In this document: in pieces, positions 1-64,000 of the stretch
Layout of the letters: the number at the start of each line of letters is the position of its first letter
Position numbering within the stretch: position 1 is the first letter of the stretch
Assembly (NCBI GenBank): GCA_004764695.1
Contig: SMSO01000036.1
Span: 1,550,001-1,614,000, forward strand
Length of the DNA stretch: 64,000 nt
Source of the DNA: Schizochytrium sp. TIO01
Lineage: Eukaryota; Protista; Bigyra: Labyrinthulomycetes
Direction of reading: 5' to 3'
Notes under the pieces: generated by a model
What the model was told of the DNA's origin: nothing
Databases searched by the model: none
What the model saw: only the letters and a program-made list of their open reading frames with translations
Made by a program: the position numbers and the translations under genes

Positions 1-2252
1 TCTAGACAAACCATCCGGGCAAAACTATAGTCTGTGCTTCTCGTCCCTGACGCCTCAAGGGTTTCCTCAATTGAAGAAAATGTCTCCGTGAAACCCAGTA
101 AATCATACATGGATGAGTCTGCTTCTGGCAATGCAAACGTTCCGATAAGGATATCTGCATCATAGACGTAAAGAGTAGCTTTTGAAAGTTCTATAGGCCA
201 ATCAAGAAGTCTATTTTCAATATAGAAAACATACAAACTGCTTGCCATTTGGTCAAAGCGAATTGTCTCATTAACATATCCAGAATCAAAATTTGCATCT
301 CCTAGGTGTCGCGCACTTCCGCATTTACTATTTACGTCAGCGATGCTTGACACAGTACATGTTTTGGTATCGCTTGCGTTAAATCGAACCTTTAAGTCTA
401 AATCTGCCGGTGCTTCGCATGCTGAAGCGTTTGTAGCTGTGCAAACGAAACCGTCATTCCATACCAGACGTACAGATATGCTGGATGCATTAGCAAAGGT
501 TGGGCTCGTCGTGGGAGAGAGCGTCGTTGGCCCTTCGGTTGGTGAAGTGCTAGGCAAATCAGTTGGGTTCAACGTTGGGTTCATCGTGGGTGCTGCAGAA
601 CTGATACTAGGAGAGTTACTTGTGGGCACCAATGTAGGTGCGGAAGTTGAAGCACTTTCATTCCGCGCATCACATGCTGGGCATGTTCCTCCGCCACAAT
701 CAATCTCAAGTTCTTCTCCGTCTAAGATATTATTGTTACATGATGCAAGCCCGGGGCCAACACTGATATTTTGTTCAATGAGAAAATCACAAACCTCGGC
801 TCGAGAGCTTTCTTGCATTATAGTGATTTCACTACCGAGTTTCGTAGCCAAGCCTATACCAATACCTATCAAAGCAACAATTACCATCACAACAGCAACT
901 TTAGCACTTCGAGGATGGTGGAGCACCTTGCCGTCATGTTTTATCTCACGATGAAGATCAAGAGTCGCGCCCAAGCCAACAAATAAAATTGTCATATACC
1001 ACATTCCACCGCCTGCAATCAACGTACGAAATGTATAGAGGGCAGCGCTTACTGATACACAACATGCTGAATCGACACAACCAATTAAACAAGTATCTGC
1101 AATCGAATTGTTCATTTCGATTGTTTCCCAGGAAACGGTTGTGAGCATTTTAGACGTGGTAGAATTCGTTGTAATACGCTCACAGACAGGCGGATTTAAT
1201 TCTGTTATGCCATTTAACGGAATGTATTTTTCACAGGAAAAATAATCTTCAAACCAAGAGCGTCCCATCAGTTTTAATACATTGGCACATTGCTCATCGG
1301 ATGCTACTTCTTCGTCATATGTGTGTGCTGCGAGACCTATGAAGCTTACAAGGGCAAACAACGTCATGACAGAAGACAGGCCTCCGTGAATACCAAGCAT
1401 CTTCTTGTTTTCAATCCATCCAGCAAAAAAACCATAGATCGAAACTGCTGCAGCAATTATGCCCCAAATGGCAGCAACAGCAATCCACGACGTTGAGTTT
1501 CCAGATACTTTAATTGTAGCAGAAAGAAAGGCAACTCTATTGTTCATCATCAGTGCAGCAACCATGATAAACATTGCGCCAAGCAACATCCATAGGCAAC
1601 ACAATTCTTGTAACGATTGAATGATAATGTACCATGTAACAATGCGTAAACTCAATAGCATAGCAAACGCAGCCACTGGTATCATAACAAAGCCCAAGTA
1701 TACGCCGGCTTTCGCATAATCAAGGTCAGCGGAAGATGTGCACACCGTTTCAGCATGTGTTGAAAGCAACACCGATCCAGTTGACAGTACCACAAGCGAC
1801 ATTGCAATCCATGTACCGTGAAAGAATATTTCTAGGAGATTCTGTCCAGGAGTATCAAGACCATCAAGGTCATTCAGAAGATCATTAGGGACACGTTTCC
1901 AACCATAGAGGCCTACAGAGGCCATTGCACATACGAAAAAACAACCTCCACCAAATGCTTGAGCAATGGGGCATGTACTAGACGCGCTTAAACTACCTGC
2001 ACAAAAGGACATGAGGATCAGCATTACAAGCGAAAAGAATAATCTGCTGTGATCTTTGCTTTCTAAAATAAGCTCATATGCCATTCGGGCAGGGGTAGGT
2101 TTTTTCCCTCCTGGGTCTACTGACCGCAATCGAACATGTTTTTCATAGGAGCGAAGCTGACCGTCTGTAAATTTTTGCAAACGATATATTGATGGCTTCT
2201 GCGAGCTTTCAGCATCCGGAGCAGTTGGCAAAACCTTTGAAGATACTGTCAT
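1..2252 (-). CDS. Multi-pass membrane protein (about 9 TM, tetraspanin-like modules) followed by a Cys-rich motif, a P/T-rich linker and a YfaP/DUF2135-like domain; 3' end lies outside the window
   Basis: Manual translation from ATG at 2252 (MTVSSKVLPTAPDAE...) is open for 750 codons to base 1; absent from the ORF track because no stop falls in the window. About 9 hydrophobic segments, then CNNNILDGEELEIDCGGGTCPAC, PT-rich stretch, VRLVWNDG...DLDLKV. Confidence 0.85.
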   Translation of the reverse strand, partial: MTVSSKVLPTAPDAESSQKPSIYRLQKFTDGQLRSYEKHVRLRSVDPGGKKPTPARMAYELILESKDHSRLFFSLVMLILMSFCAGSLSASSTCPIAQAFGGGCFFVCAMASVGLYGWKRVPNDLLNDLDGLDTPGQNLLEIFFHGTWIAMSLVVLSTGSVLLSTHAETVCTSSADLDYAKAGVYLGFVMIPVAAFAMLLSLRIVTWYIIIQSLQELCCLWMLLGAMFIMVAALMMNNRVAFLSATIKVSGNSTSWIAVAAIWGIIAAAVSIYGFFAGWIENKKMLGIHGGLSSVMTLFALVSFIGLAAHTYDEEVASDEQCANVLKLMGRSWFEDYFSCEKYIPLNGITELNPPVCERITTNSTTSKMLTTVSWETIEMNNSIADTCLIGCVDSACCVSVSAALYTFRTLIAGGGMWYMTILFVGLGATLDLHREIKHDGKVLHHPRSAKVAVVMVIVALIGIGIGLATKLGSEITIMQESSRAEVCDFLIEQNISVGPGLASCNNNILDGEELEIDCGGGTCPACDARNESASTSAPTLVPTSNSPSISSAAPTMNPTLNPTDLPSTSPTEGPTTLSPTTSPTFANASSISVRLVWNDGFVCTATNASACEAPADLDLKVRFNASDTKTCTVSSIADVNSKCGSARHLGDANFDSGYVNETIRFDQMASSLYVFYIENRLLDWPIELSKATLYVYDADILIGTFALPEADSSMYDLLGFTETFSSIEETLEASGTRSTDYSFARMVCL

Positions 2253-3511
2253 CCTAGCTCTAGTAAAAGAATTATCTCTGTCTTATGCGTATAGCTCTGG
2301 CTATTTTATCTCACCCACAAATCCAGCTTTTGTCTTTTTTGATGATACCATTAAAGTAGTAATAAGGCGATTAGGACATCCAACGAGCTGGGATTGAGTG
2401 CAACTACACTCGTAAGATTTTCCAGCCCTAGGTCTGAAGTACTACGGATCGAAGAAGCTTCCAATATAAGATCTCTAGCTAATTTTATTACTGCAATCAA
2501 GAGTTTGGTTGATTTTAATTGATAGCTCGAGCTTATACTTGTTTCTTCGACAGTGTTTTACTACTTGCGTCTGATTCAAGATCAATTACTCGATCAATCC
2601 ACCGCGTCTTCTCTTTGCACTTGCTATATTAGATCTCCTCTGAAGAGTAATTGCTCAATGGGATAGCCTTCTATCCTTTCTAGCAGCTTCTGCAGCAACT
2701 TGTGACTTGCACCACGTATAATCGATATTAATTCTGATTTTGATGTTTTTTGGCGTACCTAAATTGCATTCGTCGCCACTCCTTCTACCCAAGCTATAAT
2801 ATGCCGACGTACTCTTGCTTTCTTCTGATGTTTCTACCCTAATATCATCAGGCTCAGCTGAGACATCTCCAGCTACTCTTTCCTCATGTTCCAACGCATC
2901 CTTTTATTGTAAATGACCATATCATTCTATAATTATGGCCGTTACGCTTTGAATGCGATGGCACTGTAAAATAAAAATAAATTTGTCTATCATCCTAAAA
3001 GCTTTTTAGCTCTCTGTATAACCCCTAGCTAGATATTACTTGAATACTAAGATTTTTTAAATTGAAAAACTAGGCGATTTAGGAGAAAAGCAGAATTTTT
3101 AATTTTTTTAATTTTTTTTAAGTTGTAGTGCGGTACACACCCCGTCGGTCTAGCAAAGAGCCCACCTCGATAGCACAATCAAAGTCACGATAAAATTCGT
3201 TCTTGGGAAGGAGACCTTCTTTGATTTAACTTCTGTGCTACGAGACGCCTGTGAGTTCCGCTTTAGTGCCTCTACGAGTTGTGCGGCTTGTCTTGCGGCG
3301 GGCGTGCTGCGTTTCACGTTTAGCACAACTCATGCACGCACGCCTAAGCATAAGCAAGGGAGCGAACGAAGAAGTGGGACAGGCGGGCTTCTTTAAGCTT
3401 TAACATAAATAACTCGCAGTGGGTTGCAAAGACGCGTAAACGTCAGAACCATCAGATTTTGTAGCGATTGACATTGGTGTCTGGTACCAGAGAGCGAAAC
3501 GGGTCACAACA

Positions 3512-6178
3512 ATGGCACAAGAGCTTCAACGGGGCGACGCGAAAAGACCGACTTGTGAAGAAGACGGTAAAGAAGGGGACTTGATTACAAAGACCCGAAA
3601 GGGATTAGCAACTACTGAGAACAATGCTATGAGAAGCAATCCTCAAATGCGTCGCCAGGACGACCAGCTGTCCAAAAAGGGCTCTTTAGGGCGAGACGAT
3701 GAACTCCTACAGAGTGTGGTGAATAAGAGCGCCACGAGTATTACGGACTACAATGTAGCCCGCGCGGTGGGAAAGGGAAAGTTCTCGACGGTATATCGTG
3801 CCGAGTTGAAGTCTAGCGGAGAGACGTTTGCCCTAAAACGAGTGTCGGTGTTCACAAATATGAGCAGAAAGTCAAGGATTAAGTGTCTGGAAGAAGTCGG
3901 TTTGATTCAAGCATTGGATCATAGCAACATTATTCGTTGCGAGGATGCATTCTTAGACCAAGATGAATTAATTATTGTTCTTGAATGGGCAAGTGCAGGC
4001 GATTTGAAGCGACAGATTCGCAAAGCCAATGAGCGCGGGAAACGCTTAGAAGAACGTGTTATATGGAGATATTTTGTCCAGCTTGTCAGTGCAATTGAAC
4101 ATATGCACTCTAAGAGAATTATGCATCGTGATTTGAAGCCTGCAAATATTTTTCTGATGACCGATGGATGTGTAAAGGTCGGCGATCTGGGTCTCGGTCG
4201 CGCCCTAGGTGATGACATGACTGCTGCCTACTCGAAAGTAGGTACGCCCTTGTATATGTCGCCCGAGGTACTCCAAGGTAAAGGGTATGATTGGAAATCA
4301 GATGTATGGAGCTTGGGATGTATTTTATATGAGTTGGCAATGCTTCGATCGCCATTCAAGGAAGAGGGTATTGCCCTACCGGACCTCTTCAAAAAAATTG
4401 AAACAGGAAAATACCCCCCTCTCGATGATCACTATTCTACTGAACTGATCGATCTTGCAAACTCAATGCTGCGCCTTACCCCAGCAGATCGCCCGGATGT
4501 CCAGCATATTGCTGCACGGTCACATGCAATGTATAAGGGAATCCAAATGCGTCCGCTTACTATTGCTACGCAACGTACTTCTCCTCGAGAGGAGAAACAT
4601 CAGGCTCATGTAGAAGGGAGAAGTACGATTCCTTCCTCACATTCTTCGGGCACATCGCCATCTCCTTCATGTAAGACATCTAGCCGCCAGCAAAGCTCAT
4701 CTTCTTCTGAGGAGCCAACAACTTTTAATCATCCTCAAGAACAAGCGAATCTAGATAGAGGCGACCTAAAATTAGCAACGAGAGATAGACGCCCAAATAA
4801 TGCAAGTGAACCACATTCTGGTAGCTCATCCAAGAGCGTACCTGCAAACTCCCCTTTAAGGGAGACCAGCAACGTTGATAAAAATGCTGCAACAAACATC
4901 TCTGGGAAGGGAACGTCCTTTACGGGTTATGCAACACATGCTAAAACTGCAATGCTGGTCACGGATAAATCAGCACTGCTTGATATTGACAATGCTGCTG
5001 ATTTACTTACAATCGCAAAATACCCAAATAAAGATTTACAACCTGCTGTAAGATTTGCCCATGACCCTGATCTCATAGGAGGCCCAGCTGGCAGCCGCCA
5101 TTCACAGTATGTTGCATTCATGAATATATGTTCATGGATACTAGTCCAAATGAACTCATCATGGAGGTTCGATGGTTTGCAGCCTCCTCTACAAAATGCA
5201 CGTACTCTTTTGACAACCATCAGTGCATTAGGGCGTCATATAGAACAAGAAGTGAGTTTAGTGAGCCCCTCTCATCTTATCAACGGTTTTGGTCCTCCAG
5301 TATGCCGCATTATGTTTATTTTGGCAGAAATGCTAGTTTATCGGGTGCAAAAAATTTGTTTTATGCCTCCAGACTACACAGTTATTGCAAGCACCTCAAT
5401 TGAGGATATGGACAACGACAATGATGATTTACTGCAAGAAGAAGCAATAGAGAGTGAGATTGAAGCTGAAGCTATGTCAGATGACGAAGATTTGAATGTC
5501 GAGCCAGCTTCCTGGATACAAGGTAAATTAGGCTCTATATCAAAAAATAGTCAGTCAATAAGTGGTGCATTAGGTGCACCAATTAAATTGCCAATGTTAG
5601 ATAATCCTTGCCAAGATGCACTAGAGGAATGGCAATTAGAACTAGAACGCGTTTCATCAAAATTGCATAATGCAAACAAGAGCTGTACTTTAGTTGGGTG
5701 GCAAGACCGAGTTCATACTTTGACTGAGGCAAAGATGTCCTTGGGATCTCGCTCTAGCTCTATTAACACGTTGCGTATTGCTGCAGACAAGTGGGATGAG
5801 GAGGTATCACAAATTCGTCTGAAGGAAGCAAGGCTAAACAACAATTTCGAAAATGAAAGAAATATTTACGACATTACTAGACAACGGCGCGATGACTTAG
5901 AGTCAAAGATGCACGAATTAAGGGACAGAGTTGATGCGCTTGTTGCCGAATTTGATGAACTGGGCGATCGTGAAGAAGAGATTGTGTCTCGGATATCGGA
6001 GAGCTCTGACAAATTGTCTGGCCCTGATCGCGTGAGAAAGCTGCGCACAATGATTGCACAACTTGGACGCGAGGTGAAAAGCATGAATATTCAGATTGGG
6101 ACACAGCTTCATAATGTTGAGCAAAATCAAGCAAAAGATGAAACTGAGAAGTCTTCAACGACTTTATCAGCAGCCTAA
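3512..6178 (+). CDS. NEK6/7-like Ser/Thr kinase fused to a C-terminal IFT57/HIPPI-like region
   Basis: 888 aa. Kinase motifs GKGKFSTV, HRDLKPANIF, GDLGLGR (NEK6/7 signature), GTPLYMSPE, KSDVWSLG. C-terminal half has IFT57-like motifs PSHLINGFGPPVC, EEWQLELERV, EVKSMNIQIG. Confidence 0.9.
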   Translation: MAQELQRGDAKRPTCEEDGKEGDLITKTRKGLATTENNAMRSNPQMRRQDDQLSKKGSLGRDDELLQSVVNKSATSITDYNVARAVGKGKFSTVYRAELKSSGETFALKRVSVFTNMSRKSRIKCLEEVGLIQALDHSNIIRCEDAFLDQDELIIVLEWASAGDLKRQIRKANERGKRLEERVIWRYFVQLVSAIEHMHSKRIMHRDLKPANIFLMTDGCVKVGDLGLGRALGDDMTAAYSKVGTPLYMSPEVLQGKGYDWKSDVWSLGCILYELAMLRSPFKEEGIALPDLFKKIETGKYPPLDDHYSTELIDLANSMLRLTPADRPDVQHIAARSHAMYKGIQMRPLTIATQRTSPREEKHQAHVEGRSTIPSSHSSGTSPSPSCKTSSRQQSSSSSEEPTTFNHPQEQANLDRGDLKLATRDRRPNNASEPHSGSSSKSVPANSPLRETSNVDKNAATNISGKGTSFTGYATHAKTAMLVTDKSALLDIDNAADLLTIAKYPNKDLQPAVRFAHDPDLIGGPAGSRHSQYVAFMNICSWILVQMNSSWRFDGLQPPLQNARTLLTTISALGRHIEQEVSLVSPSHLINGFGPPVCRIMFILAEMLVYRVQKICFMPPDYTVIASTSIEDMDNDNDDLLQEEAIESEIEAEAMSDDEDLNVEPASWIQGKLGSISKNSQSISGALGAPIKLPMLDNPCQDALEEWQLELERVSSKLHNANKSCTLVGWQDRVHTLTEAKMSLGSRSSSINTLRIAADKWDEEVSQIRLKEARLNNNFENERNIYDITRQRRDDLESKMHELRDRVDALVAEFDELGDREEEIVSRISESSDKLSGPDRVRKLRTMIAQLGREVKSMNIQIGTQLHNVEQNQAKDETEKSSTTLSAA

Positions 6179-6370
6179 GCACAAGCGATTCAAAATACGT
6201 AGGCCTTAAACTTTAAACTACTATGAAACAAGTTTTTCTATAAAAATGAACAAAAGCAAGAAACAGCAATATTCAGATATTGTTAGACAAGATCAGGTAG
6301 TTAAGACTTTTATTATAGGAAAAACATGGCACATAATAATCTTAATTGTTTTGAATAAGTAACAAAGACC

Positions 6371-7627
6371 CTAAGGGCGAACTTGAAGAAACGCAGGAAG
6401 AGAAACCCTACGATTCAAAAACCCTACCAGCTCTTGTGCAGTGCGTACAGGTGCATCTTCATGTACAAAATGGCCTACGCGAACTTCCGGGAATACGACA
6501 AGTTTGAATTTCCCTGTGCATGCAAATGTAAAAGGATTAACAACATTGTTTACGAAAAAAGGTCAGTCCAGTTGCTCCATAAGAAAGTCAAATTTAATTT
6601 GCATCGCAGCAACCTCCCAACCAAAAGAGAACTTACCCTGCATGTGGCCGACCATCATGGGTTGATCAAGTCGTTCACGGCCCGCCAAAAGAATCGCCTT
6701 GTTGATCAGTCGTATGTCTACAAAAGCCTGCGAAAATCCGGTAAACCAACTTGCCCAAGCATCGTAGCTTTTCGCAAGATCAGTTCGCCATATGAAGCCC
6801 GACGAGGCTCCAAAGGCAGCTGCCTCCTTCGTGGATGCCTTGCGAAGCTGACCGCGCATAGACACATTTGCAGAAACAGGGTTCTGTGTCATACCATGCT
6901 CTAGTGCCCATAGTACAGCTGTCCGAAAGTTCGCAAACCCAGCTGGTCGCTTAGTAACAGTAGCAAGTGAGTGTTCCAAAGAACTGAGAGCTAACTCTTC
7001 CACCGCATCCATGACGAAAAGGCCCCGAACCTGCACAGTGTTCGTTCGTGAGGCCATGAGCTCCTTCGCAACCCAGCAAGCAATAGCCCCCCCCATGCTA
7101 TGGCCTACCAAAAATACATGCGTAGGCTTATCGCGTGGTACAGTCGAAGAAACTAAGGTATCTACAATCGCAAGGCAGTCATGCACAAGCTGATCTTTTG
7201 TAAGACTATCGTATTCTTTCGTGCACTCTGTCGCTCCATGAGCACGTGCATCGTAGGCAAACAATGCTGGTGCAGAAGGTCCTTTGAGCATTCGTTTAAG
7301 CTCTGCCACAGTGGTCGCGTACGTCTGAGAGGACTGTCCCGCTCCATGGAGAAATAGAACCAATGCTTTTCCTTCAGCGACCTGGATGGCTTCAGGTGCA
7401 ACAAGGGGAATTTTACCAGCTCGTGCATCGTCAATTTCCAAGTCCGCTGCAGCTTTCATTTGCATTGGCACGTTTCGATTGCCTTCTACGAGAACTGCGT
7501 CTTCCTGAGCCCATCTAAGTAAAAAGAGATCGTCATTCTCCCCGTCACCACCGTCCACGCCTTTCAAGCAAAGTCTGCACGCTCCAGACCAAGCCTGTAT
7601 CTCGTTCAAGGTCTCATCATTCATCAT
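6371..7627 (-). CDS. PPME1: Protein phosphatase methylesterase 1 (alpha/beta hydrolase); join(6371..6513,6637..7627); start uncertain, possible extra 5' exon 7750..7911
   Basis: FLHGAG, YDARAHG, GHSMGG nucleophile, WRTDL, ILLAGRERLD..MVGHMQGKF. Removing GTAAGT...CACAG intron 6514..6636 restores KLVVFPEVRVGHFVHEDAP with the catalytic His. Confidence 0.9.
6514..6636 (-). other. Spliceosomal intron of PPME1 (123 nt)
   Basis: GTAAGT donor and CACAG acceptor; splicing restores the conserved GHxxHED motif in frame. Confidence 0.9.
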
Positions 7628-8577
7628 GTTGCTGGCTGTAGCTACGTCTAGCTGCTGGACAACCTGCAACGAGGATCAATCGTCTGCTTGTGCAGACTTC
7701 TCTAAATCGTTGTTGATGTTAATTTTCCATTCCTATAGTAATTAATTACTCTGTTTGCAATCATCATCGTTATCAGATTCCCTGCATTCCCTGGTTTTAC
7801 TCCTTTTCTTAAACCCACGTTTTTGTTTTCAGGACACTCTGCGATTGAACTCGGCACTTTAGACAATTGACTTTCGTGCTCAAAGCAGTCGTCATCTTGC
7901 TTTCGAAGCATTTTGCATTCCTAATGCAGCGCCAAAGTGGACTTTGAGTGAGATATCGCACTCAAACTCGGGAAGGGAAAAAAGCTTAGTATTACGAGTA
8001 CTACAACACCTAAAACAAAGAACATGAATACGTCTGAAGAGGTCTATCTCTTTGTTTGAGTTGGATATTGCTTGGTCAAATATAGTATGCAGAGACAGCA
8101 TTAACATCTGCTGTTTAAACCTGCCAAGGGTAGTTTTCCAACGCTTGTTTGCAACTCATGTTTGCAATCTATCCCGTTTGCTCATTCATCCCTTTCCGCC
8201 AAAGCCAAAGCCCTCCCTGCTACCGTATCACCTTCACCATTTCATGTTCTGTTTCTTTTATTATGAACGTTCCCATTATGTGAATTTAAATACCAACTTG
8301 AATACTGGGAAAACTAAGGCCTTGTGAACAGTTTTGGAGGGAAAAGAACAACCAACTGAAGAGAGTGCTTGCAGATTGCCTTTCTCCAATAAGAACAGCA
8401 CTACTAGTTTTACTTATTTGCCGCATATCGAAAGTACTTTTACTTATTATAAATTCAACAAACTAATAAACAAAAAGATTAAAGATTAAAAGCATTCAAA
8501 GCAACAGAGACTACGGTAGTACCTATTCGTGCCTATAAGAAGGAAGAGGGAGGAGAATAACAAATAAACAAATAATC

Positions 8578-8645
8578 GAATGAATGAATGAATGAATGAA
8601 TGAATGAATGAATGAATGAATGAATGAATGAATGAATGAATGAAT
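8578..8645. repeat. (GAAT)17 microsatellite
   Basis: Perfect tetranucleotide tandem array read directly. Confidence 0.98.
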
Positions 8646-9859
8646 AAGTGACTCGGATGCGGAGAGAAGGCGGCAAACAGACAGGGAATCGGGGCTGTTT
8701 GGCAGAGGCCTCGTAGCTGAAAACGGGGGGGCGGTTTCCGTCCTGGGAGGAGGCTCGGAAGACACACGCCTCCACCATCGATAGCCTGCCGGGCCGTTGT
8801 GGCACTCCCCGTCTCGGCTCGCCGCCTCGTTGGCAGATAGATAGGTCGCTGACTGATTGCTCTCATTCAGCCATTCAGTCTTTTTCTCTTTGATTTCTTT
8901 TACTGATAAAATCAAAATTTTACTTCGGTCGCCCGTTCGCTCTTTCGCTCCCTCGTGCGACTCTGTTGTGTGCCTTTAACGAAGAGAGAGTCAAGCAAGA
9001 AGCTGAGAGATACTGTCGGGAGATTGAAGTCGCGAACGGTGCTAGGAAGCTGGCAAGCAGAGGAACTCTTTAGTCCCCTTTTTTGCCTAGGTTTGGTTCC
9101 CTCTCGATTTGGTTTCTTTTTCCCTTCTTTGATTTCTTCTAAAAGTTCATCTTCTTCGCATTTATCTCTGGAAACTCCATTCTTCTTGAAGACGAACTCA
9201 GAGTTCAAGATCTTCGCAATCTTTCCACAAAAAAAAAGTCCTTCTTTACATCCATTCTGGCCGTTCCTGAGAGGCAACAGCTTGATTTATTTGACGTGGA
9301 CTGTTGGACGCTTTTCATTTGGAATTTTTGGTGCTCGTGCATCACATCCATTGTTGACACAGACTGTTGGATCAATCGATAGATTTTGCGAGGAAGATTC
9401 ATAGTTGTATTCCCTTTGCGTGACGGTTGCTGCCCTTTTCGGCGTATAGTCCAACCTGCGCCCCAAACAGTTTGGTCGACACTAGATTGTTGTGCTAGAG
9501 CTTAGTAGTCAACCTTGTTGATATACTCTTCAGCTTCTTGGGAGACGCGGTGGGTACTGGTACTAATTAGTGCAAACTCGATCACCGTGAATCGTGTGAC
9601 TGTCTGCCCTGAAATAACTATCCCGTGGGTACTGAGTGTGTTTCCAAAGAAGAGAAATCCGAAGATATCCTTCTCTCAGTTTTTATTTTTTGTGTAGTGT
9701 ACTTTTCCTCGGACCCTTCCGTTGTGCGATCGGCTGCACCTGTGCAGCTAGCGAACGCGAACTTTGATTGGAAAAGATTACAACAAATAGTAGATAGATA
9801 CCTTCAACATATTTAAGTAAAGACAGTCGACACCTGCTTATCGCGAAGTATCAATCAGA

Positions 9860-11341
9860 ATGCAGCAAGTTCAACAAACACAGAAATCAGGGCCAGCCGC
9901 GACAAACAAAAATAGTGGCAGTGCTAGCGGTAACAGCAATAGCAGCAACAAGCAGCGTGTCCACGTAGAGGATGCGCGTCTAGAGCGGAAATCAGACAGC
10001 AACTGGGGCTCAAGGAGTGTTAACTGCTATAAACTTATTGAGCAAGTAGGACAAGGTACCTATGGTAAGGTTTACCGAGGTCAACACCGAGCTACAAGAA
10101 ATGGTCAAGAGCCAAAGTTTCAAGTTGCTCTGAAAAGGGTCAAAGTTGACCCGAAGAAACGGAATCGTGGTGTGCCTATGCAAACCTTACGTGAAATTCG
10201 CCTCTTACGGTCTTTGCAACATGAAAACCTTGTCAACCTCGTCGAGGTTGTCACATCTACGCGTCCAAACGGGGAATATGCCGATAATGGCTCCATTTAC
10301 CTTGTGTTTGAGTATTTTCCTATGGATCTTGCTGGCTTATGCAGCATGACAATTCTTGACAGACACGAGGTTCAATGTTACACAAAACAATTGCTCAGTG
10401 CCATTGCATATTTGCACGAAAATGACGTCTGTCACCGCGACATAAAATGCTCGAACATTTTGATGAATACGAATCACTCTCTTAAAGTTACTGATTTTGG
10501 CCTAGCACGCCGCATGGACCTACAAGAAGATGGGGGTCTGGGGTCTTCAAACCATCAATACACAAACAGAGTGGTGACTTTGTGGTACCGGGCTCCTGAG
10601 CTACTTCTAGGATCGCAATCGTATGACATGGGTGTGGATTTGTGGTCTGTGGGCTGCATTATCGCAGAGCTCATCACGGGCACTGCATTATTCCAAGGCA
10701 AAGTTGAGTTAGACCAACTGCGCAAAATCTTTGAGCTTTGTGGCACTCCAATGTCTGACGAACATTGGCCTACCATTAAAGAATTACCTAATCATTTATG
10801 GTTAACCGAATTGCAAAACATAAACTCATCCGTGGTACGTGAAGCGATTAAAGGTTCGACACGCATGGCTATCAAAGAACCACCTGGACGACTTGAGGCC
10901 TACCTCAGCGGAAACAACGTTCCGCCAGAAGTTGTGGACTTGATACAGAAACTTCTGATCCTAGATCCATCAAAACGATGGACAGCCGAACAAGCGCTGC
11001 AGTCAACCTATGTTAAGAATGCGCCGAATCCAGAAGACTTGGTACCAATAGATCTCTCAGAAATTGCATCTTCTGCTCAGGGAATGCACGAATGGGAGAC
11101 TAAAAAGCGACCCAAGGAGGAGCGCATGAAAAAGTCAATGAAAACTACCAGAACCCATATCGGCTTACGAACAAATTTATCTAGTAACACTTCTGTTTCT
11201 CCGTCTCGACTTCACCCTCACGAAGCGCGCCATTCTGCAGGACAAGCGCCGTCTTTTGCTGGACATCGTCAAATGGGGTCATTGCCACATCACATCCCAT
11301 TAACAAATGATTATGGTTACAACTCCAGTATTAGTGGTAGT

Positions 11342-11383
<42 letters not shown>

Positions 11384-12319
11384 AACAACAATAACAACCA
11401 CAGAGCCATTCCACCGTCGCATGGCCGCGGCCCTTTACCAAATTCGCAATATGATCGCACCTTTGTGCCTGGGTCATATGACCGCTATCCAGGGGACCGT
11501 AATATGATGCAACATATCCCACATTCTGACTCTCTTCGGCCTCCGATGATGGATCAAAGACGCTCCATCGATCGCCCTGGGCCTGCACTAGGGCACATGG
11601 CCCATGACCCTGGATTTCCTGATGACCGAAGAGTTTTATCTATGGGTAGTGGAAGTTTTGATCGTGAAGGCAGTGTTCGTAGTACAAGTCGGAGTCGAAA
11701 GAAAAATCGCGATCGTCGTCGTGGACGCAGTCGAAGCCAAGACCAAGAGCGTGGCCAGAGCCGGGATAGATACAGCCGTTATAACAGTCCAGGAGGAAAT
11801 CCTGAGCGCTTTCCGGGACGAGGACGAGAGCGAGAGCGGGATTGGGATAGAGAACGGGATCGCTTTCGCCGCAGCCGAAGTAGGAGCCGTGAAGGTAATG
11901 GGGGGCGTGCTATAGATGGGCGCCGTTCAAGAGATCGTTCCCGAGAGCGGCATCGATCCAACCGAGATCGTCCAATTGATCAAGACATGAGAGAGCCGTC
12001 CAGAGACAGGCGCTCTCGCGAGTTTGGTCGGGAGAATGATCGCAATCGAGGCCGCTACGATGACCGAGACCGATATGACTGGTACGATCGCGAGCGTGGT
12101 CGCTATGAACGAGAACCTTACCCTCCTGTTCCACCGCGTGATCACCCACACCCACAACCTCCACCACCTCCGGTCCCTGCTCCTCCGCCGTATCCTCCAA
12201 GTAGTCGCAGTCGGCAGCGCGAGCCTCGGAAGCCAGACCGGGACTCTAATTCAACAACTGCTGATAAGAATCGCACCAATGGAGCACCAAGTGGTTCAGG
12301 TAATACCGCTGCTAGCTGA
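9860..12319 (+). CDS. Cyclin-dependent kinase, CDK9/CDK12/CDKC-like (putative Pol II CTD kinase), with poly-Asn, RS/RD-rich and Pro-rich C-terminal tail
   Basis: 819 aa. WGSRSVNCY..IEQVGQGTYGKV, PMQTLREI (PITAIRE-like), HRDIKCSNIL, DFGLAR, YTNRVVTLWYRAPELLLG. Confidence 0.92.
11342..11398 (+). repeat. (AAY)19 coding trinucleotide repeat (poly-Asn)
   Basis: AAC/AAT run encoding N19 inside the CDK. Confidence 0.97.
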
Positions 12320-14000
12320 TCGATTATTTGGTTCCAATGTTCTGCTTCTACTCATGAAGTTATTCATGGCTGATGATGCTAATAAAGTCCTCTATCCCCC
12401 CCCCCCCCCTTCTTTTCTTGAACTATCGCAGTTTCTTATTAAAGCATATCTTGCAAGCGATGAAATGAGCACAAGGCACTTTTAAATATCAGTATGGCAA
12501 TCCCGCTTTTGATATGCATGATCTTAACAAGCTAGATAGCAACGAAATCCCTATCGTTCTATGCAAGTGAACACACAAAATACCGCTACACGGGCACATC
12601 TCACCTTTTTACAATTTATCATTTCCTCAAAAACTACACATAGAAACACAAATAACTCTGAACTGATCCTACGATGATCTTAGATGAACGAGTGAGAGCT
12701 GATTTTAACTAACAAGACCAAGAGGAGAAGAGACTGTCTGTGCAAAAGCAATTGATTTTGCGCTGGGAACTTCAGTGTGTCTCGGATGGAGGAATGACTC
12801 AAAGATCAGGGCCGTGACTTTGTAAGGGCAAATTAATATGCCTACAAACTCTGTTGCAATTCCTCACTGGATATTTCTAAGAAGCTCATGAAACACTCAT
12901 TTTTTCTCCTACGCGTTTAATGTGGATTTGCAAATTATACAAGAACCTGCCAGATCGAACGGCGTTTTTGTGGTCAACGCGAGTCGATCTTATGATTGTT
13001 TTCCGTCTTGATTCGAGTGCGTTTTATGATGAACTTAACCAGTCCTTCATTAGTCGGCATCAATTAATAAGTTCACACAAATATGCAATATGTGGAATAC
13101 AAGTTTACCATTGCGCTTTAAGTGAGTGGTCTGGCATTGAATGCTTACCTTGTCCTTGGTAGATGTTATCAGGGGAAGTAGCGTCTGCTATATGTCTCGA
13201 AGCAATAAAGGTCACCTTGACAAGAGCATTAGTACAAAGTCGGATTTTTCATGCTTGACCCCATTTTCCCTATGTGTGGACGGACGCCGAGGTTAAAACG
13301 ATTGAAAGATAATCGCATATCGACCCCTTCCTTTGGTCTTGCTCTCTCTCATTTGTCCTAAGCTTTCTGCGTGATCACTTGTTTGAGACAGTGACCATGT
13401 AGAATTTCTTTCATGTGTTCTTGATTTAATTCAGGATCGCTCAACTACTATTATAGAAATACTTGTTTACGCATAGGCTTCGGCACGCCGAAGATAACAA
13501 GTTGGCTAATATTGATATCTACAGGGAAAAGAAAGAGTCCTATGAACAGGATTAGCTGTTGTAATAAGACTTGGTGTTCTTTCATTTGGCCTTTAGCATC
13601 TATCTTTCCCTTTTATTTAAAAAAACAAAACGCAAGATTTGTTTACATCTCGTCACTTAAAAGTCGTTCTGTCAAGTCTTCATGTATATAAACTATGTAA
13701 GTTAACATTGAAAAGCTATCCATTTTTATGGGTGGGTAGTGTTCTTTATTGTTTTGTCAAAGCTATCTTTACTTTTTGTTTTGCATTTAGAAAGGTACCT
13801 AATCATCATACGCGAGGATAGGAAAAGGGCATGAGAGTTTGGCAGGGCGAGCAGCGCGGGTGTTTAAAAAGCTAGCTAAGAGCCTTTTGATTTTGCGTGT
13901 TTTGTTTTGGACTTTGTTTTGGTCTTGAAGTGGATTTTGGTTTTAGTTGTACTTGGAAATTTATCGTTTGAAATGAAGAGTGAACAAGGGGGGGGGGGCT

Positions 14001-14669
14001 TTATGATTTCTTGAATTCAAGGAGCACAGGGTATATTTTTGCGAAAGCCTCATAAGAGTGATGTTGTTCCTTTGCTCCAGTGATAATTACTTTCCCAGAC
14101 ACGAAAATTAGCAGGACAACCTTTGGGGATGCCATTCGATAAATGAGTCCAGGGAATAGCTCAGGCTCAAAGCTCGAGAACTTTCCGTGTGCGAGCGCGA
14201 GTGCCTCAAGGCGGATCGCAAATCTACAATCGCACGAGCAGACGATGTTTTGTACTTTGAAATCAGAAGACTTGGCGTCGGGCTTACCAACCTTGCGAAT
14301 GATGGCGCAAAACTTGCGAGCAGCAACCTGAGCGTCCTCTAGGCTCTTGGCGCCAGCCACTACAATCTTGCCCGAACCAAAGATAAGTGCTGTGGTCTTT
14401 GGCTGCCGAATTCGCAATACCACTGCAGAAAACCTCTGAGGATTGTACTCGCTGTTCCGGGTCTGGGTCGCGATCTCCATCAGATCCAAGCTCACATGAC
14501 AGTTTATCGTCGCAACCACATTCTGAGTCAAAATAGTTACTCCTGATTGAGGGTGTGTGTACGACTTTTGGCCGCCTTTGTTTCCGCTCTCCGTCACAGC
14601 AACGTTGCCGGTGCCAGAGCCCGTCACCGCTACGGCGCCAGAGGCCGCTGTGGATGATGCCGCGCTCAT
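14001..14669 (-). CDS. TBP: TATA-box binding protein
   Basis: 222 aa with two TBP repeats: [34 protein letters not shown]; [37 protein letters not shown]. Confidence 0.98.
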
Positions 14670-15815
14670 GACCAGAAGCGGTACCTCAGCTGGCCGGGAA
14701 GCGAGCAGATGAAGATCACCTCTTCCAGCAGCAGCAGCAGGAGCTGCCTGAGACGCAGCGGAGATTCCTGTCTCCGTGCGCTCAGAGGTTGCTGCGGATC
14801 AGCCCCCCGAATGGTCTTTGCGCGAGTTGATCGAGTTGTCTACCTCCTCATTTACTACTCTTCCCTTATTTCATCATATTATTATTTTACTCGCTCCATA
14901 TTATCATTAGAAGTTGTTTTCGCTTTCGTTTCATTTTAGTCGAGGCGGGCTCGCTAATAACAACAGTAGGACTCCGCTACGCCACGGCTTCGCCATATCA
15001 GCGATAAGTTAGTTCTATGGCGCTCACAGCACGGGATGAATGAACTCCATCGTGGAGAAGCAAGCACTCGCCGAATTGTGGCAGCGCAGCTCAGCAAATG
15101 CAAAAGGTGGAAAGAAGATCTGGACTGCCGAGTGTTCGCGTCGAACGTGCTTTTCCGATGCCCAGTCATCTGCAGGAGCGCAGACCTCGGTGCGGCAAGA
15201 TGGTTGAATTTGCCTCCTTGAGGTAGTTAGCCATTAAGACGGAATAGATAAATAAATAGCTCATGAATGGATTTAGGAGTGAACTTCTAACTAACCAGGG
15301 ATTAAAACTCCTGTGGAAATCTTGCCTTTTGCGCAGCCTTCAACTGCGGAGAGTACGACGATGCACACGATAAGGCTCGGGTCAGGGATTGATTGCTCTT
15401 GATAGGTTTGACCTTGATCTTTTGACTTTGGTTTTTCCTGCTTCTGCGAAGTTCTAACTTACTAACTACCTACTATCCCGCTATACTCCTAGTCTCAAAT
15501 CAACTGCAAGGTCCTCTCATTCCCTTCATTAGGCGACAATTAACCTTCACTTTACTATTGAATATAGAAAAATAATGTACTTCCGAGGGCGTTTGCTCAA
15601 CTTGAACAAAATTTAATACTCTACTTAAGCAGACTGTATAGCCTAGTTGTGAAGGGCAGCGTTGATGCATAAGTGGAGATTTGGGAGAATAGTGTATAGA
15701 TATTATGTTATTAGTGATGAATACAGAAATAAATTTTAAAAAATGAATCGATGTTTGATAATGTATTATTCACTTAATTGAAAAGAGGCAAACCTGAAAA
15801 CAGAGCTGAGGCATC

Positions 15816-16600
15816 ATGACGACGCTACGGCCCCTCGCCGTGGACGACCTGTTCAGGTTCAACAATGTGAACCTGGACGAGCTCACAGAGACTTATAACC
15901 AGTCGTTCTACCTACAATATCTCTCGCAGTGGCCGGAATACTTTCAGGTGCAGGAGGCGCCAGATGGTAGGCTCATGGGATATATTATGGGCAAGGTCGA
16001 GGGCAAGGGCACTGATTGGCACGGACACGTGACTGCTGTGACAGTGGCTCCGGAGTTCAGAAGACTTGGTCTTGCGAAGACTCTCATGAAGAACCTTGAG
16101 GACATCTCAGAGAATGTGTAAGTGTACAGACAGACTATGATATGAAGATATTAATTTAGTCTGCAATGAGCCAAGGGACACTGATTGTCCTCAAGCTTTA
16201 TGCGTGGGGTCAACTGAGTTGATTTCCTTGTGAAGCAAAAGAATCAATTACAGTCATGTGAGACTAACAATAAAAAATTGTTTGACGACATTGTAACGAA
16301 ACTGCGGATGGGATTGCGATTGGGACGAAATTGTTGCTAACCTTTAATAACTTGTGCGAACATAGACACAATGGCTACTTCGTGGACCTCTTCGTCCGTG
16401 TGAGCAACTCCCTAGCTATTGCTATGTATGAGAAAATGGGTTATACTGTGTATCGAAGGGTGATAGGATATTATAGCGGAACACCACAGACAGCTGAAGA
16501 AGACGCATTTGATATGCGCAAGGCCCTTGCTAGAGATGTGGACAAAAAATCGATTATTCCCCTCAAGGATCCTGTCTACCCTGAAGACGTACCCGATTAA
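15816..16600 (+). CDS. NAA20: NatB catalytic subunit (N-alpha-acetyltransferase 20); join(15816..16117,16366..16600), 178 aa
   Basis: MTTLRP..DDLFRFNNVNLDELTETY, WHGHVTAVTVAPEFRRLGLA, YFVDLFVRVSN, EDAFDMRKAL. Intron removal joins the two ORF-track pieces in frame. Confidence 0.97.
16118..16365 (+). other. Spliceosomal intron of NAA20 (248 nt)
   Basis: GTAAGT donor, GCTAAC branch site at 16336, CATAG acceptor; in-frame join. Confidence 0.93.
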
Positions 16601-16810
16601 CACATAATCAAAATGGTATCTATAAATATCTTGTCGGTGTGTCTTTATTTAAAAGCGGACGTAAAAAATAAATCAAGAATGTATTGAAGTAGCGGAAAAT
16701 TTTCTGTGGAATCAGCAGCAAGATTTACTAAATGTTACTCCACGGCGATGTGGCACAGAAAAATTGAGTCGCATGGACTTCAGAGACGAAACTCGCCGGT
16801 CCATTCAGGT

Positions 16811-17614
16811 CTACAGCTTCGGTTTAAAATCTTCGAAACTTCCCCCGCGACCTGCTCCACTGGCGAACTTTGCTGCTCCTTTGACTCCATCAACCAATAC
16901 TGCCGCGCCATGCTTAAGCTCATTCTGAATGCCTGCAGATTCGCTTAGACCCCACTGTTCATAAGCACTAGCACGATCGGAAAGCATTGTTGCTTGTGGG
17001 AATGAGGCAATCTCAGCCGCAAGTTTTTCAGCTTCCTCACGAGCCTTGCCGTGGCCGACCATGCGATTCACAAGTCCAATACTAAGTGCTTCTTGGGCTC
17101 TACATGGACGTCCTGTAAGAATTAGATCCATTGCCCGGCTGTGCCCAATTAATCTAGGCAAGCGTACCGTACCCCCATCAATCAAGGGCACTCCCCAACG
17201 CCGACAAAATACACCCATGGTAGCACTCTCTTCAGCAACGCGTAGATCGCACCAACAAGCGAGTTCGAGCCCCCCTGCAACAGCATATCCTGCAATAGCG
17301 GCAATCACAGGTTTCTTAAGCTGCATGCGACTGGGACCCATTGGTCCTGGTCCGTAGGGCGTGACTTTGTTCGGGTGATTCTGCGATGCCACAGCCTTAA
17401 GATCTGCACCTGCGCAAAAAGTATTATTCGCTCCCCAAAGAACTGCGACTCTCGCTATCTTGTCATCCTCGAAGGCAGTAAATGCAGCGAAAAGAGCTTC
17501 TGCGGCACGTCCGTCAACAGCGTTGCGTTGCTCAGGCCGATCAATTACAATTGTCCACACGCGATCTTCGTAACTCTTGTCAAGCCGCACACCACCTCCG
17601 AAGGACTGAGACAT
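16811..17614 (-). CDS. Enoyl-CoA hydratase/isomerase (crotonase) family protein with C-terminal PTS1-like PKL
   Basis: 267 aa. FCAGADLK, KPVIAAIAGYAVAGGLELA, GVFCRRWGVPLIDGGTVRLPRLIG, MDLILTGR. Confidence 0.95.
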   Translation of the reverse strand: MSQSFGGGVRLDKSYEDRVWTIVIDRPEQRNAVDGRAAEALFAAFTAFEDDKIARVAVLWGANNTFCAGADLKAVASQNHPNKVTPYGPGPMGPSRMQLKKPVIAAIAGYAVAGGLELACWCDLRVAEESATMGVFCRRWGVPLIDGGTVRLPRLIGHSRAMDLILTGRPCRAQEALSIGLVNRMVGHGKAREEAEKLAAEIASFPQATMLSDRASAYEQWGLSESAGIQNELKHGAAVLVDGVKGAAKFASGAGRGGSFEDFKPKL

Positions 17615-18371
17615 AGTGTCTTCTTGTAAGCACCGAATGTTGAGTTGTCAGGGTGACCCCGCTCCTTCAATTGCACAAAATTTTGCAAACTTGTTACAGT
17701 TTCTGTAGAAGGTACATGCCTACCTACCTTTCGAAACTCAAGCAGAAGGTCATATGTGACGGACTGACTCAGAAAAGATATGAAAACACATACCAAAAGT
17801 AAACTAACCAAATCTAAATACTTACTTGTGCGGAGCTGCTTCGAACATAGTGAATGAAACATTCACGTATTTAGTACGGTTCCTGTGTCAGTTCAGCTTT
17901 GATTGCGTAAAATTGAAAATTCAACCAATATTTATGTGGTAAAAGTCGTTTTTCTGTATAGCTAAAATGTTTACTCATCTGCACTTCTAAATCTATTTAT
18001 ATTGAGAACTGATTCACAACTTTTAATAGATCAGTGAGAATGTCTTTTTCAGATGAAAATGCAAAGATGTACGCAATCTCTTTACTTCAAGCTGTCTCTG
18101 AAATGAGAACCAAACCTACGGAATGATTTGCAGAGAAACTTCGCAATAGCACTGTTACACAAGCAGAGTTGTAGAGCTTATCTAAGATCCAAACAAAGAT
18201 CCAAGGACCTGAATCGTTTATCATCCTTGCATTGTCTCAGAATTGTTACTCTCAATTCTCTACGTCCGGAAGACTCAATTATACAAGGAAGCCTTTCAAA
18301 ATTAGCTTTCGTTAATCTTACTGTAAGAAGATCTAAAGAAGCAAAGTCAGAATGACACAGATTTACAGCGA

Positions 18372-20411
18372 CTAGTGAGAAGAAAGCGAGACGTGCTTCT
18401 TCGTCTTAGGAATAAGATAATCAGGAAGTACGGATGGTTCCGGCATACCCTCTCTAGAAATACTTATAGCAAGATGGTGAGCCACTACGAATTCGTCACG
18501 ATCAAGTCGCCTGTCGCCATCGATATCAGCTAACTCAAGGATTCTAGCTATAGTAGCCTTAGACAATTGCGACCGCAAGAGAAACTCGCTAGCCGTCTTA
18601 CCCTTGACAAAGGATCCATCAGGGTCATTCTCAGCATACTTATCAAAGTTCCTGCAGCACAAGTTGTAACGCTCCTTTGTAACGGGCCACTTGCGCCCTC
18701 CAACAGCAGCCGAGCCAGCGCTAGATTTTGTCTGAGATAGCATCGGTGATGTAGGAGGCTGCGTTGGCTTCATCCTAAATTGTGCATTTTTTGGTGAAGG
18801 TATAGCCTCTGAACCGCCAGGAATGGCCGTGACACCCTGGCTGAGTGAGGTGCTGCGACGGGGCGGGGCAGGTGGGCCAGTGCCAAAAATGTTTGCCTGA
18901 ATATTGTCGCAATCTGCCACAATCGTAGATGAGGCTTCGGAAGCATTTCCAGCTACGATAATGTTATCGACTACGGTAGGTCTACTTCCAGGAGTATCAC
19001 GGAGAGTAGCGTTAGGATCAGGCCCGACATAGGTGATAGGAAACATCCCCTCGCGACCATCTTCTGTGGAGCCAAACCACCAGTCAGGGTCATCAGTAGA
19101 AATCAATTTAATTCGCTCTCCAGCATAAAGCTGCAATTCCACATCCTCGCGAGGTTCGAAATCATACAACGCTAGAACATGTGAAGCACGTGAGAGATCA
19201 TCAGGTGCTTGGATATCCTGGGTATTTGCTTGACTTGGAGTACGATTTGCTGCTTCCGCAGCATCTACTGGTTCAATAAACTCCTCGGTACCTGTAAGAC
19301 CACAATAAGCGCACGGAAAGATTCCCATTTCTGTACTTCCATCGGGCAGCATCTTCAAGCCAGTATACCAATCTTGATTAACCTGGCCTATGATTTTCAC
19401 TTGATCGCCCTCAACAAGATAAAGCTCATCGTCTTCCTCGGGCTCATGGTCATACAGGACAGTCACAAAGCGACTCACTCTGTTATTGTCAGCCACCGGG
19501 ACCGCAGACTCGCCAATGTGGTGACCTTGGTATAAGGGGTCAGCCGACATGGCTACAGCAGTATCAAAGCTTCCAATCCGCTCACGGGAATCCTGGCCAC
19601 TAACCGTACCTTCGTGTCCTCCCCCAGAAGGCATTGCACTGTTATGAGGAGTGAAGCCCGCTGGCAAGGTTTGTGTGATTGGCTGGGTTGCCAGGAAGCG
19701 ACCTTGGGGCTTTTCGCGAGTTGGGGGAGGTACATCAAAGAGATCTGATGCCTGACCAATAAGGCACTTCATTACAAGTGTCATGTTTTGAGCTTGCTTC
19801 ATCATGACTTGAGGGTCCGGCACTGCGTCGCTGGAAGGCGGAGGATCCAAGAGAATTGCCCCAAACATGTGAGCCAGACGGTCTTGATCAGTGAGACAGT
19901 CGCGTAAGAGCATGCAAAGGTCGCGGAGGTTCTCGAAATTCTTGTGAGGCACATCCTGTAACACTTCGCTTACTACTTCGACTATGGGCTTTGTGAGCCC
20001 CGTCTGCTCAAGGTCGCGAGAGAGGAAGACTTCGCTGAGGTGATGGGGAATAAGGGGTTTGTTCATCTCTTTAAGAAATAATTTCACAACATTGGCCCAC
20101 ACGTGAACATCGTAGTGTTCAAGAACAGGCCCAGGCGCATCGCGAGATCGCAATAAGTCCTTGGCAGCCATCTGGAAAGATGCCGCATCCGCTTCCGGGT
20201 CATTTCCACCGACTCTCATGAACAAGTTGTCTGTGTTGAGCGCATTCTCATATAGGTAATGAAACAGAGGTGTGAGCACGGCCATAACACGATTCTCTTC
20301 TTCACCATTGAGCCCCAGCTTCTTGGCGGCCTTGCTCAACTTGTAAGCCTTAGCCGCATCCTTTTTGTTGGTGGAGCTATTTTTGTTTTTTCCCCGCTTG
20401 AAAGGCAGCAT
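18372..20411 (-). CDS. RhoGAP-like + two SH3 + C-terminal EH domain protein
   Basis: 679 aa. LFMRVGG (Arg finger region), ANVVKLFLKEMNKPLIP; SH3 motifs VLYDHEPEEDDEL..DWY..GIFPCAY and ALYDFEPREDVEL..DWW..GMFPITYV; EH motif LADIDGDRRLDRDEFVVAHHL..PSVLP. Confidence 0.88.
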   Translation of the reverse strand: MLPFKRGKNKNSSTNKKDAAKAYKLSKAAKKLGLNGEEENRVMAVLTPLFHYLYENALNTDNLFMRVGGNDPEADAASFQMAAKDLLRSRDAPGPVLEHYDVHVWANVVKLFLKEMNKPLIPHHLSEVFLSRDLEQTGLTKPIVEVVSEVLQDVPHKNFENLRDLCMLLRDCLTDQDRLAHMFGAILLDPPPSSDAVPDPQVMMKQAQNMTLVMKCLIGQASDLFDVPPPTREKPQGRFLATQPITQTLPAGFTPHNSAMPSGGGHEGTVSGQDSRERIGSFDTAVAMSADPLYQGHHIGESAVPVADNNRVSRFVTVLYDHEPEEDDELYLVEGDQVKIIGQVNQDWYTGLKMLPDGSTEMGIFPCAYCGLTGTEEFIEPVDAAEAANRTPSQANTQDIQAPDDLSRASHVLALYDFEPREDVELQLYAGERIKLISTDDPDWWFGSTEDGREGMFPITYVGPDPNATLRDTPGSRPTVVDNIIVAGNASEASSTIVADCDNIQANIFGTGPPAPPRRSTSLSQGVTAIPGGSEAIPSPKNAQFRMKPTQPPTSPMLSQTKSSAGSAAVGGRKWPVTKERYNLCCRNFDKYAENDPDGSFVKGKTASEFLLRSQLSKATIARILELADIDGDRRLDRDEFVVAHHLAISISREGMPEPSVLPDYLIPKTKKHVSLSSH

Positions 20412-23164
20412 CGTAGTTCTGAGAGAAGCTTTGTGAGGTTTGCGAAACTAGATATGTTCTCAAGCAAGCAAGGAAGCCAAGATTTTCTCCACTTCCCTTA
20501 TACACAATTAGATATGCAAGAAATCAAAGCTTACGGAAAGATCCCGCGAAAGAGAAGATAGTCAAGGCAAGCCGCCTCGTGACTTCCTTCGCACAAGGAC
20601 GCTCACTGACTGACCAGCGGTTGTCAGAAGTGTAGCAGCTTTGTCTTTGCTTGTTCTCCTACCCCAGCAAAAGTGACCTGATCCACGAGCCACTCTATTT
20701 CTGGGGAATAACTCCACGTTGTAAAGCTCTACGCAAAATATTGTGTACACAGCGAATCCTGTTGAAGCAGAAGAAGCCGAACAAGATGTCTGACTTGAAG
20801 TACCGACAGAAAAGAAAAACCACCTAGGTGCTCTCTCAATCTGGCTAAATCAGAGACAAATCGATGCCGTGGCAGGCAGCAGTATCTACTCTGCTTATGC
20901 GATGGAGGAAATAAGTGGAGTCGGTGGGGAGAAGGAAGCGGGGTTGAAAGATGCGATGTACTGGTTTTCTGACTGCTTGAGGAGAACCTTTTATAAAAGA
21001 CACAACAAACAAAAGAAGAAAGAATCAGTTGAAAGACTCACTGAGTGAAAGAAGAAACTCCGCGCTCACCCGAGCACTCGGAAGAGCAAGCAAATATGAA
21101 ACAACTAGCAGCAGAGACGCAAAGGTCAAAGAGTCCAATATTGCAGCTTTGGCGAAGATCTCAGACGAAACAATACACCCTGGGAAACGTCGCGTCGAAG
21201 TAATCGGCGGGCCGGCCGACTCTTGAAGAAATGGCACGAGCGAATGTATTTTATGTACCTACGTTATGAGCTCTGCTATCCAAAACACTAAGAACAGTAG
21301 GAGGCTCAATATTTGCTTTTCATTGTTTATTTATTCCAAGACCATTTCGTTTTTTTGGTTCCTAGAGGAGCACGAACCTTCACCCTGGGAGATCTTAACT
21401 TGTGGAGTTGTTCTAAAACATATCTTGAGTTTTTTAGAGTCTCGAAGCTGTTCGTGCGCAAGAGAATAATGATGGATAAATTGGGTTTTGGGATTTTCAT
21501 TTTGTTGGAATTTATATACTAATGTACAGAATATTTTCTGATTGATTATAATAATTTTTATTTTTAATAGCACATCTCTCGCCTGTTTGGCCTGTGTATG
21601 TTATTTCGACTCAGAATTCTGTGACTCGGCACCCTTTCTAGAAGTTCCTTTAAAAGTTGTCATATTTTCACTTGCAAGATTTCCAATTCGTTGTTTAACA
21701 AGTCTCTATTATTTCCTGAACTTCTTTTACACTCTTTTCGGTACTTGCCGATATCGTCGTCTCCCAGGAGGTGGCCAATGAAGAGAGACTTCGGCGCTAT
21801 CTTGCGCCGAGGTATTATCTTGGTCGGTGCACTCCTTAAGGTTGCCCTTGCAGCAGTAGAAAGTGTTTGCTCTCAGCCGCGAGAAAATGGGCGGTGAAAG
21901 GGCCCTTTAGCATTAACCTTGCTTTTATGTGCTAGCATTTAAGGATTGTCTTGGTTTAATGAAGACATAGAAAATTGAGGATGACTGCGTCGATCTGCTG
22001 ACTTGCATTATAGGAGGTCAGTAGGAGGTTAAAGATCTTTGGTGTTGGGCACCAAGGATTGACGCTGCCAACCATGAGCGGGGTCATTCACAATAAAGTA
22101 TTCTGAACTCACTTTGCATGATTGCCTGAAGGAATGAATTTTAGCTAGGTCCGCCACTATGTTGAAAATAAATTATGAAGAGCTGGGCGTTCGAAAGTCA
22201 ACTGGGGACATTTTAAAGGAGCTGAAAAATGTTATGTTGGCCAAATCTGGTCCACAAACTACATCTCTTAACTTTGAATTACATTTGGATTTTTGTTTTA
22301 CTACGCTTGAACTTCTAGGGCCTGTAGGTGGAAATTATATATGTGTTGTTTCATTGTGGGTGTTGTCGATCTGCAACTTCAGATCCGGAAAAAATAAACT
22401 CATTTTGACTGTCTAGAAGTGGGTTACGGGGTGCGGAATAATAGCCCTGGTAATCAAATCTTGCAAAAGCTTCATTGTTGAAGTCAATCCTTGGGCTGGT
22501 TCGAATATTAAGGAAAATCCAAACCTATCCTAACGAGGAAGTAAAAATTCACTGTTTGAGCAGATCCAGTTATATGTCGGCCTTTCCTTAAAGAGGTCAT
22601 ATATGATAAGAAGAAGCAAATCTAATCTAGCAAATCCAAGAAAAAGGTTCCGAAAATAAGCAGGCGACTGATTCTGTACAGAAATTATAGTTTGTCAGTA
22701 CTCGTCCACTTTCATTGTTTGCAAGTCTACTCAGAGATCGAAGGGGGAAAATCAACTTATTAGGAGACGGGGAATAAAAGGAATTACCTTCTCATTTCTC
22801 ACAAAAGTTCTTCGAGTAAACTTTTTATTCTTATTTATATATAGTGGTATGGTAGTATGGGTTTGTAATGATAGTGGAAGGGTCTTTACCAAAGGAGCTA
22901 TCTCCAAAAGATGATGCAGATTAGATACAGGATCAGGCGTATTTGCACATTAGAAAAGCTGCAATAAAGGACTGAAAACAAAATAGCAAAGTTGCTTGCT
23001 ATTCGGTTTCAAGTTGTTGCTTTGCTTCCTGATTGGCAACCAAATCGTTCACAGACGTAGTAGCTCCATTTAACCTCGCAACTTAAGTACGAACATTCTG
23101 CAACAGACAGGAGCCCAATTGGCCCAATTGGTGCCGCAGCAAGTATGTAAAATATGAAACCATA

Positions 23165-24277
23165 TTAGGGCAACAAAAAGGTCGACACTGATCCTAAGCC
23201 AGAGAACTCTGCTGAAACCCTTTGGTAGGAGTTAATGCCAGTAGCAACACAAATTTTGCCCGAAATAATGACGTCGCCTGCTCGGAGATACTTCCCACGT
23301 TTCGCGAGGTGATTTGCTAGCCACACGAGAGCATCGATGGGTGAACCAGCCGGGCAAACCTCTGCCTTTCCAGTATCAACAACTACACCATCAAAGCTGA
23401 GCGTGGCTGCAACATTTGCAAGATCCCGCGGATCCGCAACTTCCACCCGCTGCCCGAGCACAACACCCCCTGCACAGATTAAATCCGCCAGCTTCAGTAA
23501 TCCTGGTGCATTTTCCAAGCTAGGTAATCTGCTGCCAATTAATTCCAACGCCAGCCTCGTCTCGCCGACTGCTTCCCAAACCTCATCCACATCAAAGGCC
23601 CCGCTTTGAGGATTCTCGACTGCTTCAGTTGTTTTCGTTTCACAACTACCATCTTTCACAAGAGGCACAAGATCAGATTTCATGACAAAGGCAATTTCTA
23701 CTTCAACACCAAACAGCTTTGATCCCTCAATACTGAAAGCAAGGTTCTCATCAGCAATCGTTTCGCGAAGAAGCGGTGCCACCACAGCGACGCATGGCTT
23801 CCCAGTATCCTCGTCAACAGACGCTCCTGGTGCGCCAAGTTTCCAGCCTGCAAGACGTGAGGGCTCAACGAGACGCTCAATCTCATCATGGACCTGGTAC
23901 ACATGAGCAAGGGTCATGGGCACCACAGGGTTGACGACAAGGCGGGGGTTGCGGGGACCCCAGGAGGCCAGCACAGCGCGAGCTGTGCGAAGGGCTGCGT
24001 CTAGAGACCAAGTATTCTCTGCGGATCTGATAGAGGAAGCTGCATGAGCAGTGGCAAGGGGCGATCGGGACGGTGACGACGAAGACCATGGCGTCCGCAC
24101 ATCAGGGTTTAGCGAAATTTGATGGCCTTCCGTAGAAGACGCAGCATCGAGAAGCGAGGAAAACGCAGAGCTTCCACGAGATCGCGAGGAAAGGTGGGCC
24201 CTAAGCCGATCGATCCGCCGCGCAGCCTTTGCATCCAGGTCCATGGCGGCAGGACCGACGTCGATCCCACTTTGCAT
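23165..24277 (-). CDS. 2-keto-4-pentenoate hydratase (MhpD)-like, FAH superfamily, with N-terminal PTS2
   Basis: 370 aa. AGWKLG, GVEVEIAF, LALELIGSR, PIDALVWLANHL..RGKYLRAGDVIISG, AEFSGLGSV. The N-terminal extension contains RIDRLRAHL. Confidence 0.88.
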   Translation of the reverse strand: MQSGIDVGPAAMDLDAKAARRIDRLRAHLSSRSRGSSAFSSLLDAASSTEGHQISLNPDVRTPWSSSSPSRSPLATAHAASSIRSAENTWSLDAALRTARAVLASWGPRNPRLVVNPVVPMTLAHVYQVHDEIERLVEPSRLAGWKLGAPGASVDEDTGKPCVAVVAPLLRETIADENLAFSIEGSKLFGVEVEIAFVMKSDLVPLVKDGSCETKTTEAVENPQSGAFDVDEVWEAVGETRLALELIGSRLPSLENAPGLLKLADLICAGGVVLGQRVEVADPRDLANVAATLSFDGVVVDTGKAEVCPAGSPIDALVWLANHLAKRGKYLRAGDVIISGKICVATGINSYQRVSAEFSGLGSVSTFLLP

Positions 24278-24801
24278 TCCTTATATTTCCGCCACGCTTC
24301 TATTTGGTTATTGTCCTTCAAAAGTGCTCGGAGATTAGTCGATGTTCCAGGCGTTCCGAGTGCCAGGTTCCCGGACGCCTGGAGTAATTTATGTTCCATA
24401 AGTTCTATTTGTTCCACACACTCCGTCGTTCTGTTCTTTGCGTTCTAATCTGCGATCCCCTGGAAAGTAGGCTAACTCAACATGCTCATTCCTCGCATTC
24501 CTCGTATTTCTGGTTCTTCGGTATGAGTGGGCAATGAGAAGGCTTCGCGAACAGGATAATTCAGGTGGGAAGAGAAGAGAGGCGAGTTTGGTGAAGATCT
24601 TGAGATGAAAAAATGTGCTGTTTGAGGTCTTTTCTGAGGTTTTACGGCGTCGGGTTCGCATTATCAAAAGCAGAGAATTTAACTCTTTTCATAAACTTTT
24701 TTTTAATTCGATTATTGTTTTATTTGAAGGAATGATTGATTGACCTCGATTGATGACCCCCAAAACTGGTTTCGGGAGCGGGTCTCGCGACAGTGGAGGT
24801 G

Positions 24802-25953
24802 ATGGAAACTGTACAAGCCGCTTTGGGCGGTCGAGGTACTGCAGTCGACGCAGAGGCACTAAGGCAGTTGCTCTGCGAGAGCTTTGGTGTGGAACTCTCC
24901 AGGAGCGACGTGGTAACTGCTAGTGATGTTTCAAATCGCCACGACTCCGCACAAAACGCCAGAGCTGCCGCTCTTGCGACCTGTCTGTGCTCCGCTTCCA
25001 CATCGAGAGACTGGACGTTCTTCGACGGCCTTGACCAACCCAGAGATACTCCCGTCGATCCACCCAGGCAACGGCCTCGCTCCGCTGTCGCATATCCGCG
25101 GCAGTATTCAAAAAGCTCAAAATCACAAGCATCTTTAGGATTGTCTTCTGAAGAAGCGCTTTCCTCCGCGAGAAGCTACTCATCCGCTAATTTATCTCAT
25201 TCCGGTCGCTCTGAGAATAACTTCGGACCGAATTTGGCATCCGACCGCGAGTTTTGGGGAACTCGAAATGGCTGGCAGAAGGCACCGATAGAGTCTGACG
25301 TAGGGCGGTTTCTCAACCCTTTCGAGCAAGGCAACGCTGAGACAACTCGTGCAGATGCAATAGACAATATGCGGGTAGTAGAGACGGAGCTGCAGAAGCT
25401 TGCAAGGGCTATGGATAGTCTTCAGAGACTATCCAGGAGGTACGTCTCGCTAGCAGCAAGGCTTGGAGAGCACGGTAACGAGGTCACGCCACTCGATGCT
25501 TACTTGCACGCTGTGCAGCACAAGGATACTGCAAAGGCGCTGCGAGATCGTATTCGCCATGTCAAAGAAGAAAGGGCACTGTATGAGGAACTTGCAAAAC
25601 ATCTACCAGAAGTGCAGGAAGGAGGGGCATGGCAAGCATATGGGGGTGATGAAGAGGAGGATGCCAATGAGGTTGTTCGCGCGCTAGAAGGACTGGAGGC
25701 ACAGCTGGTGCAAGCTGCTCCTTCCGTGGAGAGAGTACGGAATCTATGGACTGCTGCAAAACAACGGGTACCAGCACAAGCGCTGTCTCGAATCATGTCG
25801 TCTTCTAAACTCCGCTCTCAGGCGAAACAGCTGTCGCGTAATTTCCCGTCAAGCAAGTTGCAAGACGAAGATGCAACTGCGTCAGAGAGACGGGCTGAAC
25901 TTGAGGCGCTGTGTGCAGCAGTACTGAAAGACACACAATTCAAAATTGTATAG
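24802..25953 (+). CDS. Hypothetical coiled-coil protein (383 aa from first ATG)
   Basis: Long ORF with coding-like composition and heptad-rich helices; family not recognised. Confidence 0.75.
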   Translation: METVQAALGGRGTAVDAEALRQLLCESFGVELSRSDVVTASDVSNRHDSAQNARAAALATCLCSASTSRDWTFFDGLDQPRDTPVDPPRQRPRSAVAYPRQYSKSSKSQASLGLSSEEALSSARSYSSANLSHSGRSENNFGPNLASDREFWGTRNGWQKAPIESDVGRFLNPFEQGNAETTRADAIDNMRVVETELQKLARAMDSLQRLSRRYVSLAARLGEHGNEVTPLDAYLHAVQHKDTAKALRDRIRHVKEERALYEELAKHLPEVQEGGAWQAYGGDEEEDANEVVRALEGLEAQLVQAAPSVERVRNLWTAAKQRVPAQALSRIMSSSKLRSQAKQLSRNFPSSKLQDEDATASERRAELEALCAAVLKDTQFKIV

Positions 25954-26517
25954 GTACTAGGAATATTATTTTTTGTTGTCAATGTGACGGCATTACAACC
26001 TTCATGGCCCTTCTTATACCAAATAGAGACATACAATAGATTACAAAGACCAAGATTTAGACCGAAACCATGGACCTGCGAACGCTACATACATATTTCA
26101 TCAGATATTCGACCAAAGTTACCCTTATGTACAAAAAACCTTGCATGTATTTTTGGTGTATCGATAAAGAAAAACACTGTAGACCGAAACGCTATTCATC
26201 TGAGGCACGAAAATCTGTTTGTCTAGGTTAGAAAAATGGTGCAGATTGCCATGTGCAGATCTCTCGTTCAAAAATTTGATGTTTATAAAATAAGTTAAAT
26301 TATTGAATATTATCAATTTACGTCTGACTGTAACTGAAGCTATAAAGCATGGGAAACACCACGGCAAGCTTCACCTTCCTTTTTCCGCCTGTGAACTCAA
26401 TATGTTAGACAAGCTCAATGAATAATTATTCTGGGGCAACTTTTCCAAGTGTGCCGATAGCCCTGTAGTAGCACAGTGATCTGCTAAGGTTTGCTTTATA
26501 ATTTAGTATCGTAATTC

Positions 26518-27636
26518 TTAGCTGGTTTTTGCAAGAGCTTTCTCAATGCGATCAACAATAGTTTCTACAGAATCACCAGTGCACAGTCGGGTACTTTGGC
26601 CACTCCACATGCTACGAAGATGCGGGCCACCCCGCTCTACACTTGCTTTCTTCAATGGGTTCGTAAGAGATTGCTGAACGGGGTACGGCGCAACATTGGA
26701 GCACTGGTCCATCACACGAGCTTTGTTGTGGTTACCCAACGCAAGACCTTGATCATAACCTAGTACATACTCATTAATGAGACCTCGGGCGGATCTTCCA
26801 GAGAAGATATCTGTACAAACAGTTTCGGTCTCAGCACTGGACATTATGCATTCCTTGTGCACTTTATCAGCTTCAGAATCGGAACTCGTGAGGAAAGCGG
26901 TACCGATGCACCCTGCTTCAGCCCCAAGGCATTGGGCTGCCGCCACACCGCGAGCATCAGCAATTCCACCTGCAGCAAGGACTGGAATTTTAACACGATC
27001 GACGATTTGAGGCACAAGACTCAAAGTGCCGACCAAAGAGCTGTCGGGCAGGAATGAAGCCCGGTGTCCTCCAGCCTCGGCTCCCTGTGCAATGATGGCA
27101 TCAACACCGTCGCTTTCAAGGAGCTCAGCTTCTGCCACAGAGGTCGCTGTGCCAACAACAACAGTGCCGTTTTGCTGCAGACGTAAGATATCATCCGCAC
27201 GAAGCCGTCCAAAGCAAAATGAAAACACAGGCACCTTCTTTTCCAGCACAATCTTGAGTTGTTCCTCCAACTTTGGCGAATCTAGTTTAGCAGGTCCTGC
27301 TGGCATTTCAAGGTTCATACGATTGTACAAAGGTTCAAGATTCTTACGCGCAGCTGCTTCGCGAGCTCTCAAGTCTTCAGACTCGCTCTCATACTCGTAA
27401 AGTGCGAAAAGGTTGACACCAAAGAGAGCATTTTCTGACTTGCCGCTCAGCTCTCGAATCGCGTCAATATCTTCTCCCAGAGCTTGTGGCGTCTTAAACG
27501 CAGCGCCATGGAAGCCTAAAATACGGCTCGACACGGCTGCCGCGACCAGCCGCGGTGACGAGACGCCTGCCATGGGCGCCAGGACCACAGGTCTCCGCTC
27601 CCAAAGCTGTTTGAGTGTGCTCATGTGTTTCGCCAT
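26518..27636 (-). CDS. Nitronate monooxygenase (2-nitropropane dioxygenase) family flavoprotein
   Basis: 372 aa. PVVLAPMAG, FGVNLF, VFSFCFG, AQGAEAGGHR, IPVLAAGGIADARG, GTAFL, FSGRSARG, MWSGQ. Confidence 0.95.
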   Translation of the reverse strand: MAKHMSTLKQLWERRPVVLAPMAGVSSPRLVAAAVSSRILGFHGAAFKTPQALGEDIDAIRELSGKSENALFGVNLFALYEYESESEDLRAREAAARKNLEPLYNRMNLEMPAGPAKLDSPKLEEQLKIVLEKKVPVFSFCFGRLRADDILRLQQNGTVVVGTATSVAEAELLESDGVDAIIAQGAEAGGHRASFLPDSSLVGTLSLVPQIVDRVKIPVLAAGGIADARGVAAAQCLGAEAGCIGTAFLTSSDSEADKVHKECIMSSAETETVCTDIFSGRSARGLINEYVLGYDQGLALGNHNKARVMDQCSNVAPYPVQQSLTNPLKKASVERGGPHLRSMWSGQSTRLCTGDSVETIVDRIEKALAKTS

Positions 27637-28219
27637 GTTCTCTGTTAAGTTTACCTCTTCCTCCTCCTCTTCCCGTGTTCAAGCGTCTACTTCGCTTCAC
27701 CAAGTTGTGAATTTGCTGGCACTTGTCGCGGAGCGCATTCCCGGCCGTCTCGATCTTGGCGGATTCGAGCCACAACTCTCCAGTTCGGTTCTGTGTTCCA
27801 TAATTCGTCGAGATGTCCCAATCCTATGTCTTACCTATCGCTCTTTCTATAGCTTCTCATATGTCACGCATTACCTATTCTATTCTCCCCACTTGGATCA
27901 GAGTGAACAATCTCGATCGCCGCTGCGATGTGCACTGCAGATTGACATGATGCAGGTGGAGGTGTATAGATCGACAGATAGTCAGTTGCCTGCACTCTTT
28001 GGATCGTGTCGCAGCAAGAGGACAAGAGGGACCTTGCAGCGCAGGACCACCTTTTATCCGTGCCTCGGAAGCGACATAGACTGCGGCGGCGTATTTCACG
28101 AGGATCCTGCCGGATCGATTTCGGTTCTGCAATGACCCTCACGGGGAACTGCAAAGCCCTAGTTTTGTCCATGGCAGTAATGCCATGCAAGCCCAAGTAA
28201 ACCTCGTCCATGGATGAAA

Positions 28220-28255
28220 ATTCATTCATTCATTCATTCATTCATTCATTCATTC
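28220..28255. repeat. (ATTC)9 microsatellite
   Basis: Perfect tandem array; reverse complement of the GAAT array at 8578. Confidence 0.97.
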
Positions 28256-29680
28256 CTGCCTACACACTGGGCAGAAGTGCCTCGGCGGCATATGGTCCAT
28301 GACATTTGGCAAAGGCTTTCTTCACGAGGGGCTGCCCCTTCGATCATGGGAGCGGAGTGCCTTTATAGAAGTTTGGGCATCATGCTCTGCTCTTTGAGGC
28401 TGTTCGTGAATCAGCGTGGCAGCAGTGGAGAAGATGTGCAAACGAAAGTGGCTGGCTATCCAAGCATGGCCATCATAGTCATCACGGTCACGAGGGTTGG
28501 CGACATGATGCAGGTGGCCAAGAAGGTAGGTAGCACCATCCGTGAGGGCCTGCACTAGAACGCCGAATTCAAGAACCACCCCAGAAACCTTCCTCTCTTT
28601 GCAGACGCAAATCGCCTTTCCAGCCATGCTTGTTCATGGCTGGCTCATAGTTGTTTGCGTTGAGCACTCCTGAGCCCACCAGAGAAACCTCGCGACGATT
28701 CCATTCGCTCTTTGGCCATCGTTTTGCCCAGGCCATGATTGGCCGCATGGTCTCACCTTCCTTCGTTCACGCCATCATCCTCTCGGCACCTGTGTGCACC
28801 CTTGAGGAGCTGAGAGTTTGCTGTGTTTTGTTTTGGAGCTGGCTGCGTTTACAGTCGCCGGTATGCCCGGAAGACCTCGAGCTTCTGCGCATAAACAAAC
28901 CTGCGCGAACGGTGCAGGTGCGAATTCGGGCACCCAATTTGGAGATCAGCGCTCCTGCCTGGCAGCCAAAGGAAGGAAGGTCTCATTCCTCCCCTTGAAG
29001 AATTCCTTTCCAATCTGCAATTGATTCTTCCCAATGAGAAAGAAGTACCTCGATAACGATGCAACGAACGGCCATTTATTTCTGCCTCTTTCGTTCGTTG
29101 AATGACCAACTAGCTTAGCTACCTTTGCCTACTGCCACTGACTTGTGCCTACCGAGGAAGCTCTGTTCCTGGCGCATTCTGAGAGCTTTTCTATGGAAAG
29201 GCGAATCATATGCTTTTGGTTCGTTTACAGGGTTCTTCTTGGGTTCTTTTGGACAGAGGCACCTGAGAGCAACCCAGGGCGTCATAGGTGAAGATACACG
29301 GCCTGACGGACGTCGAGCGAAGGTGGACCTAGGATGCGTCAGAAAACACGATTTGGTCGCTTCGGGAGAAATGGCTGATGCACGAACTGACCTACAGCTG
29401 AAGGATTGAGATGATGCGGAGTTGCGAAATGAGAGAATGGGAAGAAATTGTATTAGATGAGTATTTTTTTTGTTAATCCGTGGTCATGAGTGAAGCACCA
29501 GATTTCAGAACGTGCAAATCGGCGACGAAAAGTTCTTTATTCAATCTGCTTCTTTGGGAAAGCAGAGCAAACTTTGAACGCTGATAGAAACCAGATTTCT
29601 CAACAACAGTCGTGGGGGCTCGTCCAAGCCGGGCGCGGCTTTGCTCTGACTGCTTGCCACCGTTTCAGGTCTATCGCAAG

Positions 29681-32113
29681 ATGCTTGACTTGAAGACAGC
29701 GTGCGCGGACCCGGCAAGATGCTGGCGTGAGGTGACGAGAGTTTCAGACTGGACTTTTGCGACGCAGCTCCTTGTACGAAGGGCCGTGATGGTGTCTGTA
29801 ACGTTGGTTCTCTCATATATGGAGCCCATCGTGAAGGTGCTTGGCAGCACAACCATTTTCCTTCCGATTTTGTCGCTGTTGATGTGCATGGTCGGGGACT
29901 TATCCACCAACGTCGGCGTTATAACCCAATTGGCACTCGCCTTTTGCATCTCCCTCATTGCAATTGGTGTTGGGTTTGCAGCGGCACTTGCAATTCAGGA
30001 CTCTCTGCCAGGCCTACTCGTGTGGACCTTCTTCAACAGCTTTTGTTGTTTCTACTTCTTTTGCAATGAACAAGCCCCCCAGCGAAAGATGCCTGGCGCG
30101 ATTGCGCTCATCATGATCGATACAATCACACTCACTGGGTATGTGCTAGCGCTCGACTATGGATATGTCCCGTTCGACCTCATCGAAAAGTATGTTGGGG
30201 AGTTCACGTTAGCTTTTGTCCTCAGCACAGCTACTTTTACTATATCAGCGCTCACCATTTTCCCATGGCTTGCTTACAAAAAGTATTTTCAAGGTGAACG
30301 AGAGCTCCGACACGAAACAGCAGCAATGCTCCGACAAACCTGTGCAATTACACGAGGTGCCCCGGCATCTACATTTCCAGAGCTTCAGTTTGTCGATTTA
30401 CGTAAGAAAGGAGTTCAACTTGGCTCACTCGCAAGCTCCAGCGCATATGAACTAAGATGGAAATTTGATGGCTCTGGTGCTCGCTTGAAAGAGACATATC
30501 AAATCTCATGGCGAATTGTTCGCTTAACAATTATGCTTAATGAGGCCTCACGGACTATGCTGGGTTCTCCTCGCATGGAGCGTGCATGGGACGCCATCAC
30601 TCAGTGGGTAGAAGCTATATGCCAGGTTTTAGAAACCGAGGAGCTTGAAATGTACAAAACTTATGTAGAACTTTGTCGAGATCGTCGCGATGAAGCGAAA
30701 AGAATCCTGCAGGAATGTTCACAGGCGGAGATTCGTGAAGATGAGTTTTTAGGTCTTACCTGGCTCACACTTTCCCGTATTGGGCGTCTCCTCCAAGATC
30801 TTCAAGATGTTCACTACCGCACAAAAGAGCAAAAACCATTTAAATTTAATCTAGTTGACTGGAAATCAACAATTATTTTCGGCGCTGGAACAAACAAAAA
30901 ATCGTTCTTCAACGCTGCGAGATCTTATACATGGTTTGAAAGAATGACAAACGCCTTCTCAAACTTCACCTCCACGCAAACATTTAAAGCTGCCCTCAAA
31001 GGAGCAATGGCTGTCACGGTTTTCGTAGCTTGCATTTTTGGTACAAATTTGCACTTTACAGTTGGCGTCAATGCAGCTGTAAACGGTCTGCATGCTTTAG
31101 AATCTGTACTACGGCAAATGTATCTCGGGCCATGTATAAAACGCACTTGGGACCGCGCTTTCGGCTCGTTCTTAGGCTTCGTTGCAGCTGGCGCAGCCTG
31201 GACTATTGCTTGTGCTGGCTCTGGGTGGGTATCAAACCCTGCACTTGGAGGCTGGACTTTGCTTTTGCTCGGTATCCCAGTGTACATACCCTTTTATCTC
31301 AAACCAAACTACTTCCGGTACTCCATTGGCAAGGTGTACGTCATCGTTGCACTGATCGGTATCTATGAGCTAGCTGGTCCGGGTGAGAAATTTCCAGGCT
31401 TTTGGGAGGCCGGTGGGATCATGACTGCAGCCATTATATTTGGTTGTGTTGTTGGCGCAATCTTTTGCCCTGTAGTATCCACTAATTCGGCGAAGTCCTC
31501 ACTTGAACTTCTCATGATCTTTTCATTGCAAGAGCTCGTGCATGTCGTACAGTGTGGATATATTAGGGCATCTGACCCCAGTGTTGTTTCTGAAGATGTC
31601 CTTGAAGCAAGTCTGTGGCAGCTATGGAATGAGTCGCGTGCTCGGGGAACAAAGTTGCTGCAGAGCGCTGCAACAGAGTCTAGATTTGGTGATTCTATCG
31701 AATGGTATAAAGAAGCTTTGAGCCTGGTTACAAAAATGGAGACTAGCGTATGGCGCATTAATACCTTGGTAGATTGGACTACAATCCCAGAAGAAACCCG
31801 CCGTGCCATATCTGAAGAGCTATGTACAAATTTCTTTTTCGTCTCAGCTATATTGGAAAAAAATGTGATGCATTCGGTATTCCAGCCACCTCGTCTTTCT
31901 TTGGACCTTAGTACGATCAATACCAGCGCTTTAAAAGAGCCCGACGAGATCATGTCTGTCTTATGTAGCCGCACGGTTCTACGAACATCTCATCAAACCT
32001 TATCCGATGCTTTCAATGAATTCTATAAGATCACCAAACAAAGACTTGGAGGTCCAGCATATGCATCTAATTTTCTTCATCCGTCCATATCAACTTCTAT
32101 AACACCAAGTTAG
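29681..32113 (+). CDS. FUSC / aromatic acid exporter / ALMT-like polytopic membrane protein
   Basis: About 810 aa from first ATG. Two TM bundles, each followed by a helical soluble domain; FKAALKGAMA and RTWDRAFGSFLG resemble the FUSC_2 R..GT..G motif. Confidence 0.75.
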   Translation: MLDLKTACADPARCWREVTRVSDWTFATQLLVRRAVMVSVTLVLSYMEPIVKVLGSTTIFLPILSLLMCMVGDLSTNVGVITQLALAFCISLIAIGVGFAAALAIQDSLPGLLVWTFFNSFCCFYFFCNEQAPQRKMPGAIALIMIDTITLTGYVLALDYGYVPFDLIEKYVGEFTLAFVLSTATFTISALTIFPWLAYKKYFQGERELRHETAAMLRQTCAITRGAPASTFPELQFVDLRKKGVQLGSLASSSAYELRWKFDGSGARLKETYQISWRIVRLTIMLNEASRTMLGSPRMERAWDAITQWVEAICQVLETEELEMYKTYVELCRDRRDEAKRILQECSQAEIREDEFLGLTWLTLSRIGRLLQDLQDVHYRTKEQKPFKFNLVDWKSTIIFGAGTNKKSFFNAARSYTWFERMTNAFSNFTSTQTFKAALKGAMAVTVFVACIFGTNLHFTVGVNAAVNGLHALESVLRQMYLGPCIKRTWDRAFGSFLGFVAAGAAWTIACAGSGWVSNPALGGWTLLLLGIPVYIPFYLKPNYFRYSIGKVYVIVALIGIYELAGPGEKFPGFWEAGGIMTAAIIFGCVVGAIFCPVVSTNSAKSSLELLMIFSLQELVHVVQCGYIRASDPSVVSEDVLEASLWQLWNESRARGTKLLQSAATESRFGDSIEWYKEALSLVTKMETSVWRINTLVDWTTIPEETRRAISEELCTNFFFVSAILEKNVMHSVFQPPRLSLDLSTINTSALKEPDEIMSVLCSRTVLRTSHQTLSDAFNEFYKITKQRLGGPAYASNFLHPSISTSITPS

Positions 32114-32837
32114 CATCAATCACTTTTACTAGTACATTTTAATAGTACACCATCTACCTTTGTAAGTCCCTCTCAGATTCGCAACAAAAATCCTTGCTTA
32201 GGTCATTATCCACAATCAAGAAAAATAATTACTATTGCTACTGGACAAGAGTATCCTTTGCTAGCTATCATGCACTGTATGCTTTTCATCCCTCGCTAAT
32301 TTCGCTTGTGACTCTATTACTTTGTGCAAATCGAAGACCTCACCATTTGTGGTGATATGGATAGTGTGGTCCGTTTTCAGAAGAGCAAAGATTGCCCACC
32401 TCGAAGGTGTTAGATATGACCCGGATGCCCCTACAGAGGCTTACAGAGTATCTACTCGATGAAAATTTTACCATAGCGAGCATCGCAACCGTTGTAGACT
32501 ATACATTATTTGTACCGCTTCGCTTGCATGCAAAATTCCATGCCAAAAGCAAAGAAGGCGACAAGTATTGGCGGAATTGTCGATTTTTTATAAGTTGGAA
32601 ACCTACTCCTACTACTAAGTAGGAAATAGAAAGAAAAGTAAAGAGTGCATCGAACGAACTTTTTCTTGCATTAGTTCTAATTAGCCTATTACCGCATCTA
32701 GTTAATACTCTAGTGCAGAGATGCTTAGTAGACAAAAGGAACAAGGTAAACAATATTTAGTCTGTGAACAGCAAACCCCGATCCTTATTTAGAGCCTCAC
32801 GTGGCTTCTCTGGTCGCCCTCACTTACTCGGTTGACC

Positions 32838-34108
32838 ATGGTGGTACGTGGCAAAGTAGCGAGAATACGTGGCTCTTCAGAGAAATAACTCTAGGCGCAC
32901 GCTCTTTCAACGGTTTAACCTTGAACGATCTGGGAGACTCTTTTTGAGTGAGGACGAGACTAAAAACTAACTTGTGTTGAATACAATACAACCTTCGCTC
33001 TTTTACTCTTGGCACTTACCATTGCCTGAGCTTTTCTTTGCGGCCACGACCTGATTCTTGGTAATCATAAATTTTACTTGGTGTGCTCATGAATCTTGGG
33101 ATCTGTGTCACCTCCTGCGATTGGAATATTGCAATGATGATAAAAACAACTTTTTAAATCAGGTCTCGGTAAAACGTGTGAGTGTTTTGAACGCCTTTTC
33201 ACATGCCTGCCTCTATGATCACATCCGACAGTGGAGTGGAGAGAGGAACACTGAGGCACTCACTGGCCTCATCCGCAGTTTTTTCCAATTCGGTGCTGAA
33301 TTGGGTGAAGGACGTAAGTAGAAAAACGAGTCTGTTAGAAGTGACGCAATACTATACCAACAATATCAACAAACCACTGACAAATTTCGTGATTAACTCA
33401 TCCTTTTTACAATCAAATGGGCATTTTGACGTTTACAGGTTTGTCAAAAGTTAAATTTTCTGCAACAGAAGTAAAGCCAAATCGTCATAATAGAAGTAGA
33501 AGTCGCACGGGTCCTGTCCTTGGTGGTGCTCGTAAAGTAGGTTTAATGTGGATGTATTGTGCTCATGAGTATATTGAGTATATAAATTTCCAGAAGCTTC
33601 ATGTCCTCACTCTTATACTAAATTTGGCATGCCCTTTAAACAGGTTAATACAAGAAGTGAAGAGGTGTATCTTCATTGCTATCAAGGTGTACATGCTTTG
33701 GTGACAGCCTTCACACAGCAACGTGCAGGGGAAGACGATCCAGAGAGGATACGTCATTTTTTGGAACGAGTTGATGAAGCTTATGGGCTTCACCAGGGTG
33801 ACTCGACTAAGTTAGAAATGGCCATTGGACGGGCTATTGCCGAGAACTTCGACACTCCGTCACCGATGACTGGTGATTCCACTGCGAGTGTAAGAGTATC
33901 TATTGCAAATACTTAATCCAAGGTTTTGCAAAATAAATTTGGACCATTAGGAAAGAACTTTGTGCCAAAAAATAATAATAAGTCACTTCACGAACGGCAG
34001 AAAGGTGAGAATTATTTGCTTATTTTGTGTTCACAGGAACAGGCCGCAAGTTTCTTTGTATTATTACTACTTTTTAAAATACTCATTTTATTCCTTCCAC
34101 AAGGCTAA
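32838..34108 (+). CDS. Putative multi-exon small hypothetical protein with hydrophobic C-terminus; join(32838..32843,33163..33313,33439..33536,33644..33889,34037..34108), about 190 aa; first exon speculative
   Basis: Three consecutive GT..AG introns (GTAAGT..TACAG, GTAGGT..AACAG, GTAAGA..CACAG) join four short ORF pieces with matching phases. Confidence 0.55.
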
Positions 34109-34226
34109 TTACTTTCCCAGCACACATAGCAGTGGTTGCATTTGTGTCTGGTTTCTCTTTTCTCGTTTGAAAGTAAAACTATCTTCCTTTCCTGGATTAG
34201 GCAGCGCTTGCCGGTTACTCACTTTC

Positions 34227-37200
34227 TCAAGCGCTGGACTCTTCCTGTGGGAGTGCGACGACCTCTTTAATTTCAGCATCCAGCTCTACCCAGCTCTGAG
34301 GAAAGAGCTCACCAGAGATTACACGTTTGGCCATATCCAACTTGGGTTCTTTGTGCAAGGGATTATTACAGAGATCAATTGTCTTGGCATCTTTCTTGGA
34401 GTCGTCTGAGCACCAGCTCTCGCACCATAACCATTCCTGCGGAAGACTTTTTATGGGGACCATATGTTGTGCATAATTAGGAAGATCCTGATCCAAATTA
34501 CTCAAAGAGTTTGGATCCCTACTGAGCTGATCATACAAGGCCCTTAACCGGTCGCCAACCATATTGCGACGGAAGCGCTTCAGATCCACAACATAGAGAG
34601 CAGAAATATGGTAGGGAAGCTCCCGAAGATGGTCTTTCCAATATCCTGACCGCCAGAACTGAAAACCAAGGGTTTCCTTGCGTGAAGCGCAGAATGGAGT
34701 ATACCCGTATGGCTTGCCTTCAAGATCCATATCCCAAAGCTCTTTCAGATCTGCACGAACAACTTGGTCAGCATCCACATATATCACTTTTGGTACATCC
34801 AGCGGAAATAATACATCAAGGAACAGAATCTTGTAGCCCCAAATGATTCTTTGCTTTTCTGTCTGGCGACGTAACCATTGGGGCCATTTGTAAGTAACCA
34901 AAGCAACTTCAAAGCCGTATGCTTCCGTGAGTGCCCCTAGGCTTACCTTGAAGTCCGGAGACAGGAAATTTTCGATCAACCAGAACTTCACTGGATTTTT
35001 CGTTGCCTTTGTCACGCTCACCATCATGATGCGCAAGAAACGCTCGTACAAAGCACCAGATGCCAGCGAAAAAACATGGATTGTCTCATTTTCTGATGAT
35101 GGTCTCAGTGGAGGAGACCCTATCGGCTTGACAGAATATTTGCTTGTGGTGCTAGCTGCTTGCGATAGACCTAGAAACTCTGAAGCTCTGCGAATTATCC
35201 ATTCCCACATTGACTCAGATTTAGTACCAGGCATAACCACTGATGAGGCTTGCTTCCTTGCATTCCAGTCCGCCTCATGAGGGTTGTTCTGGTTTTTGTC
35301 TTCGTCGACGTTTTCAAGAGAGTCAAGCAGAGATGCGCTTTCTTGGCCGGGGCGCTTTCTTGCTAGAATTGTATGCGCATCACTTGTAAATGTTCGAAGC
35401 ACCACTGTTGTCTCGTAATCCTTACTTAGTCCTCTGGATGGGGTTAATTCCGGTGACTGGATCATGTAAATGTCACGAGAAGGACCCTCTGCTAAGCTTA
35501 GCTTCCATACACCAGGCCCAGCCTGTAGCTGCATGTATCCTAGGTTTTTCATCACAAGAGTATCAGATGCAACTGTGCTCTGAGGATCCAGAGAGTGTAA
35601 TTGCACTTGGAGCCCTGCTGTAGGTGCGTGCGTCTGAGCATCGGCACAATGCCCTGTTACGAGAAGTTTACTCAAGACAAATCGGACAGTAGAGCGCTTG
35701 GATTTGGCCCTACCCAGTCGGATATTATCTGTGTCGAGTCCAGCAGTGTGCTGGGGGTATACGATCCATGGTTCGGGAGTGAACACCTTCAAAGTCAAAA
35801 TTTGTTCCTGAGGAAGTCCATAAAACCTCGCTGCAGGTGGCTCCTCAGCACGGTATAAGCCACCCTGAGCTGGATCTGGCTCGTTGTTTGCAGCTAGAAA
35901 CCGGAAGTAACTTGATAAGGGAAACGCAGAGATTGATGATTTAGGGGTCAAGACCAGGTCCACATGCGCTTGTAATTTATCACGAAGTACTCGAACAACA
36001 CCAGCCACACGTGGAGCAGCTTCAGAAAGAGGGTCGATCACTACCTGAATAACTAGTCTGCGTACGTCATCCTCGCTGGTGGAGAAACATAAATGCCCGA
36101 AAAGCTGTCGAAGGCGGTCCATGGGTAAGTTCCCGCGACCAGGTGTAGCCTGCATTGCGGCCAAAGGCGACAAGCTCATAATAACATCAGCCGTGGCACT
36201 TTCAGACTTCAAGGCGCGTTGAACAATAGCCGAGCGCGATGAGCGCTCGTGGCTGACAAGAAGCTCGAAGTCGTTTGAAGTCATTGATACAGACTCGGAA
36301 CTTGCATCAATTACGCGACCATTTGCAATAATGCTGAGCGGAGCAACTTTCCATGAACTTATGTGAGCACTGAGTTCAGTCATCCAGGGTTCTGCAGAAA
36401 GAACGGGGATTGCTGCTGCCTCTGTCTCAGACAGCAGTGCGTCGACACCAACGACGTCCTCCTCCATGAGCGCCTGAAGCACTGCAGCAAGACGACTGTT
36501 TTCTCCATAGATTTTCATTGGGAGCACAGCAACACGGACGTTCTCTGGCCTGGTGCTCGTGAATTCAACCAGATCGCGAAGGATGTCATTTCCACGGGTT
36601 GAGGCCATACTTACCTCGTCAATACACAAAAAAATAGTGACGTCCGCACCTGGAGCATCGTAAAAATAATGCACAAGGTCGGTCCTAAGAAAGGAAGGAA
36701 TGGGCATGAAGGTTGACTCGTAATTGCTAGCTAAAACTACCTCGTTGAATCGTGGAATTGCTTTACCATGATCTAAAATGTATTTGAGAACATTTGTCGA
36801 ATCTGTAACTTGTTGAAGATGCACCTGATACATCAGCACTCTTTGCTCCTTAAAGACCTCTTGGAAAAGTTGCGATTGAAATTCATCCGTACCAGGATAA
36901 ACTAGGCCGTTGAGAGTCCAACACGGAGCTTGGAGACCCTTCTTTTGAACAAAAACATTCATTCGATCCATAGTAGAGCTTGTCAACTCATTCTGAGGGT
37001 CTAGATATTCCATTGCGGCCTCTCGGTATTCTGCCTCGCTCAACCGACGACTTGAACTTGTGATAAGCGCTAGAGTCTGAGCAAAAAGTTCGACTGCGTT
37101 CGACTCAGTCAGATGTTCAGTTTGTGCCCTGCTAAGAATTCCTAGCGCATTGATACCAGCAGTGCGACCACTTGATTTCGCACCTGCAAGAAACAATGCA

Positions 37201-39358
37201 ACAAAGCACCTAGGGCCACAAATTCTATCCTCGTCATTTTTATCAATGCCTGTATTTTCTTTAGATCCAGGAACTGAGGAAAAAACCACACCAATTCGAA
37301 TTGGCATCTTCTGTTGGAGGAAATACATAGCGGCCTGAAGCGCTTTGCGGCCTTCAAGAGTCGCTGGATCAATAACCATGACAACTGTGTAAAGATTCTT
37401 TCGTACTGTCGCCAGCTGAAAAGACTGTTGCAGTAGAGCCTGAATCTGCTCTGGCCACTGTGCATACATGGGGTCCTTCTCAATATTATTGAAAAATATT
37501 ACAGCGCCTTTGGCATCTGTTCGAATATCTAAACGGCGTCCACTGCTTTGGATAATTGCATCTGGGTCATTAGATTTACCATGCGCTCCACTACCTCCAT
37601 CTGCGCTAGCAATGTGCATTGAAAGAGGTTCGATGAGTTTGCTTCCACCATCAATTATGGCCTCTGCAAGATCCTGAGCGCGAAGCTCGCCACGAATGGT
37701 CTCCATGAGAGAGAAGATGTTAAAAGACTCTGACTTTGCGTTTACTGAGACTCCGTTAACAAGAACTGTGCCATCAGGAAAATCAATGCTTCTCTCCGCC
37801 ATCTCTACCTGTTCAAGAAGGTCATCTGGAAACCGCACGTTTACTAGTGATTTTGCACGTGAAGGAAAGTTCTGAGCAATATCCTCCCAGCGAGCCAGCG
37901 GATCACTATCAGAAAGTACCTTCCATGTGGTTTGTAGTCCAAGATTTACCATATCCCATACCTTGATTTGCCCTAATTCTCCATTCTTGGATGCAGCTTC
38001 AAGTTCCTCACTTTCCAGGTCTGCGTGGAGAGCTACAAGTGCATCTTTGGCATATGGTAGTCGTTCTATCAACTTGTTAAATGAAATTCCACCCACTGGT
38101 GTGCTTAACTCTTCTAAAGAAATTTCATTGGATTGAGTGACGCGAGCATTTTCATGAGCACTGTCTCCGTCTTGATTTTTTTTGTGCGAGTCGTCATCGA
38201 CAGTCAGGTATTCCATATTCTTAATATCAAGAGCCACACCAAAACCTTGCAAAACTGTTGTGTTGATAGCAAATTTATCATTCGTTCTACCCTCACCAGG
38301 CATATGGCGTAGGATGTAAATCATATTATGGGAGGCAACAATATCTGTAAGGATCTTGTGCATGGCTTGAAAATCGGAGCTGCCGAGGACACCATGGAGA
38401 ACTGCTACCAGAGTCCGATGGTTAAGGTCTTTTTTAGAGTGTGGATGTACATGGTCTTCGCTAAAAACATCAAAAGCGTCTGGGTGAGATGGTGAAGTTT
38501 GCTCACAGTTTGCAACTTCATTCAAACGCTGCAGTTCCGCATGAAGAGACTGAGCTAGTACAGTTGGGTCCTTAACGAAAGAATGTTGCCCACAACCACA
38601 AATTCCTACCCATGCTCTGCCGTCATCAGGGAACCCATCCTCACTACCATCACTGATCCCCAGGGTGTGTCGCATCGCTAGGCCAAGTTGCCGCTGCTGT
38701 TCAATGGCAGGAGCAAATTCCCGAAGCTCCAAGGACAACCGTAAAAGATCATGTGACAGTGCCTTGACTTGATCGTCCCTTTGTGTTGCGCTTTGTTCAG
38801 CCACCAGAGATGTCCCAATATCCACAGCATCTGATAAGATAGAGCTCTGCTCGAAGGCTTTTGCTTCCCAATTTTTCTCTGTAACATGTTCCACGAACGT
38901 CCAAAATTCCTCGTTGCTTCCTAGCGCTTCACTGGTCTGTTCTCACCAAAAGATCATTTCAAAATTCAGATTAGTTCACAATCCTAGAGTACAAGACAGC
39001 CTCCATGTCAAGTCAAACATTTGACTAGATACACTAGCTTCAATTTCATGCTCAGCCAATCCTGGAGATCATTTGATCGTGATTCTACCAGGGGACAAGA
39101 TTTTCCATCGCAGATAATAGTGGCCTTCGTTCGATCACTTTGGCCATCTTGATGGCAGTTTCTCCTTAACAGAGAGGCACAACACTGACGATGTGCATCT
39201 TATAATGCCCCCATGCACAGCAAACTTACTTCGAGCAGGGGCCAGAAACGGTGAGTCGGCCATGGCACTTCAAGGCGAACCTCCAACGTGTTTTGCGCTG
39301 AGCCGAATCTTGCAACGGCGGCCACAACAAGCCAGACGGCCACCAGAGTTTGAGCCAT
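34227..39358 (-). CDS. UGGT: UDP-glucose:glycoprotein glucosyltransferase; join(34227..38936,39230..39358), 1612 aa
   Basis: Exon 1 encodes signal peptide MAQTLVAVWLVVAAVARFGSA and ...WPLLE, which splices to TSEALGSNEEFWTFVE. LQGFGVALDIKNMEY; GT24 domain IHVFSLASGALYERFLRIMM, WGYKILFLDVLFP, YVDADQ, LSNLDQDLPN, WLWCESWC. Confidence 0.97.
38937..39229 (-). other. Spliceosomal intron of UGGT (293 nt)
   Basis: GTAAGT donor, ACTAAT branch-like site, AACAG acceptor; phase 0 join supplies the signal peptide. Confidence 0.9.
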
Positions 39359-39832
39359 GGCAGCAGATATATTCTGGAGCTGCTGCTATTTGGCACAGCT
39401 TCAGTGAAGAAGTTGGCGCCTGTGCAGCCGTAGCAGAGCTCGATTTTTGTATTTGGGGTTTTGAACTTGGCGAATAGGTTAATGAATGAAGATACTACTA
39501 CTACGGTACTACTTGGCTAGCTCGCTACCTTGGTAAGCAAAGCTAAGAGATCACTAGGTGGGACTAAATGGAATTCAACAAATATCGTGCAGCTTCGAAA
39601 TATAACAGCAGGGTGAAAAGGTATGAAAATGATGTGACGGATTATTTGCACGACAAACCATGTTTGTTTGAGGTTTGTGAATTGATGAATCATTTTCAGT
39701 GTATAGTATAGATCGGTTGCTATGGATAAATTTGTTGCTTAAACGTTACTTGACTCCTGCATCAAAGAGGTATAGGCTAAAGGGCCAAGTACAAATACCA
39801 AAATATTACTCATCATTATATAGAACAGTTTA

Positions 39833-42742
39833 TTAGTCAATGGAAAAACGAGAAACAGATTGCCATAAGTTGTTGTGATGAGTGGTAGAATTGTGGTTTA
39901 CTTTAGATGCAAAAGCAGCTGCAGAATTGGATGTTTTCATATCTAAAGGAGAGCTGATAGGGCTGAAGTTTGGATTGTTTACACCTCCATATAGGTCTTC
40001 GCCTCCAATACCTTCTTCATCATTTTCAGTAACAAAGAGGTCCTTGAAGCTTTTCCGTAGACCACTTACAGGATCAATCTCGTCTTCATCCTCCTCCTCT
40101 TTCCCCTCTCCCTCGATTCGACATTCCAGATTTCTCTCAGATAAACGTTGGCGGCTGAGTTCACGTTCACGGCCCTTGGAAGGTGGCAAGGGTCCAACTC
40201 CGATAAGATCTGCCGCACTAAGCTGGAAGAACTCTGAGTCGTTATGTAAATCAGCATGAGAGAGTTGAGATGCGGAAATCTGTGTAGGAGCACGCTCCGT
40301 ATCAAATTGCACAAGGCAAAAATCTTCCGCTTCATGGATTTCAATAACAGTACCTTCTCGATCAGACGTGTCTCGTACTCGATCGCCTGGACCCAAAGAG
40401 ATCCCAGACCATTCACTCTCACTTTCCCACATCCCCGAATGAGTCTCCTTAGGCAATTTCGGATTGTTTGTGGCATCTTGCTCGGTTTGATATTTGGCAG
40501 TGTCAGTGTCTCGGACGTGCTCATTTCCTCCTATGTATTTATGTTGTTCGGCCTCATGTCTTGACTGGCGTTTTGGTTTTCGTTTTCTTCGGAGACGCTT
40601 CTGCGCTTGAAGTTCTTGAGCATGCTGCTCTTGTGCTTGCAGCATCGCCTGTGCAACGCCAAGGGTCTTTTTGCGACTGCTCGCCTCAAATTGTTCGTAG
40701 AGCCGCAAGCATGCCTTCTGAGCCTTCACACCTGTTGCTCGTAATTTTTGAAACTCTTGTTCTGCCTCCTGTTGACGAATCGCAGCTAGATTCCGGTAGC
40801 CATCAAAGCAGGCCTCGCAGACTCGAACGAGCTGGTGCTGCTCTTTTCTCTCGTCTGCAGAAATCCATGCTGAGAGTTCGTCTTCAGAGTATGCAGGCTT
40901 ACTGAGCCCTGAACTAAGATTTTGTGCATCCTCCCAGGCTCGTTGGCTCGCTCTTTGAAGAAAAATTATCCGCTTTGAGATTGGCTTGGATGCCCTGGTA
41001 ACACATGACGATCCACCGCACAAGTCACCAGCACACTTTCTTGTACATACAGTACTGTTGTCAGAAGAATGTGACGTGTCTTTACTAATAATCCGCTTCT
41101 TCCTGGGCTTTGGCAGAGGTGCAACTATAGTCACTGTGGTTCCATGGCTGCGACGTTTTGCATTCTCAGAGAGGATATTATCCTCCAATTTAAGCGCTTT
41201 CACCTGTAGCAAATGCCAATGAGACTGTTCGTCTTGGCAAAAATCTGCTGCAAGTTCGGAAAGTGGAAGCCGAGTGTTCTTTCGTAAAGCTTGAGCAAGC
41301 TCTTCAATCATTTTCGCCGGAATAGGCCACACGCTTGGAGATGCTTGAACAAGATTACATCTCTCACGTGTTGACATATCTGTGGCAAGTTCATGAACAT
41401 GATGAGGGCGCAAGTTACGTCCGTGTAATGCATGTACGGTACCTAGCGGCATGCGGAGATGTGAGAGGTTTGGTACCGTCTGGGGGTGGACGTTATTGTT
41501 ATTGTCATTGCTCCCATCTTGCGTACTGGACAACGTTTTGGGCTCAGATTGCGATCCCCGAACCCAAAGTTGGCCTACCTTTGTTGCAGTAGTAGTTGAT
41601 TGTTGAACATACTCAGAGGTACTCGTAAGAATCCAAACTGAACGGCACCCATGTTGTTGATCCCACAAAGTACGAACAATCCATGGTCTTGTACCCCTTG
41701 CCTTCTGGAATTTCTGAATGCATAGGGTCCCCGGAGCATTTCTTTCAATCTCAGATAGGATATGAGCTTTAGAGTACAGGAATATGAGGGAAGAGTGATA
41801 ACCATAGAAACGATCGATCTTAAGATCTGCATCGCGAAAACGAAAGTGACTACGTTTTGCAACAGCAATAGGGTAGCCTTCAGGGTCAGGCGAGGTTCCA
41901 AACATTGTGTCGATTGCAGCAAGTAAGTTTATGTTATCCTTGCCACGTTCAAAGAAACGCCCCGAAAAATTATTGAAAGAGTCAAGTTCAACAGAAAAAC
42001 AAGGATCACTATCGACATCAGTAGATATACCTCGTTCACGGTGTGCGACATCAAGATTTACCACAATACAAGGAAGGAACGACGGCTTTGACCAAAGGCT
42101 TGTGGGTTTGCTTTTGGTAATTTGGGATGTCTGAATGCCCGATAAGGCTTTGGCGATATGCGGCCAAAACATAGAACCCGGCTCAACTCGTACACCCATA
42201 CCTGCATATACACTACGAGGCTCAACAGACACCGGGAAATAGTGTAACCCATAGAAATGGTTTGCAAAAGTTGCAGCTGTATATAATGTGCTTGTTTCTC
42301 GATTCACAGTAGGTACAGATAGTTTTCGTTTGCTGTCCCACCGCATCCTGTTTTTTACTTGTGTAAAGTTCGAAGCTCTAATTCCAGAGTCCTCTGTCCT
42401 CTCTGTGGCGGGGTCGCTTGCATCTTCTGAATCACCAGCCATCGGCGATTGGTCATTGTTATTTTCGGAAACGTCCAAATAGGGGTTTGTAAGAATGACT
42501 TGTTTCTGTCTCTTTGCAGGTAGTTCACGCCTTCTTCTAAGAAGCTTCCTATTTGCGATGCGGTTTCCGAGCATCAAACTTGAACTAGTGCCACCTAAAC
42601 TTAGCCGTCGTGCTTTTGAATCTTGTGTTTGGTCCTCCTCATCAACCACATGTTCCTCATCGAATAAGTTGGAGAACCAAGTCTCAAAACCCCTCTTGGC
42701 ATCACCAGCAGCTGAGTTCTCCTCCGTGCGAGAAGATTCCAT
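39833..42742 (-). CDS. Hypothetical 969-aa protein with ATP-grasp-like segments, a Cys cluster, a coiled coil and a Tudor/KOW-like beta domain
   Basis: Long ORF from first ATG. CIQKFQ..WIVRTLW and LAADFCQDEQSHWHLLQVKA; CAGDLC...VRVCEAC; GPGDRVRD..EGTVIEI...CLVQFD. Confidence 0.8.
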   Translation of the reverse strand: MESSRTEENSAAGDAKRGFETWFSNLFDEEHVVDEEDQTQDSKARRLSLGGTSSSLMLGNRIANRKLLRRRRELPAKRQKQVILTNPYLDVSENNNDQSPMAGDSEDASDPATERTEDSGIRASNFTQVKNRMRWDSKRKLSVPTVNRETSTLYTAATFANHFYGLHYFPVSVEPRSVYAGMGVRVEPGSMFWPHIAKALSGIQTSQITKSKPTSLWSKPSFLPCIVVNLDVAHRERGISTDVDSDPCFSVELDSFNNFSGRFFERGKDNINLLAAIDTMFGTSPDPEGYPIAVAKRSHFRFRDADLKIDRFYGYHSSLIFLYSKAHILSEIERNAPGTLCIQKFQKARGTRPWIVRTLWDQQHGCRSVWILTSTSEYVQQSTTTATKVGQLWVRGSQSEPKTLSSTQDGSNDNNNNVHPQTVPNLSHLRMPLGTVHALHGRNLRPHHVHELATDMSTRERCNLVQASPSVWPIPAKMIEELAQALRKNTRLPLSELAADFCQDEQSHWHLLQVKALKLEDNILSENAKRRSHGTTVTIVAPLPKPRKKRIISKDTSHSSDNSTVCTRKCAGDLCGGSSCVTRASKPISKRIIFLQRASQRAWEDAQNLSSGLSKPAYSEDELSAWISADERKEQHQLVRVCEACFDGYRNLAAIRQQEAEQEFQKLRATGVKAQKACLRLYEQFEASSRKKTLGVAQAMLQAQEQHAQELQAQKRLRRKRKPKRQSRHEAEQHKYIGGNEHVRDTDTAKYQTEQDATNNPKLPKETHSGMWESESEWSGISLGPGDRVRDTSDREGTVIEIHEAEDFCLVQFDTERAPTQISASQLSHADLHNDSEFFQLSAADLIGVGPLPPSKGRERELSRQRLSERNLECRIEGEGKEEEDEDEIDPVSGLRKSFKDLFVTENDEEGIGGEDLYGGVNNPNFSPISSPLDMKTSNSAAAFASKVNHNSTTHHNNLWQSVSRFSID

Positions 42743-43260
42743 CGCTGCACGCAAGGTTGCAAGCGGGAATCACAGAGCTTTGCACGGTTGAGCTATACAA
42801 CTTTGCTATGACCATTCAAAGTAAGCAACGATTATCAGCGGGCCTATACTTTGGATACCTTCTGAATTTGTACAGATTCAATGGAAACCTATGCACCCTA
42901 TTCGAATTAACTCTAACTGCTACTGTTAGTGTTATTAGCTCTTACCATGTGGCGTAATATTATCCCTCATGATATAGATAGGCTCTCCAACGGATAACTT
43001 TTTCTATTTTTGCCACACAAAGAAGAGTGCAGATGGGTGCACTTATCACATGCTTTATAAACTTTACCTCGATGACACATAACAGAGTACGCTTCCAATG
43101 GCTTGCATAACGTTTACCATCCTGCGGAAGTACAAAGTTGCAACGAGAACAACTTAAGGAAGATTGACGACATTGTTTGACCCTGTGCTAATCGAGGCTG
43201 CAGACACTTGTTATGCCATAGGACGTAACCTCTGCCGAGGAAAGGCGCTTCGTTGGCACC

Positions 43261-45095
43261 ATGGACGAAGGCAACCATGTTTTGAATATGGTTCGTCGCT
43301 TCAAGAAGACACCACTAAAAGCTGAGGTAAGTTTCTCATTACATTCTGTCTAGGTGTATCCATCAACATCCATAGAGTCAATCGAATGCAGGTTGCAAAT
43401 TCTCCATGATGAAGCTTCTAACAGGAAAATTGCGCTAATTCTCACTACATCAATTTGAACAAACAGATCATTGAGGCGTTTGTCGATGTTGACACAAACT
43501 CTAGTTCACTTATTTCTAGGAGTGAGCTCCGTGATGGATTGCAGAAAAAATTCAATATTGATGTGACCGAAGAGGAGCTTGATGACGTATTCCACCGTAT
43601 GGATGTTACGGGTGACGATCGTTTAGATATCGTCGAGTTTTGTGACTTTTTAACTTCGGAAGTTGACCGTCTTCACCAAAAGCATCACCTCGCTGACAAT
43701 ATAGATAGTGAGAGTAGCTCTAGCTACAATCCTAGTGAATTGCAAACAAAACCAGTTGCTAGACAAGAAAGTACCAGTGAAGCTATAAAGGCAAAGCAGT
43801 TGCTTCAAGAAAATAGCACTGTGACACCTGCATATGTACCTGTGAGTAGCGACGAAGGTACTGATCATCAGCATCATCCGAGCGATGTGACTGTAACACC
43901 TGTCTATGTTCCTATGAACAGCGAGGAGGGCAACCATAATCAACAACAACACGACTTGGTGGCAACGCCGGTCTATGTTCCTATAAACAGCGAGGAGGGC
44001 AACCATAATCAACAACAACACGACTTGGTGGCAACGCCGGTCTATGTTCCTATAAACAGCGAGGAGGGCAACCATAATCAACAACAACACGACTTGGTAG
44101 CAACGCCAGTCTATGTTCCTATAAACAGCGAGGAGGGCAACCATGGTCAACAACAACACGACTTGGTAGCAACGCCGGTCTATATACCTATGGACAGCGA
44201 AGGGGGCAACCAAAATCAACAACAACACGCCGTAGATGCAAAACCAATATATCAACCTATGAAAAGTGAAGTAGATAAAGCGGATAAAGCTTACGATGAG
44301 GCCGTAATTGCATCACCGAAAAAAAATAATGTAGATGATGAACCTAGCAAACTAAGCCCCAGTCTTCATAGTCCTGAGGTTAAAGGTGAGCATACAGTCC
44401 AGCCGATAGCGTCAAACAAAGTATCAACTATTTTAGATGATACAAACGCTGAAATTCCGGAAGCAAAGAACCAAAAGAGCACTAAAGTTTCAGCACAGCC
44501 CCCCCCTAAATCATTTAGTATGGGTAATAGTAAAGTCTACCCAGAGCAGGTCCCAAACTTTCACATTCATATCAAGCATAGAATGAATCCGTTTAGGATT
44601 TTCTGTATTACGCTTTGTGGGCTTATGTTAATCTTCATTGTGGCACTCAGTGTATCTTTTGTCAGACTCTTCAGAAGTGACGTAACAACTGGTCAGCACA
44701 CAATACAACCCACAATACAGCCAACAGACATGCCGACATCCCATAGTCCTACAATGACTCCAACGTTGGCCCCAACGTATTTCCCAACATTCGCTCCAAC
44801 ACCACCTACACCAACTCCAACAGATGCTCCAACAGATGCTCCAACAGATACTCCAACAGATACTCCAACAAATGCTCCGACACCGTCTACGCCAGCTCCA
44901 ACAAATGCTCCAACACCACCTACACCAGCTCCAACACCAGTTCCAACAAATGCTCCAACACCACCTACACCAGCTCCAACAAATGCTCCAACAAATGCTC
45001 CAACACCACCAACACCAGCTCCAACAAATGCTCCAACACCACCTACACCAGCTCCAACACCAGCTCCAACAAACGAGTCGGTACCTATAAGCTAA
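43261..45095 (+). CDS. Type II membrane protein: EF-hand pair, 23-aa Tyr-motif repeats, one TM, P/T/A-rich mucin-like stalk; join(43261..43326,43467..45095), 564 aa
   Basis: Exon 1 from ccATGG, then GTAAGT..AACAG intron 43327..43466. EF loops DTNSSSLISRSE and DVTGDDRLDIVE; TM IFCITLCGLMLIFIVALSVSFV. Confidence 0.85.
43818..44265 (+). repeat. 69-bp coding tandem repeat (about 6.5 copies; VATPVYVPINSEEGNHNQQQHDL)
   Basis: Near-identical units with period 69 (GTCTATGTTCC at 43971, 44040, 44109); flanking units diverged. Confidence 0.95.
44790..45075 (+). repeat. Coding low-complexity PT/APTN repeats (GCTCCAACA-based)
   Basis: Repeated GCTCCAACA units encoding APTNAPTPPTP. Confidence 0.93.
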
Positions 45096-45699
45096 TAATT
45101 AGTCAAAATAGGTGACTACAGGCGGCATGATGAAGATTCTGGGCTGTATTGATTTTCTAATGCCACCAATTGAAGCTAAAGCCTAGGGATGGCCATGGAA
45201 TATCTCTAAAACCTTTTTAGATCTAGTTCTGTTACAAAATATAGCATTTAATTTCAGGGCATTAGTGCAATTTGTATATATCTAATCACCTATGCATCAT
45301 GTCTTAGTGTTACTTATCAGGGATGTGAATAAGTCTGAATGCAGTTTTGCTAGCTAATTTGGAATGGTCTTCATTTCTGCGAATAAAACTTCAATTCCAA
45401 AATACGTGAAGATCACTTCTTTGAACAGGATTTCCAGGACGGGCCCATGGATTCGGTGTTCAGCAGCAACACTCCTTTTGACTAAAAATATTGCTCTTCA
45501 CACCAGGGCGCACGATTATGGCAAAGCATATTTTGGCTGAAAACATAAACAAACAATAAATATGAAATAATTTAGAACGACATTTAGCCAATGAGGAAGG
45601 CTTCAGCTAAAAATATGAATATTTTCAAGCTGCAGATTGTAAGTCTACAATACTATAAGGTAGAATGCATATAGAGGTGTTGATGGCTGGGCTAATGAT

Positions 45700-47961
45700 T
45701 TAGCACGTGTCTTGGGGATTGGGGCGGCTGTTTAAAATTTGGACGTCAGGAAGAGAATGGGGGCTGGTGAAAGTCTTCGCGTTTGCAATCGCATTTAGGT
45801 ATCGAATAGGAAGGTGGGCAGTCAGAAAAGATTCTGAAAACTCTAAGGAATGCAGAAGTTCTCGAGGATCGATTTCTACAGGGTTCATGTTAAACTCATC
45901 AGAATCGAGGAGCCAAACAGTTCCAGCAGAGAACAGTTTGTTTTCCATGGCATCCTTTTCAAGGGTCCTATAAACCTCTCGGATTTCGTCTACAGATAGA
46001 ACAAAACCCTTGGCAGCATACGCATTTATGGCTAACTGGACATCGTGGACAGTAGAGAAACTCAACCGTGAAACAAAGTCATCACCAACAACCACAGCGG
46101 TGACAAATCGACGGGTAAAAGAGCTTTGAGCAAGTTCATGACAGAGACTGCATGGGGAGCCAAAAGCAAAAGCATGCATATCATTTGTACGCGGGCCAAA
46201 AGCTTCTGCTTGAGCCCAGAGTAATGTGAGAAGTGATGCGATACCTGCACCCATCGAATGGCCTGTGACCACAAGCTTGTAGTCAGGGTATTGATCAAGG
46301 GCATCTTGTACTTTGTCGTAAAGACTTACGGCAAGATTTCGTGCGGCGATTAGAAAGCCACGGTGAGCTTTTCCCTTGAAGCCACGCGCGGAGCTGTGTT
46401 CATCATCCTCAGCATCATAGCTAAAGAATGAAGCCGTCTCATCATCTCCATAGTCGTCGTCATCATCAGTGTCTTTATCCCCATCATCCTCTAGAAAAAT
46501 GGAGTGCTGATCAAGACTAGTACAGCTGCGACTGCGATACTGGCTACTGCGGCGTTTGCGAGCAAGCTTGCGACGTTCGCGCACAGTCTTGCTACCGTAG
46601 AGCGGACCATGAGTATCTTCATCCGTTTGGCATGTGAAATTTACCTGCTCGCAGACTAAATCAACGAGCAGATCTGCAATGTGCATTGTGCCGCGAATAA
46701 CCACAACAATATTTTCATGTGCATGGTCTACTGCAATATAATGAGCCGGACTGTACATTGCAACACTTCCGGGTGCCTGAAAGATCACATCATGCTCAGG
46801 CACTCCGGTGAGTGCAGTGATACCTTGAGAAAGAGTCTTTACTGATTTTGAAAGCTCCTGAGGGACTGCACGAAGAAGTCGTAAAAGTTGCGGTCCATAA
46901 GCCGCGGCGCTGAAGCGCATAAATAAGTCCCATCTGTTAACTCTCTTCTGACAGATGAGCGGAATAAAACTAAAGCGGAGATTTTCTTGTCTACGAACAA
47001 TGCGATCTTGCTTTTCTAGGGCCTGAGCTCGAACCATAGCCCGAAATCCTGCCGCAAGAATAAGTGGATTTTGATGTTCCAGCCCAGTACCAAGTCTATA
47101 CAACAAACGCATTACGCAAAGCATAGCTTCCCGATAATGCCCATCTCCGAACATCCAGCGGATCAAGTCACCATACTCACCGCCTCGCAGTGCCAAGCTT
47201 TTGTCTCCATGCTCAAAAATACGCATAATTTTTGCCTCTGAAGTTTGAAGACCTTTGTGGGTCACCTGCTGCACTGAGTGAAGTCCATTGCTGCAGTGCT
47301 GCACTGCAGAAGCAAATTTAGATAGACCTAGAGCATCAAAAGTATATGCATTCAACTCTAATGCTTTCTGCCCCAAACCAAAGAAAAATGAAGTTGTCGT
47401 TGTTGCAAAACCAAACGCTCCTTTGGTGCCAAATCGATATGCCCCTAGAAAGTCACGTAGAACACCCATTGTTGTTGCATTACGTTCGTCTTTTAAACCA
47501 TCAAACAGTTCTTCTTCCTTGACATGTTTGTAGAGGCGAGCTGTGTCGAAGCGCGACTCGCAAGCATCTCCAGGGGAAGCTTCTTCGAATGCTTTTGCGG
47601 TCTCTTTTGCTTTGGCTACTCTCGGCGATTGAGGTGACGACGGCGATGCAGTAGATTCGCCTCCAGGCTGTAGGCTGTCGCCGTTTAAGCTATCCCTTCT
47701 TTGGTATAGATGGCGGCTCCGGTGGTTGCGTTGAAAACTCCTGCCTTCGAGCTCGCCTAGAATATCATCCTGTTCTTCATCACTATTCTCATATTCTCCT
47801 TCGAAATCGTCGCCATCTGTATCAAAGTCCTCATTCCCGTCTGTAAATGATGTCGAGGCCAGCGTCGACGCTGTCGAGAACAGAGTCGGTAAAGACCTTG
47901 ACCTTGCCAGCTTGGAGTTCACTACCAAAGAAGCAGGTCTCGCCTCAGCATGAGGCGGCAT
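45700..47961 (-). CDS. Class 3 lipase, diacylglycerol lipase-like
   Basis: 753 aa. VVVIRGT, KAHRGFLIAA, LVVTGHSMGAG, FAFGSP, GDDFVSRLS, AHLPIRY (Ser-Asp-His triad). Confidence 0.92.
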   Translation of the reverse strand: MPPHAEARPASLVVNSKLARSRSLPTLFSTASTLASTSFTDGNEDFDTDGDDFEGEYENSDEEQDDILGELEGRSFQRNHRSRHLYQRRDSLNGDSLQPGGESTASPSSPQSPRVAKAKETAKAFEEASPGDACESRFDTARLYKHVKEEELFDGLKDERNATTMGVLRDFLGAYRFGTKGAFGFATTTTSFFFGLGQKALELNAYTFDALGLSKFASAVQHCSNGLHSVQQVTHKGLQTSEAKIMRIFEHGDKSLALRGGEYGDLIRWMFGDGHYREAMLCVMRLLYRLGTGLEHQNPLILAAGFRAMVRAQALEKQDRIVRRQENLRFSFIPLICQKRVNRWDLFMRFSAAAYGPQLLRLLRAVPQELSKSVKTLSQGITALTGVPEHDVIFQAPGSVAMYSPAHYIAVDHAHENIVVVIRGTMHIADLLVDLVCEQVNFTCQTDEDTHGPLYGSKTVRERRKLARKRRSSQYRSRSCTSLDQHSIFLEDDGDKDTDDDDDYGDDETASFFSYDAEDDEHSSARGFKGKAHRGFLIAARNLAVSLYDKVQDALDQYPDYKLVVTGHSMGAGIASLLTLLWAQAEAFGPRTNDMHAFAFGSPCSLCHELAQSSFTRRFVTAVVVGDDFVSRLSFSTVHDVQLAINAYAAKGFVLSVDEIREVYRTLEKDAMENKLFSAGTVWLLDSDEFNMNPVEIDPRELLHSLEFSESFLTAHLPIRYLNAIANAKTFTSPHSLPDVQILNSRPNPQDTC

Positions 47962-50900
47962 CTGAAGCTAATGAATTAAGTTTCTAGTTGGCGGTTTACT
48001 TCCCAGTGCCTGATTGATATTTCGAAACTACAGTTGTATCGCTTGCCTAGACTTGATTGCACTGTCGTAGACGTACGTATGCTACTCTCAACGTGTGTAG
48101 TCGCTATTTTTTTTTTGTCTAGCGTTGCAATCGAATCAACGCAAGCCGACAGTACACCTAGAGGTGAGAGCCACGAGAGTATGAACTGTTCGTGGAGCAG
48201 CCGTTTGCGGCCTTTGGCGCGCTAGTCGATCTGCTCAGCTGCTGCCTGACGCTCTTTACTAATTCTCAGGTCCACTTGGTTTTTTATAGCCTGTGTACGA
48301 ATAAGCCAATTTTGTAGATGCTTCAAACGCTGTTAAATATAAGAATTGCAAAACAAACTCACGAACACGCAAAGGTGCATACGAATATTTCCAGGACCCT
48401 CGCAAACCAGTGAAAATCCTTCAAGTAATAACCAGTGCAGCGAGAAGTAGGTTTGACGTTGATTTGAAGAAGAGGCTTTTGATAAGTTAATGTTGTTTTG
48501 CTTGTTTTTTCTCGTTTTTTCTCAAATGATGACGCTATGAATTGCAATAATAAGAAAAGAATAAAAAAATAGACAAAATAGAAAACCAAACTTTTGATCG
48601 ACCAAGCAATCAAAAGGGGCGACAACGAAGAGCCCTCGATCAGTCCAGAGGCCCGTCCACCCTAGACGCGCCAACTCTCAACCGGTTACAACCCAGGAGC
48701 GATTCCACTCGTAACAGTGCGTTTTCCCTTTGCGGGAGCGCGGTCAAAGTAAGGCGGCGTCGCCAGATCACTTCCAAGCAAATGACCGCTTCAACGTGAA
48801 GTTGAGCCTCGCGTGAGGTGATCTAGCACGTTATTAGCTTCTCTGCCTTTGCACAGAGGCTTGTAGAGCAAGTGATGTACGAGCGCCCTGCTCGCTCGTG
48901 TGCTCGTCTACCTGCTTCAGCTGCGCGAGATAAATAGTTGATTGCTGCGTTGAGTACTTCAGTGGGTGCCTGTCTAAACCAAAAATAGAAATGGCTTCTC
49001 GTTCACGCTTTGAAAATAAAATTATGTTTTCCTAAGGTATAATTAATTACTCATATAAAATTTGACAAATTATTTTCTTTCTTTCTAAACAACAATTGTA
49101 GATAGGTACCTAGCGCATTCCTTCAGAGCTCCTCGCTTAAGTTTATTTACCCTTGAGCTGGATATAGCTCTATGCGCATTGTCATCTCTCTGATGCTGGC
49201 GGAGCAGCAGCATTTTGGTGCCTTCGAAAGTGGCGCTCGTCTCGAACATTTCGAATGGCTCTTCAGTTCTGTTGTAGTGGGAGCGAGGCTGGTTTTCTTT
49301 AATAAGAATAATAATTGCCACGTACTACTCATTTACTTTGGAATAAGGCCAAGAAAGCAGAAAGAATGTGCGAAGAAACTTAAAAGAACGATGAAAGCTT
49401 CTTCAAATAGACCGACTCCTAGGGGCACCTAACTAATACTGATAGCACCACTTTGCTTTGACAGAGAGAGTCAACATAGAAGGTTGGAAGAGAAATCGCC
49501 ACAACCACCAAAAGAAACAGTGCTCCCCCCTTATATATGCTTTCGAGGAGAACTGAAAGGAACTGGCTGCGGGGTTTCACTAGCCAGTGGGCAAGGCCAC
49601 TAAACAGAGGAGACCTATTAGGAGAGTATTACTGGCCATCATGGGAGGAATGGCTTGTGATTCCTGCATCGCTGAGGGGTGTTTTGCTGTGCGCACACCT
49701 GGAAGGGACGAGAAAACGCGCTGAACATTGCAATCGCTGTAGAGGAGAAAACTAAGCACTGTGGGGCTGTCGGGCGTTTTGGACCAGAGAGGAAGTGCAA
49801 ATGCGGGACTAGCTTGGAGGGTCTCCGAGCAATGCGGGGGGTTAGCAAAAACGCTAGGAGGTCCCTATGCTATGGGCCTCACAGGAGCTAGTGGGCAGCT
49901 ACGGGAAAGCCTAGGCCCAGGGCTGAAATGGAACAGGAAAGAATCGTAATGCAGGCCTCCTCAAGCTTGGCTTGGCTGTTTCTTCGCCCTTGCAGGACAG
50001 CTTGAGCTCGGGAGCTCTTTCTTCATTCGACCTTCAAGCTCAGTCCCTATCCTGACCCCAGCCAGCTTGGCATCAAGCCGAGCCTGCGAGCACCGACCGA
50101 CCGCCTCGCTCGTGTGTCGTGAAGGTCAGACGCTCCATATGCGATTGCAGCCTTATTCAATTACTTATTTATGTTTATGTTTTTTTTTTTTTTTTTTCAT
50201 GTTGTAAAGAAAAGAAAGAACAAAAAGAAAGAATCTCATTTAAAAAAAATAAAAAATTCAAAGGTGACCGGGTAGGCAGGTGCCTAGGCACTAAGCTAAG
50301 CTGCCTTAAGAGTCCAGAACCGCAGGCTTCAAGATGGAGGTTCGATGGAAACAGCAGAAGATGTAGTACAGTCAGTCTGCCAAACAGCCAGAACTGTGTT
50401 GTTTGGGCGGATGCAAAGAAAGCCGTATCTTTGAGCCCAGGATCACATCTGAGACGATGCAGGAACTAACGTTAGTTTGGGCAGCGGCGAAGTCTGAAGT
50501 CGAGGTTTGAAGAAAGAAGTGTGCGACCAAAGTCGCCTTTGAGCGAGGCCAAGACATCCATCCCTCCCTCCGGGAGCACTTTCTTTCACTCCAAAGTCGA
50601 GGCCAGAAGGGTGCTCTTGGCGCGGTGGCTGGCGAAGCTTGTCAAGAAGAGGCCCTTGGCAGGAAAGGCCTAGCTGCTTAGGCAGTCAGGAAGGCTTGTA
50701 AAGTGGCTGCTCGAGAAACTGTCGCTTGGTTATTGCAGGCAGACGACTTGGAGTGCAATGCATTGTGGGACCAGGCCTTGGTTACTAGCCTGAGACGACG
50801 ATGTGCGCGCCAGAAGGAGAAGGGGGAGAAGCTGCGCCGCCACACGTGACGGACGAATGAATACTGGCGGCAAGGGCGGCGTAGAGTGAAGTGTAGCATC

Positions 50901-52421
50901 CTCTGGGCGCAGGAGACCTTTGGGGAGCATGCTTTGATGCATTGACTTGCTACCTAGCAAGTAACTACGTACGTATGGCAACTAGCCTCAAGAATGGGCT
51001 CACTTCGCTCAAATCTCATTTTCTAATGTTTAGGTGTGAAGACCTTCCTCCTCAGAAGCGGTCTCTTACCTTGTCGAACGGCCCTTTGCTCATGTGGCTG
51101 TGGTTCAAGAGGCCGGTGAATCTTCGCTAGGCGTGTTGAGAAGCGAGATGAAAACACGAGGTAAATTCACTCTTACACAGCACAATCTTCTGCAGCGAAC
51201 ATATTGCAGTAACCAAGATTTTGATCGCCTGAAGAAACCTAATGAGAGGGTAAATGAAAAGTAGCGGAGTGAAATCTATGCAAAGAGACAGAATTCTCAT
51301 ATAGAATGCCGTACGCTACTGCAGCTATTGCCTCGCGTTACCTCAGTGCTTATAAAAGTCGCCCTTTCAGTCTTGAGCAAGGAGGTCAACTGCCTCTATC
51401 CATAGCAATCAAATCGCTTGGTTTATGAAGCAGCACCCTGCACAAGCGTTTAATGCATGTGCACAAACTGAATGCTTACTCCTTCCACAAGCCAAAAACC
51501 ACCGGCCATGTAATAGAGGAGAGGTGAAGTACCTACCTGTCGAATTGATACCAAAATGGGACAAACCTTGTGCAAATTCCGCGGATTGAAATCGAATTGC
51601 ATTAGCATCTGGGCCCAACGCTACGCTCACCAGAGGGAATTCGTATTGCACGGCGGTTTTATTACCCAGTGTCTTCGGGTGCAGTGGCAAATTTTGTTGA
51701 CTTCACACTGAGGTGGGGAAGTACGAATTGTGCATCGTTTGACTTCGAAATCGAGTCCAATAAGATTTTCTCAACTATATCATGAAAGAGTTTTGCAAAA
51801 CTGCTTGTCCCTACAAAGATAGCGTGTTCGTGTACACATCACCAGCTTTAAAGATCAAAAGAAGGCATGCTTAAATCTATAATCTAGTAGGTAGGGATAT
51901 TTACCTGTAGTTCTTTTTTTTTATTAAATTATTTTTTAACTAGCACTAGTACGAGATAGCGTATGTCTAATCCAATACCCATAGCGGGGGAATATTAGGT
52001 ATTTCAACATTAAGCTTAATTATCATAGGCTATCATATGAAGCACAGATCCGTTGTCGAAAAAGGGTTGCTCAAATTGGCGCGGACTTGGGTAGCTTGTT
52101 GTACTATAAGCGCAAGCGCACGGAGGATTTAAAGAAAAGACTCTTAACTACTGCCGGGGGTACTAAGTTTACTCACTGGGCACAGTTATATCTGCTGGAT
52201 AAAACAACCTTGTCATATTCGCATAGCCACGGTTCTCGTGAAGGCAACGGGATGTAAAACGTGAGCCTGTTGATTACAAGTTCGGGAGAAAGCTATATAT
52301 AACGCTGGCAGATGCCAGAAAGGGAGAGTAGTGGCTGACGTAACCTTAAAGTCCATACGTCACACAGGTAATACTGCTGACCATTTCTTGCTGAGCAGTA
52401 GCCAGTCTTTCGAGCTGTAGG

Positions 52422-53657
52422 ATGTCTTCGGGCGGTAGCGCAGATGGAGAGTTAAGCACCTCTGTCAGCGTCAACGATGCTCCAATGGACTGGGAGGCAC
52501 GAGCTAAAGAACTAGAAACCTATGTTATGGAGCTACAAGAGCAGGCAGAAATAGCGAAGCGTACACATGAGAACGAAATTGCAGATCTGAAGGACACCTA
52601 TGGAGTGACAGAACTGGAAAGTCAAACCCGTATCGAAGAACTTGAGCATGAGCTGGACCTCTCCAAAGAAACAGTGCGCAAATTAGAGCTTGAGGAGGCT
52701 GGGTATATTGTCCTCCAAGAGGAGAATGAGCGCCTTAGCAGGCTTCTCATTGATTTGCAAGACCAAATGTCTACGCTAGTAGCTGAGCACACAAACGAAG
52801 CAAACAGCATTAAGCGCGAATCTTTCAATGCGCGTGTGAATTTAGAGCATACATTTCGCAAAACTTTGCAAGAACTTGAAAAGAAGCTACACCAGAGGGC
52901 TTTTGCTGAAATGGATAAAGAAAGCAAGTCTGCGCTTGTGGAAAAAGCCCGTGTGCAAGATGAGCTGGCATTACAAACAATAGGCATCGAAGCTTTGACC
53001 AAGCGATACAATGAGAAATGTGCAATTGTACAAACTCTACGAACTGATAAAACCATTCTACAAGAGCATCAAAGCGCACAAACAAAGCGAATTAGTACTT
53101 TGAAGCAACAACTCGGGAAGTTGGAATCATTGCGGGTTGAACACGAGGAGGCACTCGTTGCAGCGCAGGCGAAAGCAATGGACGCAGACAGTTTGAGGAC
53201 TAGGGTAAAAGAATTAGAGACTCAAGTCTCTCAACAAGTCAATGCTTATGAAGCCGCTCGTACCAAAGCTGAGACCCTCGAGAAAAAGCTGCTGCATACG
53301 AGCGAAAAACTAAAGGCCTTAGAGCTCAGTCGGAAGAAAGGAGGTAAAAAGGTTCTTCCATCGATTGGCCCAAATGATGCATTATTGAAGACTTTGGCTA
53401 GTTTTGGAAAGCCATCTTATTCTACTTTGGAACAAACAAATCGCAGTGTGATGAAGGAAGAAAACGAAACCGACGCTGAGGTGTACCGTGGTGCTCCACG
53501 TGACCTTGGAGGCGGACTCCTTGAACCATCGTCAGTCACTCTAGCTAGCGCAAGCTTGCAAAATAACCATTCAATGCCTTCACTTCGGAAAAGTGAGTAC
53601 ACAGGTATTCTAGAAACATGGAATGCAAAATTTAATCAAAAGCGTCCATACTACTGA
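52422..53657 (+). CDS. Coiled-coil protein, CFAP157/BBOF1-like (putative cilium/basal body protein)
   Basis: 411 aa, almost all heptads; ESFNARVNLEHTFRKTL..RAFAEMDKESKSALVEK resembles the CFAP157/BBOF1 core (by recollection; family call tentative). Confidence 0.75.
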   Translation: MSSGGSADGELSTSVSVNDAPMDWEARAKELETYVMELQEQAEIAKRTHENEIADLKDTYGVTELESQTRIEELEHELDLSKETVRKLELEEAGYIVLQEENERLSRLLIDLQDQMSTLVAEHTNEANSIKRESFNARVNLEHTFRKTLQELEKKLHQRAFAEMDKESKSALVEKARVQDELALQTIGIEALTKRYNEKCAIVQTLRTDKTILQEHQSAQTKRISTLKQQLGKLESLRVEHEEALVAAQAKAMDADSLRTRVKELETQVSQQVNAYEAARTKAETLEKKLLHTSEKLKALELSRKKGGKKVLPSIGPNDALLKTLASFGKPSYSTLEQTNRSVMKEENETDAEVYRGAPRDLGGGLLEPSSVTLASASLQNNHSMPSLRKSEYTGILETWNAKFNQKRPYY

Positions 53658-54143
53658 GTACCTATGATAAAGAATTCCTGTAAAATTAGTGAAATTAAGA
53701 AAATGTGAAGTTGATACGACTAAGTCAGTTGTTGCTGATACCATTTTTTTTTCTTTTCTGTCAAACTATCTAAGATACCCCAGACACGTTTGTCTAAGCT
53801 CTCTATATATCAGACCATTACTCTATGTAAAAATTGTTTGTGGTTTTCATTTTATCTTTATATTTCTATTTTCTAAGTTTTTGTATTTTTAATCTTTTTA
53901 AAGGTTGGAGATAGATCATAACGATTTAGATTTATCATCAAATCAGGTTTTGAATAACAATAGAAAGAAAAATGACAGGACAGGGCAATTCTATGCCGAG
54001 CTCGGAGGACTTCCAGAAAAGAGTTTTCACAGCAGCTGTGAAGTCTTCTTATTTATAATAGCCCTTGCGTACATTTTCCGTATTCCCTAAGGCTTTTGAA
54101 AAAGACAGACGCGAGCATCTGCATGAGTTCACAGGAACGAAAT

Positions 54144-56483
54144 TTACTGGACCATCCGAGTAGAACGTGAACGCGTAGGGTGTGCCGCTGTAGATATTGA
54201 AGTAGAGGAAGACGACGACGATGACGAAGAAGACGCCATGGAAGATACAGAGCCAGAGGGCTGGAGGGTAGAAACTGGCATTCCAGAACCTTGCATTTTA
54301 CGTGCTCTTGTTTGAATACCGTACGATGACGAAGATGTCAAGTGTTTGGCAGGAAGCCCTGTGGATGATGTTTTTGAGGTATATCCTCGAGAGGTTTTAT
54401 ACATTTCTGTCTGACCCATGCTAGACGAATTGTAGGCAGATGTCCGGTTGATTTCTCGCAAGGGAAGGTCGCCATTACCACTATTCGTCCGCTGTTTACG
54501 TAGAATGTTGCGAATGGGGAGCATTGAAGATGATGAAGAAGATGATGATGAGGAGGGAATGTCTTCCTTGCTCTCTTCCTGTACCATACGACGCCGGCGG
54601 CCATCAAACTCATCATATTCGTCTTCAGAACAGGACATGGGAGATGACGGCTCGTCCATTGGTTGCGATCGCGAACGGGAGAGCCCAGACATTGAGTAGG
54701 TACGGTGGACACTAGGCAGCCGTGACATGTCATGCCCAGTAACTGACTTGGACAGTTTGTTGGATGTGGAGAGAATTCGGGATGTAAAACTACGTGATTT
54801 TTTGCGAAGGCGCTGATCGCCCTGCTCAGATTGCTGACTATTGGAACTTGATGAATGCCCGCGGTAAGAGTCATCAATCTCATGAGCATATTGGTTAGAC
54901 ATTTGTGCTTCACGACCAGTTGTTGAGGAATATGATTGGTTGGTTCTGGATTTGCGTGAAGCTGGCATGCTTCGAGACAAGGTTTCTTCGACGTCCATAT
55001 CCATATGGTGATAGTCACGTGCGGCGGCACGCATCTCTTGTGCAGAGTGCGGGCGGCTTACTGCATCATCCTCCACATGCGGAATATATTGTTGCTGATG
55101 AACATGAGCTCGTTCGCCCTCGCCAGTGTTTTGTCTCCTAGGCATCGCGCGTCCTGATTGAGTTGAGACATTCGTGTAAGAGTTGATGTTCTGTCCTGCT
55201 TCTTGCTGTTGAGGGGGGTTTGGTGCTGCGCGTGCAGACATGGTACGGCGTGACGCAGTGGACACTTCCGTGCTTGGATCAGATGATCCGGAGTGAGAAC
55301 CACTTGCTTGCTGATGCTGATGTTGCTGTTTGTGCGCGGTAGCAGCACGAAGCTTTTCTGTGTCAAGAGTAACAGGAGTTCGGGAATGAAGATGGTCACG
55401 CTTGGGTGGTGCGCGAAGCCCGTGTTCCTGAACAAAGTCTGCAACTTCGTCAATGATAATCTCGCGTAATGCCTTTTCATCGAGCTCCTGCTGCTCAAAT
55501 TCAAAATTAAACCTGTCTTCATCAATCTCTGGAACATGAATGGTCTTACCCTTGAGAGGTGCATTATCAAAAAATGGGTGAGCGAGTGCTTCCTTAACGG
55601 TGATACGGCTGGATGCAGAAAATCGAATGCACGATGTCATGAAATCAATGGCATCGTGGCAAGCATGCGGATAAATAGAAGCAAGGTCGACAGGCCCCTT
55701 TTTTGGAAGCGAGCGAAGGAATTGAATTGCCTGAGAGTTCTTAATGTAGGCTGTTTCGCTGGGGTGTGGTGTACCAATTACATCAAAAATGAGCTGTAGC
55801 TGGTGTACAAAGTTCTTCCCAGGGAAGAGGGGAGTACGTCCCAAGAGCTCCGCAAAAATGCAGCCAACCGACCACACGTCGACGGCGGCAGTATATTTGC
55901 CATCAGGGGAAAGCATGAGTTCAGGAGGGCGGTACCAGCGCGTGACTACATGCTCAGTCATTAACGGTTTACTTTCGGTAGCTTCTGGTGCACGGCGAGC
56001 AAGACCAAAATCACTAATACGTAGATCGCAGTTTTTGGAGACTAACAGGTTAGCTGGTTTGAGATCACGGTGGAGAATACCTTTGGAGTGAAGAAAATCG
56101 ATTCCTAGGACGAGCTGATACATAAAGTGCTTGTGATGAGATACACTGAGCTTCTGACTACTTTGAATGATGCGGTGGAGATCAGTGTCCATGCACTCCA
56201 TACCAATGTAAAGCGAGTCTTCCGTCTCTCCGAGCATGAGATCTACAAGGGTAATGATGTTAGGGTGCTGACCACAATGGCGCAAGAGACGAATTTCACG
56301 AAGGGTATGTTTTGCATCATACACACTTTTCGCCATGGGACAGATTTTCTTAATGGCAACCTTGTTTCCAGTCTGGCTATCACGTGTAGAACACACGACT
56401 CCGTATGCTCCTTTGCCGAGCGCCTTGACGAAGGTGTATCGTTCATCGATGTCGAACTTGGTGCCGTATGCGTCGAAAACCAT
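54144..56483 (-). CDS. Mitogen-activated protein kinase with atypical TEH activation loop and long Ser-rich tail
   Basis: 779 aa. LGKGAYGVVC, TLREIRLL, MDTDLHRII, HRDLKPANLL, DFGLAR, MTEHVVTRWYRPPE, LFPGKNFVHQL. Confidence 0.95.
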   Translation of the reverse strand: MVFDAYGTKFDIDERYTFVKALGKGAYGVVCSTRDSQTGNKVAIKKICPMAKSVYDAKHTLREIRLLRHCGQHPNIITLVDLMLGETEDSLYIGMECMDTDLHRIIQSSQKLSVSHHKHFMYQLVLGIDFLHSKGILHRDLKPANLLVSKNCDLRISDFGLARRAPEATESKPLMTEHVVTRWYRPPELMLSPDGKYTAAVDVWSVGCIFAELLGRTPLFPGKNFVHQLQLIFDVIGTPHPSETAYIKNSQAIQFLRSLPKKGPVDLASIYPHACHDAIDFMTSCIRFSASSRITVKEALAHPFFDNAPLKGKTIHVPEIDEDRFNFEFEQQELDEKALREIIIDEVADFVQEHGLRAPPKRDHLHSRTPVTLDTEKLRAATAHKQQHQHQQASGSHSGSSDPSTEVSTASRRTMSARAAPNPPQQQEAGQNINSYTNVSTQSGRAMPRRQNTGEGERAHVHQQQYIPHVEDDAVSRPHSAQEMRAAARDYHHMDMDVEETLSRSMPASRKSRTNQSYSSTTGREAQMSNQYAHEIDDSYRGHSSSSNSQQSEQGDQRLRKKSRSFTSRILSTSNKLSKSVTGHDMSRLPSVHRTYSMSGLSRSRSQPMDEPSSPMSCSEDEYDEFDGRRRRMVQEESKEDIPSSSSSSSSSSMLPIRNILRKQRTNSGNGDLPLREINRTSAYNSSSMGQTEMYKTSRGYTSKTSSTGLPAKHLTSSSSYGIQTRARKMQGSGMPVSTLQPSGSVSSMASSSSSSSSSSTSISTAAHPTRSRSTRMVQ

Positions 56484-56860
56484 GATGCCTGATGAGATGA
56501 TGATGCTAAGCGGTCACTCGTTTTAGAAGTTTGCGTCCCCTTTAAAAATTATATAATGATAAATGTCTTGACCGAACCCAGTCAAGACGTGACAGCACCG
56601 GCTTAAACGAGGCCGTGTGTCCACCCCCACCCACTTCAAGCTCGTATGTGCCACGGCCAACGAGAATATTTTTTTGACCCAGCAATCTCCTCTTCGCGTG
56701 TCTAATCGACGCGGCTAGATAGCTAGACACTGCTTGTCAAACTCCGCAGCGAGCACCCTTAATCGTAAGCACAGCTTGCGGGAGGGCTGTCGCTCCCTAG
56801 TTCGCTGCCGGCACCTTGGGAGGGGTTTGCTGGCCCTTGCTCGATCGCCTGCCGCTCACC

Positions 56861-56887
56861 GCTGCTGTTGCTGCTGCTGCTGCTGCT
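56861..56887. repeat. Imperfect (GCT)n repeat upstream of the MAPK
   Basis: gctgctgttgctgctgctgctgctgct. Confidence 0.85.
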
Positions 56888-57157
56888 TGAATAATGCTAC
56901 TGCTGCTGTTGGTTTGCTCTTTGCTATGTTGCGTGCCAATGGCCAGTTCTAGTCAGCGAGCTTTGCTTCACGCGAGGTCCTTCGCAGCCCCGAGGTGGTT
57001 ACACGCGATGGTTCCACGTGCAATGTGTGCAAAAGAAATGAAACGTTCGGGTCTCCACATGCAACTCAGCGTATCTGCCGCCATCAGAGGGGACAGATGA
57101 TATCAGTCCAAGCGCACTTTCCTTCTTTGCTTTTTGTTGGTTTTCTTTATCTTTCAC

Positions 57158-57198
57158 TTTGTTTGTTTATTTGTTATTTATTTGTTTGTTTGTTTGTT
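57158..57198. repeat. Imperfect (TTTG/TTTA)n repeat
   Basis: tttgtttgtttatttgttatttatttgtttgtttgtttgtt. Confidence 0.75.
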
Positions 57199-60100
57199 GC
57201 TGTCTGTTTGTTTCCCTGCTTCGCGTGGCTTCTCGGCGGAGGGTCTCTGCAGATGGAGGCCTTGTGAATAATACTTGGCGCGCAGAACGACTATGTATGT
57301 GTGGAGACAGGGAGTCAGAGATCGCGAGAGGGTCTAGAAGGAGAAGGAGAGAGAGAAGGAGAAGACAGCCAAACCACAGCCAAATTGCGTTTTTCCGAAC
57401 TTGAGAGTTTCAGTTTTTAATAAAAATTGCTGATTCTATATATTTTTTTAGTTTAAAAAAACTTCTACGTGACTACATAGTACTTAAGCTTTGAGTATTA
57501 AGATGAAAGATCAAAAGAAAGTAACTCTTCATTTATGACTTTTATCATGGCCAATAGCAATCATTCACCTACCATACCATACAATATATATGTATATTAA
57601 AAATTAAAAATTAAATGTTTAAAAATAAAAACAAAGGACCTTCGTGGGACTGCTATTGTTTGTTGGAAACATCTTAGGTACTTCAGTAGCTAGGTACTAA
57701 AGGATTATGATGGCTGGCTGGCTTCCACTTTTTTCTTTTCATTCAATCGTTTCGTCGCTTAAAAGACGAAACGCAGGGAATCGCATGAAACCCTCGAGGT
57801 AGTCGTGCACCGCTGCCATGAAACTTACACGGACTATAGGTTCTATTGTAGGTACGGACTCGAACGCGGTGGCTCCTACTTTGGAAGTAGCCAGGTGCAG
57901 TGTCTTTGAGAGACTAGATGTACTTATCTCAATTCGTGAGAAGAGTTTCCATGGAGGCGCGCGCTAGAGGCGGGGGACGAATTCTTATCAGCTTCAAGTT
58001 CGCCCTTTTTTTTTGTTTCTTTTTTTTTGTGATGTTATTAAATCCTTAGGCGATCCAAGCTCAATAGAATACCAAGTTGAGTGCAATGACTTCCAGGTTC
58101 TCTTGCAAGCTCTTGGGAGAAAGTATTAGATTCTTGGAAAGCTACTGTTAGCATGATAAATGAAGCTCCTGGTGCAGATACATGATCGGGCGTTGTCATT
58201 TTCATTTTACTCAGCCTAGCAAAATGAACTTTGGAGAATGATTTGCAAGTATACCGAACTATTTTCAGCGAGGGCAACACTTCAAAAGTCAAAAGACCCG
58301 GAGGAGAATGCATTCTTTGTTTTGCTAAAATGTCATAAGCACAAAGGTAGAACGCGGGGTTCTATTTTTAGTTATTTTATAAGTTACATAGACTTAACAC
58401 CACGGAGACTCGAACACTATAATCATAATCAGGCCCGAAGCCATAGGTCTATTAGGTGCAAAGTAAGCGTTGAAGGCACATCATAAGGTTATTTGGTATA
58501 GCAGACTACACAACTGTCTAGGATGAGGAGCAGGTCACTCGAAGAAGGTGCATGTTTAGCCAGGCTATTTGACAGAAACGTGGGGCCTCATTAGTAATCT
58601 CAGAACCAAACACCAGTTAAAGAAATCAAACTTTGCATCCAATATACTTTGCGTCTAGACATCTGGTGATCCAAATAGATAAGTACCTCCCTCAAATTCA
58701 TCTACGCATTTGCGCCTTGAAGATGGTCTGATTTATAGGAAAGTGCAAAGCATTAGGTTTTTCTAATTTATGAGATTAAGAGTTTACGCCAAGAAGCAAT
58801 TCCCAATTTACAATACAAATTTAGTCTTCAAATTGGTGGGGGCTTGTTTCTGTTCCTTTCAAAATAAATAGTTCGAAAATTGAATAAAAGGTATGCCTGC
58901 TAGAGTTCGTTGTTGCTTGAGCCACGTCGTCCAGACATTGCACTTCCTTATCTAGGATGAATGTCGGTGGCCCAACTTTTTACTATCATGCATACGATAA
59001 CGAGTTAGAAAGCAATGCTATGACAAAGTGAGGTTGTTCAGTTGTGTCCAGTTCTTAAAACAAAATCAAAAGAGGGAACAAGCGAGAGTGAGAGTAAGTT
59101 CAAGGGACCTCATATCTAGTTTCGACGAAGCTGTTAATTGGTTTTACAGAAGTTCATATTTATCAAACCTGTGGAAGTGGCATGGTAACTGCATTCTTTA
59201 AAAGTTAGAAGGGCTTCCCAAGCACAGCTCTCGTAGGAATAGTGTGTAAAACTTTATGTTTAACATACAAGTCTTTATAGTTTGCGTGCCGATGCTGTAT
59301 ATCAGACTTAGATTCGATACAGACGCCAGACTTTGTTCGCTTCCCTGCCGGAACTCTACTTGCGAGAACAGTAGCGGGAGACCCAGACACATACATTTGG
59401 CACAGAGTCATCACAAGACGTGGCTCTCTCTCTCTCTTTCTCTGTTTTCTATCAAGCCGCCACGACTATGCTCCACTATCGCACTGTCGCTTATTCCCTC
59501 CCTTTGGAGCGAGTACTGTAGCTGTAGGTCTGAGGAGGGCCATTTCCTTTTGGGCCCATCCAGCCTTTCACCGCTTTTAACGTTCCCAATAACGTTCCCA
59601 TGAATCGCACCTCTATGTAGCAAGTCATGAGAGTGAATCACACTCGAAGGTGGAGCACATGCCAGCACATGACAGCAAGCAGCGCGTCCACATGCAACGC
59701 TTGCTTCGAGGAACTTTGAGAGTTGCCAAGAGAAAAGCGTGAAGAAAGGAGCAATGACTGAGAAATGCGAGGCAGCGGCAGTTCAAGTTAGTATTTGGAA
59801 AGGATAAAACTTTTAAAAATCGTTTCCTTTCTGTTTCAAAAGGTATTGAGGTGCACTATTGAGGCCGAGTTACGCTCTGTGGGTGTGTGTTTTACTCATC
59901 TTTCACAGCTCAGCTCTAGTCGGTGCCCGGCAAGAAGAAGTCGAAACGATGCGAACTTGCGAACATCATCAACTTGTTTGCCCTCCCGGCACTGTTACAG
60001 GTTGGGATACTGGAGGGATTTATAGGTGGTTGTTTCCATCACCTTGTCACGCAAATCAATGGCAATAGATATGTGCTGCAAGCATTCCTCAAAAGTGCTG

Positions 60101-62302
60101 CGCAGTCCCTCCATAGCTTAGTAATAGGAAGCGCAAGTTACAAACATAGAATTCTTTTAGGATGAAACAGTGAGGATTGGAGGTGACTTGAGCGAAACGA
60201 TGGAAACCTCCGTCGCCAGCGAGTGTCTTGGCAAGGCTTTCTGAGCTGACGTCAATTGCAGCAGAGCAGCGCAGTTATCGCTTCAGGAAGAGCATCCCTA
60301 GGTGCTTGAATGCCGTATCGAGACAATGTCAGGATAACTAATAATAGAGAATCTGAACATCACAGGGTGAAGCAGCGAAAGCCTTCCGAATTGCATATGT
60401 GTGTCGCATTCTACAGGGCTTAGGCTCTAATTTATCATGCACAGCAGCACCAGCAGACAATCCTGGGAGTTGAAATGTGGCTCACAACTTCTTCTGCTAG
60501 CAAGTTAAAATCAATGAAGGAAGGAATTGATCATGACGACAGATAGATGTTGAATGGTAGATAGAGGTCAGGACAAGAACCAGCACGGAAACCGAATTCT
60601 GTTTCAATGTTGCTAACTCTGCTTTTGTATAAATAAATTAATGCTCGTAGTTATGAAGACTACAATAATCGTATAAAGAGAAGCTCTTCGCAGCGAGTCT
60701 TCCTACGCCACTTCGTTTCCTCGAAACGGTCGTTCAACTACAATTACCTCTTTTAAATAGCAGCTGCAATAGCTTCGTCGTTTCCTCTTTCTCAGGTCAC
60801 TACTAGTACTTAATCGAATAGGGAAAGCTCTCAAAAAGAAAGTTTTGTTAATTTATTTTATTTTACATAAGAAGTTTATTTTGGGCCTAGAGAGTTCGTA
60901 GGTGATAGGCAGGTACTAGGCCTTAATTTTGTTTTAATTAAAAAAACAAAACAAAAAGGGGTCTTTCATCAAGTATGCCTGAAGACCATTTAGGTATTCC
61001 ATAGTAGCGAAAATTTGAAGAACCCCAAAGAAAGGACGAAACGAATGCTATTAGTTAGTTGCGCGGAAGTCAGTCTCGCCGACGCTGTGTGGAGCAATTA
61101 ACATCTAGTACTGCACAAGAGTTATATTATCATCTGTTGGCTGCTTATCCCTTAGTCTGCTATCGAGCGAGCGAAATCTGCACTAATGGGATGATCAAAA
61201 TAAATAAAATAAAGATCTCTAGGTGTATTTTCCGTAGATCCTTCAGATTGTAGTTCTTTGTGCAATCTATTAGAAAGAAAAATGAACTCACGCGCTGTCC
61301 CTAAATTTATCACACACAAAAAATGAATTCTGATTTGCGTACTAGCCATTTGTTCCTGCATTGTAAAGCTTCAAACAAGGAAAAGCTTATTAGCCTATGT
61401 TTTATTGGTTCGCTCATTGCGCTAAAAAAGTAAATATCTTGCCAATGTCAACTTTAAGTTTCGCTCCTTCTTGTATTTATCCCATTTACCAGCAGCGGGC
61501 CCAGGAGGGTCGCCATATTTCATAAATTTCGCATCACTCTTCCTCAACGTGATAAATGGAGGACTCTGTCTACCCTAGTACCCAGACAACGTCTCGAAGA
61601 GCTTGGATTATCTATTTTATTCAATTTTCTGGATGTCACTTAGCGTTTCGTTAACCTCCAGTTTTGCGTTTCATTATCATACGTTACTGTACAATTTCTT
61701 TGAGTCATAGCCTCACCTATCCTACTCTTAACACCCCTAAAATCCTCTTTGGGTTGTTCAACTAGGGTTAGGGCACTCATTCATCCTCATTGTTGAGCCT
61801 CTTACTATTGCGTACCTTTCAGAAGTGGGTTTTTCTTTTTTGTTCTACTTGAGGCACTGCTATACTTCACTTTCCTGCTCTATACTCTACTTACAACTCC
61901 TCTTTCCCTGCTCTCCCTGCTTGCGCTGCCCCCGTAGCACTTTCCTAGCGCCGCTGAGCCTTCTTCTCCGCGCCAAGCGAGTGATTGGTTGGCCATTCAC
62001 TTGAAGGTAACGCGGGGAACCCCTTTTGATCTGAGTCTCTATGACGGAGAGATGAAGGGAAAGAGTGAGTTTGTGAATGCTGTAAAGGGAGATAAGGAGG
62101 AAAGAGCCTGGTAGGAGTGGGTAAGGTTTGTTAGGGGTTTGTGCGGTTTATTGGCTGGTTAGGAGTGTATTAAGGTTGGCTAGGGGAGAAAGCGGAGGCG
62201 TATTTGCGGCAGAGAGCAGCTGGCAGGCAGACAGCAGAAGAGCGTGGAGCAGATCATCGATCGGTCGTGCGAGGGTGCGATTGATAGTGGAGGTTTGGCA
62301 AG

Positions 62303-62680
62303 ATGGTGGTCAAGACCAACGTGTGCGCGTACACTGAGTTCAAGATCTACCCTGGCCACGGCATCAAGTTCGTGCGCAAGGATGGTCAGCCGCTCGACTT
62401 CATCAATTCCAAGGCCAAGTCCCTGTACCACCAGCGCATCAAGCCCAACAAGCTGACCTGGACCACCGGCTGGAGGCGGCTTAACAAGAAGGACAAGCGC
62501 GACGACGGTAAGCGCATCCGCCGGCGGAAGATTGCCGCCAAGCAGAAGCCTTTTGAGGGCATGTCTCTTGACCTTCTCAAGAAGAAGCGTGACCCCAAGG
62601 AGAAGTCCGCTGCCCGCGACGCCGCCGCCAAGGAGGTGCAGGCCCGCCAGAAGATGTCCAAGAAGACCATCAAGAAATAA
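62303..62680 (+). CDS. RPL24: 60S ribosomal protein eL24
   Basis: 125 aa. CAYTEFKIYPGHGIKFVRKDG, INSKAKSLY, KLTWTTGWRRLNKK; strong GC3 codon bias typical of highly expressed genes. Confidence 0.98.
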   Translation: MVVKTNVCAYTEFKIYPGHGIKFVRKDGQPLDFINSKAKSLYHQRIKPNKLTWTTGWRRLNKKDKRDDGKRIRRRKIAAKQKPFEGMSLDLLKKKRDPKEKSAARDAAAKEVQARQKMSKKTIKK

Positions 62681-64000
62681 GTAAGTGATCTTCTTTGATT
62701 TACCTAGTTCGTTCCTTTCTTCGATCGTGATCAGAGCCTGATTCGGCTCGAGACATCTCGCGAGGACAGCTTGTCCGGGTGCATTTAATCATGATTGCGT
62801 GCATCCATTTTTTCTTTCATATGGAGTGAGTTTGTGGCGTACATCATCACTGGCGTACTCACACTGGCGGAATATCGTCGGTGCAAAATATGGAGGAATA
62901 GATGGATGAATGTCTTCATACAGGCACCTATCTTCAACCTCGTGGGCGATCTCGCTCAGATGAGTGTGAGTGAATAAGGTGTTAAGGAGTTACATGAATG
63001 AATGAACGAATGATGCGTGAGCTCCTGCTTGTCTGTATGTCATGGAGACGGCCGCGCTCATCGTCGCTCGTGCTGCCTACTTTATTACTCTTGGATGCCG
63101 CTGCAGATGCATTTTGGCACCCTCTATACCCACATGCTTCATCTATATTCTAAGGTCAGCCTTTAACCCCATCCCCCACCTCATATACTTTTTCTTGTTT
63201 CTTTCGTTGACGCGATGCGACTAGTACACCTGTCGCTGATTCTCACAAAATCGAATGCGCTACTATTTTCTTGTGCCTTGAACTTGATACTTAGATTTCT
63301 TTCTCTGATTGCGGGTGTAATTTCCTTCTCGCTTTCCTCAGAGGAGAACTTGACTTGTTTCTTTTATTTGTACAAGGTTTTGTCTTTCTACTTCGAGCAT
63401 ACGTTGTCCTGCTGCTCTGTTATTCCTCTGTCCATTAAACTCATTAGTACATAATAGAGGTACTATATGGCGTCATCAAGTCCTTGCTCGTAAAACAAGT
63501 TTGGGTAGCCAGCACTTGATCCTTTTACATGAAGTAGTACGAGGTACTCTACAATGGAAGGCCTGTACAAGGACAAGTAGGTAGTAAATTGTAAACTAAA
63601 TACATGAAGTATCCATAAACAAAAACCAAACAGAGCTCATCATAGGAAGCTTTTTAATTTGAAGTATTCCATTACATTTACAATAGTTGTATTATATCAA
63701 ATTTTGTAAATCATTCAGGTTAGTGCCTCATTTTATTTCGGACGTTCTTTGAAGCAAGGAAAATCCCCCCAACGAATGCTCCGACCTACTTGCCGTCGTT
63801 GGCGAATGAAATCGTAAGTGATGGACTAGTGCTATCCTCGCCATACTCTTTGAGCTTTAGGTTCACGTTGTTTAGTACATACACGAGTTATCAGAGTGTC
63901 ATCCAGCGCGGAGCTGCCTCTTCAGCTGATAAGAACAAGAAAAACGATATAACAGATTATTAAACGAAATTCTGTATTTGAGACTTTGCTTAAGTATGTA

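Follow-up and report, generated by a model that had tools for sequence, protein, structure and literature searches.

Introduction

NIMA-related kinases (NEKs) with an IFT57 domain at their C terminus have been described in ciliates. The accessible part of a 2017 preprint on the Stentor kinome reports two such kinases and states that they are "also found in other ciliates" (bioRxiv 10.1101/168187). An earlier note on the DNA treated here had regarded fusions of this kind as possibly unstudied entries of unverifiable novelty, a view which the preprint overtakes. In the same part, the description is limited to ciliates and comes with no function, tree or paralogue analysis. A literature search covering mainly journals outside subscription brought up no other paper that pairs a kinase with an IFT57 domain and, with some of the supplements included, nothing on how the fusion arose, what it does or which stramenopiles have it. 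The accessible sections of Parker 2007, in which a Nek6/7 clade is defined that includes kinases from Chlamydomonas and Tetrahymena, do not mention an IFT57 tail (PMC2031824); those of four further papers hold nothing on a kinase–IFT57 gene (PMC3019232, PMC3471859, PMC12221091, PMC4562644). In the available portion of the P. infestans kinome supplement of 2010, none of the six NEK rows is the fusion kinase and two motifs of the family were not found, so that its downy-mildew comparison is unusable. An oomycete flagellar-gene table lists, in its available part, only IFT57 and a CNK2-like kinase, and the available supplements of an Aurantiochytrium zoospore proteome, which perhaps do not include the full expression table, contain no IFT57 or NEK entry.

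The Chlamydomonas kinase CNK6 (Cre12.g514650; C_160119) belongs to the flagellar proteome according to the accessible text of that study (PMC2171396). Its best human match is NEK7, and its transcript goes up 3.2-fold after deflagellation, with the IFT57 transcript rising in the same time course (PMC3689809, accessible sections). Canonical IFT57, also called HIPPI, is a subunit of IFT-B2. As far as the available sections of two papers go, it pairs with IFT38 via its coiled coil (PMC4818760), binds IFT172 through helix alpha1 of its calponin-homology (CH) domain, for which Chlamydomonas E77 and K84 are needed (PMC9753473), and meets IFT88/52 with its C-terminal coil (PMC4818760, PMC9753473).

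Here we describe a gene, found in a window of 64 kb (the whole stretch of DNA that was analysed), whose 888-aa product joins a NEK to an IFT57-like module. It is a further member of the architecture noted in ciliates, and this architecture is broader than we found in print. Neither the single clade formed by the fused kinases nor its breadth, the apparent status of the module as an old paralogue or the conserved coil start next to putatively eroded contacts was found in print. To our knowledge, it is an open question how kinases are brought to IFT trains in order to adjust flagellar assembly and length, and we know of no function of a NEK–IFT57 fusion. A kinase with a complete paralogue of a core IFT-B2 subunit attached to it would offer a direct and testable answer, for which Chlamydomonas, Tetrahymena, Stentor and thraustochytrids are suitable, easy models. 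The fusion family also bears on the origin of the tail-less NEK6/7 of animals.

Results

The fusion is a single transcribed gene

The open reading frame is located at 3512..6178 (+). It is intronless and encodes 888 aa with no internal stop, which confirms the one uninterrupted frame noted before. Eight of 24 listed sequencing runs, none of them recorded as RNA, were examined, and the run type (RNA or DNA) was judged from the splicing of an intron in a neighbouring gene. Because this intron is spliced in X1, X2, X5, X6, X7 and X11, these runs were taken as RNA; in X15 and X19 it is unspliced. X1 and X2, which belong to one study, each gave one contig spanning the entire frame (3219–6261 and 3261–6254, respectively), with no joint or indel within 3512–6178. 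The longer contig was taken as the approximate extent of the transcript, 3219..6261 (+), the contigs as such giving no strand, start or end. A contig of run X7, from another study, bridges 4494–6205, and in X5, X6 and X11 the frame is covered only piecewise. The DNA-type run X15 also has a single contig over the whole frame; this contig is unspliced and continues beyond the ends of the gene, whereas the runs X1 and X2 splice the neighbour's intron and stop near the ends of the kinase–IFT57 gene. The linker between the two halves is thus crossed by one transcript, and the fusion is confirmed as a real, transcribed single gene.

The long low-complexity linker and the piecewise coverage in some RNA-type runs could be taken as signs that the single frame is an artefact of an assembly join or of two neighbouring genes. 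Against this stand the frame free of stop codons, the single contigs in X1 and X2 as well as in X15, and the recurrence of the same fusion among its relatives: 75 of the best 120 of 751 homologues consist of a kinase and PF10498, and the top cluster in the ESM Atlas (0.99), to which a second query led as well, has 88 members, 100% of them kinase plus IFT57, Ciliophora being the commonest group. At the sequence level such an artefact is already refuted, and we give it practically no weight.

Twenty-two strain variants are listed within the frame, none of which creates a stop. All seven in the kinase are synonymous and all seven in the Ser-rich linker change a residue; two of three in the CH region are synonymous, and none falls in 5617–6178. 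The numbers are small, but the pattern fits selection on both domains.

Domain layout and identity of the IFT57 module

Pfam places a kinase domain at aa 80–334 (3749..4513 (+); Pkinase, 207.7 bits), with its catalytic motifs intact, and IFT57 (PF10498) at aa 529–865 (113.9 bits, E 1e-32; curated cut-off 40). The AlphaFold model (mean pLDDT 69.6) comprises the kinase, a low-confidence linker (aa 360–483), a helical domain (aa 477–613), a second low-confidence linker (aa 619–699) and long helices (aa 701–887). A Ser/Thr-rich linker, predicted to be disordered, lies at 4547..4939 (+); it is nearly absent from some homologues and several hundred residues long in others. The helical domain, CH by alignment to IFT57, forms the N-terminal domain of the IFT57 module (4940..5350 (+)). 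It is followed by an acidic linker, again predicted to be disordered (5366..5608 (+)), and by the IFT57-type coiled-coil region, the predicted IFT38-pairing part (5612..6172 (+)).

With the C-terminal part as query, the sole significant match in the PDB was IFT57 (8ruy_M, E 3.3e-9), the next, unrelated one having E 0.22. A profile built from 40 fusions aligns to columns 18–400 of the 415 of canonical IFT57 with probability 100, from which it follows that the module is full length and includes helix alpha1. An HMM of canonical IFT57 scored the module at 93.2 bits (CH alone 22.3, coiled coil alone 61.5), compared with at most 9.9 bits for 500 block-shuffles and 5.7 for the reversed sequence. PF10498 is above its cut-off, and CH domain, linker and coiled coil follow in the order of the IFT57 family. 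The full-length IFT57-like module proposed in the earlier note is therefore borne out by Pfam score and profile coverage alike: the profile match, whose absence would have spoken against it, is significant, and the five IFT57 motifs it had quoted are all present in the translation in the quoted order. Used by itself as the query of a word-index search, the module gave no match among 7994 candidates, being too diverged for this method. When the IFT57 profile was run against the PDB, IFT38 was not reached; the other matches were rejected as chance coiled coils.

The kinase is a sister of animal-type NEK6/7

Among the human NEKs the kinase matches NEK7 best (E 1e-83), followed by NEK1 (6e-53) and NEK2 (2e-46), and NEK7 is also its best fold match. 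The catalytic residues K109, E128, HRD205–207 and DLG225–227 and the activation-loop S241 are all intact. At the position of the autoinhibitory Tyr97 of NEK7 it has Cys143 (codon 3938–3940), and a Tyr is found there in 77 of 106 fused kinases; the kinase with Cys143 may perhaps be less repressed.

A kinase tree of 162 rows was calculated with FastTree and rooted on tandem kinases. Left out were 16 near-duplicate oomycete ids, rows below 270 bits or 195 aa, and about two thirds of the species-unassigned rows from the list of the best 120 homologues. All 106 fused rows, the fusion of the ciliate Blepharisma included, fall into one clade with support of 100, which also contains 31 rows without a detected IFT57 module (fragments or losses). 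Within this clade one group with support of 99 holds all named stramenopiles and another, likewise at 99, holds Blepharisma; two further clades comprise 17 and 4 rows. Two members of the fusion clade, P0195 and P0211, look green-algal by eye. Sister to the fusion clade is a clade (support 99) of 10 tail-less kinases including a NEK7, and 14 columns separate fused from tail-less kinases, for example SKVGTPLY versus SLVGTPYY and PEV versus PER. The NEK6/7-type assignment made earlier thus stands as regards the best match, whereas in the tree the kinase is a sister of the animal-type NEK6/7 and not inside their clade. Animal NEK6 and NEK7 are its best match in sequence and structure and have the DLG motif and the activation-loop serine in common with it; it differs from them in that NEK6/7 have no C-terminal domain and in that the equivalent of Tyr97 is absent from the 888-aa protein.

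Distribution of the fusion

Of the 75 fusions mentioned above 23 are named to species, 22 of them stramenopiles and one a ciliate, which bears out the expectation that similar fusions exist in other stramenopiles. These carriers are Hondaea, 17 oomycetes, four ochrophytes (Chrysoparadoxa, Chrysophaeum, an ochromonad and Triparma) and the ciliate Blepharisma. Downy mildews and pennate diatoms are absent from the named carriers, to which no weight was given because the list covers the best 120 of 751 homologues. All 23 belong to groups having flagella or cilia. Both in the homologue list and in the kinase tree the nearest relative of the 888-aa protein is the Hondaea protein, which makes a thraustochytrid the probable source. 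An additional search revealed Mallomonas as a further carrier, and an exhaustive profile search of 150 rows, which reached down to kinase-only proteins, found the module in 64 of 120 new representatives.

In the 888-aa protein the Ser-rich linker is longer than in the ciliate fusions and helix alpha1 is further eroded, the comparison being made with ciliate sequences other than those of Stentor. As far as the accessible part of the preprint describes them, the ciliate proteins share the N-terminal NEK and the C-terminal IFT57 (10.1101/168187), and the Blepharisma fusion lies in the same kinase clade.

Two other architectures were observed among the homologues. An entry of 1160 aa from Aphanomyces euteiches (P0031) combines a kinesin motor, a NEK and IFT57; its close relative P0110 from A. 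cochlioides (679 aa) is without the kinesin, so that P0031 is possibly a merged gene model. Tandem double NEK6/7-like kinases without IFT57 (P0003–P0007, P0009–P0011, P0017 and others, one of them from Durusdinium) form a group of their own.

The fused module is set apart from canonical IFT57

A search for short proteins found a stand-alone IFT57 beside the fusion in P. infestans, P. nicotianae, P. rubi and Chrysophaeum. Because four species with the fusion also keep the stand-alone protein, a replacement of canonical IFT57 by the fusion, as considered in the earlier note, is unlikely.

Module trees, which were quick and unrooted and have long fused branches, gave a consistent picture. In the first, 56 of 58 fused modules lie outside the canonical group (support 96), and in a second sample 27 of 29. 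The module of the 888-aa protein likewise falls outside when its grouping with canonical IFT57 orthologues is tested. The fused modules inside the canonical group are accounted for by P0025 (EukProt g7585.t1); without this mosaic, 28 fused rows split from 15 canonical ones (fish included) with support of 99. Fused modules have about 20% identity to canonical IFT57 and, in the pairs compared, 13–25% to one another. Judged from these sequence comparisons, the fused module is apparently an old, diverged paralogue of IFT57. Given the long branches and the quick, unrooted trees, a duplication before the animal–stramenopile split is allowed and not shown. With canonical IFT57/HIPPI (PF10498; PDB 8RUY/8BD7 chain M) the module has in common the CH domain, the acidic linker, the coiled coil and the core motifs. 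It differs in its position behind a kinase, its low identity, its separate place in the tree and its co-occurrence with the canonical protein in the four species.

P0025 itself has a CH domain 58% identical to that of its fused neighbour and a coil 54–57% identical to the canonical IFT57s P0137 and P0139. Either part of the gene was converted by canonical IFT57, which would hint that the coils are interchangeable, or the gene model is chimeric.

Contact surfaces and predicted pairing with IFT38

An acidic residue occupies the E77 position in 55 of 58 fused modules (D493 in the 888-aa protein); the canonical IFT57 of Phytophthora itself has a Gly there. At the K84 position a basic residue occurs in 17 of 58 fused versus 21 of 25 canonical modules (T500 in the 888-aa protein), and the K82 position, invariant in canonical IFT57, is L498. 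In the ciliate and Phytophthora fused modules helix alpha1 is nearly canonical. After helix alpha1 the best-kept part is the start of the coiled coil, where the 888-aa protein has the identical residue in 9 of the 17 columns that canonical IFT57 conserves; W707, E710 and E772 are invariant in all 56 fused and all 25 canonical modules. In the C-terminal coil, which corresponds to the IFT88/52 contact, identity is limited to 5 of 29 such columns, with 16 similar; the mean identity in the family is 0.34. The counts of conserved columns leave out P0025, P0015 and the fragment P0140. Both the IFT172 and the IFT88/52 contact regions thus appear partly eroded in the module of the 888-aa protein.

IFT38 sequences were taken from metagenome loci (Pfam Cluap1 in both of two tested), and one of them, from another organism, served as a stand-in partner for complex prediction. 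Aa 690–885 with this stand-in IFT38 scored 0.42 and the best of three controls 0.00; as a like complex is already solved and the partner was a stand-in, the value of 0.42 shows likeness and not binding. The runs agree in at least 77% of the contacts, and the pLDDT of the partner is at least 68. Among solved pairs 51 of 78 attain the pass mark for predicted complexes, as do 2 of 108 mismatched ones; the eukaryotic figures are 39 of 65 for solved and 2 of 126 for unrelated pairs. Passing scores of 0.60 or under comprise only 5 of the 78 solved pairs and all 4 passing mismatches of 180. The prediction weakly suggests that the coiled coil still pairs with IFT38. The prediction lends weak support to the earlier proposal that the kinase joins IFT trains.

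Discussion

We considered what the IFT57 module could do for the kinase. Our preferred reading, held tentatively and at somewhat less than even chances, is that pairing of the tail with IFT38 anchors the kinase to IFT-B2, the fusion being a minor variant and not a replacement. The pairing would occur through the coiled coil, as is weakly predicted, and would bring the NEK6/7-sister kinase, with its intact catalytic motifs, to IFT-B2 at the flagellum or basal body. Since the contacts to IFT172 and IFT88/52 seem eroded and canonical IFT57 is kept, the fusion would act beside the latter, serving IFT-B2 as an adaptor or minor variant and not as the structural subunit. By analogy with other NEKs, the docked kinase may have IFT or axonemal proteins as its substrates while flagella are being assembled or turned over. 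Docking is favoured by the full length of the module, its persistence beside the kinase in 106 members of a single fully supported clade, the conserved coil start, the weakly predicted IFT38 pairing, the variant pattern and the origin of the named carriers from flagellated or ciliated groups. It is weakened by the eroded contacts, the identity of only about 20% and the weak complex score.

The same erosion and divergence, with the modules on long branches, would also be expected if the tail had left IFT-B and, by pairing with itself or with another coiled-coil partner, served as an inbuilt scaffold or dimerisation device. It would then activate and position the kinase, as the Nek9 tail does for animal NEK6/7, and would probably do so at the spindle or basal bodies. 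The non-catalytic tail of Nek9 activates NEK7 (PMC2807034), a PDB title refers to Nek9-induced dimerisation, and the Tyr97 position is kept in most fused kinases. Such a role is less easily reconciled with the retention of the whole CH–linker–coil layout, with the finding that the residues invariant in fused modules (W707, E710, E772, G594) are largely those invariant in canonical IFT57, and with the predicted IFT38 pairing, weak as it is; we rate it a serious but less probable reading than docking. A third role would combine a kept IFT38-pairing coil start with eroded outer contacts in another way: the tail could sequester IFT38/54/20 without a link to IFT172 and IFT-B1 and so damp train assembly while the kinase promotes resorption, which corresponds to the competition with canonical IFT57 considered in the earlier note. 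The accessible text on cnk2 and cnk11, which affect flagellar length and disassembly (PMC4562644), is in line with this. Erosion is only partial, however, the E77 position being acidic in nearly all fused modules and helix alpha1 nearly canonical in those of ciliates and Phytophthora. If CNK6 is orthologous, its rise after deflagellation alongside IFT57 fits assembly better. We therefore regard sequestration as improbable. The probability that remains is reserved for readings beyond docking, dimerisation, sequestration and the artefact dismissed above.

Docking can be put in a bolder form, which we consider rather unlikely as a whole. A very old duplicate of IFT57, from before the split of animals and stramenopiles, would have been attached ever since to a NEK6/7-sister kinase and would occur in stramenopiles, alveolates and green algae (there as CNK6). 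It would exchange into IFT-B2 next to IFT38, an alternative subunit bearing a kinase, and so equip the trains with a built-in kinase that animals lack.

CNK6 is a lead only. It shares with the fusion kinase NEK7 as best human match, as far as the accessible description goes, and the fusion of Achlya is annotated as 'NimA-related protein kinase 6', a CNK6-like name. On this comparison by description, CNK6 is a candidate orthologue of the fusion kinase.

Other genes in the window

The neighbour of the kinase–IFT57 gene is a convergent alpha/beta hydrolase gene at 6310–7714 (-). Its intron at about 6512–6636 (~123 bases, CT..AC) is spliced in six runs, which means that the listed 354-aa hydrolase ORF does not have the true end. 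A frame at 3–2282 (-), open at the window edge and at least 760 aa long, contains many hydrophobic stretches as well as one part rich in Cys and another rich in Ser/Thr/Pro. Five ORFs of 383–969 aa have no Pfam match at E 0.01 (24802–25953, 29681–32113, 39833–42742, 43599–45095 and 52422–53657). At 18372–20411 (-) Pfam identifies a protein with RhoGAP, SH3 and EH domains.
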